Virus record (IMG/VR): IMGVR_UViG_2627853746_000004
Location: 15,274-79,273 of that record
DNA: 64,000 nt
From: a virus
Lineage: Duplodnaviria > Caudoviricetes
Direction: 5' to 3' (one strand)
Part shown: piece by piece, positions 1 through 64,000 of the stretch
Layout: each line of letters opens with the position of its first letter
Position numbering within the stretch: the stretch's first letter is position 1
Program-made: the position numbers and the translations under genes
Notes under the pieces: model-generated
What the model saw: only the letters and a program-made list of their open reading frames with translations
Databases searched by the model: none
Told to the model about the DNA's origin: nothing

Positions 1-68
1 GATCCGAATCAACTGCAGCTGGTGCTTAACGAGAATGTATTGACCACACCGAAACCCGAGGTGATCAA

Positions 69-1991
69 GTGAAGACAGAATATACAGCAGCGTACTTATT
101 CGGAGGTATCGGTGGGGGAGCGCTCGGGTTCAAGGGGGCCAGAGCTGAGTACATGAACAAAGTCGCTCACTTCCGCAGCCTATGCAGCATCGATTCCGAT
201 CCCATAGTTTGCCGAAATTACGAACAGATTACAGGAGGCAGGGCTGTTCAAATGGATTTGTTCAATCGACAGCAATATCTTGATTTCCACGGAGTAGATG
301 AGCCTCCAACAGTTTGGCATGAGGCGGAAGCTTGGGATATCTGGAAAGCTTTTGGCGAAGAAGTTCCGGATGTTATTTTCACTTCACCACCTTGTAAAGG
401 GTTCAGTGGTTTGCTCCCGGAGAAGTCAGCCAGCAGCAAAAAGTATCAGGCGCTGAATCTCTTAACAATTCGAGGAATCGATCTCTCCTTGCGGGCCTGC
501 CGGGATTACGGCGGCGAACTTCCTGCGCTGTTCTTACTTGAAAATGTTCCGCGCATTATGACGAGAGGGAAGCACATCCTCAAAAAGATCAAGGACACTC
601 TCATCAAATACGGATATGCGGTCAATGATGAAACTCACGACTGCGGAGAAATCGGCGGATTAGGGCAACATCGCAAGCGGTACTTGCTTATAGCCAGAAA
701 TGAGAAGCGCATGCCGGCCTTTGTGTATAAGCCAGAGGTTAAGCCTTTGAAAACTATCGGTGATGTAATAGGACACCTGCCGATGCCTGGGGATGAAGTA
801 AACGGAGGACCAATGAATCGCCTCCCAATGCTTCAGCGGAAGACATGGGAACGGTTAGCCTTTATCCCGGCTGGTGGTGATTGGCGAGATCTTGAAGGCA
901 TTGAGTTTGAAAAGTACAGGCTCGAACACGAACCCCGTGCCGGAGCATGGGCAGTTGATGAATGGGATAAGCCAGGGAGAACAGTAACGGGCGGCGCGGG
1001 TGTTGGTAGGAGTAACGGCCTGTCGGCGGTAAACGACCCAAGAACGGGCTTCAAGAACGGCACGCACCCAACTATATACCGTGTGTCAAAATATGATGAG
1101 GTGAGCCCGACAGTAACCGGCGCAGCGCGTCCCAACAATGGAGCACTATCTGTAGGTGATCCAAGGCTCAACGATCGAGAGGGAAGGCATCCCGGAGTTT
1201 ATCGGATTGTGCGATGCGATGAACCAGCCCCTTGCGTAACAGGAACAAGATTTGGTAGTGGAGCATTAGCTATTGCCGATCCTCGTACCCCTGGGGATCA
1301 CTACGATGGTGATTACAACAGAGTGGATGGGTATGGAGTGCAGGACTGGGATAAGACCTCAAAGACGGTCAGAGGCGCAGCCAGGATAATGAATTCTGCT
1401 TCATCTGTAGCAGACCCGAGGCTGAATACAAGGAGTCAACGCTATCCCGGAACATTCCGAGTGGAAGACTGGGATGAAGCAGCAAATACAGTCCTTGGGC
1501 AGACAGACGTTCAATGCGGCGCTGCATCGATTAATGATCCGAGACTGGGATGCAAGCCGAGATCAGGATCTTATGGTGTACAAAAGTGGGATGAAACGGG
1601 CACTACAGTAACAGGTTCTGGAGACGTGCATTCCGGTAATGCAGCTATTGCAGATCCGCGAATACCGGAATATAACGAGCGTTGTGTAATGATGATCATT
1701 TCTGTGGATGGGACTTGGCACAGGCCGTTTACAACGTATGAGTTGGCGGTCGGTCTGCAAGGGTTTCCGAAATACTTGCTTGACGGTAGGCCGTTTCAGA
1801 TTGACGGTTGCAGCGATGCTAAGGCAAGAGAGTATGTGGGCAATGCCGTTCCCCCGGATGCTGCAGAGGGGATGGCAAATGTAATCCTCATGGCAATGGT
1901 AATGTCAGAGCATGGCGTGAGTTTTGAGATGAGTTGGAATCTAGTGTGGGTACAACCTGAACTGAAACAAGAAATTGCACTTATTCACTGA
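69..1991 (+). CDS. DNA cytosine-C5 methyltransferase with tandem internal repeats
   Basis: Motif I LFGGIGG, IV SPPCKGFS, VI ENV, VIII QHRKR, X GNAVPP; six repeats ending in DPR in the variable region; SD GAGGTG before GTG. Confidence 0.92.
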   Translation: MKTEYTAAYLFGGIGGGALGFKGARAEYMNKVAHFRSLCSIDSDPIVCRNYEQITGGRAVQMDLFNRQQYLDFHGVDEPPTVWHEAEAWDIWKAFGEEVPDVIFTSPPCKGFSGLLPEKSASSKKYQALNLLTIRGIDLSLRACRDYGGELPALFLLENVPRIMTRGKHILKKIKDTLIKYGYAVNDETHDCGEIGGLGQHRKRYLLIARNEKRMPAFVYKPEVKPLKTIGDVIGHLPMPGDEVNGGPMNRLPMLQRKTWERLAFIPAGGDWRDLEGIEFEKYRLEHEPRAGAWAVDEWDKPGRTVTGGAGVGRSNGLSAVNDPRTGFKNGTHPTIYRVSKYDEVSPTVTGAARPNNGALSVGDPRLNDREGRHPGVYRIVRCDEPAPCVTGTRFGSGALAIADPRTPGDHYDGDYNRVDGYGVQDWDKTSKTVRGAARIMNSASSVADPRLNTRSQRYPGTFRVEDWDEAANTVLGQTDVQCGAASINDPRLGCKPRSGSYGVQKWDETGTTVTGSGDVHSGNAAIADPRIPEYNERCVMMIISVDGTWHRPFTTYELAVGLQGFPKYLLDGRPFQIDGCSDAKAREYVGNAVPPDAAEGMANVILMAMVMSEHGVSFEMSWNLVWVQPELKQEIALIH

Positions 1992-2017
1992 TCAGTAAAA
2001 AAAGGAGCATAGAGGAT

Positions 2018-2224
2018 TTATTCCTCTTGCTCCTTATCAAACAAATCTTCAATTGATACTCCCAAAGCTTCTGATATAGAGAATAAATGACTTGCCTCGT
2101 GTCTTGAGTTCTTATCAAACCGGCTCAGTGATCCTTGAGGAACGCCGGATTTTTCAGACAGTTGCATTTGAGTCATATCACGTTCTTTTAGCAGCTCATT
2201 TAGTTTAGGGCGTACTTTCTTCAA
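2018..2224 (-). CDS. Cro/C1-type HTH regulator
   Basis: LNELLKERDMTQMQLSEKSGVPQGSLSRF...ISEALGVSIEDLF; start placed at TTG 2224 after SD GAGGTG. Confidence 0.88.
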   Translation of the reverse strand: MKKVRPKLNELLKERDMTQMQLSEKSGVPQGSLSRFDKNSRHEASHLFSISEALGVSIEDLFDKEQEE

Positions 2225-2246
2225 ATATATCACCTCTTATAGCGAG

Positions 2247-2346
2247 TATACGATAACGAATATTTTTCCGCAAGATCCATTGACCTATTATTCGATATCG
2301 TATATTATTGAGTTACAGACAAATATACGAAATGCGATAACGAATA
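2247..2346. promoter_or_regulatory. Three 16-bp operator-like boxes in a divergent promoter region
   Basis: TATACGATAACGAATA (2247), inverted TATTCGATATCGTATA (2289), AATGCGATAACGAATA (2331); TTGACC(2280)-N17-TATTAT spans box 2. Confidence 0.7.
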
Positions 2347-2391
2347 AAATTCATGAGGAAAATTTTCCTTAGGTGCAGGGGAGTGAATGCT

Positions 2392-2565
2392 TTGACTAAA
2401 AAGAAACTTGATTTATCGGAACTTGACGATCAGCCGCAGGAAATCAGAGAAGCAATTGCATTTTATGCTGCTCACACCGTCTTACCAATTCATTTCACCG
2501 CAGCTGAGCGCGAACGGCATTATCAAACGCTGGAACAGGCTGGCTATTTGGAGGGAATTTATTGA
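2392..2565 (+). CDS. Small hypothetical protein
   Basis: ORF track; start moved to TTG after SD GGGGAG. Confidence 0.6.
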   Translation: MTKKKLDLSELDDQPQEIREAIAFYAAHTVLPIHFTAAERERHYQTLEQAGYLEGIY

Positions 2566-2637
2566 AACCGTAGTAACAGCGCGGCGGAACAACATTGTTA
2601 TAGCCCTAAAATAGAAATATAGGAGGTGTAAAAGAGC

Positions 2638-3315
2638 ATGGGAGAGCATCAGACATTTTGGAAACCGGTCAAGGAAGTTAAGGAGAAAAAGACCTATAGC
2701 AGTCTGGGGTCAAGTAAATCCAAGGCTAAGAAGGAAGTTCCAGAATGGAAGAAGGATCTCCTTGCTCATCACAAATCAGGACAGAGTTCGAAAGATCGGT
2801 GTGATTTTACAGATGAAGTAGTTGCTGAGCTCATTGCTGAACAAGGTGAAATATGCCCGTGCTGTAAGCTTGCGGCATCAAATACTACACACCATGTCTG
2901 GCCTAGAGGCCGGAAGGGCCGGGGAGTCAAGACAAACGGCCTCAGAGTTTGCTGGCCTTGCCACGATAAGATCCAAACGACCGATGAACTCCTTCAATAT
3001 TGGATTTCAGTATACCGTGAGAAATATGGAGATCATTTTTACTTTGACGAAAAAGACTGGGAAGAATTCAACCACAAGCAAAACGCCCAGCAACAGAAAG
3101 AACGCGAGAAACAGGAACGGCATAACCAGATTAAACCAGTTGTTGATTTGCTCTCAGCAGCAGCCGGACGAAATCTCAAAGCAACTGAAATACGCTTACT
3201 GCAGTCTTTCGAGGATAAGGATATGGCGATATTCGCCAGTATGATGGCTGATGCATTGGGAAGAGCGGCAGAGCCAGCGCCGGTCTATAGTTACGGTGAA
3301 CGGTTCGAAGATTAA
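2638..3315 (+). CDS. HNH-domain protein
   Basis: CPCC...THHVWPRGRKGRG...NGLRVCWPCHDKI; SD AGGAGGTG. Confidence 0.8.
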   Translation: MGEHQTFWKPVKEVKEKKTYSSLGSSKSKAKKEVPEWKKDLLAHHKSGQSSKDRCDFTDEVVAELIAEQGEICPCCKLAASNTTHHVWPRGRKGRGVKTNGLRVCWPCHDKIQTTDELLQYWISVYREKYGDHFYFDEKDWEEFNHKQNAQQQKEREKQERHNQIKPVVDLLSAAAGRNLKATEIRLLQSFEDKDMAIFASMMADALGRAAEPAPVYSYGERFED

Positions 3316-3329
3316 GGAGGTACAGAACT

Positions 3330-3923
3330 TTGAAGAAGCTTCCAACAAAACGAATAAGGGATAGCCATCCTCAGCTCGGTACAAAAGAGGAGTGCTACCA
3401 GAATCACTATAAGATGGTTCATGAGGTTGCGAAGAAATTCGGACACTTGAGATTCCAAGGCATTGATCCGGACGATTTAGTCAGCGAGGGAACCATTGGA
3501 CTATTGATGGCTTATGACAGATTCGACCCCGGCAAAACATCGGCTAAGAAGTTTTCAACGTTTGCCTATCCATATATTAATGGTTTTATCCTTAGGTACT
3601 TGGAGACCAGGGCACAATTAATTCACATCCCATTTCATTCAGGCTTGCAACCCAAATCAATCACAAGGTTAGATCGAATGATCAAATTCAAGGATGGAAC
3701 TGAGCTAGGATTGGCGGAAACAATCGCAGATGAAGAAGATGATACGGAGTTTGCGGTTAATCAGTTCATTTGTGCTCTGACTCCGGTGGAGCAAGAGACT
3801 GTAAGAATGATGATGGATGGTTACTTACATCGTGAGATCGGAAAAGCGGTAGGAGTATCAGCGAACACCATAGGCCAATACAAAAATAGAATTGCACAGA
3901 AGTACACTCAGATTGCACAGTAA
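3330..3923 (+). CDS. Phage sigma-70 family RNA polymerase sigma factor
   Basis: Region 2 DLVSEGTIGLLMAYDRFDP...KFSTFAYPYING; region 4 HTH (REIGKAVGVSANTI). Confidence 0.88.
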   Translation: MKKLPTKRIRDSHPQLGTKEECYQNHYKMVHEVAKKFGHLRFQGIDPDDLVSEGTIGLLMAYDRFDPGKTSAKKFSTFAYPYINGFILRYLETRAQLIHIPFHSGLQPKSITRLDRMIKFKDGTELGLAETIADEEDDTEFAVNQFICALTPVEQETVRMMMDGYLHREIGKAVGVSANTIGQYKNRIAQKYTQIAQ

Positions 3924-3997
3924 TAAATTAATTAATTCATATAACAACGAACAAAAGTTAATTAGGGCATAGCCCCTATAAGGAGAGAACGAACAGT

Positions 3998-5173
3998 ATG
4001 AAAGATAATGATAAATATTTCGAAGACAGTCTCGCTTCTCAGGGAACAAGTTTTTATCTGAGGGATGAATCAGATCATGCCTGGACAGTTATGGAACTTG
4101 TATTTGAAAAGATGAAATTGCGAGGATGGTTCATTCAGACTGATCAACGCATTTTAAGGGATTACACTTGTTTGGCAAAAGACCACTTTGAGGGGCAGAA
4201 GGGTGACCTGAAGTTTAAGGCTGAGAAATACCGTATCGGATTCAAAATTGAATTTTTCCAAGAAATAAACACCGTCAATAGCAGTGGCGGATTCTATGAC
4301 TTCGATAAATTAAAGCTCATGCCATACTTGCTTCGGTTGTCATTTCTTACTGAATTAAAACACATCAAAGAAACGTGCAAGGCAGAAGGGTATACGGATC
4401 AATCCAAGCCGGTTATAGCCAAGGCTTTCGATAAGGTGATGGACCATATTAAAAGCTCTTGCCATTACAAAGAAGGCAAAGAATTACCGGAGTACGAAGT
4501 GCCGAGCTATAACAGCAAGGATAAGGACGGCAAACGCATCCGAAACGGAGAAGTCAAGTATTTCAGAGATCATAAAGGGTGTCTGCAGCGTGGCACAGTT
4601 TACCACAATATCAACAACATGTGGTGGGTCATACTGCATGAACATAAATACAGAAATATTGCGAGTTTTGAGTTTTTTGATTTAGACAGTGATGATAACC
4701 GGAAACGAAAGCTAATTAAGAAGTCTGGTCATCACAAACCAGCAGCGCGAATTAAATTCAACGAAAGCGTGACAATGCAGATCGGCAAGGAATGTAAAAG
4801 TGCTGGCAAAGAAGGTCGCCTATTAAAAGCTAATGAAATGCTGGCGAAGCTCTATAAATTCGATTGGACTTCAAGATACTTCGCATTTGAATTAAAGGTT
4901 AACGGTCGGTTGTCGCTCGTAGAAATCGAAAGTAAAGCATGGGGAAGCCATACCGTGCATGAGAATCCGATTAAGCTGAGCTTGTATGGACGTGAACTAC
5001 CGATGTCAGGGACAGAAAGCTACTGGGTGAAAGCTCTCAGGGAATATGTGGTCCATGGCAAACGAACGATTACAGAATGGTTTTGCAAGGATAGCAACGG
5101 GCAGGGACCGGACGCTCATTACTGGCCGGAAGTGCGGAAGTTAGCCTGGGAGATAGGTGCATTAGCATCTTAA
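3998..5173 (+). CDS. Hypothetical phage protein (391 aa)
   Basis: Long ORF with SD AAGGAG; no recognised motif. Confidence 0.75.
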   Translation: MKDNDKYFEDSLASQGTSFYLRDESDHAWTVMELVFEKMKLRGWFIQTDQRILRDYTCLAKDHFEGQKGDLKFKAEKYRIGFKIEFFQEINTVNSSGGFYDFDKLKLMPYLLRLSFLTELKHIKETCKAEGYTDQSKPVIAKAFDKVMDHIKSSCHYKEGKELPEYEVPSYNSKDKDGKRIRNGEVKYFRDHKGCLQRGTVYHNINNMWWVILHEHKYRNIASFEFFDLDSDDNRKRKLIKKSGHHKPAARIKFNESVTMQIGKECKSAGKEGRLLKANEMLAKLYKFDWTSRYFAFELKVNGRLSLVEIESKAWGSHTVHENPIKLSLYGRELPMSGTESYWVKALREYVVHGKRTITEWFCKDSNGQGPDAHYWPEVRKLAWEIGALAS

Positions 5174-5260
5174 TTTACCGAAGGGATTGAGGGTTAACCA
5201 CCCTCTCCCCCTATACAAAAAAATAAGCACACAAGGTGCTTATATATAAGTGCATTTCTA

Positions 5261-5344
5261 TTAACCTTTCTTATTAATTTTTTCAATAAGAGAAATTACA
5301 ACAGTAATTAAAGCAAGAACGAACAGCCCAGTAGGTATATCCAT
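5261..5344 (-). CDS. 27-aa hydrophobic peptide, type I/holin-like toxin candidate (MDIPTGLFVLALITVVISLIEKINKKG)
   Basis: Not in ORF track; SD AGGAGGTG, one TM helix plus basic tail, own minus-strand terminator at about 5217-5243. Confidence 0.65.
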   Translation of the reverse strand: MDIPTGLFVLALITVVISLIEKINKKG

Positions 5345-5437
5345 TTAAACACCTCCTAACGTATCCCCTTTTCTAATGGTTGGCATTTTTTGCGTGAATT
5401 AAACCCTTATCTACAAAAAAATTAGGAGTTGTTTTTT

Positions 5438-5908
5438 ATGAAGGCAATAACCATCATACAGCCCTATGCGACACTGATCGCGGTCGGGGAGAAACGGCTT
5501 GAAACACGCAGCTGGCCGACCAAGCACCGGGGCGAGATCGCTATCCATGCCGGGAAGAAGATTGACAAGGATGCCTGCCAGCTGCCGGAGATTAAGGCAG
5601 CACTGGACCGACACGGACTTACCGCTGACTACCTCCCTACTGGCGCAGTGGTGGCATTAAGCTATTTGCTGGAATGCTGGAAGTGGGATGAGGCGGACGG
5701 TGTGCTTCTTCGGCACAAGCCTATTATTGAGTACGAAACTATTGGCAAGGTGTCGAACTGTTTGGAAATCAGTGACAAGGAAAAGGCGTTCGGCTGGTAC
5801 GGGTCCGGCCGCTATGCTTGGCAACTTGATAACGCCCGAATGTTGCCGGAGCCAATCCCGGCCAAGGGTCAACTTAGTTTCTGGAACTGGGAAGGATTAT
5901 CTGTTTGA
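5438..5908 (+). CDS. ASCH domain protein
   Basis: MKAITIIQPYATLIAVGEKRLETRSW...RGEIAIHAG...PIPAKGQLSFW. Confidence 0.9.
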   Translation: MKAITIIQPYATLIAVGEKRLETRSWPTKHRGEIAIHAGKKIDKDACQLPEIKAALDRHGLTADYLPTGAVVALSYLLECWKWDEADGVLLRHKPIIEYETIGKVSNCLEISDKEKAFGWYGSGRYAWQLDNARMLPEPIPAKGQLSFWNWEGLSV

Positions 5909-6174
5909 GAACAGCAGAAGAAACGCTCGAATTGCTGTTGCAGGGGATGGATAAGAGGCGGCAGTACTTACGCCGGAAGCTCCGGAGGATTGAGGGGCAC
6001 GGTACGCAGCCCCGGCGCGGGGGCGGGAGCGATCTGAACCGGCTCAAATACTCTGGGCGCGCCGGCATGTTATCGGAGCACGCAACCATCCATTGCATGT
6101 TAGAGGATATACGCAACGGCCGCCAGCACCCGGACAATTTGTATAACGAGGAGGACGACACGGACGATGATTGA
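5905..6174 (+). CDS. Hypothetical protein
   Basis: Translationally coupled ORF in the middle-gene array. Confidence 0.55.
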   Translation: MRTAEETLELLLQGMDKRRQYLRRKLRRIEGHGTQPRRGGGSDLNRLKYSGRAGMLSEHATIHCMLEDIRNGRQHPDNLYNEEDDTDDD

Positions 6175-6475
6175 TTCCCTGAAGGCTGAAAAAATCAAGG
6201 AACGCCTCACAGATCGGCAAGCCAGACGCGGGTACCTTGAGCAAGAAGAAATGGAACTTATGGAGGCTTTGGCTGATCTGAATGTTGCCCGTGTAGTGCT
6301 AGAAGTGAAAGATGACACTATTAAGTTTCTGGAAGAGTGTTTAGCAGAGGCACAACAGACCATAGCCCGGCTTACCGCCGCATTAATCGCTGAAAGAGAC
6401 GATGCCCTCATATGGGACGGTATAGGCACGGTAAATCGGATCAATAAGGTGCTGGAAGGGGAGACACAGCCATGA
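6167..6475 (+). CDS. Coiled-coil hypothetical protein
   Basis: ORF track; overlaps its neighbours. Confidence 0.6.
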   Translation: MIDSLKAEKIKERLTDRQARRGYLEQEEMELMEALADLNVARVVLEVKDDTIKFLEECLAEAQQTIARLTAALIAERDDALIWDGIGTVNRINKVLEGETQP

Positions 6476-6609
6476 CACAGGAAGTCGAGAAATGCGAACG
6501 GTGCGGGTGCAATTATCTCAAAAAGGATGACAGCGATGTATGCGGTGTTTGCCTTGTTGAACTTGAATTTGAGGATGAACTTGAGGAAGAGGACGGTGCA
6601 CAGCCATGA
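6472..6609 (+). CDS. Small Cys-rich acidic protein (MTQEVEKCERCGC...CGVC...)
   Basis: Not in ORF track; ATGA overlap with upstream stop; two CxxC motifs. Confidence 0.5.
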   Translation: MTQEVEKCERCGCNYLKKDDSDVCGVCLVELEFEDELEEEDGAQP

Positions 6610-6681
6610 CACAGGTACAGACAACAAGTTGCCCCCGAGAGAGGGCAGAGGCGGCATATATCACGCTACAGGGGGCGCAGA

Positions 6682-7017
6682 ATGAGCGAAATAACCGTTA
6701 ACTACGTCACACAAAGATCGCACTGCACATGCTGCGAACAGAGGTTACCACAGCTTAAAACTAGCAAGGTCAAGCAGTTCACAATTAAACCAGAAGATGT
6801 GACAGATTGGGCGGAATACGAATATTGGGAGAGTTCATATGTCGGACCTGAAGAATTTGCTGAAATGGTCAGAGAATTCACGAATGAAATTATCCAATTC
6901 CACGCCGCTGATATGTTTGACCTTGTTGTCATTGAAAAAACGGAACTGGATAGAATGAATGAGTTTATTGTGCGAGAAGTTTTGCATCAGGCCGAAGGCC
7001 ATCGTCCGACAGCATAA
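6682..7017 (+). CDS. Hypothetical protein
   Basis: ORF track; SD GGGGG. Confidence 0.6.
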   Translation: MSEITVNYVTQRSHCTCCEQRLPQLKTSKVKQFTIKPEDVTDWAEYEYWESSYVGPEEFAEMVREFTNEIIQFHAADMFDLVVIEKTELDRMNEFIVREVLHQAEGHRPTA

Positions 7018-7098
7018 ACCCAGGCGAACGCCGGGGGCCGAACCAGATCATTAAGGGAGTAGGAGTAACCCTCCTCTCCCACTAAGGGAGGAACAACG

Positions 7099-7311
7099 TT
7101 GAAACTTAAATACGAATGCCCACGCTGCAAGGTTAAATCGTATTCAAAGTATTGGAACGCCGAGACAATGAAGAAGTACGGAACGTACTCGGATGAAATT
7201 TGCGAAATCCAATTGCGAGAAAATAAGTCATTCCACATTTGCCCGGAGTGCAAAGCTGAATCTGAAATGTTTAAAGGTGAGTTGATTAAGGTAGGGGAGG
7301 AAGCCCAATGA
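7099..7311 (+). CDS. Zn-ribbon small protein
   Basis: CPRC...CPEC; SD GGGAGG. Confidence 0.65.
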   Translation: MKLKYECPRCKVKSYSKYWNAETMKKYGTYSDEICEIQLRENKSFHICPECKAESEMFKGELIKVGEEAQ

Positions 7312-7799
7312 CACAAAGGGACTGGAAAAAGGATGAAGCACTCTTACAACTCTGCCAAAGAACAGCAGCAGATGAAAATGAAAAGCACGCTCTAAGTATT
7401 GGTTTGCACTGGCTCCAAGAAGCCAAGACACTCCAGGAGATCGCTTCAGGCCGCGGCAGAGAAGCCCTGAGACTTAGCAAATTGCTGGGCGATCTCAACA
7501 ATGAACTGACAGCATCGGAAGAACGTGCAGACGCAGCGGAGATTAACCGGGACAAAGCCTATAACATGATTGGTCACAAAGCCCAAGAGATTGCAGAGTT
7601 ACGTACAGCACTAGGAGAGGCGGAGGCCCGGGAACAACGGCTGAAAGAGGCTGTAGAGACGATCAAAGAATTATCGAAGTGGGACGGTATCTCTCAATAT
7701 CTGGATCGCTGCTATATCGAAGCACGTGACGTTCTTGCCACTCTATACCCAGATATCCCAGCACAACCAGCAGCACCCAAGGGGGGTGGACATGATTAA
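7308..7799 (+). CDS. Coiled-coil hypothetical protein
   Basis: ATGA-coupled ORF. Confidence 0.65.
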   Translation: MTQRDWKKDEALLQLCQRTAADENEKHALSIGLHWLQEAKTLQEIASGRGREALRLSKLLGDLNNELTASEERADAAEINRDKAYNMIGHKAQEIAELRTALGEAEAREQRLKEAVETIKELSKWDGISQYLDRCYIEARDVLATLYPDIPAQPAAPKGGGHD

Positions 7800-7959
7800 A
7801 CGGTTCATCCGCCGGCAGATCATCCGATATATCCGCAGGCACTTCGGGTCATTTGAACAGGATTCAATCCATGTAGTGATTATGAGCAAGCAGGGATACT
7901 GGTTCTTTCGGAACAATGTAAATCAATATTTGAAGGTTGAGGAAGGAGATAACCAATGA
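7792..7959 (+). CDS. Small hypothetical protein (MIKRFIRRQ...)
   Basis: ATG after SD GGGGGTGG inside track ORF 7726..7959. Confidence 0.5.
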   Translation: MIKRFIRRQIIRYIRRHFGSFEQDSIHVVIMSKQGYWFFRNNVNQYLKVEEGDNQ

Positions 7960-8330
7960 CACTCACAAGGGAAGAGATACTAAGCCGGTCTCCGGGTAGA
8001 GAAATGGATCGGTGGATACAGGAGCACGTTTTCAAAGTTGATTTATCGGGGTTCCACTGGGCACGTGTTGGCAATAGTATGTTCAAAAATACGGATGGTG
8101 CTGTAACTTGGGTTGACATTCCTGACTACTCTTCGGACATATCCGCAGCATGGGAAGTGGCTGACAAGTTGAAGATTTCAATAATACCACAGTCTTTATC
8201 TGCGCCGGATAATTTAAAATATCTAGCACGAGCAGAATGGGACTTTAGACAAAATGAAATTGATGTATTTGCTGCAACGGCCCCGGAAGCCATCAGCAAG
8301 GTCGCTCTATTGATGGTATTGAAACTTTAA
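7956..8330 (+). CDS. Phage ABA-sandwich (BC1872-like) protein
   Basis: GREMD..I...VF and PDYSSDISAAWEVADKL...ATAPEAISKVAL signature. Confidence 0.7.
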   Translation: MTLTREEILSRSPGREMDRWIQEHVFKVDLSGFHWARVGNSMFKNTDGAVTWVDIPDYSSDISAAWEVADKLKISIIPQSLSAPDNLKYLARAEWDFRQNEIDVFAATAPEAISKVALLMVLKL

Positions 8331-8620
8331 CGGCCGTCAGGCCTCCGTAGCGACCGAATCAGCTTAGCGAAGCGGAGGCCGTATATGGTCTGGTACTTAA
8401 CTTATAAGGGGGCAGAGACACATTCACATTCAATTCATAGCAGAGATGCCGGATGGTGAAAAAATAAAAGGGATGATACTCGTTCTCACGACTTCAGAAG
8501 ATGCACTGCGAAATGAGAAGTGCAAGGCGGCAGTACAGACACTGTATCCAGGCGCTAAGGTACTTGGGTGGATCGAAGTAATAGTTTAGGGGGCATAGAC
8601 CCCAAAGGGAGAGGATACAC

Positions 8621-8992
8621 GTGAGAGAAAGTAAGTTCCGCGGTAAGCATGATGGAGAGTGGGTATACGGGAATTTAGTGAAAACACCATACGGACTGTA
8701 CATTATTCCACAAAATCTGATTTCAAATAGCTTACCGCAGTTTTCAATTGATCCGAAAACAGTGGGTCAATTCATCGGATTTACAGACAAGAATGGACGA
8801 GAGATTTACGGCCGCGATTTGGTAGAAGACGAAAACGGAATCGGGGAAGTTGAATGGGTGCAGGAACACTGCTCTTACCTGGTGTTCACTCGCAACCCTA
8901 GCCAATACCATAGACTTGAATCAGATGGACAACTGAGCCGAACAGCGGTAATTGGGAATGCGATAGATAATCCAGAACTACTAGAGGTATAA
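8621..8992 (+). CDS. YopX family protein
   Basis: MRESKFRGK...WVYG...TVGQFIGFTDKNGREIYGRD...VIGNAIDNPELLE. Confidence 0.9.
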   Translation: MRESKFRGKHDGEWVYGNLVKTPYGLYIIPQNLISNSLPQFSIDPKTVGQFIGFTDKNGREIYGRDLVEDENGIGEVEWVQEHCSYLVFTRNPSQYHRLESDGQLSRTAVIGNAIDNPELLEV

Positions 8993-9007
8993 GGGGGAGA
9001 AGAGGAT

Positions 9008-9319
9008 ATGAGCCGCAACCCTGAGATTGTCTACGAAATCAGCGACATTCTACAATGCTGTGCGGGCTGCCCGCAGCGTGTGGCGCTTATGAGAGAGTTT
9101 GGCAGCACGTTTTCACGGATTGATGGTTACTGTAACCGTGAATGTCCAGTAGGCGGGCTGCTGCAAATGCGAGGTAAAGAGTTAGAAAGGGGCGGGCGCG
9201 GTGAAGCGAATCATCTATGTAGCCGGAGTGAACCGGAAGCATCTGGCAGAACAAGCAAGCAGCGTCCCTTACTGGCTCCTGAGTGCTACGCTGCTGCGGA
9301 AGTACCCATCATGGCTTGA
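9008..9319 (+). CDS. Zinc-finger protein
   Basis: CAGC...YCNRECPVG..LQMRGKEL. Confidence 0.6.
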   Translation: MSRNPEIVYEISDILQCCAGCPQRVALMREFGSTFSRIDGYCNRECPVGGLLQMRGKELERGGRGEANHLCSRSEPEASGRTSKQRPLLAPECYAAAEVPIMA

Positions 9320-9848
9320 ACCATACCTGAGATTCAGAACTGTAATTTGGGACCCTGGGACGTTCACAGAGGATTGTATCAGTTACCAAGGTTACCGAGC
9401 ATTCATTGACCGCCATGTGAAATCCAGGCACCAATACATGCAGTATGACGAGATTGGTAACCCAGCGGCTACAGAGTGGTACCTGAAGGACATGCGGAGC
9501 CGTGGATATCGACCATTACCCATTCTGCAGCCAGGCGGCGATGAAAAGATGCTTCACACGGAGCCCTTACTCTTTATCGGCGGACTGGTCCCGATGAACG
9601 AACTTAGCCGCACGCAGTACCTGGACGGCCTGCTGAGTGGAAGCGTGAGAGCAAAGTTACACTTACTGGGAATGATGCGGCATGAATGGTTTTCACCATA
9701 TTCAGCAGCAGTGCAGGGCGATAACACTAGTTGGATACCTCGCAGCGAATGGAACCGGCGCAAGACTCCGGCAGAGTGGATGCTTGAATACGGCGAGCAG
9801 TGGGTACCACACCAGCCGAACAAGACAGTGCAATTATCACTATTTTAG
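9201..9848 (+). CDS. TGT-fold, DpdA-like transglycosylase candidate
   Basis: WDPGTF (cf. DSGAF), YDEIG, IGGLV, HLLG, DNTSW (cf. DSTSW). Confidence 0.6.
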   Translation: MKRIIYVAGVNRKHLAEQASSVPYWLLSATLLRKYPSWLEPYLRFRTVIWDPGTFTEDCISYQGYRAFIDRHVKSRHQYMQYDEIGNPAATEWYLKDMRSRGYRPLPILQPGGDEKMLHTEPLLFIGGLVPMNELSRTQYLDGLLSGSVRAKLHLLGMMRHEWFSPYSAAVQGDNTSWIPRSEWNRRKTPAEWMLEYGEQWVPHQPNKTVQLSLF

Positions 9849-9858
9849 GAGGATCACA

Positions 9859-10074
9859 ATGAAACTGCTGACTGACCTATACCCTATGGAATCCCTGCAA
9901 TACAAAATCATTTATATGGCACTTTGCATCATGGCGCTTGAGATTGAAAAAGATGGGGAACAGGCCGGAATGGCTGCGGCTTGGGGAGTTACGGAACAAG
10001 AGATAGCGCACGAACTGGAAGAACTGTACACCAATAACCCAGACCCAGATCGAGAAGAAGAGGATGATTTGTAA
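9859..10074 (+). CDS. Small acidic hypothetical protein
   Basis: ATG after SD AGGAGG. Confidence 0.6.
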   Translation: MKLLTDLYPMESLQYKIIYMALCIMALEIEKDGEQAGMAAAWGVTEQEIAHELEELYTNNPDPDREEEDDL

Positions 10075-10178
10075 AGGCCGGAGGCCATCGAAACTCGACC
10101 GAATAACCCAGCGCAGCGGGGGCCGGGTGAAGGTTTAATAGCCATCTGGCTCCCCATAAAGAAAGGAACAACAAACCT

Positions 10179-10532
10179 ATGACAAATGAAGAAGCAATCC
10201 ACGCAATCAAGTGCAACTATCCACATGAGCGTTATACGATGCTGCGGGAAGCATTGGACATAGCAATGGCGCTGCTGGCTGCTGAATCCAAACCAATGAT
10301 TCCATGGATCAAGTATGACGAATACGACAGGGGCATCGAAAGCCATGTAACGCATTTGGTTGTCGGTGAAACCGGACCACAACTTGCGCAGCATGCTAAA
10401 TTAATCGACAGACGCGGTTATGGCTGGCACAGATTTGGCGGTAACCGAATATACGGCGTTACACATTGGACGCCTATCAACCTACCAGGAGAGGAAACAG
10501 GCAATGCCTACACCAATCCTCCCTCCACTTAA
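10179..10532 (+). CDS. Hypothetical phage protein
   Basis: MTNEEAI start and VTHWTPINLP end, typical of phage middle genes. Confidence 0.65.
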   Translation: MTNEEAIHAIKCNYPHERYTMLREALDIAMALLAAESKPMIPWIKYDEYDRGIESHVTHLVVGETGPQLAQHAKLIDRRGYGWHRFGGNRIYGVTHWTPINLPGEETGNAYTNPPST

Positions 10533-10854
10533 ACCCATCCCTAACTATCCGGGATACAGCGTAAGCCGGGACGGAGTGGTGTACAGCAGTCGGAACAGCC
10601 GGGACGGGACGCCGAAACTAATCAAAGTGAATTCCCGGGGAAAGGTGAACCTGAACGGGCTAGGCTGGCAGAAGGTCCGAGATCCTATGGAGGTAGCCAG
10701 AGAAGTATGGAAAATCAAAGATGAACCGGCAGAAATCAAAGTGAAGAAACCTAAGTATAGACGTATAAGGGTAGCAGCTCTGATCATGGAGGAAAAGGAA
10801 GGCATTTCAACCAAACTGATTATCGGCGGAAAAATATACGTATTGCAGACTTAA
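10504..10854 (+). CDS. NUMOD4-motif protein
   Basis: LKPIPNYPGYSVSRDGVVYS; no intact HNH seen. Confidence 0.6.
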   Translation: MPTPILPPLKPIPNYPGYSVSRDGVVYSSRNSRDGTPKLIKVNSRGKVNLNGLGWQKVRDPMEVAREVWKIKDEPAEIKVKKPKYRRIRVAALIMEEKEGISTKLIIGGKIYVLQT

Positions 10855-10876
10855 TTAAACTCCCAGGAGGAAAACA

Positions 10877-11038
10877 ATGCTAAAAGATAATCTTGCAGGG
10901 ATAGATGATTACGACCTGATTGACAAAGACCCAGAGGAATGCAGACGCCGGGGCATGGAAGCCTACGGTATAACTGAAGCCCAATTATCCGTAGTAACTA
11001 CGCATGAAATCCACTCTATACTAATCGTAAATATGTAA
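10877..11038 (+). CDS. Small hypothetical protein (53 aa)
   Basis: Not in track; SD AGGAGG, MLKDNLAGIDD... Confidence 0.5.
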   Translation: MLKDNLAGIDDYDLIDKDPEECRRRGMEAYGITEAQLSVVTTHEIHSILIVNM

Positions 11039-11056
11039 GACAAACGCAAGGAGGTT

Positions 11057-11716
11057 ATGCCGATGATAGAGTTAATACCTGCACCGAATAAAGACTTCAC
11101 TCCAAGGAATGATCTGGCAGATATAACGAGAGCATATCAGGTTCAGTTCTTCACCAACGCCGACCAAGAAGACATACGTAAAGCACTCTGGCTGTTAAGC
11201 AGTTACCGGACCATCAAGGGGCTGGTGGACAGTTATGAATTTGTCCTTAAGCAGCCGCAGGAAAACGGATTAAATGATTTTGATATGGCCGGAGTTGAGG
11301 GGGCTGTAAAACGTCTCAGCACAAGCGACCACGTATCCAATTTACCGGCTAACGTACTCATAGCTAAAGAGACACGCCATCTTAACTACATGCTATATAA
11401 ACGAGTTACAGAAGCTGTAATGCACGCAGCAAATAACATCATTGATCCTCATGAGTACAAGATCGTAGAATTACTGTTCACCGGCGAAAGGAAATTTAGA
11501 TACAAGGATGCCGTAGAGTATATGAGGCATGAAAGGAAGAAAGGAATATACAGCATCGAGGCCACCACGTTCGCTGAGAAGCGCCGAAAGGTCATTGCTT
11601 CCCTTGCTAACACGTTGTTGTTTAACGGTACGCTGGATTATGTAACGATCGATTACGGGCGGGGACGGAACAAAGAAGGTGAAATTGGATTAAGACAACT
11701 CAACCGCGAAGGGTAG
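11057..11716 (+). CDS. Probable late-gene transcriptional activator (ArpU/RinA-like)
   Basis: Last gene of the middle region; C-terminal sigma-region-4-like helix pattern (EYKIVELLF...TTFAEKRRKVIASLA). Confidence 0.55.
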   Translation: MPMIELIPAPNKDFTPRNDLADITRAYQVQFFTNADQEDIRKALWLLSSYRTIKGLVDSYEFVLKQPQENGLNDFDMAGVEGAVKRLSTSDHVSNLPANVLIAKETRHLNYMLYKRVTEAVMHAANNIIDPHEYKIVELLFTGERKFRYKDAVEYMRHERKKGIYSIEATTFAEKRRKVIASLANTLLFNGTLDYVTIDYGRGRNKEGEIGLRQLNREG

Positions 11717-11799
11717 ATACCTGGAGCGGTATTTTTTTGCCCATTAACATAATAAGGCGTTATTTCCGTAGCGTAGCAGCACAACACCCCAAATATAAT

Positions 11800-11975
11800 A
11801 AAGATACCGAGGCGAGAGCTTCCGTACTACTCCATATCTGGTTGCGGCAATCTGTGACGGGCATATCACACCGCAGCTCATACCTTCCACCTCCTGGGCA
11901 ACCGTGATCTCAGCGGCTAAAGATATGGATCGAGAGCGCAACCCCAGCCGCGTAAGTGAGAGCTGGGTATCTTTT
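11800..11975 (+). ncRNA. Structured RNA candidate downstream of the putative late promoter
   Basis: TATAAT at 11794; nested stems TCCATATCT/AGATATGGA, GGTTGCGG/CCGCAGCT, TGTGA/TCACA; ends in CCCAGC/GCTGGG hairpin plus T tract. Confidence 0.45.
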
Positions 11976-12035
11976 GAAGGAAATGCTAAATAAAGTGTCG
12001 AATCTCCTGAAAGAACATTTTTAGGGGGATGAAGA

Positions 12036-12779
12036 ATGACGGAAGAAACAGAGGGAAAGAAAAAGAAAAGCGAGAGGGTTTCATTCTGGCCGATGATTGT
12101 ATTTGTGGTACTTGTACTAGGATTATGGATAGGTAATATGTTCGGGGGATTATACGGGTTTAAACCAGATGAGAAGCTGGGAGTCTGGGGAGATCGAGGC
12201 ACATTCGGAGATATGTTTGGCGCTGTGAACGCCCTGTTCTCGGGGCTTGCATTTGCCGGACTCATATTTACAATAATCCTTCAACGAAAAGACCTAAAGC
12301 TTCAGTTTGGTGAGTTGGCAAGACAAGCCGATGAAGCAGAAAAGATGGCTGCACAACTTGAAATACAACAGCAATTGACAAGTTATCAGTTAGCACAAAG
12401 CACAGTGAATGATTTAATAAGAGTTAAAAATATTACAATTGATCAATTTGAATATAGATGGAGAGCTACTGATACAAATCGTAAAGGTGATGGAATGATT
12501 GCACTTGAGGGGTTAGCGAAACAAGAACCGCAGATTATAAAGAATGAAACTAATAATAATCAAATCTTATCGCAGTATTGCAGCGTGTTATATTACATAC
12601 TGGAATATTTAATAGATTCTAATCTAAACGAGCAGCAAAAGAAGGTACTAGCAAAAACACTGCAACTACAACTTACAAGATATGAATTGAAAATAATGCA
12701 AATATATGCAGAAAAAGATATGGATAGATTAAAACTTTGGGATTTCTTTAATAAAGCAACAGTAAAATTCAATAATTGA
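12036..12779 (+). CDS. Membrane-anchored moron protein resembling putative phage abortive-infection proteins
   Basis: TM segment plus GTFGDMFGAVNALFSGLAFAGLIFTIILQRKDL motif; AT-rich; own promoter and terminator. Confidence 0.6.
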   Translation: MTEETEGKKKKSERVSFWPMIVFVVLVLGLWIGNMFGGLYGFKPDEKLGVWGDRGTFGDMFGAVNALFSGLAFAGLIFTIILQRKDLKLQFGELARQADEAEKMAAQLEIQQQLTSYQLAQSTVNDLIRVKNITIDQFEYRWRATDTNRKGDGMIALEGLAKQEPQIIKNETNNNQILSQYCSVLYYILEYLIDSNLNEQQKKVLAKTLQLQLTRYELKIMQIYAEKDMDRLKLWDFFNKATVKFNN

Positions 12780-12834
12780 TCAAGAGAAGAACCGACCTGA
12801 TTTTAGCCGGTTTTTTTATTGAGGAGGTGAAAAC

Positions 12835-13062
12835 ATGAGCAATTCTAATTTTACTGAAGTATTACAAATAGGCATTCCTTATTCGGGTGAGTCATTACAA
12901 AAGTTCTCAGATGAAAAGAATATTCCTATTTCTATTTCTATCAATGGTTATGCATCGTTAAAGGCCGGAGAAACTTATAGGGTTACGGCGATACACCGTA
13001 ACGATCAAACTATTACAGGCTATCTCGTTGAGCGGGTAAACAAGAGCTTCACAATAACATAG
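12835..13062 (+). CDS. Small hypothetical moron protein
   Basis: SD GGAGGTG; terminator 13093-13117. Confidence 0.6.
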   Translation: MSNSNFTEVLQIGIPYSGESLQKFSDEKNIPISISINGYASLKAGETYRVTAIHRNDQTITGYLVERVNKSFTIT

Positions 13063-13165
13063 GCACTCTTATAGAAAATTCCACTTACGTCTGGGAGTCG
13101 CTGAAAGCGGCTCTTTTACATTTAGGAGGGTTTATCTTCCATATGTCGAATTATGGATATGGGAG

Positions 13166-13429
13166 GTGAAAAAGATGAAAAAATATATTAAAGGATTTGA
13201 GGGAGAGAGTATCTTCGAGCTTGAGGAAGAAGTTAATCTTTTCTTAGGTACCCTGGATGCGGAGCGAGTAATAGATATTCAACATTCTGGGGTTGCCGTT
13301 TCACATGACGGGGCAGCAATGAAGCTTTATACTGCAATTGTTACTTATCTGTTCGATGAAGCCCTAAATGACATTCCATTTAAACGGGATGAATTTGAAG
13401 AAAAAATAAAGAATAGACCTGTAGTTTAA
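13166..13429 (+). CDS. Cse60/DUF2758-like small protein
   Basis: ELEEEVNLFL...VIDIQHS...LYTAIVTY pattern. Confidence 0.5.
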   Translation: MKKMKKYIKGFEGESIFELEEEVNLFLGTLDAERVIDIQHSGVAVSHDGAAMKLYTAIVTYLFDEALNDIPFKRDEFEEKIKNRPVV

Positions 13430-13528
13430 TGAATTAAAAGTTATAAATGAATACATAAAGCCATCCTTTGAACCTGGATGGCTTTTTCTGTTTCAGTTTA
13501 AACCAATAATCCTAAGGGAGAGATACTT

Positions 13529-13852
13529 ATGAGATTAAATGAAATACGGCTGGAGTTGACAGACCATGCTCACCAGCAGTTCATGGAGAGGGCAGGACTG
13601 GCGACATTTGAAGAAATCAGGGATGCTTGCCGTGAGCAATTGGCAGCAGGGGACTACAAGCGAGACGGTGAGTTTATTAAAATCAATGATGCCTGGTGGA
13701 TATTCACCATACGCGAAGAAATGATTGTGCTGATCACCTGCTATGGTAACAGTCATTTTGATGTTCCGAGGGCGTTAGCATGGGCAAGAAGACACGATGA
13801 CCGAATTACCTTGGATAACTTCCTAAACCCGGAAGCACAACAAATTATATAG
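13529..13852 (+). CDS. Hypothetical protein
   Basis: LTDHAHQQFMER...ITCY pattern reminiscent of RelE/DUF4258 folds (weak). Confidence 0.6.
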   Translation: MRLNEIRLELTDHAHQQFMERAGLATFEEIRDACREQLAAGDYKRDGEFIKINDAWWIFTIREEMIVLITCYGNSHFDVPRALAWARRHDDRITLDNFLNPEAQQII

Positions 13853-13932
13853 GCCACAACCGACAGCGCCGATGAAGGGCGTTTTTATTTGCTCAGGAAA
13901 GTTTTCCTTAATTCTATATTGGAGGCGATGAA

Positions 13933-14487
13933 ATGAAGTTTGTACAACCCATTAGAGACCCAGTAAAGCTCAATTTAATCCAAAGGTATCTCAGGGACCA
14001 AAACCACCGGAACTACATCCTGTTTCAAATCGGAATCAATACCGGATTTCGTATTTCTGATATTTTACCTATCAAAGTGGCTGACGTTAAAGGAACTCAC
14101 ATCACAATTAGAGAGCAGAAGACAGGCAAAGAAAAGAAGGTTCTGATCCGCAAGACACTACGAAAAGACTTGGATGCATATATATCAGGTAAATCAGATG
14201 ACGAATATCTCTTCCCGAGTCGAAACAAAAAAGGAAGTCGAAAACTTCATCCGATATCTCGAAGCATGGCTTATAAAATCGTCAGAGATGCTGCTGCAGA
14301 GTTCGGACTTACCGAGATTGGGACCCACTCCATGAGAAAGACCTTCGGGCACAACTTTTACACCAAAAAGAGAGACATAGTGTTACTAATGGACCTATTC
14401 AACCATACAGAGGAAAAAGTGACTTTACGGTATGTAGGCATCCTCCAGGACACCCTAGACGATGCTTTAGAGGATGTAGAACTGTAA
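13933..14487 (+). CDS. Small tyrosine recombinase (catalytic domain only)
   Basis: GFRISD, K in EQKTGK, HSMRKTFG, FNH, TLRYVG. Confidence 0.92.
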   Translation: MKFVQPIRDPVKLNLIQRYLRDQNHRNYILFQIGINTGFRISDILPIKVADVKGTHITIREQKTGKEKKVLIRKTLRKDLDAYISGKSDDEYLFPSRNKKGSRKLHPISRSMAYKIVRDAAAEFGLTEIGTHSMRKTFGHNFYTKKRDIVLLMDLFNHTEEKVTLRYVGILQDTLDDALEDVEL

Positions 14488-14488
14488 C

Positions 14489-14605
14489 GAATTCACCTTA
14501 AACAGGTAATGATGAACTCAAAATAGGGAAAAGAAAACAGAATCAATAAAATCAAGGGAAAGCCGCACTTTACGAGTTACACACAATATATATTAAAGTG
14601 AATTC
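14489..14605. repeat. Inverted pair of ~33-bp sites after the recombinase (putative recombination site)
   Basis: GAATTCACCTTAA...GAACTC (14489-14519) versus GAGTTAC...TTAAAGTGAATTC (14574-14605). Confidence 0.55.
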
Positions 14606-14749
14606 AATTAACAAATATTAGTAGAATACAGCAAGTAGCCCAAGCCTGAGTTCAATCTAAGGCTTATTTTCATTAGTAACGTTTGACCAATGTAGACCTT
14701 TCAAAAGAGGGTCCAACTCAAATACGTAGTAAGGCCGAGGTGAAGTTAG

Positions 14750-15490
14750 TTGACAAGGGAGAAAAGCCCGGATCGTGAAAAGGCGCTGAAGATATGGCTG
14801 AAGAGTGGAAGGCAGAAGAAACTGAGTGAAATTGCGGCAGAACTTGGACTCAATCCTTCAATGGTTCGCAGATGGAAAAGCGCCGATAAGTGGGATGAGA
14901 TACCGGCATCCGGCAGACCGAGAGGAGCTAAGAAGGGCAACCAGAACGCAAAGGGAAATAAGGGTGGTAAGGGTGGCCCCGAAGGGAATCAGAAAGCGCT
15001 CAAGCACGGATTCTTCAGTAAGTTTATGCCTCAGGACCCTGAGTTCATGGAGATACGCGAGATTGTGGAAACCATGAGTCCAGCAGATATGATCTGGGAG
15101 AACGTACTTAGTCTGTATCAACGGCTTATCTGGGGCCGCCGCATCACACATGTCAAGGATAAGGACGATCTTACAAAGGTCCTGAAAAAGAAGAAACCAG
15201 GAATGTTCGGAACGGAGCGAGAGTGGGAATATCAACAAGCCTGGGATAAGTACAATAGCGCCATAAAAGCAGAGGCTACTGTTATGAAGGAACTCAGATC
15301 AGCAATAAAACAGTTTATTGAGATTGCTCCAGAAAAGGATGAACGAAGATTAAAGCTGAATAAGATGAAGGCGGAGATTGAGAAGACCCGTTTAGAAATA
15401 GAGAAACTCAAAAACGGTGTAGGGGATTCTGAAGATGATTTAATTAAGGATTGGGTGAGTGGAGTCACAGAAAATATTCAGGGGTCATAA
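14750..15490 (+). CDS. terS: Terminase small subunit
   Basis: N-terminal HTH (EIAAELGLNPSMVRRWKSADKW), GAKKGNQNA and GNQKALKHG motifs. Confidence 0.9.
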   Translation: MTREKSPDREKALKIWLKSGRQKKLSEIAAELGLNPSMVRRWKSADKWDEIPASGRPRGAKKGNQNAKGNKGGKGGPEGNQKALKHGFFSKFMPQDPEFMEIREIVETMSPADMIWENVLSLYQRLIWGRRITHVKDKDDLTKVLKKKKPGMFGTEREWEYQQAWDKYNSAIKAEATVMKELRSAIKQFIEIAPEKDERRLKLNKMKAEIEKTRLEIEKLKNGVGDSEDDLIKDWVSGVTENIQGS

Positions 15491-15611
15491 TCAATATGAA
15501 TTTTTGACTCTTTTACAGAAGTAAACTAATACTTATTTCAAGGCAATATGAAGGAATAAATGGAAAATGTGTCGAAATTCACAATATGAAATTATTTGGA
15601 GGTAGAAATAA

Positions 15612-17246
15612 ATGGAATTTAAAGTCCTGTCAAACAATTCAAGTGTAAAGGAGCAACCTGGAGGATTTGTTTATCTTGTCGCTGATAATTGGAATGATTG
15701 GTATGAATTCTGGGTGCTGTATCAGGCTTATTATAAAAATGAAAGAGACGTAGTAACATACATTGGCCCAGTAAAGTTCGGTAACATAAATATGGTAAAC
15801 GGTGTTGTGGATTTACCAAGAGAATTTAGCTCATTAGGCCAAACGTTTTTCTCTCTTGGACAAGATTCATTTTACTATGAAAATTTAAATCGTATTGGAG
15901 ATAAATTTCGTGATGATTTATTAAGAAATCTAAAAGATGTAGCTCTAGATTTGGAGCTATTTTCAGAAATTCAATCACTTAGAGTAACTTACAAAGCTTT
16001 ATTAAGAGATTTTAACTCGGACAAAGTTAGAGATACATTTCATTATTTAGCACTCGGAAACTCTTCTCTTACATATTATGATTTTGATTACCTGATCCCT
16101 AAGTCGGATGACCCTCAAGATGGTAACTACAAACTTGCCATAAAAGTAGTACCTGATTCCACACCGCCTACTAATATTCACGCAATTATAGGTAGAAATG
16201 GCGTCGGGAAAACTCACTTATTAAATCAAATGGCTGCTTCTTTGATGCAGGTCGAAGGTTCGGTAGGTACTTTTAAACACGATAACCCATTCGAAGATGA
16301 GGAAATCTTTAACCACATCATATATATATCATTTAGTGCTTTCGACGATGCGAAAATTTTAGAACATAAAAGGAATAATGACAATTCAGTAACCTATTCG
16401 TATATAGGATTAAAAGAAATGCGAAAGTTAAACGTTATTACGGATGAAATTACCAAAATGCCTAAACAAAGAGACTTTATTGAAACAAAAAGTACGAAAA
16501 GATTAAGAGAAGAATTGGTACAAAGTATATGGAGTTGTCGTGAAACTCCGTCCAAAAGAGCTCGGCTTGAACAAGCGATAGACATGCTTGGAACTGATCC
16601 TATTTTTGCTGTTGCAGGTGTACGGGAGTTATTGCATTCCTCAGAAACAGAGGAAAGACTTTTAAACAACGCTGTTGAAGTTAGAAAACAACTCACAAGA
16701 GAAGAAAGTGAGAGTATAAGAACTGATTTTTATAATCGTGCCATACTTGTTTTTGAGAAATTTAGTTCTGGACATAGCATTGTACTTTTAACCATTACTA
16801 AATTAATAGAAGAACTTAGAGAAAAAACACTTGTATTATTGGATGAGCCCGAATCACATCTACATCCCCCATTATTATCTACATTTACACGAATTCTATC
16901 TAGTCTATTGATTAAACAAAATGGTGTAGGATTAATAGCAACACATTCGCCTGTAGTTTTACAAGAAATACCACAAAAATGTGTTTCTATATTTAATAGA
17001 AGTGGAAGGAATTTGAAGTTTGAAACACCTTCAATTGAGACTTTTGGTGAAAATATAAATACTCTAACTAAAGAAGTTTTCTCATTTGAAGTAACCAATT
17101 CAGGATTCCATAGATTATTACAAGAAGCAGTGGATGCAAGTGAAACATATAAAGACGCATTAAATTTCTTTAATAATGAACTAGGCATGGAGGCTCGCGT
17201 GATTTTAAGTAGTTTAATGGATTTAAAGGAGACGAGAGGAGAATGA
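15612..17246 (+). CDS. ABC/AAA ATPase, PtuA (Septu)-like defence protein
   Basis: Walker A GRNGVGKT, signature FSSGH, Walker B LLDEPESHLHP, ATHSP; ETFGEN motif. Confidence 0.82.
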   Translation: MEFKVLSNNSSVKEQPGGFVYLVADNWNDWYEFWVLYQAYYKNERDVVTYIGPVKFGNINMVNGVVDLPREFSSLGQTFFSLGQDSFYYENLNRIGDKFRDDLLRNLKDVALDLELFSEIQSLRVTYKALLRDFNSDKVRDTFHYLALGNSSLTYYDFDYLIPKSDDPQDGNYKLAIKVVPDSTPPTNIHAIIGRNGVGKTHLLNQMAASLMQVEGSVGTFKHDNPFEDEEIFNHIIYISFSAFDDAKILEHKRNNDNSVTYSYIGLKEMRKLNVITDEITKMPKQRDFIETKSTKRLREELVQSIWSCRETPSKRARLEQAIDMLGTDPIFAVAGVRELLHSSETEERLLNNAVEVRKQLTREESESIRTDFYNRAILVFEKFSSGHSIVLLTITKLIEELREKTLVLLDEPESHLHPPLLSTFTRILSSLLIKQNGVGLIATHSPVVLQEIPQKCVSIFNRSGRNLKFETPSIETFGENINTLTKEVFSFEVTNSGFHRLLQEAVDASETYKDALNFFNNELGMEARVILSSLMDLKETRGE

Positions 17247-18157
17247 GATCTTTAGAAAAACCCAAAGAATTAGCGACTGAAGCTTTTGGAACCTGTATCA
17301 GTAGAGTTCGAAGCTCTGAATTAAAGGAAAGATTGGAAGAGTGTTATCCGGACATTGAATTGGCTGAGAATAGATTCGAGAAGCTTGTCCAATCAGCTTT
17401 ATTACACACCTTTAAGGATGATTTATTAAATGTTAGACGAGTTAACCAAGAAGAAATGGAAGCTGTATATACTCAGAGGATGGTGGACGAAGATTCACCA
17501 GGGAGAGATATTTATGATCGAATAAAAAACGCACCTTATAATAGTACTTGTCCCATCTGTGGACAACGTAAAGTTACGTGTCTCGATCATCACTTACCTA
17601 AATCACTATATCCATCACTTGTTGTCACACCAATAAACTTAGTACCTGCATGTGATGAGTGCAATGAAACCAAAAGAGCAAAAATAGCAAAATCCAGCGA
17701 AGATGAAACAATTCATCCATATTTTGATGATTTGGGCGATGTGCGTTATTTATTTGCTCAGGTAGTTAGAAAAGAGGAGGGAAGACCACCGGCTTTTAGT
17801 TTCTATTTCAAAGCGGCTCCTGCTTGGAGTGCCCAGTTGACTGCACGTGTTACAAATCATTTTGATTCGTTTAGTTTAAATGAGTTATATAGAATTCATG
17901 CAGCAGATGAGATTTCAGGGCAAGTGGGTGATTGGAGTAAATTAGGATACGCTTCCCTAAAAAATAAACTTGATGAGCAATTCTGGACACGATATGAAGA
18001 ACACCCTAATTCATGGCAAACGGCATTTTATGATGGGGTTCGTAATGATGAATGGTTTTGTAATGGAGGATTTTTGGAATTTTTAAATCCTGTTAGAAAA
18101 AAACTTTATGTCGAAAGAATGAAAATTGCTGCCACATTAGAAAAGTTAAGTGAATAG
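17243..18157 (+). CDS. HNH endonuclease, PtuB-like
   Basis: CPICG...LDHHLPKSLYP...NLVPACDECN...IHPYFD; ATGA overlap with the ATPase. Confidence 0.82.
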   Translation: MRSLEKPKELATEAFGTCISRVRSSELKERLEECYPDIELAENRFEKLVQSALLHTFKDDLLNVRRVNQEEMEAVYTQRMVDEDSPGRDIYDRIKNAPYNSTCPICGQRKVTCLDHHLPKSLYPSLVVTPINLVPACDECNETKRAKIAKSSEDETIHPYFDDLGDVRYLFAQVVRKEEGRPPAFSFYFKAAPAWSAQLTARVTNHFDSFSLNELYRIHAADEISGQVGDWSKLGYASLKNKLDEQFWTRYEEHPNSWQTAFYDGVRNDEWFCNGGFLEFLNPVRKKLYVERMKIAATLEKLSE

Positions 18158-18281
18158 CAAGTGTCACTAGAGTAACTTAATACAAGATAGTAAATTTAGC
18201 ACTCTTATAAAGAGTGCTTTCTCAGTTTAAATCAGCTTTTAAATAGAAAAGTTATTTTAATAATCTGGAGGGGGATCTATT

Positions 18282-19736
18282 TTGAATAATAAAGTTAGTG
18301 AAAATAAACGAATGGACGTATTTAAAAAGCGAATTACTGTATACCGAAAGAGTCCAAAAACATTCTTCAAAGAGATTCTTAACTTTACTCCGGATCAATG
18401 GCAAGAAGAGGTTTCAAATGATATAGCGAACAACAGGTTCGTCACCGTCAGATCAGGCCAAGGAGTTGGTAAGACTGCTCTTGAAGCAGCTATTGCCTTA
18501 TGGTTCCTCTGTTGCTTCCCATATCCCCGAGTGGTTTGTACAGCACCTACAAGGCAGCAGCTAAACGATGTCCTTTGGGCTGAAATCAGTAAGTGGCAAT
18601 CCAAGAGTCCGATACTAAAACGAATTCTTAAGTGGACCAAAACCAAGGTATACATGAAGAACCATGAGGAACGTTGGTTCGCCACAGCCCGGACAGCAAC
18701 AAAGCCAGAGAACATGCAGGGCTTCCATGAGGACTACATGCTTTTCATAGTAGACGAAGCATCAGGGGTAGAGGATCGAATCATGGCTGCAATATTCGGT
18801 ACGCTATCCGGTGAATATAATAAGCTCTTCATGTGTGGGAACCCAACTAAAACGAGTGGGTTCTTTTTTGATTCTCACAATAGGGACAGAGCTATTTATA
18901 AAACGCATCAGGTGTCATGCCTTGATAGTCCGCGCACCAGCAAAGAAAACATTGAAATGCTCAAGCGTAAGTATGGCGAGGGCAGTGACGTTTATCGCGT
19001 TCGTGTGCAGGGGCAGTTCCCACGCGGTGAGGCCGGCACATTCATAACGCTTGAAGCTGCGGAGCATGCAGCCAAAGAGGTGCAGATTAAAGCGACTGGA
19101 ACAACATTGGTTGTCGGGGTAGACGTTGCCCGTTACGGTGATGATGAAACAGCAATGTATGCAGGCATCGGTAAGAAAACTGTTGGACAGCATAGCCACT
19201 TCAAAGAAAGCACTATGGTTACTGTAGGAAATGCTATTCTTTTGGCGAAAGATATGCTGCTGCAGCATCCAGAAGTTGAACACGTAAAGTTCAATGTCGA
19301 TGATACCGGGGTTGGCGGCGGCGTTACAGATCGTCTTATTGAAGTGATTAACGAAGAAGGTTATGGCTGGGAGGTGGTGCCGGTCAACAATGGATCATCA
19401 TCTTTGGATGAGTATTGCGCTAACCTGGTCACAGAGATGTGGCAGTCTATCAGAACGGACTTGGAAACCAATCTAACCAACTTCATAAACGGAGAACCTG
19501 GAGTTATGCAACTACCGGACGATGATACCTTAATTTCACAACTGGCTACTCGCAAATGGCGAATGACCTCGAAAGGGAAGATGATCCTGGAAAGCAAGGA
19601 TGATATGAAGAAGCGAGGACTCAAATCACCTGATAGAGCCGATGCTTATGTTTTGACATTTGGAGAATTCATGGTTGAAGCACCGGAAAACATTATGCTG
19701 CCGACCATTGGTGGTGTAACCATTAGAAGGCATTAA
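18282..19736 (+). CDS. terL: Terminase large subunit
   Basis: RSGQGVGKT, FIVDEA, GNPT, nuclease GVDVARYGDD, SPDRADA. Confidence 0.95.
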   Translation: MNNKVSENKRMDVFKKRITVYRKSPKTFFKEILNFTPDQWQEEVSNDIANNRFVTVRSGQGVGKTALEAAIALWFLCCFPYPRVVCTAPTRQQLNDVLWAEISKWQSKSPILKRILKWTKTKVYMKNHEERWFATARTATKPENMQGFHEDYMLFIVDEASGVEDRIMAAIFGTLSGEYNKLFMCGNPTKTSGFFFDSHNRDRAIYKTHQVSCLDSPRTSKENIEMLKRKYGEGSDVYRVRVQGQFPRGEAGTFITLEAAEHAAKEVQIKATGTTLVVGVDVARYGDDETAMYAGIGKKTVGQHSHFKESTMVTVGNAILLAKDMLLQHPEVEHVKFNVDDTGVGGGVTDRLIEVINEEGYGWEVVPVNNGSSSLDEYCANLVTEMWQSIRTDLETNLTNFINGEPGVMQLPDDDTLISQLATRKWRMTSKGKMILESKDDMKKRGLKSPDRADAYVLTFGEFMVEAPENIMLPTIGGVTIRRH

Positions 19737-19881
19737 ACTTCTAGATACTTCACGGAGTTCAAACTTATAAGCTTTTTATACTAATGCAAATAATGCATCC
19801 TGCCGAAAAAAGTAATAGGAAAAGATTGTTAGTTCGACTGTTAGTCTATTTGCTAAAATGAAAAGATGAGGGGTCTGTATA

Positions 19882-20982
19882 GTGGAATTTACGCTAGCAA
19901 AGAAAGAAAAAAAGAAACGCCTTAATAAAGTAACTTGGGTCATGTTATTTATCATGATCATGCTCGTTTTATTTCGCTTTATCCCAGTAGAGCCCTATGC
20001 AGCACATGGATTAGGTGATTTAGAAGACACCAGTAAAATAGTTCAAATAAAGGAACTTCATATTCAAGACAGAGGAGCACATTTAGAGCCGTTTTATTAT
20101 ACGACAGTCAGGACAAGATACTTCGATAATCTTCTTGAAAAGATGTACTCATATTCACTAAAACATCGTACTGAGGAGCGTGTTAATCTTCCTACTAAAA
20201 ATGGTCACGTTCCTCTGGAAACTTTTCCTGGGCTATCTGCAGAGGACGACCTGCAATATTCAATATCATTGAAATGGGATTCAGTTAATAATATCACTTC
20301 AATAGCTTTAAAATATGCTGGATATACATCAGCATTTCATGAAAAGGTTGAGATTACCAATGTTTTTGATAATTTCGAGGCTGCAAAGTTTCTTAAATTA
20401 CACGATGAGATCCTTTCATTTAACCATCAATCAATTAATAGTGTTGAAGACGTTGTGAACGCACCTAAAAATGTTAAATTGGGAGATACTGTTCCAATCA
20501 CTATCAATAGGGAGGGTAAAAAAGTAGAGTTTGCATTAACATATGCACAAACAGACGAAAGCGGTAAACCAATAATCGGTTTTCAATCCGGTATTATGCG
20601 TTATTATGATGATTTTGATATTAATAAACTGGTCGCGTTCCCTGAATCTTTATCAGGAGATTCCGCAGGAATGATGATCAGCCTTCAACTCATTCAATCA
20701 ATAACCGGAGAAGATCTAACCAAAGGATATAAAATTGGGGGAACTGGTACCATAAATGCTGATGAGACCATTGGTGAAATTGGAAGCATGCCTCTAAAAA
20801 TTAGAACAGCAGTAGAAGATAAGGCTGATATCTATCTTGTTCCAAAATCAAGTAATAATGATGAACAAAATGAATTTGAAGCTTTGAAAACGAAAGTGGA
20901 AATAAAAACTGATCTTAAGATTGTTCCTGTTGAGAATCTTCAAGAAGCTCTTGAGTTTTTACGTTCATTGTCTCCAAAATGA
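19882..20982 (+). CDS. Membrane-anchored PDZ + Lon-type (S16) protease, YlbL-like
   Basis: N-terminal TM; PDZ (LKLHDEILSFN...ITINREGK); catalytic SGDSAG and GTGTI...IGEIGSMPLK. Confidence 0.85.
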   Translation: MEFTLAKKEKKKRLNKVTWVMLFIMIMLVLFRFIPVEPYAAHGLGDLEDTSKIVQIKELHIQDRGAHLEPFYYTTVRTRYFDNLLEKMYSYSLKHRTEERVNLPTKNGHVPLETFPGLSAEDDLQYSISLKWDSVNNITSIALKYAGYTSAFHEKVEITNVFDNFEAAKFLKLHDEILSFNHQSINSVEDVVNAPKNVKLGDTVPITINREGKKVEFALTYAQTDESGKPIIGFQSGIMRYYDDFDINKLVAFPESLSGDSAGMMISLQLIQSITGEDLTKGYKIGGTGTINADETIGEIGSMPLKIRTAVEDKADIYLVPKSSNNDEQNEFEALKTKVEIKTDLKIVPVENLQEALEFLRSLSPK

Positions 20983-21128
20983 AATAATTTAAAATTCCTA
21001 CAAAATGATGTAGATGAAAAATAGAAGGCTGGGGTTACCCTACCTTCTATTTTTTGTCTAATCGTTTGATGCTTCCTAGTTTTGGAGGTGTTACAATCAG
21101 AGGAGGATAAAATTAACAAGGAGAGAAT

Positions 21129-21821
21129 ATGATGACAAAAAAAGTTTCTTATTTAGAAGAAGGATCAAATACATTCAAGTATGCTGAAGTTAATGCTTTC
21201 TCTAAGGTATGCCCTTATTGTGATTTAGGTGTTGATGTTGTAAGTAGAGAAGGCTATCTAATTGAAGATACTTTGCAAATATTATTTATTTGTCCACGAA
21301 ACGAGTGTAGACAAGCGTTTATAGGCGTATATAAAAAAATACTGGTAAAGGACCCCATTAAACCAGTGGATTATGTACTGGTTAGGACTGAACCACAAAT
21401 AAAGTACATAAAAAAAGACATTGATACGAGAATTATGAGTATATCACCTGTATTCGCTACAATTTTCTCAGAAGCAGGAGAGGCAGAGGCACTTAATTTA
21501 GAAAATATTGCTGGTATGGGTTATAGGAAGTCGCTTGAATTTCTAATAAAAGATTACCTGATATCTAAAAATATTGAAGATAGAGAAAATATTGAACGCA
21601 AGAGTTTAGGACAATGCATTAATCAGGATATTGATAATCCAAATATAAAGAGTATGGCTGCAAGGGCTGCTTGGTTAGGTAACGATGAAACACATTATTC
21701 AAGAAAACATGCATCAATGTCTATAATTGATTTGAAATTATTGATTGAAGCGACTCAGTATTGGATTCTTATGGAACTAATAAAAGATGAATATCAAAGC
21801 AAACTTCCTAATGCTAGATAA
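21129..21821 (+). CDS. DUF4145 (HEPN-like) protein
   Basis: CPYC...CPRNEC; AGMGYRKSLEFLIKDY; WLGNDETHY. Confidence 0.75.
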   Translation: MMTKKVSYLEEGSNTFKYAEVNAFSKVCPYCDLGVDVVSREGYLIEDTLQILFICPRNECRQAFIGVYKKILVKDPIKPVDYVLVRTEPQIKYIKKDIDTRIMSISPVFATIFSEAGEAEALNLENIAGMGYRKSLEFLIKDYLISKNIEDRENIERKSLGQCINQDIDNPNIKSMAARAAWLGNDETHYSRKHASMSIIDLKLLIEATQYWILMELIKDEYQSKLPNAR

Positions 21822-21880
21822 AAAAATGATATAATGCATTTTTATGAACTTTATAATAACTTGAAAAACTTTATTGATAT

Positions 21881-22696
21881 ATGAACAAGCTGGAAATTAT
21901 TTATAAGATAGTAAAGTATCGGAGGATTTTGGGGGTGTTTTCTATTTATAACGAGCATATTTTAAAGGCTTTTGAAGAATTAAATATTCTAAGCCAAGCT
22001 AATGAAATTGTGGATATATTTAACCGACAAGAAAAATTATTTATAGCAAGGACAATCAAAAATGAAGAACATAAAGGATTTTTAGCGGCTATAGGGTACA
22101 TGTCTCATTTGTATTTGCAGAGTTCTTTATTCAGATCTCAGTGTTATATTTATGGATATATAACTTCCACAAATACGAATAATGTTTTAATGACAGCTCA
22201 ATCTACGAGAGCTCATTTAGAGATCACTTCTAGTTTGTTGTTTTACTTTTTTAAGTTGAAAAAGTATATAGCTGATCCGACAAATGAAGATTTAAAAAAT
22301 GAATTAAAAATTACGATCCAGAAATTGATGGCAGGCTCAAAAATAGTAATTACGGAAGACCGCGAAAAAATAGAAGCTATTAATGTTCTAACGATGATAT
22401 CACATGCTGATAAAGGTATTTTGGAATTTGGTGGGAATAATTCCTTGATGGAATACTATGGACTCCTTTCAGAGTTTTGCCATCCCAATTCATATTCATT
22501 AGTAATGGCTTCCAATATTTCTGAAGATAAAGTCATCGATTACAACACTCCATTCAAAACAATAAATTTAGAAGTGATGGCCTTATTTCATGAATCAATT
22601 TACTTTACATCTAAGTTGTTTATAGATTTCTTTGAAATGTTAAAAGAAATGTTAGGAAAAGCATTTTTGATACCGACAGTAGACGAAATAAATTAA
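21881..22696 (+). CDS. Hypothetical protein, possibly HEPN-like
   Basis: AT-rich ORF; RAHLE and LSEFCHPN motifs. Confidence 0.6.
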   Translation: MNKLEIIYKIVKYRRILGVFSIYNEHILKAFEELNILSQANEIVDIFNRQEKLFIARTIKNEEHKGFLAAIGYMSHLYLQSSLFRSQCYIYGYITSTNTNNVLMTAQSTRAHLEITSSLLFYFFKLKKYIADPTNEDLKNELKITIQKLMAGSKIVITEDREKIEAINVLTMISHADKGILEFGGNNSLMEYYGLLSEFCHPNSYSLVMASNISEDKVIDYNTPFKTINLEVMALFHESIYFTSKLFIDFFEMLKEMLGKAFLIPTVDEIN

Positions 22697-22858
22697 TGAA
22701 AATCCGTAGTAACCTAGTATTAAGCCAATGATATTATTAATCCATAGAAGTATGAACGAATACAGAAGGTCAGGAAATTTTTCCTGCCTTCTATTTTTAT
22801 GTCCAGGATACACAATAAACAAAAAGCCGCCACAATGGCGACTTAATGAGTACGTGAC

Positions 22859-23038
22859 TTATTTCTTGTGTTTTGTAGGGTCTACCAACTTGTAACCTTC
22901 TCCAGGCTTTTGGGTTGGAGGCAAAGGATTGCCTTTCGTTGAGGTCACTTCTCTTCCTTTGTCTCCACCTCTAGGACCTACTACGCTATATTGTCCTGAT
23001 TTAGGGGTAGGAGTGCCTGGTGTGAGTTTATCAGCCAT
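22859..23038 (-). CDS. YjzC family protein
   Basis: PGTPTPKSGQYSVVGPRGG...NPLPPTQKPG; SD AGGAGGTG. Confidence 0.85.
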   Translation of the reverse strand: MADKLTPGTPTPKSGQYSVVGPRGGDKGREVTSTKGNPLPPTQKPGEGYKLVDPTKHKK

Positions 23039-23128
23039 GTCATCACCTCCTTTAGACCTAATTCTTTCGACATAATAACAGTTATTTCCTTCTATTATTT
23101 GTGTTTTATTTGGAAAGGTGGTGAAAAC

Positions 23129-24589
23129 TTGAAGTGGTATCATAAAGCCATATATTCATTTGCTAATGCAGTCCTACCGGCATCCGTAAAGCGTCAGATG
23201 ATGGGTGTAGGCAGATCGACAATACCCAGCAATAACAATGCCTGGGGCATATTCAACTGGCTTCCGAAGAAGTACCAGAGGGCTCACAATATCGATCTGA
23301 CCAAACTACAGAGCTACACGGCTGAAGAGCTGCTGGAGCTGCTTATTTCCGTTCACCCAGACATTTCTCATGCTTTGTACACCTACTTGCGAATGGGAGA
23401 TACGCCACTGACTTTCACAGCTAAGAAGAAGACAGGCAGTGACGACAAGGCTGGACAACGGGCTCTGGATGAGATCAAAAGCATGCTTGAGACTCCTTTG
23501 CCGTCTCCAGGATATCAGCATGGACGGTCCTTGGATAAGTTGGACACGATTCAGCGCATGATGATCATGGTACGAGGGGCCTGTGCTGGTGAAGTGGTCC
23601 TGAATGAACGCTGCAATGATGTGATTGATATCGTGCCAGTAGATCCGGCGTTGATCTGGTTTCGCAGGGAGCCGGTCACGAATAGATTGGTGCCGTGGCA
23701 GTATGTCAAGAATCCCGGCAGCAGGCAGACAGGCGAAGAATGGTTCGGGCAGTATAAGAAGATCGACACACCGACATTCATTTATGAAGAGTTTGACCCG
23801 ATGGTTGATGATCCATATGGCCGGACCCCGTTCCTGCCGGTGCTACAAGTCGTATTCTTTCATCTGCAGGTGCTTCAGGATCTCAAGGCAGTCGTTCACA
23901 ACCAGGGCTATCCGCGACTGGATATTTCGATGCTGGAAGAAATTATGCTGAAGAATGTTCCGCCCCAGTACAAGAACAATCCTTCAGGTCAACAGGCTTG
24001 GCTCAAGGAACGAATGGATGAAATGCTCAACCATTTCAATTCACTCAATCCTGACGATGCCTTAGTCCATTGGGATAGCGTAAAGGTCGAATACCTGAAG
24101 GGCGGCAACAGCGGCCCGATGATCGATATCAAGAAGCTGATCGACATCATTGATACGCAAATGGCTACAGGACTAAAGACGCTGCTCACCCTGTTATCCA
24201 GGCATCAAGGTTCCACAGAGACATACAGCTCAGTGGATACCCAAATATATATCAAGTCCGTAGAGTCCGCCCGGAGCGTAACCAAACGTTTCTGGAAGCG
24301 GGCTTTTTCTATGGCGGTAAGAGTGCGTGGAGTGCAGACACAGGTTGAAGCTGACTATGCTCTGATTGACTTACGTTCTGAAATGGAACGTGAGCGTGAT
24401 CTACGGGCAAAGCTGAACAACTATGTGTTGGCTGAGAATAACTTCTACATCACTCCAGAAGAAGCAGCCAGTGAAGCTCGTTGGATAATGGGGCTTGACC
24501 CGAAAATTCCGGCTGAGTTGTTGCCGAAACTTGAAAAGAAACACGAACCCGAGCCGAACGAACAGATTCCACCGAATGGAGGTGAATAG
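23129..24589 (+). CDS. Portal protein
   Basis: Position before head genes, size, DPYGRTPF motif; TTG start after SD GGTGGTG. Confidence 0.8.
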   Translation: MKWYHKAIYSFANAVLPASVKRQMMGVGRSTIPSNNNAWGIFNWLPKKYQRAHNIDLTKLQSYTAEELLELLISVHPDISHALYTYLRMGDTPLTFTAKKKTGSDDKAGQRALDEIKSMLETPLPSPGYQHGRSLDKLDTIQRMMIMVRGACAGEVVLNERCNDVIDIVPVDPALIWFRREPVTNRLVPWQYVKNPGSRQTGEEWFGQYKKIDTPTFIYEEFDPMVDDPYGRTPFLPVLQVVFFHLQVLQDLKAVVHNQGYPRLDISMLEEIMLKNVPPQYKNNPSGQQAWLKERMDEMLNHFNSLNPDDALVHWDSVKVEYLKGGNSGPMIDIKKLIDIIDTQMATGLKTLLTLLSRHQGSTETYSSVDTQIYIKSVESARSVTKRFWKRAFSMAVRVRGVQTQVEADYALIDLRSEMERERDLRAKLNNYVLAENNFYITPEEAASEARWIMGLDPKIPAELLPKLEKKHEPEPNEQIPPNGGE

Positions 24590-24594
24590 CCAAT

Positions 24595-24807
24595 ATGCAA
24601 CCAACAGTAGGACGTGTTGTACATTACCAAAGCTACGGTACGCCGGGCGGTGAGTTTAAAAGTGAACCGAGAGCGGCAATCATCACTCAGGTTCACAATG
24701 CAACATGCGTTGATTTGTGCGTACTTAACCCAACAGGATTGTTCTTCAACCAAAACGTTGTTCAGGGCCAAGACGGTGGCAAATGGGATTGGCCTGCAAG
24801 AGTTTAA
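24595..24807 (+). CDS. Small phage head-region protein
   Basis: PTVGRVVHY...RAAIIT motif; SD GGAGGTG. Confidence 0.65.
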   Translation: MQPTVGRVVHYQSYGTPGGEFKSEPRAAIITQVHNATCVDLCVLNPTGLFFNQNVVQGQDGGKWDWPARV

Positions 24808-24879
24808 TCTGAGGCGCCAAGGCGCGAGAGGTGATCCCATATCTAATTTTCATTACGAGAGGGAGGTGAGTATAAGTAA

Positions 24880-26184
24880 ATGGCAAAACCGACAGCTGAG
24901 CAATTGGCGAAGATTAATCAGAAAGCCCTAGTATCTCTTACTGATGAACAAGTCAATGTCTTTCAGGCTAGGATTATCGGAACCAAGCGGATAGAGAAGT
25001 ACATGATGAAGGTAACTCCAAATTTCCTTCGGAAAATGGCCGATCAAGTTAAAGAAGGGGTCGCCTTACTGGTAGATCATCCTTGGCAAAAGTGGGATGC
25101 CTTATCATTTCCTTATGGACGGACCTTTGACAGCAAGATTGTTGAAGAAGGCGGCGAACTGGAACTATACGGCGACCACTACATGGCAAAAGGCCTTGAA
25201 GCTAACGGTATCTCGACAGACCAACTGGCTATAGGCATTGATGCAGGTACAATCTTTGATACGTCAGCCGGGTTTGTTTCCACGAAACACACTTGCAGTA
25301 TCTGCGGCGGGGATTATTTCAGAGGTTCGGAATGCTCTCATATGAGAGGCCAAGAGTACGAAGGTAAGGAATGCCTTGTCCTCGCTGATGATGGATACAT
25401 CATGGAGAACTCTATTGTGTTTGACGGTGGCTATGAGGGAGCTGGGATAACTCGCGGATCTCTATCAACAAAACCTCATGCTGAGGCAGATGATCAACAG
25501 CAAACTGAATACGAACCACTTCCCTTAGATGCGAAGTCGCTGAATGGCGATGGACGCGTCTTTTATTTTTTCAGCAACAAAGGCGGCATGAATGCTTTTG
25601 TATCCAAACAGCACCAAACATTAGAACAGGCCAAGATACAGGCCGAAGGAGATGACACTGTGACAGAAGAACAAAAGGCTGCTTTAGCAGCAGCGCAAAC
25701 CCAAGCAACTGCACTGGCGGCTGCAAATGGTGTACTCGGACAAATCCGGGTGGCACTCGGTGTAGAAAACGATGCTGATATCCAGGCGAAGCTTACGGCG
25801 CTAAGCGCTCAGGCCGCAGATGGTGCAGCATATAAGGTCAAGGTTACTGAACAAGCCTGCGGAGCCGGTGTCCGGGCATTGGGTGATGCATTCAACGTTG
25901 AAGCAATGAAAACAGCGCTGTCCCATCTACCGGTATCTGAGATTGAGAAGATCAACGCTACTTATGAAGCACAGGCACAAGCTGCATTGGGTGGCGGTGG
26001 TCGCCACACCGAGGGCGATAATCTTGATCTTCCAGCAGGGGCGGCGAATGGAACACCACCTGCGAATGCACAGGCAAACGGCGCTCAGAAAACACCGGAA
26101 CAGTTGAGAGAAGCGGCCAAGGCAGAAGCTCGGGCATCACTCTCTAAGACTGGATACGGCGGAATTATGAAGGAGGCGAAATAA
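24880..26184 (+). CDS. Prohead protease/scaffold fusion
   Basis: LVDHPW, DTSAG, CSICG...CSH, ENSIV; Ala-rich C-terminal scaffold. Confidence 0.75.
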   Translation: MAKPTAEQLAKINQKALVSLTDEQVNVFQARIIGTKRIEKYMMKVTPNFLRKMADQVKEGVALLVDHPWQKWDALSFPYGRTFDSKIVEEGGELELYGDHYMAKGLEANGISTDQLAIGIDAGTIFDTSAGFVSTKHTCSICGGDYFRGSECSHMRGQEYEGKECLVLADDGYIMENSIVFDGGYEGAGITRGSLSTKPHAEADDQQQTEYEPLPLDAKSLNGDGRVFYFFSNKGGMNAFVSKQHQTLEQAKIQAEGDDTVTEEQKAALAAAQTQATALAAANGVLGQIRVALGVENDADIQAKLTALSAQAADGAAYKVKVTEQACGAGVRALGDAFNVEAMKTALSHLPVSEIEKINATYEAQAQAALGGGGRHTEGDNLDLPAGAANGTPPANAQANGAQKTPEQLREAAKAEARASLSKTGYGGIMKEAK

Positions 26185-26187
26185 CGT

Positions 26188-26568
26188 ATGAACGGAACTA
26201 ATTACGGCGGATATCCCGGCCCAGGACAAATGTTTACACAGGAGTTCACAGAGGTCCTGCTTTCAACGGATCTCCAAGCGAAACTGCCAGGCGGAATCCT
26301 TTTGAAACAAGGTCAAGGCATTGTCAAAAAAGGGACAATCATAGGCAGGATTTCAACAGCCGGAGCAGACAAAGACAAAGCGGTGGCTTACAGTTCGGCC
26401 GCAACCAATGGATCAGAAGTTGCTCTGTGCATCCTTGATAACGACCAGGATACAACGCTTACTGACATGCCGGCTTCGGCATGGATTGCCGGTATTTTTG
26501 ATTCAGCAAAATTGACAGGTCTTGATGCTGATGCAAAAGCAGCACTCAAGCTCTGCTACTTCGGTTAA
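26188..26568 (+). CDS. Head decoration protein
   Basis: GTIIGRI...NGSEVALCIL...AGIFD; lies between protease and capsid genes. Confidence 0.75.
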   Translation: MNGTNYGGYPGPGQMFTQEFTEVLLSTDLQAKLPGGILLKQGQGIVKKGTIIGRISTAGADKDKAVAYSSAATNGSEVALCILDNDQDTTLTDMPASAWIAGIFDSAKLTGLDADAKAALKLCYFG

Positions 26569-26582
26569 GGGAGGAAAAACAA

Positions 26583-27596
26583 TTGCCAAACGTACTTGAT
26601 CCATACTACCAAACTGAGGTAGTACAGAATATCCGCACGGATATCAACTCCTTCCGTGGAGCGCAACTGCTTACTGGTGGCGTTGAACTCAAAACGGAAA
26701 CCAGTCTTACCATTGAATATGACATTGTCAATGACGATACCGGCATGACACCACCTACTCAAATGAATGATCCATCGCCTATCCACTCTGCACCACCGAT
26801 TGGTCACATGAATTTCACCAACCAGGAATGGCGTGAAAAAGCTATCATTGATCGTGAGAAGATTGCAAAGCTTCGCAAGCCTGGTGGTCCATTGGATGAA
26901 CTCTGGGGCGAAGAATACATGGTTGAACAACTGGTCAATCTGAATGGCCGTCTGGAAACACGTTTCGAGTGGATGCGATGGAAGCCACTCTCGGGAACTC
27001 TTGTAATCCCAGCGACCAAAACTATGCCTTCAAGAACGATTGATTACAAAGTTCCTGCTGCAAACAAACCAACGGCCGCGACTCTTTGGAGCAACTTGGC
27101 TGCTGCTGATCCATTGTCTGATTTGGACCTTTGGAAGTTGCTATTCCGTGGAACCGGTGCAAGACCATATGGTTTCTTCGTAAATCAGAAGACAGACAAC
27201 CTTTTGAAGCAGAATGCAAAAATCCGCGACTTGCTGAGAACACAGTATGGCCGTGATCTTATTGCTGCTGATTCATTGTCGTTCATCATTAAACAGCAGT
27301 TGGGCGGCTTGACGTATGAGGTTTATGACAGTGGATACATTGACGATGCCGGTAACTTCCAGCCATTCATTCCGGACGGCGTTGCAATTATGGTAGGTCA
27401 AGGCATGACCGGAAACATGATGGACTTGGTAACAAGCCCTAATAACTACGAGGACATTTTCAACGGCCATGTTGGCAAGTTTGCATTGACGAAAGAAATC
27501 GGTGATGATCCAAAACAATGGACCATCGTTAATGGTGCTACCGTGCTGCCTCGTATGCGTCATACAAACTGGCATGTTTACGCGACTATCGCGTAA
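26583..27596 (+). CDS. Major capsid protein (lambda gpE-like)
   Basis: RFEWM, IDYKVP, W....ADPLSDL, DDP...ATVLP. Confidence 0.88.
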   Translation: MPNVLDPYYQTEVVQNIRTDINSFRGAQLLTGGVELKTETSLTIEYDIVNDDTGMTPPTQMNDPSPIHSAPPIGHMNFTNQEWREKAIIDREKIAKLRKPGGPLDELWGEEYMVEQLVNLNGRLETRFEWMRWKPLSGTLVIPATKTMPSRTIDYKVPAANKPTAATLWSNLAAADPLSDLDLWKLLFRGTGARPYGFFVNQKTDNLLKQNAKIRDLLRTQYGRDLIAADSLSFIIKQQLGGLTYEVYDSGYIDDAGNFQPFIPDGVAIMVGQGMTGNMMDLVTSPNNYEDIFNGHVGKFALTKEIGDDPKQWTIVNGATVLPRMRHTNWHVYATIA

Positions 27597-27610
27597 GGAA
27601 GGAGGTTAAC

Positions 27611-28021
27611 ATGACCATTGTAAGAATACTGAATGGATACGTGGGCGGTTGGGCTCCGGGGGATATCGTAAAAGATGCCCCCGAAGGTCTTATTGAAATT
27701 GCTCGGGATGGAGTTAAAAACCTAGCAACTGGTGAACTCATTGCCGAGATTATCGAAGGCGACTCAAATGGTTCAGGAGATACATCGGAGAGAGAACAGC
27801 AGCTGCAAATCGAGTTGAACGAATCCAAGAATCGTGAAGCTGAGTTGTTAGCTCAAATTGCCGAACTACAATCCAAGTCTGATAACGGAGAAGCTGACGA
27901 TGAAGTGAAAGAATTGAAGGCAACGGCTAAGGAGTTGAAAATCCCTGGCTATACCAAAATGGACGCTGAAGAGTTGAAGAAGGCTATCAGCGCTGCCGGT
28001 GGTGACGGTGATGGCAAATAA
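27611..28021 (+). CDS. Head-associated protein with Rho_N-like C-terminus
   Basis: ELKATAKELKIPGYTKMDAEELKKAI. Confidence 0.65.
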   Translation: MTIVRILNGYVGGWAPGDIVKDAPEGLIEIARDGVKNLATGELIAEIIEGDSNGSGDTSEREQQLQIELNESKNREAELLAQIAELQSKSDNGEADDEVKELKATAKELKIPGYTKMDAEELKKAISAAGGDGDGK

Positions 28022-28448
28022 GATCCTCACTACGGAAACGTACCACGAGGAAATAAGAGGGCGTCTAGGAGTCGGTGAGGATGTAATATCCGATGCCGAT
28101 ATAGACGCCCTTTCTGTTTTAACTATTGCCGAAGCTAAGGTGATTGCAGCAGTGCCGGACTACGCCGAGTTGGTTGATGATGATAGGAACTATGTGTATG
28201 CAGCGGCTGTAACTATGGTCGCTGCTATGCTGGCTCCATCCATGACGGCCAGAATCGCCAAGTCCAAGAAAGACTTCGATTTCTCTATTGAGAATCAAGT
28301 TGTGGACTGGCGTGCATATGGAATCCAACTGGTTGACGATGCTTATGCACTGATTGATCTGATATCTACAGTTACACCGAGCGCTGATGCTCCGATATTC
28401 GGCGTTGCTGGTCCAACGCGATTCAAGGAAAGGTGGCGGAACTGCTAA
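28011..28448 (+). CDS. Head-tail adaptor (putative)
   Basis: Synteny and size. Confidence 0.55.
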   Translation: MANKILTTETYHEEIRGRLGVGEDVISDADIDALSVLTIAEAKVIAAVPDYAELVDDDRNYVYAAAVTMVAAMLAPSMTARIAKSKKDFDFSIENQVVDWRAYGIQLVDDAYALIDLISTVTPSADAPIFGVAGPTRFKERWRNC

Positions 28449-29017
28449 TGTTCAAACAATTTGCTCACCGCCATTCACCTTGTACTGTCAATGGATTGCC
28501 GGATGTCGTCATACTGTCCAGGGATACCCGAGCAACGACGATTGTCGGTAAGGAATACATGTATAATGGCGTGTTTGCGCCAACTTCCCCAGTGACTCCT
28601 GGAGACTTGATTGATAACGGGGACACGTTTCTTGTACAGACACTGCGTTTGACCACAGAGAGGGATAAATACTGTTCTTTAATCAAGACCAATGCAACAA
28701 TCACCGTACAGCGCTATTCGCAAGAATACGACGATAATGACAATCCTATCGGCGATGAAGAATATAGACCCATTGCCGAGAATGTTATCGCCTTTGCTCA
28801 ATACGTCACAGCGCGGCTTCGCCAGGATGATCCGGGCTTGCTGCCCTCCACATCATACACGTTGCAGTTACAAACAACGGTTGATATAAAAGATCCGCAA
28901 GATGCCATCCACCCCGATCAAGTCATTCTGCATGGCAAGGCATATCAGGTAGATGCCGTTGATGTGGTCAAATACCCCAATCTCCTGCATGTGCAGTTAT
29001 CGGACAGTGTCCGATGA
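28448..29017 (+). CDS. Head closure/stopper protein (putative)
   Basis: Synteny; beta-rich C-terminus. Confidence 0.5.
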   Translation: MFKQFAHRHSPCTVNGLPDVVILSRDTRATTIVGKEYMYNGVFAPTSPVTPGDLIDNGDTFLVQTLRLTTERDKYCSLIKTNATITVQRYSQEYDDNDNPIGDEEYRPIAENVIAFAQYVTARLRQDDPGLLPSTSYTLQLQTTVDIKDPQDAIHPDQVILHGKAYQVDAVDVVKYPNLLHVQLSDSVR

Positions 29018-29592
29018 TTACCGGATATGATGCCGTAAGGGCGTCTAAGGACCTCGAAAGCAAGTTGGCAGTTGAGATTACCGGACTCACGAAACTCGTG
29101 TTACTGACCGCCAAGGGCGGTATACGGTATTATCCAGCAGTAAGAGACAAGATACAGATGGAAATGTTCGTGCTTGCAAACAAAATGATCGAAGGCGACA
29201 TCACCGCCGACTATTGGCAGGCATGGCTTGAACAGTTCGGTAAAGGTTCCTTAATGGCCGATACTTCGCAAAACCCTGGGTTGGTTACCTACATGAATTC
29301 CGATGCATGGAACCGTCTGAGATCGCGCGGTAGGAAGGTGGTTGTCGGGCGTGGGCAAGGAAATTACAAAAGCATTGATGGAACAATGCGATATTCAGGT
29401 GGTGGTTATGCTGGAGTGGACCTGGAGGAACTAGCTGAACGCGGTGATATTGATCCAAAGTTCAAGCCAACACCTCCAACCTATTTCCTGCGTATCGCTA
29501 TCCAGTCCAACCGAACCCGAATCCTGCAAGGCATCGCAGAGGTAATTGAAAACTTCCCGTACCACCGGTACTTTCTGGAGGACAAGCAATGA
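29014..29592 (+). CDS. Neck/tail completion protein (HK97 gp10-like, putative)
   Basis: Synteny; EQFGKG and PTYFLRIA motifs. Confidence 0.5.
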   Translation: MITGYDAVRASKDLESKLAVEITGLTKLVLLTAKGGIRYYPAVRDKIQMEMFVLANKMIEGDITADYWQAWLEQFGKGSLMADTSQNPGLVTYMNSDAWNRLRSRGRKVVVGRGQGNYKSIDGTMRYSGGGYAGVDLEELAERGDIDPKFKPTPPTYFLRIAIQSNRTRILQGIAEVIENFPYHRYFLEDKQ

Positions 29593-30023
29593 GTTTACAA
29601 CTGATTGACGCTATACAGAACACACACAAGGCTGACGCGGCGTTCATGGCTTTGCTTAAGCTTTTACCTACTGCAAACGGCGAGCAGATGGCGGCGCGAT
29701 TTACAAAAGGCGTGGAGCCGGAAATTGTGGTCTCCAAGGATACAGTACCTCATATCTGTCAGTACATTATGCCGGGTCAATATGGTAGAAATCATCTTGT
29801 TTTTAAAGGGAAGTTTTGTTTGGACTTTTACGGAAAGACGGGATATGAAGCGAAACTGCTGTTCGAAAGATCATTCAAGCTTTTTCATGACGACCATATT
29901 ATTCAACCGGGATTCAATTCCTTCCGTTGTAGTCTTGCTTATGATGGCGACTTTTCCACTGGCATAGCCGGCGTCAAAGGCTACAAAGGAATTTATGATG
30001 TCGATTATATCCGTACGAATTAA
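29589..30023 (+). CDS. Tail terminator (putative)
   Basis: Synteny before the major tail protein. Confidence 0.5.
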   Translation: MSLQLIDAIQNTHKADAAFMALLKLLPTANGEQMAARFTKGVEPEIVVSKDTVPHICQYIMPGQYGRNHLVFKGKFCLDFYGKTGYEAKLLFERSFKLFHDDHIIQPGFNSFRCSLAYDGDFSTGIAGVKGYKGIYDVDYIRTN

Positions 30024-30089
30024 GCAGGATAGCAGGATAAACGGCAGTATAAAGTATAAGTGAAGAAATACGAGGAACGGGGTGAACCA

Positions 30090-30278
30090 TTGATGGATAA
30101 GCCTGATCTCAAAAAAGATCCGTCTGAAGTTGAGAAGCTGGTGAAAGAAAAAGTTTCCCTAGCTAGAAAACTCGGCATATGGGAATCTTTTAATCCAGTT
30201 GAAGATTATCAAAACAAAGAAGAATTTGCTCAGATTACCGAAATTGACAAACGCCTATCCGTAATCATTAACGGCTAG
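30090..30278 (+). CDS. Small hypothetical protein
   Basis: ORF track; SD GGGGTG. Confidence 0.5.
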   Translation: MMDKPDLKKDPSEVEKLVKEKVSLARKLGIWESFNPVEDYQNKEEFAQITEIDKRLSVIING

Positions 30279-30309
30279 GTTTTTTTAATGTCCTAAGGAG
30301 GGATAAGGA

Positions 30310-31092
30310 ATGGGTATTTCACCGAAACAGTGGGTTGTAGATGACATTTCGAATGCAGCCCTGTTTGATCTTGCTACTGGAGATCCAATGGCTTACTTTG
30401 AACGGCTCGGAAAGTTAACGCTGACAATTGCCGCACCGCAGCAGCGTGTGTACGGCGGTACAAGCAAATATGCTTTTCACTTGACTGAACAGGACGCGGA
30501 ATCAAGTGTGCAAATTGAAAACGCCGTCCTGGACCTTAACCAACTTGTCGCAGCGACAGGAGCAGAAATTACAACCGGCAGTACAGTAGTGCCGCGTGTC
30601 GAAAAACTCACAGTTTTGACTGGAGCAACCTTCACTTTGTCTAAAGGAGCAACTCTGGTTGCTGGCAGCGACCGAATCATCGTGGCAACAAAAGGTTTGA
30701 CAAACTCAGGGGTGCAATTAACACGCGTTGCTTCTGCACCTACTGCACTTCAATATTCGATCACAGTAGCCGGTGTTGTAACTTTGGGCGATTCAACATT
30801 GGTAGGAAAAGACGTTCGTGCCTTTTACGACTCAACCTCTGCTACTGGTACGGCTACGTCCATCAAGACGGACACTAAAAATAAGGCATATAAATTCGTA
30901 GCTTACGGTAAAGCCTTGGATGATGAAACTAACGAATGGTTTGAATGCGTTATTGTCATCTATAAGTCTCAAATGCTGGGATCGTTCGTCATTGATCAGC
31001 AACGGAAATCGGCAACCACCAGTTCTATCGAACTTGCGGTGCTCGATCCAAGTCGGGCAGACAAAAAAGCGATTGATATTCTAACGGCCTAA
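30310..31092 (+). CDS. Major tail tube protein
   Basis: Synteny; Thr/Ala-rich, beta-rich 260 aa; strong SD. Confidence 0.75.
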   Translation: MGISPKQWVVDDISNAALFDLATGDPMAYFERLGKLTLTIAAPQQRVYGGTSKYAFHLTEQDAESSVQIENAVLDLNQLVAATGAEITTGSTVVPRVEKLTVLTGATFTLSKGATLVAGSDRIIVATKGLTNSGVQLTRVASAPTALQYSITVAGVVTLGDSTLVGKDVRAFYDSTSATGTATSIKTDTKNKAYKFVAYGKALDDETNEWFECVIVIYKSQMLGSFVIDQQRKSATTSSIELAVLDPSRADKKAIDILTA

Positions 31093-31141
31093 TTAATTGG
31101 GGGCGAAAGTCCCCATATCCTAATACATGGAGGCAAGCGTA

Positions 31142-31471
31142 ATGGAAGATCAAGAAAAAATGGATTTGATTTTGGGCATTGGACCAAAAGTAACGCTGTC
31201 CCCGGATGTCACTAAGACTCTCCGAGTTGGCACGCTCAAGCAAATCAAGGAAGTTGGGGCGTTGTACAAAGACGGGCTTACCCAACTTAAATATGCGGCA
31301 GTGTTCCAAGAAGGAGATGAACAGAAAGCCACATACGACAAGTGGTCTGAAATTCTGAACATCGTGTTCATTGAGGGGTTCGACGGGGCAGAAATCGAAG
31401 AATATATTCCAGAGGTGTTGGAGGAAGCCGTCGATCGATTTCTCTTCAGTAAGTCAGGGGCCGGAGCGTAA
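31142..31471 (+). CDS. Tail assembly chaperone (gpG-like)
   Basis: Between major tail and tape measure genes; ATG after SD GGAGG. Confidence 0.65.
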   Translation: MEDQEKMDLILGIGPKVTLSPDVTKTLRVGTLKQIKEVGALYKDGLTQLKYAAVFQEGDEQKATYDKWSEILNIVFIEGFDGAEIEEYIPEVLEEAVDRFLFSKSGAGA

Positions 31472-31721
31472 GAGCCGAGGCAAAAGTAAGCCGGGGGAAG
31501 AAAGTGAGCCATTAACAATGTACGAACTTTACGGCAGGTTATCTCGCCGTAAACTCTCAAAGCCCTGGTATGATCATAATTGGTACGAAGTGATTGCTAT
31601 ATTTGACGACATGAACGAAGAAATGAAAGAGCAGATTCGTCTGCACGGTGGAGAAATTGAAGAACCCAAACCACTGACAAGAAGTGGCATCGCTGAAATT
31701 CTGAGCTTTTTCAACCGATAG
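31371..31721 (+). CDS. Tail assembly chaperone extension (gpT-like), possibly made by frameshift
   Basis: Overlapping open frame, +1 relative to the chaperone. Confidence 0.5.
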   Translation: MRGSTGQKSKNIFQRCWRKPSIDFSSVSQGPERKSRGKSKPGEESEPLTMYELYGRLSRRKLSKPWYDHNWYEVIAIFDDMNEEMKEQIRLHGGEIEEPKPLTRSGIAEILSFFNR

Positions 31722-31732
31722 ATACACATTCC

Positions 31733-31769
31733 AAAGAGACCTCCGTCACCAAGCGGTAGGTCTCTTTTT
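31733..31769 (+). terminator. Intrinsic terminator upstream of the tape measure gene
   Basis: AAAGAGACC...GGTCTCTTTTT hairpin. Confidence 0.6.
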
Positions 31770-31838
31770 CTGTATATACGGATCAAACCGAAGCTAAGGA
31801 AAATTTTCCTTATCAAACCCAAGAGGGGTGAAGATACA

Positions 31839-34800
31839 TTGACAGATATGGGCAAGGATGTAGTTGGAGCAAGGCTTAAGCTGGATACATCTAAAATGCT
31901 GCCTGCATTTCAGGCGATTGATAGAGGAGCAAAAGGCAACGCCGAAACTTTCAAGGTACTCAATCAAGAAATTAACGTCACTACTAAAAATTATACCGCC
32001 TTGGCCGGAGCAGCAGATAAACTCGCGCTGACATCCGAAGATCGGCGAAAGAAGATCATGGCTGAGTCTGATGCTTTGGTTAAGCAGCGTAATGCTCAAA
32101 CTGCACTGATCAAAGCAAAAAAGAGTCAACTAGATCAGACCAATCAATTGGTAGATGCTAAACTCGCCGCGCAAATGGCAATCGTAGTCAAGAGAGAGAA
32201 CGCTATTGAGCAGCAAGAGCGGGAACACCTTAAGCGCATGGAGGCCCTTCAAAACCGGGCGAATAAAACTGCGGGGAGCAGTTCAACGGGGACATCAAGC
32301 ACAGCTGACAGCACTCGGGAGCGCGTGCTAAGAGAAGAACAATCAATTCGGCAGAAGCTTGCTCAGATGGAAGAGAAAGAAGCCCAACTTGCTCGTAAGA
32401 CTGCTGCAGAACGTGAAGCTGCGGTGCGTTCCCAGGAACAAAAGGAAATCCAGATGCGGGAACGGGTCTTGCAAGAAGAACAGAAGATACGCGCAGCCCT
32501 GAAAGCTAGAGAACAACAGGAAGCCAATATCCGGGAACGGATCATCCAGGAGGAGCAGAAGGTTCGCAGAGCGCTTGTGACCCGGGAACAGCAAGAAATC
32601 AAAATGCGTGAGCGTATACTCGCTGAAGAGAAGAAGGTATTACAATCCCTTATTTCAACCGAAAATCAAATGAATCACATGGGGAAAAATACGGGTTTTC
32701 TAACTCAAATTAAGGATGCAGCCATCCATGCTGCTGTTTTCCATACCGTTTTCCGTTCGATGATGACCGTTCAGGAAGCCATGAAAGAAGGTATCGTGGA
32801 TATTGAATCCAACATGGCGGGGTACGTGCAGACCAACGAGCACTATTTCTTGGAATACAATCAAGGTACAGGCGAAATGGTAATGAACACAAAACTCCTG
32901 AATGCCGAAACCGAAAAGTTCATCCATACCACACATGACCTTGGATCTGAAATCACCGATGTAACCGAATCAGCGCGTCTATGGGGCCGTATGTACAAAG
33001 ATGCTGGAATAGTTCAGGAAATGGTACGCAAGTCCACCATGCTATCTACAGTCGATCTTGTGAGTCTAGAAGATGCTACAAAGAGCATGGAATCTACACT
33101 TGCGCAATACGGGGTGCAGATCAAAGACGCAAATGATGCTGCTGTGCTAGGTGGACGTATCCTAGATTCTTGGTCTAAGGTAGCTCATGATACTATGGCT
33201 CCGGCACAGGACTTGGGAGCGGCGTTTGAACGGACGGGTAAAATAGCTGCGGAGACTGGCGTTAGTTTTGATGTAATGAATGGCTTAATCTCTTCCGGTA
33301 TTCGTAATACTGCGCTATCCGGGGAGAACCTGGGTAACATGTGGAAGACGGTTCTAGGTACGATCCGGACGGATAAAGCGGTGGCTGAAATTGAAAGCCT
33401 GGGAGTAGCCACGAAGGAAGTTGTTGACGGTACTGAACAATGGCGCAGAGCGGATGATATCTTACTCGACCTGTCTACTAAAGTAATCGATAAGAACTAT
33501 GATTTGACGAAGTCCTATGCGGATATTTCGCGCGGTGTCTATCAGTATGCCAAACTGGCAGCGTCCCTTAATGCTGGGGACATCCTCTTAGGCACAGCAG
33601 CATCCATCGGTTCTACTGGATCTACACTGGAATACCTGAAAGTTCAGATGGATACGATATCGCGGAAGGCGGCACAAGCAAAAGCTTCCCTTTTGGAGAT
33701 ATTTAATCAAGCTGGGGATGATGGACTACGAGCTGCCATTAAGAAATCTCTGGACGTTATCGATCAATTGCTAATTGGCCTCACCAAGATTCCTAAGGGG
33801 GCTTTTGCGGCAACCGCAACGCTTGGTGGGTTGCTGGGGCTATATAAACTAATCGCGCCATTATTGACCCAATGGAGAGCAGCGCAGACCGCACTGAACA
33901 CAGCCATTGCGATGCATACAACTCTACAAACAGCAGCCACAGCCGAAATGGTTGTGTATACTGCAGCGGCTAAAGTAGCAATGGCTACAACGGCTGCTTG
34001 GACTGCCGGCCTTACCTTGTTAGTTGGCGCTATTGCTGTATTTGTATATCAAAGCGGAAAAGCCGAAAAGGCTCAACGTGAGCATGCGCAGGCTATGAAG
34101 GATGAAGATGCTGCCAGTCAGCAAATGATTAGTCAACTCCAACGGCAAATCGAATTGCTGCCCAAGCTTGTGAATGCTCATAAATCCTTGGAATCATCTC
34201 TACAGTCTGCGAACCTATCTGAGCAGAAACAAACGCAGATCAAGAAACAACTGCACGAAGTTTCTAAGGCGTTGGTCATTACATTGGGTGAAGAAGGGGC
34301 GAAGCAACTCGAAACAGCCGGATATACTGACGAGGCCGTACAGATTCAAGTAAAGGCTTTAAACCAACTCATCGAAAAGCAGAATGAAGCAAGAATGAAC
34401 GTTCTTGCCGACCAGCAAAATCAGGTCAATAAGGACTTAGAAAAAAACCTTGCCGAGATCAATAAAGCCAAAGATAAACTGAATAATCTAAAAACAAGTC
34501 TACTTGCCCAGACGGGGCAATTTGTAAAGAATGTATTCACATTTAAGGATCTGGATGATTCCTCGAAATCCGTGAAGGCGTTGGAGGACAAAATAGCCAG
34601 TCTTACAGTCAAAAACAATGAGTTAAATGCCTCGTCTGCTGACTTAGGCGTTCAGATGTCATCATTAATTCTTCAAGAAGACCAGTTTGCAGGTAAAGCA
34701 GGGACGGCATCGGAATCCGCATCGGATCAAGCGGAAGTGCTTGCTGATTTACGAGAACAAATTGATGGTAACGGCTCTGCCATTAGTGAGATGAACACCC

Positions 34801-37268
34801 TCCTGAAAGAAATGACCGGAGAGCAGTCCATGAATGCTTCTGCGGCAGCTGAACTGATTTTGAAATATCCGCAGTTAGCCACAGAGATTTATAAAACGGC
34901 AGATGGATGGAAATTCGAGAAAGACGCTGTTGAAGTGCTGCGAAAAGCCAAGGTCCAGAAAGCGATTGACGATCTGAAGTCTGAAAAAGCATCCACATTC
35001 AACACCAGACTGGCAACTGACGAGCGCCTGAAGGCATACGGCATCGAAGCGGAGGCAATTAAGAGTCTGGCTGATCTGAAAGCGGCCATGAACGGAGTAA
35101 CGTCTACAACCCTAACTACTGGAGATGATCTTAAGTACTTCAAGCCTTCGTTCAGAGATCAAGGCGGCGCGCTGGACGAGAAGGCCAAACAGGAAGCGGC
35201 GGCTAAAAGTGAGCTGGATAAAATATATGACTCCTACGCTAAGGAACAAATTGATTACCAAAACAAAATAAATGCCTTGAGCGGACTATATAAAGATCCG
35301 AACTTTGGTGTGAGTGCGGACAGCGATAAGAAAAGCAAGAGCGGAAAAAGCGATGCTGAAAAGGATGCTGAAACAGCTGCTAAAGAAGCCGCGACAGCAC
35401 GAAAAGAAGCGTATTCTGAAGATTTGGATAACTTCAAATACATTGCCGAGCGGCAGAACTGGACCATCGATCAGCAAGCAGCTGGCTACGAACGATTGAA
35501 GAAGCGGCATGCCGCATACCTAGCCGAAGATAAAGATGCTATGAAACAGTGGAGCCGGGATGTTGTTGCTCTCAGCGATGCTCGGTACACCGAAGATGTG
35601 GCCAACTTGGAGAAGAAAACAGAACGCATGCGTCAGGCGAACCTTCAAGAAGTCGAAATGGTCAAGGCTTCGCTTGATTTTTACACTAAGGAAGCTAAGA
35701 AAACTTATCTGACCGCAGAGCAAAAAGCTGAAGCGGATAAGCAAGGTTATGACCTGACGAAGCAATACAACGAACTGCGTTATACCAACTCCACGAACTG
35801 GATAGACAAAGAAGCCAACAAAATGGAGATGGGTGGAAAGAAGAAAGTTGAAATTATCAATATGGAATTACAGGCATATGAACGAATGGCAAAAGATAAA
35901 AATCGATCTGCTGAAGAAAATTTAAAACTGGAACAAAACATTTACGAACAGAAGAAAGCCTTAATTGAACAGCAGTTTTCGGACAGTCAGAAAGATATTA
36001 GTCACCGAAAGGCCATTGGTGAACTTACTGCGGCTCAGGAATTGCAGGAGTGGCAAAAGATACAGGCAATGTACCGAGTAGGTACTGAGCAGCGTATGGA
36101 AGCCGATGAACAGGTATACGCATTACGGCAGAAGTTGATTGAAGATGAAACAAAGTCGGTCGAAACACTAGCATCTTCTTACAAATCCAAAATTGAAGCC
36201 ACACGTGACGCAGCAGTGAAAGCAATAGAAGCGGAGCGCGATGCATATCTTGCGGGAAAGGACGCTGAGATTCAAGCGATTGATGATCTGCTAAGTAAGC
36301 AACAGGAACTTAATGAGGATCAAGATTATGAGAGTGCCTTAGCAGAGAAACAAGCGCGGTTAGCACTGCTGGCTTCGGCGGTTGGCCCGGACGGGATTGC
36401 CGAACGAGTGCAGGTCCAGAAGGACATTGAAAAACTGCAATTGGATCATGAACGGGAGTTAGCGAAACGAAGCCTTGAAGAACAGAAGCAAGCCCTCCAG
36501 GACGAGAAGGACGCAAAGAAGACAGCCTATGATAAGGATATCGAAACGGCTAAATCTCACTATGAGGATCTGATATCGGCTTTCGAAAGCTTTTCATCTG
36601 ACACAGCAAACCGTGCTGAGGTTCTGAAGAACATCCAAGTGCTGAAGGAGTCCGAGAAGAACGCGGAGATCCTGAGTCAGTTAGATCAGTTCATTTCAGA
36701 CTATCAATCCAAGATGAGTGCAATTACCACGCTGTCGCCTACTGTGAGCGGATCTGTGACACTGGCGGCATCAACAGGTGTAAGTCAGAAGGACGCAGAC
36801 TTAATTGAATACAACTCAAATAAGGATGCCTGGGACGCAGCCAAAGCAGCAAAGAATACAGCCGAAATGGAAAGATTGGCTGCACGTAATGAGGAGTTAC
36901 GGCAGAAATACGGCGTAATTAAAGACACTGGAAAACTTCAGACATTTCATGATGGTGGCGTAGTCCGAGGAGCGCGGCGCGGTGAAGAAACAACAGTCAA
37001 TGCAAGAGTCGGAGAGATGTACATCAATGACCGGCAGCAGGACAACCTTTTTAGAATGCTTAACTTTAAAATGCCTTCAATTGATTTCTCTATGCCAAGT
37101 TTTTCTATGCCAGCAGCGTCAGGAGGTTCAAATCCGCAGCAGGTAAGCAGCACCAGCGTAACATTCTCAGGAGATACTTATATTACAGACGACGCCGTAG
37201 CAAAGGTTTATTGGACTGAAAGGGATAATTTCGTGCGGAGGTCGCAATCCAGATCGGGGGCGAAATAA
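31839..37268 (+). CDS. Tape measure protein
   Basis: 1809 aa, coiled-coil/Ala-rich, TP901-like core, FHDGG near C-terminus; N-terminal RERVLxEEQ repeats. Confidence 0.93.
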   Translation: MTDMGKDVVGARLKLDTSKMLPAFQAIDRGAKGNAETFKVLNQEINVTTKNYTALAGAADKLALTSEDRRKKIMAESDALVKQRNAQTALIKAKKSQLDQTNQLVDAKLAAQMAIVVKRENAIEQQEREHLKRMEALQNRANKTAGSSSTGTSSTADSTRERVLREEQSIRQKLAQMEEKEAQLARKTAAEREAAVRSQEQKEIQMRERVLQEEQKIRAALKAREQQEANIRERIIQEEQKVRRALVTREQQEIKMRERILAEEKKVLQSLISTENQMNHMGKNTGFLTQIKDAAIHAAVFHTVFRSMMTVQEAMKEGIVDIESNMAGYVQTNEHYFLEYNQGTGEMVMNTKLLNAETEKFIHTTHDLGSEITDVTESARLWGRMYKDAGIVQEMVRKSTMLSTVDLVSLEDATKSMESTLAQYGVQIKDANDAAVLGGRILDSWSKVAHDTMAPAQDLGAAFERTGKIAAETGVSFDVMNGLISSGIRNTALSGENLGNMWKTVLGTIRTDKAVAEIESLGVATKEVVDGTEQWRRADDILLDLSTKVIDKNYDLTKSYADISRGVYQYAKLAASLNAGDILLGTAASIGSTGSTLEYLKVQMDTISRKAAQAKASLLEIFNQAGDDGLRAAIKKSLDVIDQLLIGLTKIPKGAFAATATLGGLLGLYKLIAPLLTQWRAAQTALNTAIAMHTTLQTAATAEMVVYTAAAKVAMATTAAWTAGLTLLVGAIAVFVYQSGKAEKAQREHAQAMKDEDAASQQMISQLQRQIELLPKLVNAHKSLESSLQSANLSEQKQTQIKKQLHEVSKALVITLGEEGAKQLETAGYTDEAVQIQVKALNQLIEKQNEARMNVLADQQNQVNKDLEKNLAEINKAKDKLNNLKTSLLAQTGQFVKNVFTFKDLDDSSKSVKALEDKIASLTVKNNELNASSADLGVQMSSLILQEDQFAGKAGTASESASDQAEVLADLREQIDGNGSAISEMNTLLKEMTGEQSMNASAAAELILKYPQLATEIYKTADGWKFEKDAVEVLRKAKVQKAIDDLKSEKASTFNTRLATDERLKAYGIEAEAIKSLADLKAAMNGVTSTTLTTGDDLKYFKPSFRDQGGALDEKAKQEAAAKSELDKIYDSYAKEQIDYQNKINALSGLYKDPNFGVSADSDKKSKSGKSDAEKDAETAAKEAATARKEAYSEDLDNFKYIAERQNWTIDQQAAGYERLKKRHAAYLAEDKDAMKQWSRDVVALSDARYTEDVANLEKKTERMRQANLQEVEMVKASLDFYTKEAKKTYLTAEQKAEADKQGYDLTKQYNELRYTNSTNWIDKEANKMEMGGKKKVEIINMELQAYERMAKDKNRSAEENLKLEQNIYEQKKALIEQQFSDSQKDISHRKAIGELTAAQELQEWQKIQAMYRVGTEQRMEADEQVYALRQKLIEDETKSVETLASSYKSKIEATRDAAVKAIEAERDAYLAGKDAEIQAIDDLLSKQQELNEDQDYESALAEKQARLALLASAVGPDGIAERVQVQKDIEKLQLDHERELAKRSLEEQKQALQDEKDAKKTAYDKDIETAKSHYEDLISAFESFSSDTANRAEVLKNIQVLKESEKNAEILSQLDQFISDYQSKMSAITTLSPTVSGSVTLAASTGVSQKDADLIEYNSNKDAWDAAKAAKNTAEMERLAARNEELRQKYGVIKDTGKLQTFHDGGVVRGARRGEETTVNARVGEMYINDRQQDNLFRMLNFKMPSIDFSMPSFSMPAASGGSNPQQVSSTSVTFSGDTYITDDAVAKVYWTERDNFVRRSQSRSGAK

Positions 37269-38072
37269 TTGATTACAGCAACAGCAGATGGTGTAACGTT
37301 TGAAAGTATCGGACTGGGGCTGAAATCTCACAATATCCCTGTTCTGCCCCCGACAAAGGATAACACAGTAGAACTGGCTGATCGTGACGGTGCCTTAGAT
37401 TTTGGCAGTACCTACGGACCCAGACCATTCAACCTTGAGTGCATTATAATGGCTGACGATCCGACATTGGATTATCAAAGGAGAGTCGCTCTTGTAGCGG
37501 CTCTTTTTAACATTCAAAAAGGCGATATTGTATTTACCTTTGAGGATCATCCGGGAAAGAGATTCATAGGTAGGTACGCAGGCACTATGGATATCACAAA
37601 GCTGATATTTGATGGAGAGGTTACAATACCCATCAAAATGAACAATCCATATCCTGAGTCGATCCAGGATACAACCGTCCGAGAATATGGGCAAGGGTTG
37701 GAATATGGACAGGGATACTTGTATAGCGATTATGCAAATTGGATATCTGCAAATGGACAGAGCATTGTTATTCGTAATGAAGGCAGTGCCAAAGCTTTCC
37801 CTATCATACGAATTAGCGGATCTTTCTCCGATTTGCATCTCTCAGATGGAACTTCGACACTCATACTATATGGCACGAGTAGCGCTTCGGATGTGTGGGA
37901 GATTAACTGCGATATGGATGAATGCACCGTTCTCCTCAACGGACAGAACGCTTTTTCAAGAAGCAATGCTGTTTTCTTTAGACTCCAACCCGGGAATACA
38001 ACATTCACAGTGTCAGGTGGATCATTGGCGGTTAACCTCGCATTTATATTCAGGTACAAATATCTCTATTGA
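37269..38072 (+). CDS. Distal tail protein (Dit)
   Basis: Follows TMP; DGALDFGSTYGPRPF, NEGSAKAFPIIRI, FFRLQPGNT. Confidence 0.85.
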   Translation: MITATADGVTFESIGLGLKSHNIPVLPPTKDNTVELADRDGALDFGSTYGPRPFNLECIIMADDPTLDYQRRVALVAALFNIQKGDIVFTFEDHPGKRFIGRYAGTMDITKLIFDGEVTIPIKMNNPYPESIQDTTVREYGQGLEYGQGYLYSDYANWISANGQSIVIRNEGSAKAFPIIRISGSFSDLHLSDGTSTLILYGTSSASDVWEINCDMDECTVLLNGQNAFSRSNAVFFRLQPGNTTFTVSGGSLAVNLAFIFRYKYLY

Positions 38073-38086
38073 GAGGAGGAATCGTT

Positions 38087-38914
38087 TTGGCATTTAATCG
38101 AAGAACAATCAACAAAGAACTCGACATAGCAAACCTTAATAAGCACAACGACAATTACGCGGATATCGAATCAACATTAGATGCGCATGATATTGCCATT
38201 GCAACATCAGCCAGCCATATAGCAGACGGTAACATCCATACTACCGCAGCCGAGAAGACCAAGCTTGCGGGGATCACGGCCGGAGCTGGTGGAGCGAACT
38301 CAGCTACGGATTCTGTGATTGGGAGCCGGACGGCAACGGACAGTGTGACACCCAGCCTGACAGGGACAATAACAGCGCTGTTCTCCAGTTTGTTCACCTT
38401 GATCAAAGGGATTACGGGCAAGTCCAGCGCTCTTACGGCTCCGGCTACTACGCTTGAGGCGGCCAAGGCTCATATGGATACTGCCAATATCCACACCACG
38501 GCAGCCGAAAAGACCAAGCTGGCTGGTATTGCTACCGGGGCAGAGGTTAACCAAAACGCTTTTGCTCAGGTCAATAACATCCCGGCGGCTGCGGAATCGG
38601 ACGCGCTGACCGTGACGGGCGGCACGGGGATTACCATTACAAATAACCCAACCACCAAGACTCTGACGGTTACAGCAACCGGCACGGCCACCCCAGGGGC
38701 GCACGCCTCGTCCCATCTACCGGGCGGCAGTGATCCGATTGCTATTGCAACACCTTCGGCGGCAGGGCTGATGGCTGCTGCGGATAAAGTGGATCTGACA
38801 AATGTTAAGACGAAAGTGACGGCATTAGAGGATTTTTTGGGATACATGCCGATTGATGGCGGGGCATTCACGGGCAATCCTACGGGGCCTACTATTGACG
38901 GCGGAACTATATAA
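38087..38914 (+). CDS. Tail/baseplate-associated fibre protein
   Basis: Internal repeat NIHTTAAEKTKLAGI x2, HASSHLPGGSDPI, C-terminal IDGGT. Confidence 0.65.
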   Translation: MAFNRRTINKELDIANLNKHNDNYADIESTLDAHDIAIATSASHIADGNIHTTAAEKTKLAGITAGAGGANSATDSVIGSRTATDSVTPSLTGTITALFSSLFTLIKGITGKSSALTAPATTLEAAKAHMDTANIHTTAAEKTKLAGIATGAEVNQNAFAQVNNIPAAAESDALTVTGGTGITITNNPTTKTLTVTATGTATPGAHASSHLPGGSDPIAIATPSAAGLMAAADKVDLTNVKTKVTALEDFLGYMPIDGGAFTGNPTGPTIDGGTI

Positions 38915-38929
38915 AGGGGGGATTAGTCC

Positions 38930-39970
38930 ATGGCAGTAACGACAATTAAGATCAGACGGGGGCCAGCTTCTAACCTGGCCGGGCTAAGTTTACAAGAGGG
39001 CGAACCGGGGTTTGTAGTAGACACGGGTAAGCTCCTCATCGGGGATGGCCAGGGCAATAATGTCGTAATCAATCCGGACCAGGCGAACGCGACCACGGCA
39101 GATAAGCTCAAGACGGGGCGTACTATTGCAATCACAGGGGATGGTACAGGCAGCAGTGCTGCTTTTGATGGATCAGCCAATGCTTCTATTGCATTAGTAC
39201 TTGCAAATACCGGCACAGCCACAGGTACTTTTACAAAATTCACGGTAGATGCAAAAGGCCGGATTACTTCTGCTGTGCTTCTCACTGCAGCTGATATTCC
39301 GACTTTGACTTTGGCCAAAATCAGTGATGCTGGGACAGCGGCAAGCAAAAATACCGGGACTGCCGCAGGTAATGTGCCTGTGCTGGACAGCGGCGGTAAG
39401 CTGGATACTGCTGTACTCCCTGCGTTGGCTATCTCGGATACCTTTGTTGTAGCTACTCAGGCGGCAATGCTGGCCTTGACGGCGGAAGTCGGGGATATCG
39501 CAGTCCGGACGGATCTCAATAAGACCTTTATCCTCCGGTTAGCAGGTGCGTCTACCCTAGGAAACTGGCAGGAAATCCTATCACCTACGGCAGCAGTATC
39601 CAGTGTAGCTGGTAAGACTGGAGCCGTGACGGTAACGGCGTCTGATGTAGGGCTGGGTAACGTGACTAATGAGAGTAAGGCTACAATGTTCGCGAGTCCA
39701 ACGTTTACCGGTGCTCCTTCAGGACCGACAGCACTGGCAGGGACTAATACTACTCAATTTGCAACAACGGCATTTGTGGAGGCTGTCCGTGCCATCTTGG
39801 CTGCGGCTGATGCTCTTAAGGCTCCGTTAGCATCCCCTGCTTTCACAGGCAATCCAACAGTACCCACACAGGCTATCTCTGACAACAGCACAAAGGCTGC
39901 AAGTACCGCCTTTGTGCAATCTCAGGGATACCTTAAGGCAACCGACACCATTGACGGCGGTACATTTTAA
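38930..39970 (+). CDS. Tail fibre protein
   Basis: N-terminal IKIRRG...GEPG, VDAKGRIT, VSSVAGKTGAV, SPAFTG repeats. Confidence 0.8.
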   Translation: MAVTTIKIRRGPASNLAGLSLQEGEPGFVVDTGKLLIGDGQGNNVVINPDQANATTADKLKTGRTIAITGDGTGSSAAFDGSANASIALVLANTGTATGTFTKFTVDAKGRITSAVLLTAADIPTLTLAKISDAGTAASKNTGTAAGNVPVLDSGGKLDTAVLPALAISDTFVVATQAAMLALTAEVGDIAVRTDLNKTFILRLAGASTLGNWQEILSPTAAVSSVAGKTGAVTVTASDVGLGNVTNESKATMFASPTFTGAPSGPTALAGTNTTQFATTAFVEAVRAILAAADALKAPLASPAFTGNPTVPTQAISDNSTKAASTAFVQSQGYLKATDTIDGGTF

Positions 39971-39985
39971 GGAGGAGAGCGCACT

Positions 39986-41215
39986 ATGGCAAATAAGATA
40001 CAGTTAAGACGTGGCACTAAGGCACAGCTGGCAACGCTGGGTGCCTTATCAGCAGGGGAGCCGGGTTATACCACGGATAGCAAGGAGCTATTTATAGGTA
40101 ATGGGGCCGGAGCCAATACACCTGTGGTTACAGCGACCTCTGCAGATATTACTTACTATGTCCGTACAGATGGTAATGATGGGAATACAGGGCTGGCTAA
40201 TACAGCAGGTGGGGCGTTCAAGACTATAACAAAAGCTGTTTCTATGTTACCTCAGGTTATTAATCATTCATTGACATTGAATATTGCTGCTGGAGCTTAC
40301 TCGGAAAGTGTGGTAATCACTGGTTTCACAGGTAATGGCCGACTGGATATTGTTGGCGACACTGTTGTAAGTGCAACCCGTACGGTAACGTCAATTGTCG
40401 TTACTAATAACACTGCTCCAATTTATATCAAAGGCATTCGAGCGCTTAACACGGCAGGTGCTGGATTTTACGGGGCAAGCAATACTAATTTTGGACTTGA
40501 GGTTTGCAGCATTATTGCATCTGCTCCTACACAGCCTGGATTTGATTTTGGCGGAGGAGGGATGGTTAGTTTAAACGGATGTTTGGCAAGCAATCGGAAT
40601 GCCGCGCTGAATGTAAATGGTGCTGTTATGGTGGTATCGTATACTTGGCAAGCGGGATCAGGAAACTCCTACGGCGTATCCGTCTACTTTGGTAAGGTTG
40701 GTAAAGCGGGTACGCAACCAGCAGGGACCACAGCCGAATATGTAGCGGCAGGCGGAGAAATTAGTGATTCTGGTGTTCTTAACCCATGGGGAGATAATAC
40801 GACCTCCAGCAGACCCGGTGTAAGTGCCACCTCTAACACCTCACAAGCATTAAGCGCAAATGTAGCAACAAAAGTGTTATTTGATGTAGAAAAAAACGAT
40901 AACACTAATAACTTTACGAATAGCACATTTACAGCTCCAACATCAGGTGATTATCTAATCAATGCGTTTGTATCGATTTTGAGCCTTCAGGCTGGATCAT
41001 CTGCGGATTTATATATTTATGTCAATGGTGCTATATATCGGCGAATTGGACTATATGTTAACCCGGGAGCTAATGGAGCTAATCATGGTATTGGTGGTTC
41101 TGCTGCGGTAAAACTTGTTGCTGGTGATACTGTAGAAGTTTACGCGAAGGCTGGAAACAACGCTAATATTGCCGTTGGAACTGATCGAGGATTTGAATGT
41201 GAGAGAATAGCCTAA
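39986..41215 (+). CDS. Tail fibre/receptor-binding protein with beta-helix and C1q-like tip
   Basis: IQLRRG...GEPG; YYVRTDGNDGNTG...AFKTI; C-terminal FTAPTSGDYL...LVAGDTVEVY. Confidence 0.78.
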   Translation: MANKIQLRRGTKAQLATLGALSAGEPGYTTDSKELFIGNGAGANTPVVTATSADITYYVRTDGNDGNTGLANTAGGAFKTITKAVSMLPQVINHSLTLNIAAGAYSESVVITGFTGNGRLDIVGDTVVSATRTVTSIVVTNNTAPIYIKGIRALNTAGAGFYGASNTNFGLEVCSIIASAPTQPGFDFGGGGMVSLNGCLASNRNAALNVNGAVMVVSYTWQAGSGNSYGVSVYFGKVGKAGTQPAGTTAEYVAAGGEISDSGVLNPWGDNTTSSRPGVSATSNTSQALSANVATKVLFDVEKNDNTNNFTNSTFTAPTSGDYLINAFVSILSLQAGSSADLYIYVNGAIYRRIGLYVNPGANGANHGIGGSAAVKLVAGDTVEVYAKAGNNANIAVGTDRGFECERIA

Positions 41216-41235
41216 GGATAAAGGAGGTAATCAAG

Positions 41236-41748
41236 TTGAATATAGCACAAGCAATCATGTACCTGCATCCGGGCGCTGACCCGATGCGGGATTTTGTTGT
41301 GCAAGACAACGGTCCTGAGCCAGTCTTGCGCCCCGGTGCCGAAGACAAAGGTCGTGTCCGGTACGAGATCAAGCTGCCGGACGAGGGCGAGGAGCCGGTT
41401 GAGGGCGTACACTATCGTTATGGCATCGACTATAACCTGCTGACAGAGGGCGAGGATTACGACCTTGTAGAGCGTGGGCCGTATATCGCAGTGTGGAAGC
41501 TGGACGAGCCGCAGCCCACGGAAGCAGAGCTACAAGCAGCATGGGAAGCATACCAGGAAGCCGAAGCTAACACTCCGCCGAAGCTGACGGAGATCGAGCA
41601 GGTCCGCGAGGAACTGGCACAAACTCAAATGGCCCTAACAGATACCTTTGAGCAATTGCTATCCGCCCAGGATGAAGCGACCAGCGCGCAGCTTGCCCTT
41701 GTTGATCTGTACGAGCTGGTACTGCCTCTGATTGGGGGTGACGTATAA
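41236..41748 (+). CDS. XkdW family protein
   Basis: AIMYLHPGADPMRDFVVQDNG...YIAVWKLDEPQPTEAEL. Confidence 0.8.
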   Translation: MNIAQAIMYLHPGADPMRDFVVQDNGPEPVLRPGAEDKGRVRYEIKLPDEGEEPVEGVHYRYGIDYNLLTEGEDYDLVERGPYIAVWKLDEPQPTEAELQAAWEAYQEAEANTPPKLTEIEQVREELAQTQMALTDTFEQLLSAQDEATSAQLALVDLYELVLPLIGGDV

Positions 41749-41855
41749 TGCCGCAAGTATATGCAAGCCTGATCCGCAAAGGATTGAAGACGATTGAACA
41801 AGTGCCTACTGTGATCCGTGATGAGGTACAGGCGCTCCTGGCTGACAATGCGTAG
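41748..41855 (+). CDS. CD1375-like small protein (MPQVYASLIRKGLKTIEQVP...)
   Basis: Not in track; YAxLIxKGLKTxxQVP motif; coupled start. Confidence 0.75.
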   Translation: MPQVYASLIRKGLKTIEQVPTVIRDEVQALLADNA

Positions 41856-42054
41856 CTGGTTGGCCCGGCTGCTGGTCTCCGGTGGCCTACGCCTTATGAG
41901 GGGAGGTGATACCATGTCTGTTATCTATGCGCTGCTGATTATTAAGGGGCTGAAGAACTTTGCCCAAGTGCCGGTTAAACTGCAGCCGGAAGTAAAGTCA
42001 TACCTGGCCGCATCTGATCTGGATGAGAGCGGCAATCCATTGCCTATAGAATAG
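41848..42054 (+). CDS. Second CD1375-like small protein
   Basis: IYALLIIKGLKNFAQVP; alternative ATG at 41914 after SD GGAGGTG. Confidence 0.7.
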   Translation: MRSWLARLLVSGGLRLMRGGDTMSVIYALLIIKGLKNFAQVPVKLQPEVKSYLAASDLDESGNPLPIE

Positions 42055-42159
42055 ATACTGCTGGCGCCCATAGAGGCGTTTTTATTTTGCCCTCGGAGCT
42101 GCTTCGGGGGCTATTTTTTGTTAAGGAAAATTTTCCTTGGCTAATAAGGAGGTTAGAAG

Positions 42160-44403
42160 TTGGATTTCTTAGAATCTTACGATAAGAATATGGTAGCAAT
42201 CGGTGCTTTGGTTAAGTCCTATGATGTTACCAGAAAACGCCGCATTAACTCAGATTATGAATTGTCTTTTTTGGTACCCATGAATTCAAGGGACTATCTT
42301 GAAAAGATACAAATCAAAGGTCACATTAAAGATGAGCGCGGCCAGTTCTATGTAATTAACAGCCGATCCCGGGTCCGGGAGGATCGAAAGTTGACGGCAT
42401 CTATCATGTGCACCCACGTAATGTTCAAGCTTACCGATTTCAAGTTTCCATACTCCTCGTACATTGCCGAAGCATATGGAGTGCATATTTCACAACTTAC
42501 AAATCTAATCTCTGCTGCAACCGGTGGACGGTTTACGTTTTCGATTGATGATACGTTTGATCTTTCTGATGTTAAGGATTTCGGACAAGGAAATTGTCTT
42601 CAGGCGCTAAATAAGGTCATTGAAATGTACGGATGCGAGATAGAGGCGGATAACTTTGTCATTCACCTCAAAAAGCAAATCGGTAAAGATGAAGGCATGC
42701 AGTACCGAATACAGAAAAACATTGTCTCAGATCAATTTAAAGATGATGCTTCATCGCTTGTGACACGCCTGTTTTGCCAAATGAAGGACGGTAGAACGTG
42801 GATAGGTCAACCTGCATCGATCCTCACCAACGAAGAGAGAACACTGCTGGGGGATGTACCAGGGGCAATTGTTAACGGCATTCTGCAAGTCAATTATCTC
42901 ATCTCTCCATATGCCGCGAGCTGGGGGAGTAATTCGGTTCCGTACTTTGATGGGGAAATAATTGAACAGGATATTGAATCAGTAGCCGATCTCTTAGAGG
43001 CCGGGAGAAAGACACTGAGAGAGAAGGAAATCCCAAGCTTTGAAGTTACAGCGGACAGCACAGACCTGTACAAGATTAGAAGCAATGCGGTAAAACCAAA
43101 CCTCGGGGATACCGCCTATTGCTATGATCCAGATATCGGGCTGAACAATCTTAAATCACGGATCATGGAGTTAACGGAATACCCGTACACCAAGGAGAAA
43201 CATGCACAAGCGGTGCTATCTAACGTTGAAATTAAAGATATGGATGATATTATTGCAGATCTGGATAAGAGCAAGAAACTCGTTGACAATCTCTATTCAA
43301 ATGGACGTATCCGAACAGAATTGTTTGAAGCGGTGGCAAAGCAAGTCATTACAGATATCAATAATTCAAAAACGGAACTGATTTACCCGGAAGACGGCGG
43401 AATCCTTGCGCGTGAAAAAACAAACCACGATCGGCAAGTTCGTCTAACCTCAGTAGGATTAGGTATATCCACTGATGGGTGGCAGACCATCCGTTCAGCA
43501 GTGACGGCAGCAGGTGTGCTGGCAGAAACGGTTGTAGGCCAGTTTGGTAGCTTCGTATCCATGCTGATTGGCAGCGGAAATGCAGTTACCCAAATTAATA
43601 CAAACGGGATAGCAGCTGGACATGCTAACTTCAATGAAGCACCCTTTCGAGTAGATATGAACGGGAATTTGGTCGCGAACAAATTAACGGCCAATTCAGC
43701 TTCCATCGCAAACTCAAACTTTTCAGGCGGGGCTATTGTAGGATCATCGATAAATGTGGGTAATGGCAAATTCACAGTGAACTCACAGGGGGACCTTTAT
43801 ACAAACGGAGGAATTTTGGTAGGGGGCTCAATTATCGGTTCAACTATAAATGTAGGCGGCGGTAGATTTACAGTAAGTTCATCCGGTGATGTTTACGCTG
43901 AAGGTGGAGTATTTGCTGGAGGAACAATAACAGGTGCGAAGTATCAAACCTCCAGTAATTTGTGGCCGAGAGTTGTTATTGATCCTTCTACCGTTGCGTT
44001 TGGGATTTATGCAGATGCTAATAATGGGATACTAATTCCTGCTTATGATGGGGGAGTAAGTAAGATCCGTTTTCTGGCAAACGGGAATGAGTCCACAATA
44101 TACAACTCTCCCGGTGTTGGTCTTGCGTTAAGTGCTTATGGTAATTTGACATTAGGCGGGGATAATGTAGTTTTAGCTCCAGTTGGGAATGTGCGGATAC
44201 CTTCTTGGACTAATCTGAGGAACATTTCAGGGACATCACTTCAGAGTGAACTTGACTACATTAGTAGCGCAATTGCAGCTTTGTGGAGTGCGCTGAACAA
44301 TAAATCGAATGTCGGTCATACTCACAGCGTTGCTCTGGGAACGCACAATCACGGCATACCTGGCGCAGTTAATTGGGGCGGCACGTTCACCACTTCTTCT
44401 TAA
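42160..44403 (+). CDS. Tail spike / Tal (prophage endopeptidase-tail family)
   Basis: N-terminal Tal fold (KNI...LVTRL, GDT..YD...RIMELTEYP); GLGISTDG; beta-repeat C-terminus. Confidence 0.85.
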   Translation: MDFLESYDKNMVAIGALVKSYDVTRKRRINSDYELSFLVPMNSRDYLEKIQIKGHIKDERGQFYVINSRSRVREDRKLTASIMCTHVMFKLTDFKFPYSSYIAEAYGVHISQLTNLISAATGGRFTFSIDDTFDLSDVKDFGQGNCLQALNKVIEMYGCEIEADNFVIHLKKQIGKDEGMQYRIQKNIVSDQFKDDASSLVTRLFCQMKDGRTWIGQPASILTNEERTLLGDVPGAIVNGILQVNYLISPYAASWGSNSVPYFDGEIIEQDIESVADLLEAGRKTLREKEIPSFEVTADSTDLYKIRSNAVKPNLGDTAYCYDPDIGLNNLKSRIMELTEYPYTKEKHAQAVLSNVEIKDMDDIIADLDKSKKLVDNLYSNGRIRTELFEAVAKQVITDINNSKTELIYPEDGGILAREKTNHDRQVRLTSVGLGISTDGWQTIRSAVTAAGVLAETVVGQFGSFVSMLIGSGNAVTQINTNGIAAGHANFNEAPFRVDMNGNLVANKLTANSASIANSNFSGGAIVGSSINVGNGKFTVNSQGDLYTNGGILVGGSIIGSTINVGGGRFTVSSSGDVYAEGGVFAGGTITGAKYQTSSNLWPRVVIDPSTVAFGIYADANNGILIPAYDGGVSKIRFLANGNESTIYNSPGVGLALSAYGNLTLGGDNVVLAPVGNVRIPSWTNLRNISGTSLQSELDYISSAIAALWSALNNKSNVGHTHSVALGTHNHGIPGAVNWGGTFTTSS

Positions 44404-44467
44404 GTTGAAACTTTTTCAGGTTTATGACGATAATAGAGGTAACAAATTCCAAAAAGGAGCTGTTACC

Positions 44468-45025
44468 TTGAAAAAGTTTATATCTGGTTTTGTCGTAGGC
44501 GCGTTGTTGTTTGGTGGAGTCTCAGCCTTTGCTGCTTCAGGGTTAATTGGACAGAAGGTGCAGGGTCTCTACAGTATCGAAAAGGCAGGGGTCAAGGTTG
44601 CTGATGCAGTTATTATAGACGGTTCAGCCTATGCACCTGTACGGGCTGTGGCAGCCGCTACAGGTACGGGGCTGACTGTAGAAGGGAAGAAGATCATTAT
44701 GCAGGATGTGTCAACAGCCCAAGCGCCAGCTGCAACACCAGCACAGGGGAGCACAAAGACACTCGCGGAATTTCAGATTGAGCGTAACAAAGTTTCTGCT
44801 GAAATTGATCAACGGCAAACTAATATTATAGATTTAGAGAGTAGTCTCATTCCGACTTTTGAGGCTCAAGCGAAAGAACTAAGTGGAAATGGGAAACTGG
44901 GAGAAATGGCTCAGAAGACAGCCGATGAGTATAAAGCAGTAGTCGTTAAGCAAAAAGCAGAGATTGTTACGCTCCAACAACAACTTACTGATATAGATGC
45001 TCGAATCGCAGCTCTGCAAAAATAA
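44468..45025 (+). CDS. Secreted coiled-coil protein
   Basis: Signal peptide MKKFISGFVVGALLFGGVSAFA; YAPVRAVA. Confidence 0.7.
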   Translation: MKKFISGFVVGALLFGGVSAFAASGLIGQKVQGLYSIEKAGVKVADAVIIDGSAYAPVRAVAAATGTGLTVEGKKIIMQDVSTAQAPAATPAQGSTKTLAEFQIERNKVSAEIDQRQTNIIDLESSLIPTFEAQAKELSGNGKLGEMAQKTADEYKAVVVKQKAEIVTLQQQLTDIDARIAALQK

Positions 45026-45047
45026 CATACCCTTTGGAGAATATTAT

Positions 45048-45443
45048 ATGAACAAAATATTAATTATCATCTTTTCAAGTACTCTCCTATTCGGAGGAGT
45101 CCATAGTATCTCTTTAGATAGCCTATCTTCATCAACGACTGTATCAGATTCAGATAAGGCTGGATTGAGTGATCGCTTAGTAATGTTAAGGATTGAGCGT
45201 GATGAATTGGAGTCTCAGATTTTAACAACAGAATCCTTCATAGACAGCTACAAGAAAAATCAGGTGGATAAATGGGGAAATGAAATAGAGAAAAACCCAG
45301 ACTCTCCCATGATTCCGAAATGGGAAGAAGCATTTAATGACACTAGTGAATATTTGGAACAGCTTAAAGCTGATCTTGTCACGCTTCAACGACAACTCAC
45401 TAATGTAGATGCACAAATAACAGCACTAAGCAATAAACCGTAG
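45048..45443 (+). CDS. Secreted coiled-coil protein, paralog of the upstream gene
   Basis: Shared LLFGGV, IER and VTLQ.QLT..DA.I.AL segments. Confidence 0.65.
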   Translation: MNKILIIIFSSTLLFGGVHSISLDSLSSSTTVSDSDKAGLSDRLVMLRIERDELESQILTTESFIDSYKKNQVDKWGNEIEKNPDSPMIPKWEEAFNDTSEYLEQLKADLVTLQRQLTNVDAQITALSNKP

Positions 45444-45625
45444 TACGAGGAAAAAGTAATATAAGCCACGAGTGATAAGCATTAACATATCATTCGTGGC
45501 TTTTTTTATTTTGTCCTAATTACCGTACTAATAACGGATAGTAGGAGTCGTTAATCAAAAGTATCCTATAACTAAGAAGGTCTCTCCTGTGGAGGGGCTT
45601 AGTTTGTTCATAGGAGGAATTAAGA

Positions 45626-45868
45626 ATGGATGAGCAACGGATCAGGGAGATTGTGAGGGAGGAACTGGCTAGTTTTGCGGAACTTCAGAAAAAGATTGAA
45701 GAGCTGGAGAAAGATCTGATCTTGTCAAAGCAACAGATGCTCCAAACCCTTCAATTGATTAACGAAAATTTCTCTGAACAATTATCAAAATTAATGGACG
45801 ATCAAAGAGATTCGCTTCTCAATATAGCACTGAACGAAATTAGTCGGCAGTTTGGTAGCAAGAATTAA
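45626..45868 (+). CDS. Small coiled-coil protein
   Basis: SD AGGAGG; MDEQRIREIVREEL. Confidence 0.6.
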   Translation: MDEQRIREIVREELASFAELQKKIEELEKDLILSKQQMLQTLQLINENFSEQLSKLMDDQRDSLLNIALNEISRQFGSKN

Positions 45869-46658
45869 TAAACATGTCACCGTATACCGTAAATGCCCAA
45901 TTTCCTTTTTTGAAATCTATGGATCTACCAGATATCCAAGGGAACCTTTCGGTGTTGCTATAAAGATTAATGCATTCTTCTAGAATTGGATGATTATCCA
46001 AAACTGAATAATAATCTGCTCCTTCAAATTTTTTATCGTAGTCTCCATTTATAAGTGATAATCTCCTAATATTTTGAATGGCAGAACGGTAATGGTAACT
46101 ATTTTCTAAATTCATTTCTGGAAATGGCATGATATCATCCAACAGTAAACTATAAGATCTTGATATCCTTGTTTGGTCCGAATCTTCATATGCAACAATT
46201 GAGGCAATCGGTAAATTACGTTCTTGGGTTAATGTACTTAAAATTTTCGCATCAAAAGGAGAAAGCTGCTTTATCACTTCAACAAATGAAGGATGTGTAA
46301 GATCTTGCTTTTCGCTATCCATGGACGATGCAATCAATTGTGCGAAAAGATTACGTATTTCGTCATGTTCTATGTGATACTTAGCAGCCTCTAATGTAGG
46401 GCCAACTATATTTAATGGGGGCTCTACAAGTCTATCCGAGGGTATTTCTGCTACCTTAGATTCTATTTCTTCCTTAAACTTGTTAATTCTTGGCTCCAAA
46501 GAATTTCTTGCTGCATGAATGGGAGAAAAGACTAACCAGAATAGATTCCCGAGTCCTTCCCCAAGTTCAGTAGTTGGTTTCGATAAAACATTCTTGGATA
46601 ATTCATTTACAGGGATTCCGAGAGCGCCCACTACTTCGGAAATTTTTTTAACATCCAT
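45840..46658 (-). CDS. Abi-alpha (DUF4393) family protein
   Basis: EPPLNIVGPTLE, IRNLFAQLIASSMD, HPSFVEVIKQLSPFDAKIL, TVYGDMFINSC. Confidence 0.85.
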   Translation of the reverse strand: MDVKKISEVVGALGIPVNELSKNVLSKPTTELGEGLGNLFWLVFSPIHAARNSLEPRINKFKEEIESKVAEIPSDRLVEPPLNIVGPTLEAAKYHIEHDEIRNLFAQLIASSMDSEKQDLTHPSFVEVIKQLSPFDAKILSTLTQERNLPIASIVAYEDSDQTRISRSYSLLLDDIMPFPEMNLENSYHYRSAIQNIRRLSLINGDYDKKFEGADYYSVLDNHPILEECINLYSNTERFPWISGRSIDFKKGNWAFTVYGDMFINSCYQTAD

Positions 46659-46873
46659 AAACAAACCTCTCTTCTTTAGAAAATAGGCTAACATCCTACC
46701 TTTCGACAGAATGGGCGGTTTTTCCTGTGGAACACCAGTTCTAATAAACAGAGAAGTCAACTTCTGAATTCCCGTAGTACTACAGCATCCGCAATCAACT
46801 AAACTATAGATATAAGAAAGCCTCTCCAATTCATTGGAGGGGCTTTTACTCTTGTCTGAAAGGAGGAAACATA

Positions 46874-47083
46874 TTGGTAGTTGTAAAGAAAGTGGAATTA
46901 TCGATCGATCTCACCAGACCAGCAGAAGAGCTTGTTGATTCAATTATATCGGTTCTGAGCTTTTTCCCAGGTAGACAACAAGAAATCCTACAGCAGGTTG
47001 ATCATACAGTCGGAGAAATGCTGGCAGCGATGCAGCCAAAAGAAGATTTGGAACCAGCAGAAAAGACAGAAGATTCACCATAG
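46874..47083 (+). CDS. Small hypothetical protein
   Basis: SD AGGAGG. Confidence 0.6.
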   Translation: MVVVKKVELSIDLTRPAEELVDSIISVLSFFPGRQQEILQQVDHTVGEMLAAMQPKEDLEPAEKTEDSP

Positions 47084-47101
47084 AGAGAAAGGAGCGGGGG
47101 A

Positions 47102-47401
47102 ATGGATAGCAATGACGTATCTAATTTAGAGAAGCTGCTGCCACTGGCGGATAAGTATGGTCTGGCCTACATTGTTGCGCTGATTTTGCTGATCATCGTG
47201 GTAACCCTGGTCAGATCGATTGTAAAAGGCAACTTGGTTCCGCGTGAACTGCTGGATCGCGCTGAAGAAGATCGGGACCGGCTGCAGGCAATCTTGGACA
47301 AAGAGCGTGCGGATTTCATGGCTCCAACGCTGGAAGTGCTGCAACGCCTTAAGATTGATCACGCTACCACAAACGGTAGCGATGAGGATAGGGGAGGATA
47401 A
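47102..47401 (+). CDS. Single-TM lysis-cluster protein (holin-like)
   Basis: TM GLAYIVALILLIIVV; position before endolysin. Confidence 0.55.
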   Translation: MDSNDVSNLEKLLPLADKYGLAYIVALILLIIVVTLVRSIVKGNLVPRELLDRAEEDRDRLQAILDKERADFMAPTLEVLQRLKIDHATTNGSDEDRGG

Positions 47402-47402
47402 C

Positions 47403-47600
47403 GTGCTGTGTAATTGGATCAAACGGCTATCACCCCGGAACCGCGAAAAAGAGAGAGAGCTACACCAAGCGTCCGGCCGGGTGACTGTCTCTATTCGACG
47501 CTATAAAGATGCGTCAAAAGAGATTCAGGAGGAAATTGCGAATAACGGGTTTGCCGAATTTTTAATTTATGATCGGGGTGTTAATCATGGGGGGCATTGA
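47403..47600 (+). CDS. Small lysis-cluster protein
   Basis: GTG after SD GGAGG. Confidence 0.5.
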   Translation: MLCNWIKRLSPRNREKERELHQASGRVTVSIRRYKDASKEIQEEIANNGFAEFLIYDRGVNHGGH

Positions 47601-47955
47601 TATCTTGCTGCTGATTGCTTATTCTATATCGTTCATCTGTGCGCTGCTGCTTATGGCCGCGCTTTTTTTATACTTCCGGAAGAGATTCCGCGCCCGGGTG
47701 GTGAGTCTGTTCATGCTGGCCGCATTCTTCTTTCTGGGGGCTTATACGGTCAAGATGGCCGTAGCCTTCTGGATTCGATTCAGCAGTGTATCCGGCGACT
47801 CCGCTGTCTATGCTGCGCTGAAGTCGCAAGGCTGGGCTATTGCTCAGACCGGTACCACGCTGGGCTTGCTGATCCTGACCGTACTCATGTATACCCGGCG
47901 GCAGGATCTGTTTATGATCTTCCCGGCCGTACGGGAGAAAGAGGAAGAATCATGA
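47587..47955 (+). CDS. 3-TM membrane protein in the lysis cluster
   Basis: Three hydrophobic segments. Confidence 0.6.
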   Translation: MGGIDILLLIAYSISFICALLLMAALFLYFRKRFRARVVSLFMLAAFFFLGAYTVKMAVAFWIRFSSVSGDSAVYAALKSQGWAIAQTGTTLGLLILTVLMYTRRQDLFMIFPAVREKEEES

Positions 47956-48233
47956 TTCTTCACCCTATAGAGTGGAGCGCTGGGGAGAAAGCCTGGCGCT
48001 TCTTTTGTCCGGGTTGCAAACAGTTCCATCCCATTGTTGAAGGTCAGTGGCAGTTTAACGGTGACATGGAGCGCCCGACATTCTCACCGTCATTACTTGT
48101 TGGAGCTGGCACAAATGAAGTGTGTCATAGCTTTATTGTCGATGGGAAAATTCAGTATCTCTCGGACTGCTTTCACGAACTGGCCGGGTCCACAGTTGAT
48201 ATGCCGCATTCAGAGCGGAAGGGGATGAAATAA
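47952..48233 (+). CDS. DUF6527-like small metal-binding protein
   Basis: FCPGC..H...WQFNGD..PTFSPS...CHSFIVDG...DCFH. Confidence 0.75.
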   Translation: MILHPIEWSAGEKAWRFFCPGCKQFHPIVEGQWQFNGDMERPTFSPSLLVGAGTNEVCHSFIVDGKIQYLSDCFHELAGSTVDMPHSERKGMK

Positions 48234-49033
48234 TGCTTACATTGGATCAAGTAAAGCTTAAATCCATGTCCAAGATTGAGAAGTTGCATCCGGTCCTTGT
48301 GGCGGCCACAATCGCGCTAATTGAGCGTTGCTATGCCCGGGGAGTCAATATAGTCATTACCCAGGGGCTGCGGACCATCGCGGAGCAGGATGCACTCTAC
48401 GCGCAGGGTCGCACGAAGCCCGGGCAGATCGTAACCAACGCCAAAGGCGGCACCAGTTACCATAACTACGGGGTGGCTATTGATTTCGCGCTGCTGCTTA
48501 ATGATGGCCGTGTCGTCTCCTGGGATACAAAGCTAGATGTCGATAAAGACGGCGTGTCGGATTGGATGGAAGTAGTAGACGAGGCTAACAAGCTGGGCTT
48601 TGAATGGGGCGGGGATTGGACCAGTTTTAAGGATCTCCCACACCTGCAGATGACATTTGGCTTGAGCACGGCACAGATGCGGGCAGGCCAACAGCCAGCG
48701 GCAGCAAAGGTAGCAGCGGCTTATGCCGTCATTGATAAATTACAAGGGGAGGTTGAAGGGGATATGAACAAGATTACTGAGCTGGAGGGTATTGTCACAA
48801 AGCAAGATGAACGCATATCCGCCCTGGAGAAGCGTCTGAACATCTCTGGCAAGGAAACATACGCCAAGGACTACGAGAAGGCCATACAGGCAGCTAAGGA
48901 CGCAGGCATCATCACTACTTCGGCAGACAAGTCAAAGCTTGAACTAAATGTAATCACAATGCTGGTGAATGTAGGGCTGGCGAATAAGGCTCTGATTTCA
49001 TTTTTCAAAAACTTTAAATCCGAGGTGAAGTAA
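48233..49033 (+). CDS. Endolysin, M15 L-Ala-D-Glu peptidase
   Basis: GLRTIAEQDALYAQGR, SYHNYGVAID, EWGGDW...DLPHLQ. Confidence 0.93.
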   Translation: MLTLDQVKLKSMSKIEKLHPVLVAATIALIERCYARGVNIVITQGLRTIAEQDALYAQGRTKPGQIVTNAKGGTSYHNYGVAIDFALLLNDGRVVSWDTKLDVDKDGVSDWMEVVDEANKLGFEWGGDWTSFKDLPHLQMTFGLSTAQMRAGQQPAAAKVAAAYAVIDKLQGEVEGDMNKITELEGIVTKQDERISALEKRLNISGKETYAKDYEKAIQAAKDAGIITTSADKSKLELNVITMLVNVGLANKALISFFKNFKSEVK

Positions 49034-49035
49034 TC

Positions 49036-49251
49036 ATGAAAAGCAAATGGCGCAACTATGGTATGTGGGTATCCTTGACGGCAGCCTTGTTGCTGGGTGT
49101 GCAGACAGTGGGGGCAATCTTCGGTGTGGAGTTTACTCCAGACAAATACGATCAAGTTACCGTGGCGGTGAATGCGATCCTTGGCGTGCTGGTTGTTCTG
49201 GGGATTGTGAGCAATCCAGAAGTGGGTAAAGGGTATGTGGATAAGGAATAA
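49036..49251 (+). CDS. Holin
   Basis: KWRNYGMWVSL...ILGVLVVLGIVSNP; two TMs. Confidence 0.85.
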   Translation: MKSKWRNYGMWVSLTAALLLGVQTVGAIFGVEFTPDKYDQVTVAVNAILGVLVVLGIVSNPEVGKGYVDKE

Positions 49252-49383
49252 ATATATTTGCCCACCGACTTCGGTTGGTGGGCTGTTACGCTTAGAATAA
49301 ATGTATTTATTAAAAAGAAGGGAATTGATATAATATGGTGAATTATAGGAATATTTGAAAATGAATTTTTTAGGAGGCTTAAT

Positions 49384-51978
49384 GTGGAAGCACAGCCATT
49401 CATTTTATTTGTGCCAGGTATAAAAGGTAGTGAACTGTTTGAGGGGGATAACAAAAGATGGTTTCCAAAAAACCTAGATGATTTTAATGCATTGAATTTC
49501 AATAATACCCTAGAAGCAAAGGGGCTCTTGAGTATTGTAAATGCATTCGGATTTTATAAAGCAGAGATCTATAAAGGCATGCTTGATCATTATTCCCCTG
49601 AGAATTTTGCATTTTTTGCGTATGATTGGAGACAATCGCTTATCGATATAGTTGACCAATTAACAAGAAAAATTGTAAACGAGAGCCAAGATCACGAATC
49701 GATTGTGCTGGTTGCTCATAGCATGGGCGGAATACTATCAAAAATGGCAATCCATCAACTAGATTCTCTAGGATTACATAACAAGGTGTCAAAATTTATA
49801 AGCGTAGGTACTCCTTGGCATGGATCTCCCGACGCTTACAAAAGTTTAGTTTTTGGTGAGCCAGGTTTATTCAGCAAGTTTTCGCAAGTTTTACAGATGT
49901 TTGATGATGAAAAAACTCGTTTATTAGCTGCTCAATTACCCTCTGTCTATCAACTGCTTCCAAGTAAACATTATTATAATAATTTGGAACAAGGAAAATT
50001 TTTGATAGGTGAAGATAAAGATGTGACGTATGAAGAAATGCTTTTAAAGGCGCAGTCGCTATTTAACAAACAATATTTTGACACATACGGAATCAGTGCT
50101 TCAGTTCCAAATATATGGAATGATATTATGAAACCTGTTCAAGATATTATTCAATTACCAATGCCTGATTATATAGATCATGATTGCTTAGTTGGGTGCG
50201 AGGTCCCAACAATATACAAAATCCCATTTACAACTGACAAAAAAAGGTTACCCTTTAAGAAAGATTGTGTATTTGATAATGGAGATGGCGTAGTTCCGTT
50301 AATGAGTGGAATTCCACTTCATCAAGCAAATATTTACTATTGCAAAGGCGAACATAAAAATTTAACTAATTTGGAATATGTGTTAAATTTTATTGATTGG
50401 TCAGCTAATGGTAAGAACAGTGAACTGCCACAAGATATTAGTCCCGAACCTTTATCTAATGTGTTTAATCGGAAAGTTTTAGCAAAAGTTCTTTGTCCAG
50501 TGGATTCAACAGTTATGGATTCGCAGCATAAGTATATAGCAGGAGTATTTGATACGAGCTTAGAAGATATAAGTCATTTAGCTAATGACGATTCCATTAT
50601 GTATTTTAATGTTGGTGAGGCAAAATACATTTTCTTTAATGAAGAGGTAGATGAAGATATTATTATAAAAATAAATTCATATGATACAGGTGTGGCTGAT
50701 GTCTCAGTTAAATATTTTGATGGCGATGAGGTCACGGAACAAAGTTTTGATCCTATTCCGGTGTCTGATGAGGTTGCGGCAATTGTACGGATACCATTAT
50801 CACGTGAAAATAAAGATGCAGACTTAATTGTTAATGAGGTGAAATATGAATATAAAAAGCGGAGTTACACTAAGCAAATAAATACTGCTGAAGGTGAGGC
50901 AGTTCCTAAATTAACAATAAAGGTTCAAGGGGATGAACGTATTAAGTACAGACCCCTTTTTTCTGGTTCAATTGTAATGAAAATAACTGCAGATAATAAT
51001 GACCTTGTCGAAAATATATATTATTCAGTAGATGATGGGGTTCCGAAAAAATATATTCAAGCTGAAGAACTTGTACTTGATTCTGGAATTCATAAAATTA
51101 AGGCTTTTGGGAAAGATATTTACAATCGCTCACTGTTAGCAAAGGACTATAATTTCACTATTGATAATAATAACCCAAAGACAAAAATAAATATCAACAT
51201 TAATCCAGAAGGCATCATTGTTGTTTTTGACAGTATTTCACTGGGCGGTGCTTCAAAAACTTTTTACCGATTAGGTGATCAAGATTTTCAGGAGGTACCT
51301 CAAGGTGAAGAGTTAACTGTTCCAACAACTGAATTATTGAATGACATCAATTCATTCGTTAAATTGGATTACTATTCCGAAAATGAATTCGGAAAAACAG
51401 AGGACATCAAGAGTCTTAAATTAAGTTTGGGGAATATACCGATATTAATGTGGGAAGAAACAACATCAGCGATAACGCCAGATCTGATTTGGGGTAATAT
51501 ATTTAAACATGACTCTATAGGACTTGAAGAATTTAATATTAGTTTTATTGATGTAAAAGGCTCCAAAGTCACTACGGGCACAGTCGTTCCAGACAATGTT
51601 AAAGGCGTGTCTTTTAAGTCGGAACTTATTGAGATAGAAGCTCGTTACGCAGAAAAATATTCTCTCTATTTTGAGGGGGCACCAACAGAAGTATTAGAAG
51701 TTGGGCAGACATGCAACTTTTCATTTCAACTTCTTACTGAAAGAAGTAAAGAAATGATTACGAATACTTCACCTGTAGTTAGATTGAAAGCTTTCAGGAA
51801 TAGGATTCCTGACATACTTGTTAGGGATTTAATTGAAAAAGACGGTATTTTTTATGGACAATTTGTTGTTGATGAAATCTTTAAACAACATAAATTCAAA
51901 TTAGTAATTACTGATGTCAAAAACACTAATCCAGCATTACGTGAAATACCGCTTATAATGAAGGAAGATGAAGAATAG
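49384..51978 (+). CDS. Large PGAP1/LCAT-like alpha/beta lipase with long beta-rich C-terminus
   Basis: VPGIKGS, YDWR, AHSMGG nucleophile, GTPWHGSP, GDGVVP, GEH. Confidence 0.85.
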   Translation: MEAQPFILFVPGIKGSELFEGDNKRWFPKNLDDFNALNFNNTLEAKGLLSIVNAFGFYKAEIYKGMLDHYSPENFAFFAYDWRQSLIDIVDQLTRKIVNESQDHESIVLVAHSMGGILSKMAIHQLDSLGLHNKVSKFISVGTPWHGSPDAYKSLVFGEPGLFSKFSQVLQMFDDEKTRLLAAQLPSVYQLLPSKHYYNNLEQGKFLIGEDKDVTYEEMLLKAQSLFNKQYFDTYGISASVPNIWNDIMKPVQDIIQLPMPDYIDHDCLVGCEVPTIYKIPFTTDKKRLPFKKDCVFDNGDGVVPLMSGIPLHQANIYYCKGEHKNLTNLEYVLNFIDWSANGKNSELPQDISPEPLSNVFNRKVLAKVLCPVDSTVMDSQHKYIAGVFDTSLEDISHLANDDSIMYFNVGEAKYIFFNEEVDEDIIIKINSYDTGVADVSVKYFDGDEVTEQSFDPIPVSDEVAAIVRIPLSRENKDADLIVNEVKYEYKKRSYTKQINTAEGEAVPKLTIKVQGDERIKYRPLFSGSIVMKITADNNDLVENIYYSVDDGVPKKYIQAEELVLDSGIHKIKAFGKDIYNRSLLAKDYNFTIDNNNPKTKINININPEGIIVVFDSISLGGASKTFYRLGDQDFQEVPQGEELTVPTTELLNDINSFVKLDYYSENEFGKTEDIKSLKLSLGNIPILMWEETTSAITPDLIWGNIFKHDSIGLEEFNISFIDVKGSKVTTGTVVPDNVKGVSFKSELIEIEARYAEKYSLYFEGAPTEVLEVGQTCNFSFQLLTERSKEMITNTSPVVRLKAFRNRIPDILVRDLIEKDGIFYGQFVVDEIFKQHKFKLVITDVKNTNPALREIPLIMKEDEE

Positions 51979-52002
51979 CTGAGAAGGAGGTGAAGTGAAA
52001 AG

Positions 52003-52560
52003 ATGAAAACAATAATAATAATTCAAATGGCATTATTATTATTCATTTTTACATTCACCTTTCTTCTCTACAGAGCAAAGACTTGGAAGGCATCAACAAT
52101 TATTAATAAAGGTGAGGCAATTTCGATCACTTTCCAGTTAGCACTTGTTGTTTGGGCTTTCTTGTCTCTTGTAACAGGGATTTTTTATTTCTTCCTAACT
52201 ACAAAACCTGAATTATCAGGTTTTGTTTTATCTGTAATTTTAATACCGCTAATAATTTTATTTTATTTCGGTATTAAAGTTCTTGTTAATTCCAATAATA
52301 CAAAAAAATCTATTTACGAAATTAACACTAAAAGTAAAGAGGTTATTTTATGGTCGAAATCATTCCCGTTTTTGTCAAAAGATCAAATTGAGTTGAACGT
52401 TTATTTATCAAAGGGAAAAGCAGTCGGGAGAGTAACCGTTCATGGGGTAAATGAACACGAAGCTAATCTTATTAAAATGAAAAAATCCGGCTTACCTCCT
52501 GAGATTTATTTAAATGTTATTATGGAAAACGATGAGAATAGCAATTTAAATAAACACTAA
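52003..52560 (+). CDS. Membrane protein (3 TM) probably co-transcribed with the lipase
   Basis: Hydrophobic N-half; 24 nt after the lipase; terminator at about 52583. Confidence 0.7.
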   Translation: MKTIIIIQMALLLFIFTFTFLLYRAKTWKASTIINKGEAISITFQLALVVWAFLSLVTGIFYFFLTTKPELSGFVLSVILIPLIILFYFGIKVLVNSNNTKKSIYEINTKSKEVILWSKSFPFLSKDQIELNVYLSKGKAVGRVTVHGVNEHEANLIKMKKSGLPPEIYLNVIMENDENSNLNKH

Positions 52561-52778
52561 TTAATAAAATATTACTTCGCATCCCCTGCAATTGACGGCA
52601 GGGGTTCTTTGTGTTTAGGAAAATTTTCTTTATCGCCACATAAACTAGAAATTTACGTGATTATATCCATAGCTTGTTTGCAGTAGCGGAATGTGATAAT
52701 GTAATTTTGTAATGAGCTTACACTCCAAAAGCTCCTTGGTTAACGTATTAATACGTTGAAAAGGAGGTGAGTCATACC

Positions 52779-52868
52779 ATGAAAATAGATCCGCGTTTTG
52801 TGTTGATTTGGATCTTGTTTGTGCTGTTAGTAATAATGTCATTTCTGATCGTTATGCTTAAATACTAA
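52779..52868 (+). CDS. 29-aa hydrophobic peptide, type I toxin candidate (MKIDPRFVLIWILFVLLVIMSFLIVMLKY)
   Basis: Not in track; perfect SD AAGGAGGTGA; upstream CTCC/CTCCTT anti-SD; structured 3' UTR. Confidence 0.7.
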   Translation: MKIDPRFVLIWILFVLLVIMSFLIVMLKY

Positions 52869-52949
52869 ACTAATGATGCTTTTGGACCGGTATCTTTCCC
52901 TTTGGGGGAGGATATCCCGGTCAAAAGAATAAATATATATAGAAATTAC

Positions 52950-52991
52950 GAAAAACCTCTGCTCGAAATAATTCGATGCAGAGGTTTTTTT
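52950..52991. terminator. Bidirectional intrinsic terminator
   Basis: AAAAACCTCTGC...GCAGAGGTTTTTTT. Confidence 0.7.
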
Positions 52992-53211
52992 GTTTAGGCT
53001 TGTAAAAAGGGAATGGTAGCGCGTCATAATGTGTCCAGGAAAATTTTCCTTATAGACACATACATAAAGCCCAGGATTTGATATCCTATGTAAGTTACAC
53101 GAGACGGAGGAACCGGCAGTGTAATGCTCCGCGTACCATTATTTGTTCTGTAAATCTTTATTTCTTTTACGGTACCATGGTAAAATTTAGGTGAAATATT
53201 GGGGGATAAAC

Positions 53212-53745
53212 ATGAAAAAGAGTTTGTTGACTTTATTGTTTTTGGCTTTTCTCACTGCCTGCGGATCTTCAAAGAGTGGGATTAATGAAGATGATCTCGC
53301 TATTGTAAAAGTGGACAATGAAAAGGAAATTGTAAAGTATGGGATGAGCCAGGAGGAGGCTGAAAAGATACTTGGTACTGGAAAAAAAACCACCACATTT
53401 AGTACATATAGTTCAGGAATTTCAATCATGTACAGAGACGGTGCAGTAGTATGTATTTTTATTGACGAGGAATCCAAGGGGAAATATAAAACAATCCAAG
53501 GAGCAGAAGTAGGGATGTCAAAGAAAGAATTAATTGACTTGTACGGAGAAACTGGAGCATTCAGTTTATCAGAAATACAATTAGACTATGTTTATGATTC
53601 CACAAATAAAAAATACCTAACAATAGATGAACAGAGTTCAAATAATGATCTAAAAAGTTATCAAGTATCAGTAAGGTTTAAAATGGATGGTGGCGCTCGG
53701 TTAATTAGTTTGCTAGATCGTCAGTCCGCCATGCTTGGAAGATAA
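53212..53745 (+). CDS. Lipoprotein
   Basis: MKKSLL...FLTAC lipobox. Confidence 0.8.
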   Translation: MKKSLLTLLFLAFLTACGSSKSGINEDDLAIVKVDNEKEIVKYGMSQEEAEKILGTGKKTTTFSTYSSGISIMYRDGAVVCIFIDEESKGKYKTIQGAEVGMSKKELIDLYGETGAFSLSEIQLDYVYDSTNKKYLTIDEQSSNNDLKSYQVSVRFKMDGGARLISLLDRQSAMLGR

Positions 53746-53800
53746 TAAATGTTAAATTATAGTTCAAAATAACCGTCCCGACCATAACTGTGGGGACGGT

Positions 53801-54034
53801 TCATTCATTCGTTTCACCCTCAATCCGTAGCCTAATTACTCGTGAAATACTCTCCACATCAATGTATGGCACCCAAACTGGCCCCTCAATCGTATTGATC
53901 TTAACTCGCTCTGGATCAGCAGATACCTCTGCAATACCCTTTATCTTGTCCCCATTTAATAGCCATACAACAATCATTTCTCGTCTTACAGCTGCGATCT
54001 TCAAGCTTTGCTTAAGTTTTTTGTCCATGATCAT
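53801..54034 (-). CDS. Small beta-barrel (Sm-like) hypothetical protein
   Basis: VVWLLNGDKIKGI...VPYIDVESI. Confidence 0.55.
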   Translation of the reverse strand: MIMDKKLKQSLKIAAVRREMIVVWLLNGDKIKGIAEVSADPERVKINTIEGPVWVPYIDVESISRVIRLRIEGETNE

Positions 54035-54237
54035 ACCTCGGGTCTTTTCTGATTATTATACACCTCGTCTGATATCGAAAGCAGAATTTTCCTTACCAGT
54101 GGTACGGAGTTCATGTCCTATTCTTCAATCCACATATTTCCTCATTAACCCTTAAGTGTATTGTAAATTCCTGTCGATAAACAGACTGTTTGTTCGCCTT
54201 TATATAGTGTAGGCTTGATGCATACATATTAAAGGAG

Positions 54238-55107
54238 ATGGATTTTTTGAAGAAAAAACTACTTGGTTTCATAGTTCTATGTTTACTGGTCTTGAGCGTT
54301 GCACCTAATTTAACTAAGGCTGCTGAAAGTCCGATGGGATTATTGGATGGAAAGGTAATAGATACAGGTTCTAGTTATAATAATAAAAAAGGAACAACGA
54401 CGGCTGTTACAGATAACAATGATTCCACAGTTTTTTCATTAGTAAGTGAGCGAAGTGACACGAGTGTAACAGATACATTGTTCTATACTTTCACAACTCC
54501 TCTTAGCATCAATTCATATAAACTTTATATTCCAAATTATACAGGTGGGACTGTATCAATTTTCTTTATTGACAATAACGGCACTACTATTGCACAAAGT
54601 ATTTCCCATTCTGTGATTCCTGGTGATAATAATATCTATTCACTTTCTAGTCCTATAACCAATGTAAAAACAGTTGTAGTTTGGCAATACTCAGCACCTT
54701 CTTACAATGTTGCTGAGTTCAATTTATATAACATAGAACCTGAACCGACTGTAACACCAACTGTAGAGCCTACTTTTACACCAGAACCGACCATTGAGCC
54801 AACACCAACAGTTACTCCTGCACCTTCACCAACCGTAACTCCTTCTCCAACTCCAGAGCAGCCAACAGGCGACCGTGCAATCCTGGTTGTAACGATGAAC
54901 ACCGGACTTGAAAAAGAGTTTGACCTGAGTATGACGGAAGTGAATGCTTTCATTGCTTGGTACGAAAATAAGCAGTCCGGTTCAGGCACAGCCTCATACG
55001 CCATTGATAAGCATGATAATAATAAAGGGCCATTCACTAACCGGAAGGATTACGTGATATTCGATAAAATCTTAACCTTCAGCGTGGATGAATATTCTGC
55101 AGAATAG
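54238..55107 (+). CDS. Secreted protein with Pro/Thr linker and conserved C-terminal domain
   Basis: Signal peptide; PTVTP repeats; RAILVVTMNTGLEKEFDL...DKILTF. Confidence 0.8.
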   Translation: MDFLKKKLLGFIVLCLLVLSVAPNLTKAAESPMGLLDGKVIDTGSSYNNKKGTTTAVTDNNDSTVFSLVSERSDTSVTDTLFYTFTTPLSINSYKLYIPNYTGGTVSIFFIDNNGTTIAQSISHSVIPGDNNIYSLSSPITNVKTVVVWQYSAPSYNVAEFNLYNIEPEPTVTPTVEPTFTPEPTIEPTPTVTPAPSPTVTPSPTPEQPTGDRAILVVTMNTGLEKEFDLSMTEVNAFIAWYENKQSGSGTASYAIDKHDNNKGPFTNRKDYVIFDKILTFSVDEYSAE

Positions 55108-55361
55108 TATCTTCTCTTAGCTCACCCTGCCAGCAATGGTGGGGTGTTTTTATGCGTTCAGGATAATTTTCCTCACCCACATATACATAATGTTCCAAAT
55201 GAATTATTCTATATTTATGAATAATGAAAATTATCAATATAGAGATACATACTTTTTGATTTGTCGTCCAGCAGCTTTATGGATTGGATTCTTTTTATTA
55301 TTGTTGGTGTTTATTTTGTTTTACTGGATTTACAAATATCGAAAGAAGAGAAAAAGACAGC

Positions 55362-55580
55362 ATGAATAATACATACAAAGTCCTGCGGAGTGACATTGAC
55401 TTTCTAGCGGCAGCACTGGCTCAATCCAAGGTGTCTGTCTGGTACCGGGAAGATCCGGACCCTATCGGACACCTTATGGATTATGGGGGAATAGTAGAGG
55501 GATACACACCGGAATCGATTAAGATAGCCGGCGCTCGGTTTGTCCGGGAACGATTTGAATTTCGCGCATACATAAAATAA
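55362..55580 (+). CDS. Small hypothetical protein
   Basis: MNNTYKVLRSD...DYGG.VE.YTPES.KI. Confidence 0.6.
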   Translation: MNNTYKVLRSDIDFLAAALAQSKVSVWYREDPDPIGHLMDYGGIVEGYTPESIKIAGARFVRERFEFRAYIK

Positions 55581-55616
55581 CCCGCCGGGCTTATGCCTGA
55601 CGGGTTTTGTTTTGGT

Positions 55617-56807
55617 TTACTCTGTTGTGTATTCATTTACTTCAAAGGTTAGAATCTTATCGTGTATCACGTATTCTGTTCGTTTGCTGAATGGGCCTTT
55701 GTTGTTATCATGCTTATCGATGCCATATCGGACAGATCCGTTCGCTGAATCGTACCAGTTCAAGAAAGCAGTTATCTCTTCTGATGTTAGGTCGAATTCT
55801 TTTTCTAGACCGGTGTTCATGGTTAGAACCAGAATAGCACGACCTCTTGACGGCTGTTCAGGAGATGGAGATGGAGTTGGAGACGGCGATGGAGACGGCG
55901 ATGGAGTCACTATAGGCGTTGAAGTAGGAGTTGCCGAAGGAATGGTAGGCTCTCCATAAACATTTATAGTCATATAGTTATGTCCATCTCCTAAGCCGGT
56001 AACCTTCATTGATCTAACCCCAGGTATTGATAAACCAGTTTTGTTCTCCGCTGTTCCTGTTCCTGTAGGAGTATATGATTGGATTAAGTTTTTCTGATCG
56101 ATATCTGAATAAAAATCATATCTTATTCTCTCAACGTAAAGTTGTCCTTTAGTATAGATTCTGGTAATAGTTGTTTCATTATCTAAATGAAGTATGAAAT
56201 ACGCATTATTAGAAAGGGTGTTGCCTGTACCATCAGATCCATCCGCAATTCTTGACTGCCAAGATTTAGCACTAATCGATCCGTCAGAATTATATATGGG
56301 AATATTAATAGGATTTAGTAATGTTTCCCCAGTATCCGTATCAGGGAATAAGTTGAATTCATATATTTTAACAGTCTGCCAAGAAGTTGTGTTAGATACA
56401 ACCACTTTAGAGACGTTTTTCACATATACATTTTGTTTCGTCCCTGTATTTAGGGAGGCTTCGGTACTACCTATGTATGTATCGGTAGAGTCATAATAAT
56501 CAATTTTAATATTTGCATAATCGGCTAATAATCTATATGAATTAACGGTAATTGGTGAAGAAAACTGATACCACAATGAATCTTTATTTGGAGCATAAGG
56601 TGATGATGTATCAAGTGTAACAAAAGTTGATTCATCGTTATCAGTGGCAAGTGATGTTGTATTTGATACAGAAGAACCATCAATTCCTTGATTCATCGTT
56701 TTTTCATTTAAGAAGCCATTAGTACTAGAAGAAGCATTGGTAACAGAGATTACACTTACTGCTGTGAAAATAAGAAAAAATACTAGCAATAATTTAATTT
56801 TTTTCAT
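55617..56807 (-). CDS. Secreted protein, paralog of 54238..55107
   Basis: Signal peptide; SP/TP linker; nearly identical C-terminal domain. Confidence 0.8.
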   Translation of the reverse strand: MKKIKLLLVFFLIFTAVSVISVTNASSSTNGFLNEKTMNQGIDGSSVSNTTSLATDNDESTFVTLDTSSPYAPNKDSLWYQFSSPITVNSYRLLADYANIKIDYYDSTDTYIGSTEASLNTGTKQNVYVKNVSKVVVSNTTSWQTVKIYEFNLFPDTDTGETLLNPINIPIYNSDGSISAKSWQSRIADGSDGTGNTLSNNAYFILHLDNETTITRIYTKGQLYVERIRYDFYSDIDQKNLIQSYTPTGTGTAENKTGLSIPGVRSMKVTGLGDGHNYMTINVYGEPTIPSATPTSTPIVTPSPSPSPSPTPSPSPEQPSRGRAILVLTMNTGLEKEFDLTSEEITAFLNWYDSANGSVRYGIDKHDNNKGPFSKRTEYVIHDKILTFEVNEYTTE

Positions 56808-56977
56808 TAATTACACTCCTTATTATGTATTGTCGCTATTGAGTTTACAAAACTTAACAAGGATTGTCTAAACATATATGTCTATATCTGCAATAAAGTG
56901 AGCGAACAGTAGTATTTATTTTTTGATCCCATTAGAAAAAGAAACAACCCCGCCAGATTTGTTGCCGGGGTTGTTTC

Positions 56978-57649
56978 TTATCCGATATCTTCTAGTAATT
57001 CCTTAGTGTTATTCCGTACGTTGCCTACAGTTGAAGGGACCTTATAAGCCCTCATCATTGAAGCATCATATGGCTTCAGAAGCTTTAATAAGGATTCGAC
57101 ATCGTCATTGTCTTTCCCCAGCCAATCAGCTTCATCTTCAGGACGCAAGATCACCGGCATGCGGTCATGTATGTCCTCCATGAGACTGTTTGGGGTAGTG
57201 GTGATGATGGTGCAGGTGCTCAATTTCTTTCCTTCCGTATCTTCCCAAGTGTCATACAATCCGGCGAAGGAGAAGAGGCTGCCATCACTCATGAGGATTC
57301 GATATGGCTGCTTGCTGGTCCCGTCCTTTTTCCATTCATAAAAACCGTCAGCTGGTATAATGCAACGCTTGGATTTAAGCAGCCGTTTAAAGGCGGGCTT
57401 CTCAGCGACTGTCTCCGCGCGGGCATTGATCATCTTACTGCCGATCTTATCGTCTTTGGCCCAGAACGGCACCAGCCCCCAGCGCAGTTCCCCAAGGCGT
57501 TTTCCTTCGTCACTGGCGATCACTGCCGGGATATTATGCATAGGTGCGACATTATAGTTTGGCTTTAAAGTAGCTATTTTGGTGTCATCGATTAGGTAAT
57601 GAGTAATTAACTCCTCAAGCGTGACTGTAATTGTAAAGCGTCCACACAT
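56978..57649 (-). CDS. SOS response-associated peptidase (SRAP/HMCES, YoqW/YedK-like)
   Basis: MCGRF start, YNVAP, WGLVP, NARAET, GFYEW, IHDRMP. Confidence 0.95.
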   Translation of the reverse strand: MCGRFTITVTLEELITHYLIDDTKIATLKPNYNVAPMHNIPAVIASDEGKRLGELRWGLVPFWAKDDKIGSKMINARAETVAEKPAFKRLLKSKRCIIPADGFYEWKKDGTSKQPYRILMSDGSLFSFAGLYDTWEDTEGKKLSTCTIITTTPNSLMEDIHDRMPVILRPEDEADWLGKDNDDVESLLKLLKPYDASMMRAYKVPSTVGNVRNNTKELLEDIG

Positions 57650-57685
57650 ATAATCAACCTCCAGATAAGGATGTTTCTATAATAA

Positions 57686-58549
57686 TCAAGTTATGAACTG
57701 TTCAAACACTGGTGTTCTCAGCATGCCAGATTTGGTCCAGTTCCTCATACGAACCTTGGCCCGCAGCCGGGGCTCCAGGTGTACGAACTCCTTATCCTCC
57801 CCGGTAACGAGTTGGCCGGCCACTCCCCGGAATGCTTGCTTGTGGAGCGGGGATGCCCCAAACTCAATTATCCCAGCCGGACGCAGTTTACCGGACGTAC
57901 CGGAAGGTACTGCAGCAAGCCAGCCAAATTCCTGCTTACGATAACCTGTGATATACACCTCTGCATACGTCCAGTTAATTACCTTCTGCCAGGCGTGGGA
58001 GCGGCGGCCGGTCTCATAGATGCTATTCTTGCGCTTAGCTACAACGCCCTCCATACCCCGGGCTTCTATTTGCTCAAACAGAGCCTCGCCTGTACCGTCT
58101 ATATACGGCACAACGCCAAAGCTGGCAGAGGGGAGGGATAATCCTGCAAGGATCTCTTTGCGGCGCAGCAGCGGCAGCCCACGGAGGTCCTGGCCTTTGT
58201 ATTGCAGGATATCAAAGATTGCGTAATAGGCTGGCAAGGTGTCCGTGAGTTTGAGAATCTTGTCTGCCCGCCGAGATTGGAAGCGGCTCATGACAGCCTC
58301 AAAATCTGATACGCCGGTTGCCGGATCTACGCAGGCGACCTCGCCGTCCAGGATTACATCATCTTCAAACGGCAGCTGCAGTTCAGGGTACTGCCGGGTG
58401 CAGTCGTTGTCATGCCGGGTGTACAACCGGACCTTTCCGGCTTGCTGGGAGTATATCAGCCGGTGGCCGTCTATCTTTGGCTCATATATAAAATCGCTGT
58501 GGCTAAACGGCCCGGGAGCCGTTTGCAGCAGCATAGGACTTTTAAACAT
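57686..58549 (-). CDS. ATP-dependent DNA ligase (LigB-like)
   Basis: EPKIDGHR, LDGEV, FDIL, EGVVAK, WQK. Confidence 0.92.
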   Translation of the reverse strand: MFKSPMLLQTAPGPFSHSDFIYEPKIDGHRLIYSQQAGKVRLYTRHDNDCTRQYPELQLPFEDDVILDGEVACVDPATGVSDFEAVMSRFQSRRADKILKLTDTLPAYYAIFDILQYKGQDLRGLPLLRRKEILAGLSLPSASFGVVPYIDGTGEALFEQIEARGMEGVVAKRKNSIYETGRRSHAWQKVINWTYAEVYITGYRKQEFGWLAAVPSGTSGKLRPAGIIEFGASPLHKQAFRGVAGQLVTGEDKEFVHLEPRLRAKVRMRNWTKSGMLRTPVFEQFIT

Positions 58550-58617
58550 AGTTTCACCTCTACGTTTATTATAAAGGCCATCATGGAGAAGATGGTCAGG
58601 TAAGTGCTGGAAGCATG

Positions 58618-58683
58618 GAACGTTTGTTCTATTTTTCCATTGCTTAAAAATCTTCGGCTCGGTTATAATACAAACAAACGTTC
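58618..58683. promoter_or_regulatory. Two LexA (Cheo) boxes flanking a sigma-A promoter
   Basis: GAACGTTTGTTC (58618) and AAACAAACGTTC (58672); TTGCTT(58640)...TATAAT(58664). Confidence 0.75.
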
Positions 58684-58707
58684 TTATTATACCGGAGGCG
58701 ATCAGTC

Positions 58708-58905
58708 ATGAAAATGAGTATCGGCCAAACGATTGAAATGATATACCTGGACAAAGCAGGCAAGATCACTCAGCGGAAGATTGAAGTAAATGGAATTCGT
58801 GACGGCCGTATCCGGGCTACCTGCCTCACTACCGGCGCGCCTCGGGTATTCCTGGTTGAGAATATTCTAGCGTGGAATCTTGTAAAGAGGGGCGTGGTGG
58901 CATGA
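58708..58905 (+). CDS. Small WYL-like protein
   Basis: IEMIYLDKAGKITQRKI...ATC..TGAPRVF. Confidence 0.65.
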   Translation: MKMSIGQTIEMIYLDKAGKITQRKIEVNGIRDGRIRATCLTTGAPRVFLVENILAWNLVKRGVVA

Positions 58906-59120
58906 AACCAATAACACAACGGCAACGCGCGGCATTGCATGCAATCATAAAACTCACGGAATCTCAGGGATATCCTCCAACCGTTCGAGAAATCATGAAA
59001 GAAATTGACCTTACATCCAGTTCAACGGTGCAAGTCTTATTAGATAAATTAGAGGAAAAAGGGTATATAAAGCGACAGGGCAATACTCCACGAGCCCTTA
59101 AGGTGCTGCGCCGTGCTTGA
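58902..59120 (+). CDS. LexA DNA-binding-domain-only protein
   Basis: TQRQ...GYPPTVREI...SSSTV...LEEKGYIKR...PRAL; no peptidase domain. Confidence 0.85.
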   Translation: MKPITQRQRAALHAIIKLTESQGYPPTVREIMKEIDLTSSSTVQVLLDKLEEKGYIKRQGNTPRALKVLRRA

Positions 59121-59412
59121 TGATACACCTCGTAAGCTACTTCGGATCATCGCCCAATATCGATACCATTTCCGGCGGGTGCCGACAATCCGGGAGCTGG
59201 GAAAGTTAAGCGGGCGCAGGCCAGCGGATGTGATCAATGGTTTTAAGGTGTTGGCAGCAGAGCACTATATAGCATGGGACCCAGCCTAACCAATAGAGAC
59301 GGCCACAATCATTGAGGGGTGGGAGCGGCACGTACCTTACGATACAGCACCGCAGGGAGGCGCACAGAGCCCCGGGCGCAGCACTAATATAGATTACTGG
59401 TTGTACCATTAA
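59113..59412 (+). pseudogene. LexA-like HTH gene interrupted by an in-frame TAA at 59287
   Basis: MLDDTPRKLL...VPTIRELGKLSGR...HYIAWDPA*PIETATIIEGWER...YWLYH in one frame. Confidence 0.6.
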
Positions 59413-59426
59413 GGGGGCTTTACATA

Positions 59427-59906
59427 ATGAGTAAATTGGACGGGAATGAGCGATGGAAAACTAAGATGGTTTTGACTGAACATGTGGATCAATACGATCA
59501 GGAGATTAAAGCGGAGGGGGCCGGTAACAAGATACTTACCGTAGAGGAGCGGACAATGGTGCGTGACCTCATATTACTGCCATATATCGAGACTATGGTC
59601 GATAAAAGCCTCCGGGAGATTGAGCTCTCTGGCAGCATACTGAAGAGGGCCTATTTAATGGCTGGACAAAGCATACAGCGCCGGATCACACAGGATACGT
59701 ATCAGCTGAAAAAGGAACTGAAGCAGCGGAACATAAAAGTGGTGCCGGATGAACAGGAAGAGTTCTTGGTTTATCATAAAATCTTTTGCCGGGGGCGACA
59801 GGAGAGGTTTGGTCTTACCCGTGACGTTATGCGTACAGAGATAAGCCTGCGGTTGACCCAGTATACTGCTGAGCTGGGAATGACATTAAAAAATCATTTT
59901 AAATAA
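59427..59906 (+). CDS. Hypothetical protein with YolD-like N-terminal motif
   Basis: KLDGNERW..KMVLTEH. Confidence 0.65.
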   Translation: MSKLDGNERWKTKMVLTEHVDQYDQEIKAEGAGNKILTVEERTMVRDLILLPYIETMVDKSLREIELSGSILKRAYLMAGQSIQRRITQDTYQLKKELKQRNIKVVPDEQEEFLVYHKIFCRGRQERFGLTRDVMRTEISLRLTQYTAELGMTLKNHFK

Positions 59907-59922
59907 CAAAGCCCGTCAGTGA

Positions 59923-60147
59923 TTATACTGGCGGGGTTTCTTCGTCTTCAGGCGTGTATTCAAGGATGTCATGTACCGAAACATTCAAGTATTTGCAAAG
60001 CTTGTCCAGTACATCCCGGGGATAACGTTCCATTGTGTCATTGTACAAACGTCTTACTATTTCAAAGTGGCAATCAGCCTCACGAGCTAATTCTCTAATG
60101 GATAGACCACGTTCATCAGCAATTGCCTTAAGCCTGGAATTAATCAT
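59923..60147 (-). CDS. Cro/C1-type HTH regulator
   Basis: RLKAIADERGLSIRELARE...LDKLCKYLNVSVHDILEY; SD AGGAGG. Confidence 0.88.
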   Translation of the reverse strand: MINSRLKAIADERGLSIRELAREADCHFEIVRRLYNDTMERYPRDVLDKLCKYLNVSVHDILEYTPEDEETPPV

Positions 60148-60175
60148 GGACAACCCTCCTGTAACAAAATTAGCA

Positions 60176-60258
60176 TGACAAAGAAAAGTTGTCAAATTAT
60201 TATTGACAAAGAAAAGTAGTCAGTATAATATTGGATTATCGACAAACAAAGTTAGTCA
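60176..60258. promoter_or_regulatory. Three TGAC-N11-GTCA operator boxes over a sigma-A promoter
   Basis: Boxes at 60176, 60204 and 60240 (third starts CGAC); TTGACA at 60203, TATAAT at 60224. Confidence 0.78.
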
Positions 60259-60275
60259 ATGAGGGGGCTAAACAA

Positions 60276-60446
60276 ATGTATGAAGAGAATGAATATGAAT
60301 TTGAAGTTCATTTCAGGGATCAGCCATATCTGGAAATAACTCGACGTGGTAAAACGCAGCTGGAAGCATTATTCAACGCAGAATGTGACTACGAAAACGA
60401 ACCAGGTTACTCTGCAGTGATCTCAATAGATCCAAATAAAATCTAA
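60276..60446 (+). CDS. Small acidic protein
   Basis: ATG after SD GAGGGGG. Confidence 0.55.
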   Translation: MYEENEYEFEVHFRDQPYLEITRRGKTQLEALFNAECDYENEPGYSAVISIDPNKI

Positions 60447-60475
60447 GCCGGCGGGCATACACGGGAGGAATAGGG

Positions 60476-60646
60476 ATGTTGAATAGCATGACGGTATCTG
60501 ACTCGGAAAAGAAAATGATTGAAGCTATGAGAGCAACCGGCGTTACACCACACAACATGGTACAGATGGCACGGTCTCATGCAATCAAAATCAAAAGTAT
60601 GGAGATTCACCACTATGACCAGATCGTAGATTCGCTGGCACAATAA
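60476..60646 (+). CDS. Small hypothetical protein (56 aa)
   Basis: Not in track; SD GGGAGG. Confidence 0.55.
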   Translation: MLNSMTVSDSEKKMIEAMRATGVTPHNMVQMARSHAIKIKSMEIHHYDQIVDSLAQ

Positions 60647-60682
60647 GGGGCTACGGTCCCTCTAAAGGAGGAAATAAAGTAT

Positions 60683-60850
60683 ATGGATCAATGGAGTAAT
60701 AATGCCTGCCTGGGGTACATCAGGGCTGCACTAGAGCGTAAGGGGTGGAGTGATAAGCAGATCAGAGAAGTAACCGGAGCTGTATATCATGAATTTGATT
60801 TCAAAACAGTAGACGAAGCCAAACGGATCTACGAAAGATCATTTGATTAA
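60683..60850 (+). CDS. Small hypothetical protein (MDQWSNNACLGY..., 55 aa)
   Basis: Not in track; SD AGGAGG. Confidence 0.65.
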   Translation: MDQWSNNACLGYIRAALERKGWSDKQIREVTGAVYHEFDFKTVDEAKRIYERSFD

Positions 60851-60937
60851 TCCGCCTGATGAGCGCTGTCAGCGCCTTGGACCGGCTGCGGGGCTGGTCG
60901 AAACCTACCGGATTCTTATTGCCGGGATGGTCGTGGA
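60851..60937 (+). ncRNA. Type I hammerhead ribozyme (variant with an extra hairpin)
   Basis: Stem I TCCGC/GTGGA; core CTGATGA; stem II GACCGGC/GCTGGTC; GAAAC; cleavage triplet GTC 60930-60932. Confidence 0.72.
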
Positions 60938-60987
60938 ATCCGCCATACGAGGGCTGCGCGCGTCCTCAATGTATAGGAGTGATAGTT

Positions 60988-61233
60988 ATGCTGTACGCAC
61001 ACGAACGCATGGCTGAATTATGGACTATTCAAAAGCAACGTTCTCTTAAGAATTCCGAACAATTAGAAATGGAAATCTGTCAGCAAGCGAATGCATTGTA
61101 CTGCTGGGATTGGGCAAGACTTAAGCATTTTTCTGTTATTGCATCTGAGACTAATGATGTTGAACTTCACCATGAAATTTGTGCTCAGATTGAGGAATTA
61201 CAACTTACCGGAAAGGTCTCTAAGAAACATTGA
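60988..61233 (+). CDS. Small hypothetical protein
   Basis: ATG after SD AGGAGTG. Confidence 0.6.
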   Translation: MLYAHERMAELWTIQKQRSLKNSEQLEMEICQQANALYCWDWARLKHFSVIASETNDVELHHEICAQIEELQLTGKVSKKH

Positions 61234-61345
61234 AAGATCGCCGCCTGATAGACCTATATCGCAGTAAATAAGTAGTATACGCTATACCGGGACCAGATAT
61301 ATAATTAACCTATTGAATGAAAATTATGTCAGGCGGTGTTGTGAT

Positions 61346-61978
61346 TTGTCGTGGGAGCCAATTCTATTCATTGTTTTTTCAACAATTGAAACGTTCGCAG
61401 TTTACTATGTGATGATGTCAATTTATAGGCTAAAACCCATGGAATTTATATGGGAAGCTTTATTCACAATTTTATTGATGGATTTGCAAAGTTTTGTACT
61501 AAGAGAGGAACTGTCGCTTTCGCCTCTCGTACCGTTGATCAACATCTTTTTATTTACGTTATTATTAAAAACGGTAGTAAGAGTGCCGATAATTTGGTCA
61601 ATAATCATCTCAATTACTGGATATTTTCTCATGGTTTTAATACAAGTTGGGATTGTAAATTTATCATTTGGTTTATTGACTGTCGATGAAATACACGCCA
61701 GTCCTGTGAGGGGTTACCTATTGCAAGTATTAAGCGGGGTTATAGGAATAGCAATATTAAAGATATACAACTTTTTTGGAGGCGGATTTGATTTTGAATT
61801 CGAAAAACTGAAATTCAAAAGTGAAACAGTGATTGTGTATTTAATGATTATTGGCACTTTGTTATCTTCCGCAATTCTATTAAGTAGAAATAATTCATTC
61901 CTTGATGTGATTTTTATATCTATAGCGGTGTTATTTTTCTTATTCTATGCAACCAGAAAGGAAAAAGAGAGTGATTGA
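61346..61978 (+). CDS. Polytopic membrane protein, putative AgrC-type sensor domain without kinase
   Basis: About 7 hydrophobic segments over its whole length; overlaps agrB start; no H-box or HATPase. Confidence 0.7.
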   Translation: MSWEPILFIVFSTIETFAVYYVMMSIYRLKPMEFIWEALFTILLMDLQSFVLREELSLSPLVPLINIFLFTLLLKTVVRVPIIWSIIISITGYFLMVLIQVGIVNLSFGLLTVDEIHASPVRGYLLQVLSGVIGIAILKIYNFFGGGFDFEFEKLKFKSETVIVYLMIIGTLLSSAILLSRNNSFLDVIFISIAVLFFLFYATRKEKESD

Positions 61979-62486
61979 ACATCTCGCACGCCTAATTGCC
62001 AGAAAAATAAAAAAAGAAGTTCCAAATCATCATGCTTCAACGGAAGTGCTGGAGTTTTCCTTATCAATATTAATTAATGCAGCTATGATCTTAATTTCTA
62101 CATTTCTCATTTCTATTTTTACAGGTAGGATCGTTGAGACTATTGTTGCTTTGATTGCATTTCCTATACTCAGACAAGTGTCTGGTGGGTTTCACTTAAA
62201 GACAGGGATGGGCTGTGTGTTATTTACAACAATACTAATGACGGCCATATCTTATTCTGATTTTAACAACTCTACGATAGTTGTTTTGGGCATAATCAGT
62301 CTTTTACTAGCAATATTTTATGCCCCGTCCGGAATAGAAAATCAATCAAGAATACCAGAAAAGTATTATCCATTGTTAAAAGTGATCTCAATATTTATTA
62401 TCAGTATTAATTTTTTCATTCTTTCACCTGTAATAGCATCGGCATTTTTTGTGCAAACTTTGACTTTAATTAAATTGAGGAGGTGA
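61971..62486 (+). CDS. agrB: Accessory gene regulator B (peptide cyclase)
   Basis: LRQVSGGFHLKT...C (catalytic His/Cys pattern), YAPS; multi-TM. Confidence 0.9.
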   Translation: MIEHLARLIARKIKKEVPNHHASTEVLEFSLSILINAAMILISTFLISIFTGRIVETIVALIAFPILRQVSGGFHLKTGMGCVLFTTILMTAISYSDFNNSTIVVLGIISLLLAIFYAPSGIENQSRIPEKYYPLLKVISIFIISINFFILSPVIASAFFVQTLTLIKLRR

Positions 62487-62490
62487 TTTT

Positions 62491-62616
62491 ATGAAAAAGG
62501 GAATATATAACATGGCGGCTACTGTTCTAGGCGTTCTTGCTGTAGGGTTTGTTTCCCCAGCAAGTATCTGGTATGTCTATGGGGGAGCAGTACCTAAGGA
62601 ACTATTGAAAAAATAG
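62491..62616 (+). CDS. agrD: AgrD-type cyclic autoinducer precursor (MKKGIYNMAATVLGVLAVGFVSPASIWYVYGGAVPKELLKK)
   Basis: Not in track; SD GAGGAGGTG; amphipathic leader, S-I-W-Y-V ring candidate, PKELL tail; directly after agrB. Confidence 0.85.
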   Translation: MKKGIYNMAATVLGVLAVGFVSPASIWYVYGGAVPKELLKK

Positions 62617-62625
62617 GAGGTTTAC

Positions 62626-63018
62626 ATGACCTACTTCACAGTAACAAAAGATCCAGAAGGGGATACGGGTCTACATACAATAACAGTTGACGATATATTA
62701 ATGTTTGAGTATTCCCGTAGATATAATAAAATTCTAATGACAACTGCAGAAGGTGTATTCTATACAGGCGGAACCTTGGCTTATTGGACGAATGCTTTCA
62801 TCAATACCGGCAAAAACTTTATCCAGTCTGATAGAGGAACTTCGATAAATTTAGACAAGGTTATTTCAGTAGATACAATCTTGAGGGTTGTCTATTTTGA
62901 TTATTATCATAACGGTAAGCAATTAAGGTGTACGATGTCTGAAAAGAGAAGCCCGTCAGTAATAAGGGAGCTTAGGCTACTTGAAGCAAGTGTCGATTTT
63001 ATTAAAGAGCGCTTATAG
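62626..63018 (+). CDS. Stand-alone LytTR DNA-binding protein
   Basis: VDDILMFE, FIQSDRGTSINLDKV; no receiver domain. Confidence 0.85.
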   Translation: MTYFTVTKDPEGDTGLHTITVDDILMFEYSRRYNKILMTTAEGVFYTGGTLAYWTNAFINTGKNFIQSDRGTSINLDKVISVDTILRVVYFDYYHNGKQLRCTMSEKRSPSVIRELRLLEASVDFIKERL

Positions 63019-63029
63019 CGCTCTTTTTT
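63004..63029 (+). terminator. Intrinsic terminator closing the agr-like operon
   Basis: AAAGAGCGCT-TAT-AGCGCTCTTTTTT. Confidence 0.75.
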
Positions 63030-63242
63030 GTGTTCTCAGAAAAGTAAATAGGAGAAAATGTAGAATTATGTCGGTTTGTGAGTAATGTGAAAATATTTCG
63101 TCTGACGAATATGGATGTACATGGAATCTATGGAAGGTGTATTATTGAATTAAATAGAACGGGGGAAAATTTCTTGACATATACTCTTTAAACTCCTTCA
63201 TTGCACGTTAGCTGGCGGGGAGTAGTAATCTACTCCATCTTG

Positions 63243-63473
63243 TTACGTTCGAGGATACTCATAAAGATCAGCTTCAACACATCCCAATACAAGACAGATG
63301 CCCCTGCTCAATAGAGGACCTGGTTGCTTGATCCCTCGTTCAATAAGAGATATCAAAGTATGGGAAGCTGATATATCATGGTTCTTCTTTAACTCAAAGG
63401 ACAGTTGCTCTTGAGTTAACCCTCTGGATAACCTAAGGTCACGTAACAAGCACTCCCCTAAGCTGAGTGCCAT
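63243..63473 (-). CDS. Xre-family HTH regulator
   Basis: LRDLRLSRGLTQEQLS...ISLIERG...ICLVLGCVEADLY. Confidence 0.85.
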   Translation of the reverse strand: MALSLGECLLRDLRLSRGLTQEQLSFELKKNHDISASHTLISLIERGIKQPGPLLSRGICLVLGCVEADLYEYPRT

Positions 63474-63583
63474 AAATCCTCCAATTATTAAAATTTATTT
63501 AAGAAGGTGATTTTAATAGATTATAACACAAGGTTTAATTGATGGCACAATGTAAGGGCGAAGGAGTAAAGGAGGTTAAGTGT

Positions 63584-64000
63584 GTGATCTATATTACGGT
63601 GACTGAGAGCGAAGATGGGGCGGGAATACAGCAAATATTGGTTGAGGATATACTTTATATGCAACTGGACAATCAGCTGATAATTTCAGTATATACTCAA
63701 ACCGCCAAATACTTTACTGTTGGGAATTTGAGATTTTGGGCATCGGCATTTGAAAAAGCAGGATTAAATTTTTTGCGGTTAGATCGTGGGGTCTTGGCAA
63801 ACTCTGAGAAGATCAGAGCGATAGATTCTTATTACAAAATGGCGTACTTTGATGTTGTTATTAATAAAGACACTATACGGTGTACAATGTCTATCACAGG
63901 TTACAAGGCATTTTGCGAGATATATAACATTACTCAAAAAGGTAGCAAGACCGCTGCGAGCATAATGTTTAAAGGCTTGTCCTGGCAGACAAGCCTTTAA
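63584..64000 (+). CDS. Second stand-alone LytTR protein
   Basis: VEDILYM, FLRLDRGVLANSEKI; GTG after SD AAGGAGG; paralog of 62626. Confidence 0.82.
   Translation: MIYITVTESEDGAGIQQILVEDILYMQLDNQLIISVYTQTAKYFTVGNLRFWASAFEKAGLNFLRLDRGVLANSEKIRAIDSYYKMAYFDVVINKDTIRCTMSITGYKAFCEIYNITQKGSKTAASIMFKGLSWQTSL

What the first reader, a model, noticed from the sequence alone, without database searches (positions are those of the whole stretch)
61346..64000. Agr-like peptide-signalling cassette with no kinase or receiver, at the phage accessory end
Seen: a tightly coupled operon of a ~7-TM protein, AgrB, an unannotated 41-aa AgrD and a LytTR-only protein, closed by a terminator. An Xre HTH and a divergent second LytTR paralog follow. 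The membrane protein ends right after its last TM (no HisKA/HATPase), and neither LytTR has a REC domain. Established: canonical agr needs the AgrC kinase and AgrA (REC+LytTR); C. difficile phage phiCDHM1 carries agrBDC homologues; streptococcal LRS pairs (HdrRM, BrsRM) use a membrane inhibitor to hold a stand-alone LytTR without phosphorylation. Inference: an Agr/LRS hybrid in which a cyclic peptide binds the membrane protein and releases LytTR, giving phosphorylation-free quorum sensing that may inform lysis-lysogeny or host behaviour.
Basis: partly seen in the sequence, partly recalled or inferred. Interest (0 to 1): 0.9.

Follow-up and report, generated by a model that had tools for sequence, protein, structure and literature searches.

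The report
Kinase-free agr peptide cassette in prophage
A Paenibacillus prophage carries a four-gene cell-to-cell peptide signalling unit that has a small seven-helix membrane protein and a bare DNA-binding protein where the usual sensor kinase and phosphorylated regulator would be, so it probably signals without phosphate transfer, which nobody has tested.

Summary
Window 61346-63018 holds a tightly coupled operon: a 210-aa seven-helix membrane protein with no known family, AgrB, a 41-aa AgrD, and a 130-aa LytTR-only protein, closed by a terminator. An Xre gene and a second LytTR paralog follow.

The membrane protein is not a truncated AgrC. Its family has 363 cluster representatives, and all 150 best are 242 aa or shorter. 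The same gene order recurs in 30 of 32 Paenibacillaceae loci, in IMG/VR proviruses, and distantly in Brevibacillus phages Abouo and Emery. All 11 AgrB genes found in five genomes have this layout. Of 126 neighbouring genes, 2 have a kinase ATPase domain and 3 a receiver domain.

The phage link is supported: the unit recurs a few kb after the lysis genes or beside an integrase.

The proposed mechanism, that the membrane protein senses the peptide and controls LytTR directly, remains an inference. It is favoured by AgrB-less loci that keep the membrane protein, AgrD and LytTR, and by the closer co-variation of the membrane protein with LytTR. No homology to kinase sensor domains was detected.

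Hargreaves 2014 noted the kinase-less membrane proteins in phages. This scan has found the cassette before on other DNA (83 notes).

The parts
61231..61345 (+). Promoter and leader of the cassette. It has a TATAAT at 61300-61305 and no -35-like hexamer. A conserved box AGTAGTATAC lies at 61271-61280, with a weaker upstream copy 11 nt before it. The leader carries the ribosome binding site for the TTG start.
   Evidence: Sequence. In a DNA alignment of 9 related loci, this block is kept at the nucleotide level although the proteins behind it are only 38-57% identical. The box occurs exactly only here in the window (4 matches at up to 1 mismatch, 2.1 expected). A role as a LytTR operator is inference.
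61346..61978 (+). Seven-helix membrane protein of 210 aa (alternative TTG start at 61313). It belongs to a new family with no kinase domain and is the proposed peptide sensor and anti-regulator.
   Evidence: (phrog_15604, E 1e-4).
61947..62486 (+). AgrB peptidase, 179 aa (alternative GTG start at 61971). It has the His83/Cys90 pair.
   Evidence: PF04647 E 1.1e-21. phrog_10353 E 1.9e-37. His and Cys are invariant in 28 of 28 aligned AgrB.
62491..62616 (+). AgrD precursor, 41 aa. The predicted ring is Ser plus four residues (S-I-W-Y-V), with the Ser 10 residues before the Pro of the VPKELL tail.
   Evidence: TIGR04223 19.7 bits against a cut-off of 19. Strong ribosome binding site. Family pattern with Ser or Cys at the same position.
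62626..63018 (+). LytTR1, 130 aa. It is an AgrA-like DNA-binding domain with a C-terminal helix and short strand, and no receiver domain.
   Evidence: PF04397. Model pLDDT 94.1. Best fold match is the S. aureus AgrA LytTR domain 4g4k, E 1.1e-6, target TM-score 0.87, rmsd 2.1.
63004..63033 (+). Intrinsic terminator closing the operon.
63243..63473 (-). Xre-type helix-turn-helix protein, 76 aa, convergent with the operon and divergent from LytTR2.
   Evidence: HTH_3 23.7 bits. Homologues sit at the same position in L005, L010, L013, L020, L032, L087, L089, L091, L092, L096.
63474..63583 (.). Divergent control region between Xre and LytTR2. It holds a perfect 9-bp inverted repeat at 63486-63494 / 63510-63518 and promoter-like sites on both strands.
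   Evidence: Its function is inferred.
63584..64000 (+). LytTR2, 138 aa from the GTG behind AAGGAGG (153 aa from the TTG at 63539). It is a receiver-less paralog of LytTR1. Its stop codon is the last three bases of the record.
   Evidence: Orthologues at E about 1e-53 to 1e-56 follow Xre in L087 and L089, and one follows LytTR1 directly in L012.

Best explanation
This is a self-contained agr-type peptide quorum-sensing module that works without a phosphorelay, carried at the integrase-proximal accessory end of a temperate Paenibacillus phage.

**Proposed steps**
- AgrB, which has its His/Cys pair, cuts and cyclises the 41-aa AgrD into a Ser-lactone peptide with ring S-I-W-Y-V. The peptide is exported.
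- The seven-helix membrane protein takes the place of the AgrC sensor and detects the peptide at the outer face.
- It has no kinase. Through its conserved cytoplasmic loop (G-x-G-F-x-F-x-F-E-K) and its R-K-E tail it holds or releases the receiver-less, AgrA-like LytTR1 protein.
- LytTR1 then acts on the cassette's own conserved, -35-less promoter and on other targets. Likely targets include the adjacent Xre/LytTR2 pair.

**Shown:** gene content, conservation of the four-gene unit, absence of kinase and receiver domains, the AgrA-like fold, and linkage with prophages.

**Inferred:** peptide binding by the membrane protein, its contact with LytTR1, the direction of control, and the target genes.
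For: **Domains and coupling**
- Domain assignments and translational coupling.
- The AgrB catalytic-type His and Cys are invariant in 28 of 28 aligned proteins.
- AgrD-like ORFs were found in 31 of 32 loci by phmmer or by the ribosome-binding-site ORF scan. Ser sits 10 residues before the conserved Pro, and Cys replaces it in L008 and L028. The ring residues vary between loci.

**The membrane protein is a stand-alone family**
- The four close homologues are 209-215 aa.
- A profile search of 1.84 billion proteins gave 363 hits at E<=1e-3. The 150 listed are 71-242 aa.
- No longer relative scored among 8000 candidates of 378-2000 aa (weak evidence).

**Synteny**
- Of 32 genome loci found through the membrane protein, 30 have AgrB next to it and 30 have a LytTR-only gene straight after.
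- All 11 AgrB hits in five whole genomes have a member of the membrane family directly upstream.
- Of 126 flanking genes, 2 carry HATPase_c and 3 carry Response_reg. The tally lists exactly three AraC-type HTH hits as well (HTH_18 3, HTH_AraC 3), but it does not show whether they lie in the same proteins as the receiver hits.

**Evidence that the membrane protein and LytTR are the functional pair**
- Four modules have lost AgrB or keep only a 36-47 aa remnant (L023, L032, L011 and the second copy in L018). They keep intact membrane protein, AgrD and LytTR genes. The viral loci L094 and L096 do the same.
- Pairwise identities of the membrane protein track LytTR (r 0.67) better than AgrB (r 0.58). 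This held in 96% of 300 bootstraps, although the two genes are the outermost in the operon.

**Other support**
- The LytTR1 model matches the AgrA DNA-binding domain.
- Brevibacillus phages Abouo and Emery have the same four-gene order, checked. For Abouo, hhalign links the membrane protein at 94% probability and the LytTR protein at 82%.
- Stand-alone LytTR regulators held by membrane inhibitors are an established mechanism (LRS; PMC6193735, passages seen).
Against: - There is no direct evidence of binding.
- The membrane-protein profile finds nothing in the polytopic GHKL kinases of five related genomes (best E 0.13 among 900 ORFs).
- The profile and the model find no solved structure. Kinship with AgrC sensors is therefore unsupported.
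- The gene order (membrane protein first, LytTR last) is the reverse of published LRS operons.
- The membrane gene overlaps the AgrB start, which would also fit a biosynthetic partner.
- No family-wide LytTR-type direct repeat was found upstream: 11 of 33 regions against 5.8 +/- 2.0 in shuffles at 17-25 nt spacing, and 8 of 33 against 3.8 +/- 1.9 at 10-12 nt. The motifs are not shared.
- No RNA data were found.
- The co-variation measure uses related, non-independent sequences.
Confidence: 0.5

Rival explanations
1. The membrane protein is an accessory of peptide production, serving in export, leader removal or self-protection, and is not the sensor. LytTR1 would then be regulated some other way or be constitutive.
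For: - The membrane gene is always directly upstream of AgrB and overlaps its start.
- The family has conserved polar residues inside helices (S12, E15, Q48, Q100), which could form an active site or a channel.
- No similarity to sensor domains was found.
Against: - Modules that have lost AgrB keep the membrane protein together with LytTR.
- The membrane protein co-varies more with LytTR than with AgrB.
- It has no match to a protease, transporter or CPBP family at E<=1, and no conserved His or Cys.
- In P. polymyxa, agrBD alone gave the peptide in B. subtilis (PMC12180512, passages seen). That is a different, canonical locus.
Confidence: 0.2
2. The peptide is read by a host two-component system encoded elsewhere. 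The phage LytTR-only proteins would then act as decoys or competitors at AgrA-type DNA sites, and the membrane protein would have an unrelated role.
For: - Hargreaves 2014 proposed a host-mediated response for phiCDHM1, which lacks a regulator.
- Each of the five related genomes holds 7-19 GHKL-type kinase hits.
- LytTR1 has an AgrA-like fold.
Against: - In those five genomes none of the 11 AgrB genes sits in a canonical agrBDCA locus. All have the membrane-protein layout, so the cassette is the only agr type there.
- The unit keeps its own LytTR in 30 of 32 loci.
- There is no conserved kinase neighbour.
Confidence: 0.12
3. The cassette is a chromosomal locus swept into an over-long provirus call, and is not part of the phage.
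For: - It lies 12 kb after the endolysin, at the very edge of the record, which is cut at a gene border.
- No att repeat of 17 nt or more was found.
- Most of the 32 genome loci have ordinary chromosomal neighbours.
Against: - The same upstream genes (SRAP, DNA ligase, LexA-type protein, DUF7667) and the downstream Xre accompany it in L005, L013, L020 and L087.
- In L020, endolysin and holin homologues lie 5 kb upstream, and host metabolic genes start 1.2 kb after Xre.
- In L087, a tyrosine integrase and then host AraC and rhamnosidase genes follow LytTR2.
- Of 8 IMG/VR loci, 3 have an endolysin homologue within 8 kb upstream.
- Provirus G120 has its integrase at one end and the cassette at the other, as here.
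- Isolated Brevibacillus phages carry the analogous unit beside their integrase.
Confidence: 0.1
4. The unit is a decayed canonical agr locus, with a truncated agrC and an agrA that has lost its receiver.
For: The sizes resemble an AgrC sensor half and an AgrA output half.
Against: - The short forms are conserved as full-length families across hundreds of clusters, with intact frames.
- The gene order differs from agrBDCA.
- No kinase remnant follows the last helix.
Confidence: 0.02

Closest known systems
Canonical agr quorum sensing (agrBDCA of Staphylococcus aureus; also in P. polymyxa, PMC13700820 and PMC12180512)
   Same: - It has AgrB with the His/Cys pair.
- It has AgrD with the ring-forming Ser or Cys 10 residues before the conserved Pro, and an acidic/Lys tail.
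- It has an AgrA-like LytTR DNA-binding fold.
- All genes lie in one operon, and the ring residues vary between loci.
   Different: - It has no AgrC kinase and no receiver domain on the regulator.
- A 210-aa seven-helix protein of an unnamed family stands first in the operon.
- The gene order is membrane protein, B, D, LytTR.
LytTR regulatory systems (HdrRM and BrsRM of Streptococcus mutans; Zou et al. 2018, PMC6193735)
   Same: It pairs a receiver-less LytTR regulator with a membrane protein in the same operon, and no phosphotransfer parts are present.
   Different: - In LRS the regulator gene comes first and the operon has no agrBD.
- The LRS signal is unknown, whereas here a cognate peptide is encoded.
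- The membrane protein shows no match to the LRS inhibitor families.
- Inhibition is not shown here.
agr-like cassettes of Brevibacillus laterosporus phages Abouo, Davies and Emery (noted by Hargreaves et al. 2014, PMC3901668)
   Same: - The order is the same: membrane protein (222 aa), AgrB, a 38-42 aa peptide, and a LytTR-only protein (121-122 aa).
- They sit in the lysogeny region beside the integrase.
- The membrane protein is a distant relative (hhalign 94%).
   Different: - The sequences are very distant, with no BLAST-level similarity.
- The LytTR gene is annotated as peptidase or hypothetical there. The 2014 passages that describe these phage cassettes do not list a LytTR gene.
phiCDHM1 agr3 (agrC, agrB, agrD) of a Clostridioides difficile phage
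   Same: It is a phage-borne agr-type signal synthesis unit in the accessory region.
   Different: phiCDHM1 has a 453-aa kinase with HATPase_c and no regulator. Here there is a regulator and no kinase.
Arbitrium (AimP/AimR) phage peptide communication
   Same: It is a temperate-phage-encoded secreted peptide system placed next to lysogeny control genes.
   Different: - Arbitrium uses a linear peptide read inside the cell by a TPR receptor.
- AgrD gives only a sub-threshold AimP hit (15 bits against a cut-off of 35).
- No AimR-like protein is present.

Membership tests
agr quorum sensing (agrBDCA) | AgrB membrane peptidase with a catalytic His and Cys | tested here: met
   PF04647 E 1.1e-21. 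His83 and Cys90, seven residues apart, are invariant in 28 of 28 aligned AgrB. The catalytic role of this pair is recalled from the S. aureus literature, not tested here.
agr quorum sensing (agrBDCA) | AgrD precursor with a ring-forming Cys or Ser and a conserved C-terminal recognition tail | tested here: met
   TIGR04223 19.7 bits against a cut-off of 19. Ser, or Cys in 2 loci, lies 10 residues before the Pro of P-x-E-L-L across the family.
agr quorum sensing (agrBDCA) | AgrC sensor histidine kinase (HisKA/HATPase) | tested here: not met
   No kinase domain is present in any cassette protein. The membrane family is 242 aa or shorter in the 150 best of 363 hits. Only 2 of 126 neighbouring genes have HATPase_c.
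agr quorum sensing (agrBDCA) | AgrA response regulator with a receiver domain plus LytTR | tested here: not met
   The LytTR domain is present with an AgrA-like fold. The proteins are 130 and 138 aa and show no Response_reg hit.
AgrC-type polytopic sensor domain (homology of the membrane protein) | Sequence or fold similarity to the membrane part of AgrC/ComD-type kinases | tested here: inconclusive
   The profile scored a best E of 0.13 against 900 ORFs around 30 GHKL kinases of five genomes. No solved structure of such a sensor turned up. These sensors diverge fast, so absence of a hit does not exclude kinship.
LytTR regulatory systems (LRS) | Stand-alone LytTR regulator without a receiver domain or phospho-acceptor | tested here: met
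LytTR regulatory systems (LRS) | Membrane protein co-transcribed with the regulator, encoded downstream of it | tested here: not met
   The two are co-transcribed, but the membrane gene is first and LytTR last, with agrBD between them. All identified LRS have the regulator upstream (PMC6193735).
LytTR regulatory systems (LRS) | The membrane protein inhibits the regulator, with positive autoregulation through direct repeats | not testable with these tools
The repeat scans were weak. A conserved box AGTAGTATAC upstream of the -10 exists in the closest loci only.
Temperate-phage accessory (moron) module | Lies inside the integrated element and travels with phage genes | tested here: met
   The record is an IMG/VR provirus. 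Linkage with lysis genes, integrase and the same accessory genes is conserved in other genomes and proviruses. The att sites of this copy were not found.
Arbitrium | AimP peptide and AimR receptor | tested here: not met
   AimP_fam scored 15 bits against a cut-off of 35. There is no TPR receptor in the cassette.

The most novel reading that the evidence does not exclude
Temperate phages of Paenibacillaceae may use an agr-type cyclic lactone peptide as their own communication signal. A new class of seven-helix receptor would read it and pass the signal, without any phosphorylation, by releasing a bare LytTR protein. That protein would feed through the adjacent Xre/LytTR2 pair into the lysis-lysogeny switch. 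This would be a second, mechanistically unrelated counterpart of arbitrium, with pherotype-like diversification of ring and receptor.
Probability: 0.15. Interest if true: 0.9.

Novelty: new variant of a known kind. Interest (0 to 1): 0.65.

Why it matters
Agr signalling is the textbook example of peptide sensing through a histidine kinase.

- **Signal transduction.** A widespread agr variant in which a 210-aa membrane protein and a bare LytTR domain replace the kinase pair would show that cyclic autoinducing peptides can be read without phosphotransfer.
- **LytTR regulatory systems.** It would give these systems, whose signals are unknown, a case with a genetically encoded ligand.
- **Agr in soil Bacillales.** In the five Paenibacillaceae genomes checked, it is the only agr layout present.
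- **Phage biology.** Carriage next to integrase and repressor genes makes it a candidate phage-phage or phage-host communication channel.
- **Testability.** The unit is small, with four genes in about 1.7 kb, and could be tested directly in Bacillus subtilis.

Tried and rejected
**Searches and tests that gave nothing**
- Close-relative searches with the single membrane protein found nothing in viral or genome contigs. Alignment A2 was too diverse for pattern search, so A3 was used instead.
- Megablast of the cassette and of the structural region against GenBank phages found no match. tblastn of the membrane protein against phages found no match.
- Fold searches of the membrane model gave no hit: Foldseek PDB had none at E<=1e-3, and the best VIA wide hit was Z 8.0 to Pex3, within the noise for helical bundles. 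The PDB sequence profile gave only CorA at E 0.04. The Atlas returned only unnamed clusters.
- The search for longer, fused relatives found none. This is weak evidence.
- The PADLOC library gave no defence-system match for the cassette proteins apart from a weak HTH hit for Xre.
- Scans for direct repeats upstream of the membrane gene across 33 loci gave only a small excess with no shared motif.
- The att search found no repeat of 17 nt or more between the two ends of the record. One 13-mer sits at suggestive places (contig 6070 and 64675) but is within chance expectation.
- No tRNA gene is in the record.
- The host genome was not among 116 genomes of the genus of G001.
- Sequencing runs: no RNA holder was listed, and the best DNA holder had a share of 0.19.

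**Literature**
- Five searches and passages of five papers turned up no description of the four-gene unit with its LytTR-only partner.
- Supplementary tables were closed. They include the LRS list S3 of PMC6193735 and table S3 of PMC12180512, and may hold relevant loci.

**Ideas rejected**
- A truncated agrC, a CPBP-type (MroQ-like) protease, and arbitrium were considered and rejected (see rivals and the membership test).

Full report
**What is there**

The window is the last 64 kb of a 79,273-base IMG/VR provirus record, with CheckV completeness 100%. The record starts on an ATG and ends exactly on the stop codon of the last gene.

At 61346-63018 four genes stand head to tail on the plus strand.
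- A 210-aa membrane protein starts at the TTG at 61346. An in-frame TTG at 61313 would give 221 aa.
- AgrB follows (PF04647, E 1.1e-21).
- A 41-aa AgrD follows (TIGR04223, 19.7 bits against a cut-off of 19).
- A 130-aa protein follows that is almost entirely a LytTR domain (PF04397, 23.1 bits against 22.6).

The membrane gene's stop overlaps the AgrB start. AgrD starts 4 nt after AgrB, and LytTR1 starts 9 nt after AgrD, each behind a GGAGG-type site. A 10-bp hairpin with a T run closes the operon at 63004-63026.

A 76-aa Xre protein is encoded on the minus strand at 63243-63473. A second receiver-less LytTR protein runs from 63584, or 63539, to 64000. It is 36% identical to LytTR1, E 1e-21.

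**The membrane protein is a full-length family, not a broken kinase**

It has no Pfam or NCBIfam family and only a weak match to PHROG 15604, "membrane protein" (E 1e-4).
- Its four close homologues are 209-215 aa and end at the same place.
- A profile search of 1.84 billion representatives gave 363 hits at E<=1e-3. The 150 listed are 71-242 aa.
- A search restricted to longer proteins found nothing (weak evidence).
- AlphaFold gives a confident seven-helix bundle, pLDDT 87.5.
- By the positive-inside rule, which is my inference, the N-terminus is outside. The strongly conserved loop G-x-G-F-x-F-x-F-E-K-L-K and the R-K-E tail are then cytoplasmic.
- No solved structure resembles it.
- Its profile does not detect the polytopic GHKL kinases of five related genomes (best E 0.13 among 900 ORFs).

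Kinship with AgrC sensors is therefore neither shown nor excluded.

**The four-gene unit is conserved and widespread**

A pattern search with the family alignment gave 32 loci in Paenibacillus, Cohnella, Neobacillus and two MAGs.
- AgrB follows the membrane gene in 30 of 32 loci.
- A LytTR-only gene follows in 30 of 32.
- An AgrD-like ORF is seen in 31 of 32 by one method or the other. L019 is unresolved.
- AgrD has Ser exactly 10 residues before the Pro of the P-x-E-L-L tail. Cys takes this place in L008 and L028, as expected of the ring-forming residue. The four ring residues differ from locus to locus.
- The AgrB His/Cys pair is invariant in 28 of 28.

Starting from AgrB instead, all 11 AgrB hits in five whole genomes have a family member directly upstream. 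In those genomes this is the only agr layout.

Of 126 genes flanking the unit (two on each side), 2 have HATPase_c and 3 have Response_reg. The same tally lists three AraC-type HTH hits, but not whether they fall in the receiver-bearing proteins. Eleven are Xre-type.

Brevibacillus phages Abouo and Emery have the same order beside their integrase: a 222-aa membrane protein, AgrB, a 38-42 aa peptide, and a 121-122 aa LytTR protein annotated "peptidase" or "hypothetical". One search shows AgrB under a membrane protein in Davies as well. hhalign ties Abouo gp44 to the family at 94% probability and gp47 to the LytTR set at 82%.

**Phage link**

The structural and lysis genes end with the endolysin at 48233-49033. 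Accessory genes follow:
- an LCAT-like lipase;
- SRAP;
- an ATP-dependent DNA ligase;
- a LexA-type small protein;
- an Xre protein;
- DUF7667;
- then the cassette.

I could not find att sites.

The same accessory genes and the downstream Xre accompany the cassette in L005, L013 and L020. In L020, endolysin and holin homologues lie 5 kb upstream, and host metabolic genes begin 1.2 kb after Xre.

In L087 the full six-gene unit, including Xre and LytTR2, is followed by a tyrosine integrase and then by host AraC and rhamnosidase genes.

Eight IMG/VR proviruses hold family members.
- Three have a complete detected unit (L090-L092).
- Two are AgrB-less (L094, L096).
- One is cut by the contig end (L093).
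- One lacks a detected AgrD (L095).
- One shows only the membrane gene (L097).
- Three have an endolysin homologue within 8 kb upstream.

Provirus G120 has its integrase at one end and the cassette at the other, as in this record. In L010, L013 and L092 a cI-like repressor and Rha or ORF6-type antirepressor genes follow Xre.

The cassette is therefore a recurrent cargo of the region that flanks attP and the lysogeny genes. Many other copies sit in ordinary chromosomal surroundings.

The orthologous units show an integrase or host metabolic genes there instead.

**How it most likely works**

Signal synthesis by AgrB and AgrD is well grounded. For sensing, two observations favour the membrane protein and LytTR as a pair.
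- Four genome modules and two viral ones have lost AgrB but keep intact membrane protein, AgrD and LytTR genes. This is hard to reconcile with a purely biosynthetic role.
- Pairwise identities of the membrane protein correlate better with LytTR (r 0.67) than with AgrB (r 0.58), and AgrB with LytTR gives r 0.56. This order held in 96% and 99.7% of 300 bootstraps, although the two genes are the outermost of the operon. The sequences are related, so this is suggestive only.

The LytTR1 model (pLDDT 94) superposes on the AgrA DNA-binding domain, 4g4k, at rmsd 2.1 Å. It adds a C-terminal helix and a short strand.

With no receiver domain and no kinase, control by direct protein contact is the simplest reading. 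This is the known mechanism of the streptococcal LytTR regulatory systems (PMC6193735). The direction of control, the targets, and the roles of Xre and LytTR2 are inferred.

The promoter and leader (61231-61345) are conserved at the DNA level among loci whose proteins have diverged to 38-57% identity. The promoter has a -10 but no -35, and a conserved AGTAGTATAC box 19 nt upstream of the -10. This fits an activator-dependent promoter. Family-wide repeat scans were weak.

**What is known already**

Hargreaves et al. [quoted passage not shown] They did not list a LytTR gene in those cassettes.

The Brevibacillus phage paper only lists "Gene reg B" (PMC4909266). The P. polymyxa papers describe a canonical agrABCD locus (PMC13700820; PMC12180512). 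The LRS paper does not mention agr loci in the passages found.

Five literature searches gave no description of the unit as a kinase-free sensing system. Supplements were closed.

Earlier agents of this scan noted the same cassette on other DNA, with 83 notes in at least 69 genomes. Their conclusions match mine.

**Verdict**

This is a real, conserved, prophage-borne and kinase-free agr variant. The layout is new as a described system, but it is built from known parts and was partly noticed in 2014. The mechanism is plausible and untested. I rate interest at 0.65.

Noticed in passing
G000:C1:6195-6240 (left of the window, between integrase genes at contig 4778-5929 and 6392-7636): A tRNA 3' fragment (T-arm plus acceptor strand, minus strand) lies between two oppositely oriented tyrosine integrase genes. 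No whole tRNA is in the record. This suggests integration into a tRNA gene and perhaps two adjacent elements. The partner site was not found.
   Followed up: partly
Rfam at E<=1 finds nothing in 58000-64000. The stretch lies inside an ORF with a solid DUF7667 match (PF24704, E 5e-28).
   Followed up: partly
window 61231-61345 and the same region of L003, L004, L005, L012, L020, L087: The promoter and leader of the cassette are far better conserved at the DNA level than the coding sequences behind them. This recalls conserved flanks around a hypervariable agr core and could allow cassette swapping by recombination.
   Followed up: no
L018:5974-10149: Two modules stand in tandem with complementary losses. 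The first has the membrane protein, AgrB and AgrD but no LytTR. The second has the membrane protein, a 47-aa AgrB remnant, AgrD and LytTR.
   Followed up: no
L023, L032, L094, L096 (about 6000-7200 or 8000-9200 of each): These are AgrB-less versions in which the membrane gene is followed directly by an AgrD-like ORF and LytTR. They may be listener modules that depend on an AgrB elsewhere.
   Followed up: partly
alignment A6 (LytTR proteins of 30 loci): Many LytTR proteins end in a short hydrophobic tail after an N-P or similar turn. The window's LytTR1 ends differently. This may be a docking peptide.
   Followed up: no
window 45840-46829 (-), 49384-51978 (+), 56978-58549 (-), 58872-59120 (+): Other cargo lies between the tail genes and the cassette: Abi_alpha (E 1e-44), an 864-aa LCAT/PGAP1-like lipase in a low-GC stretch, SRAP plus an ATP-dependent DNA ligase, and an 82-aa protein that is only a LexA DNA-binding domain.
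   Followed up: no
L010:7917-10129, L013:7910-10072, L092:9917-10659: In these elements the cassette's Xre is followed by a cI-like repressor on the same strand and by Rha or ORF6N/ORF6C antirepressor genes. The cassette therefore abuts a lysogeny switch.
   Followed up: partly
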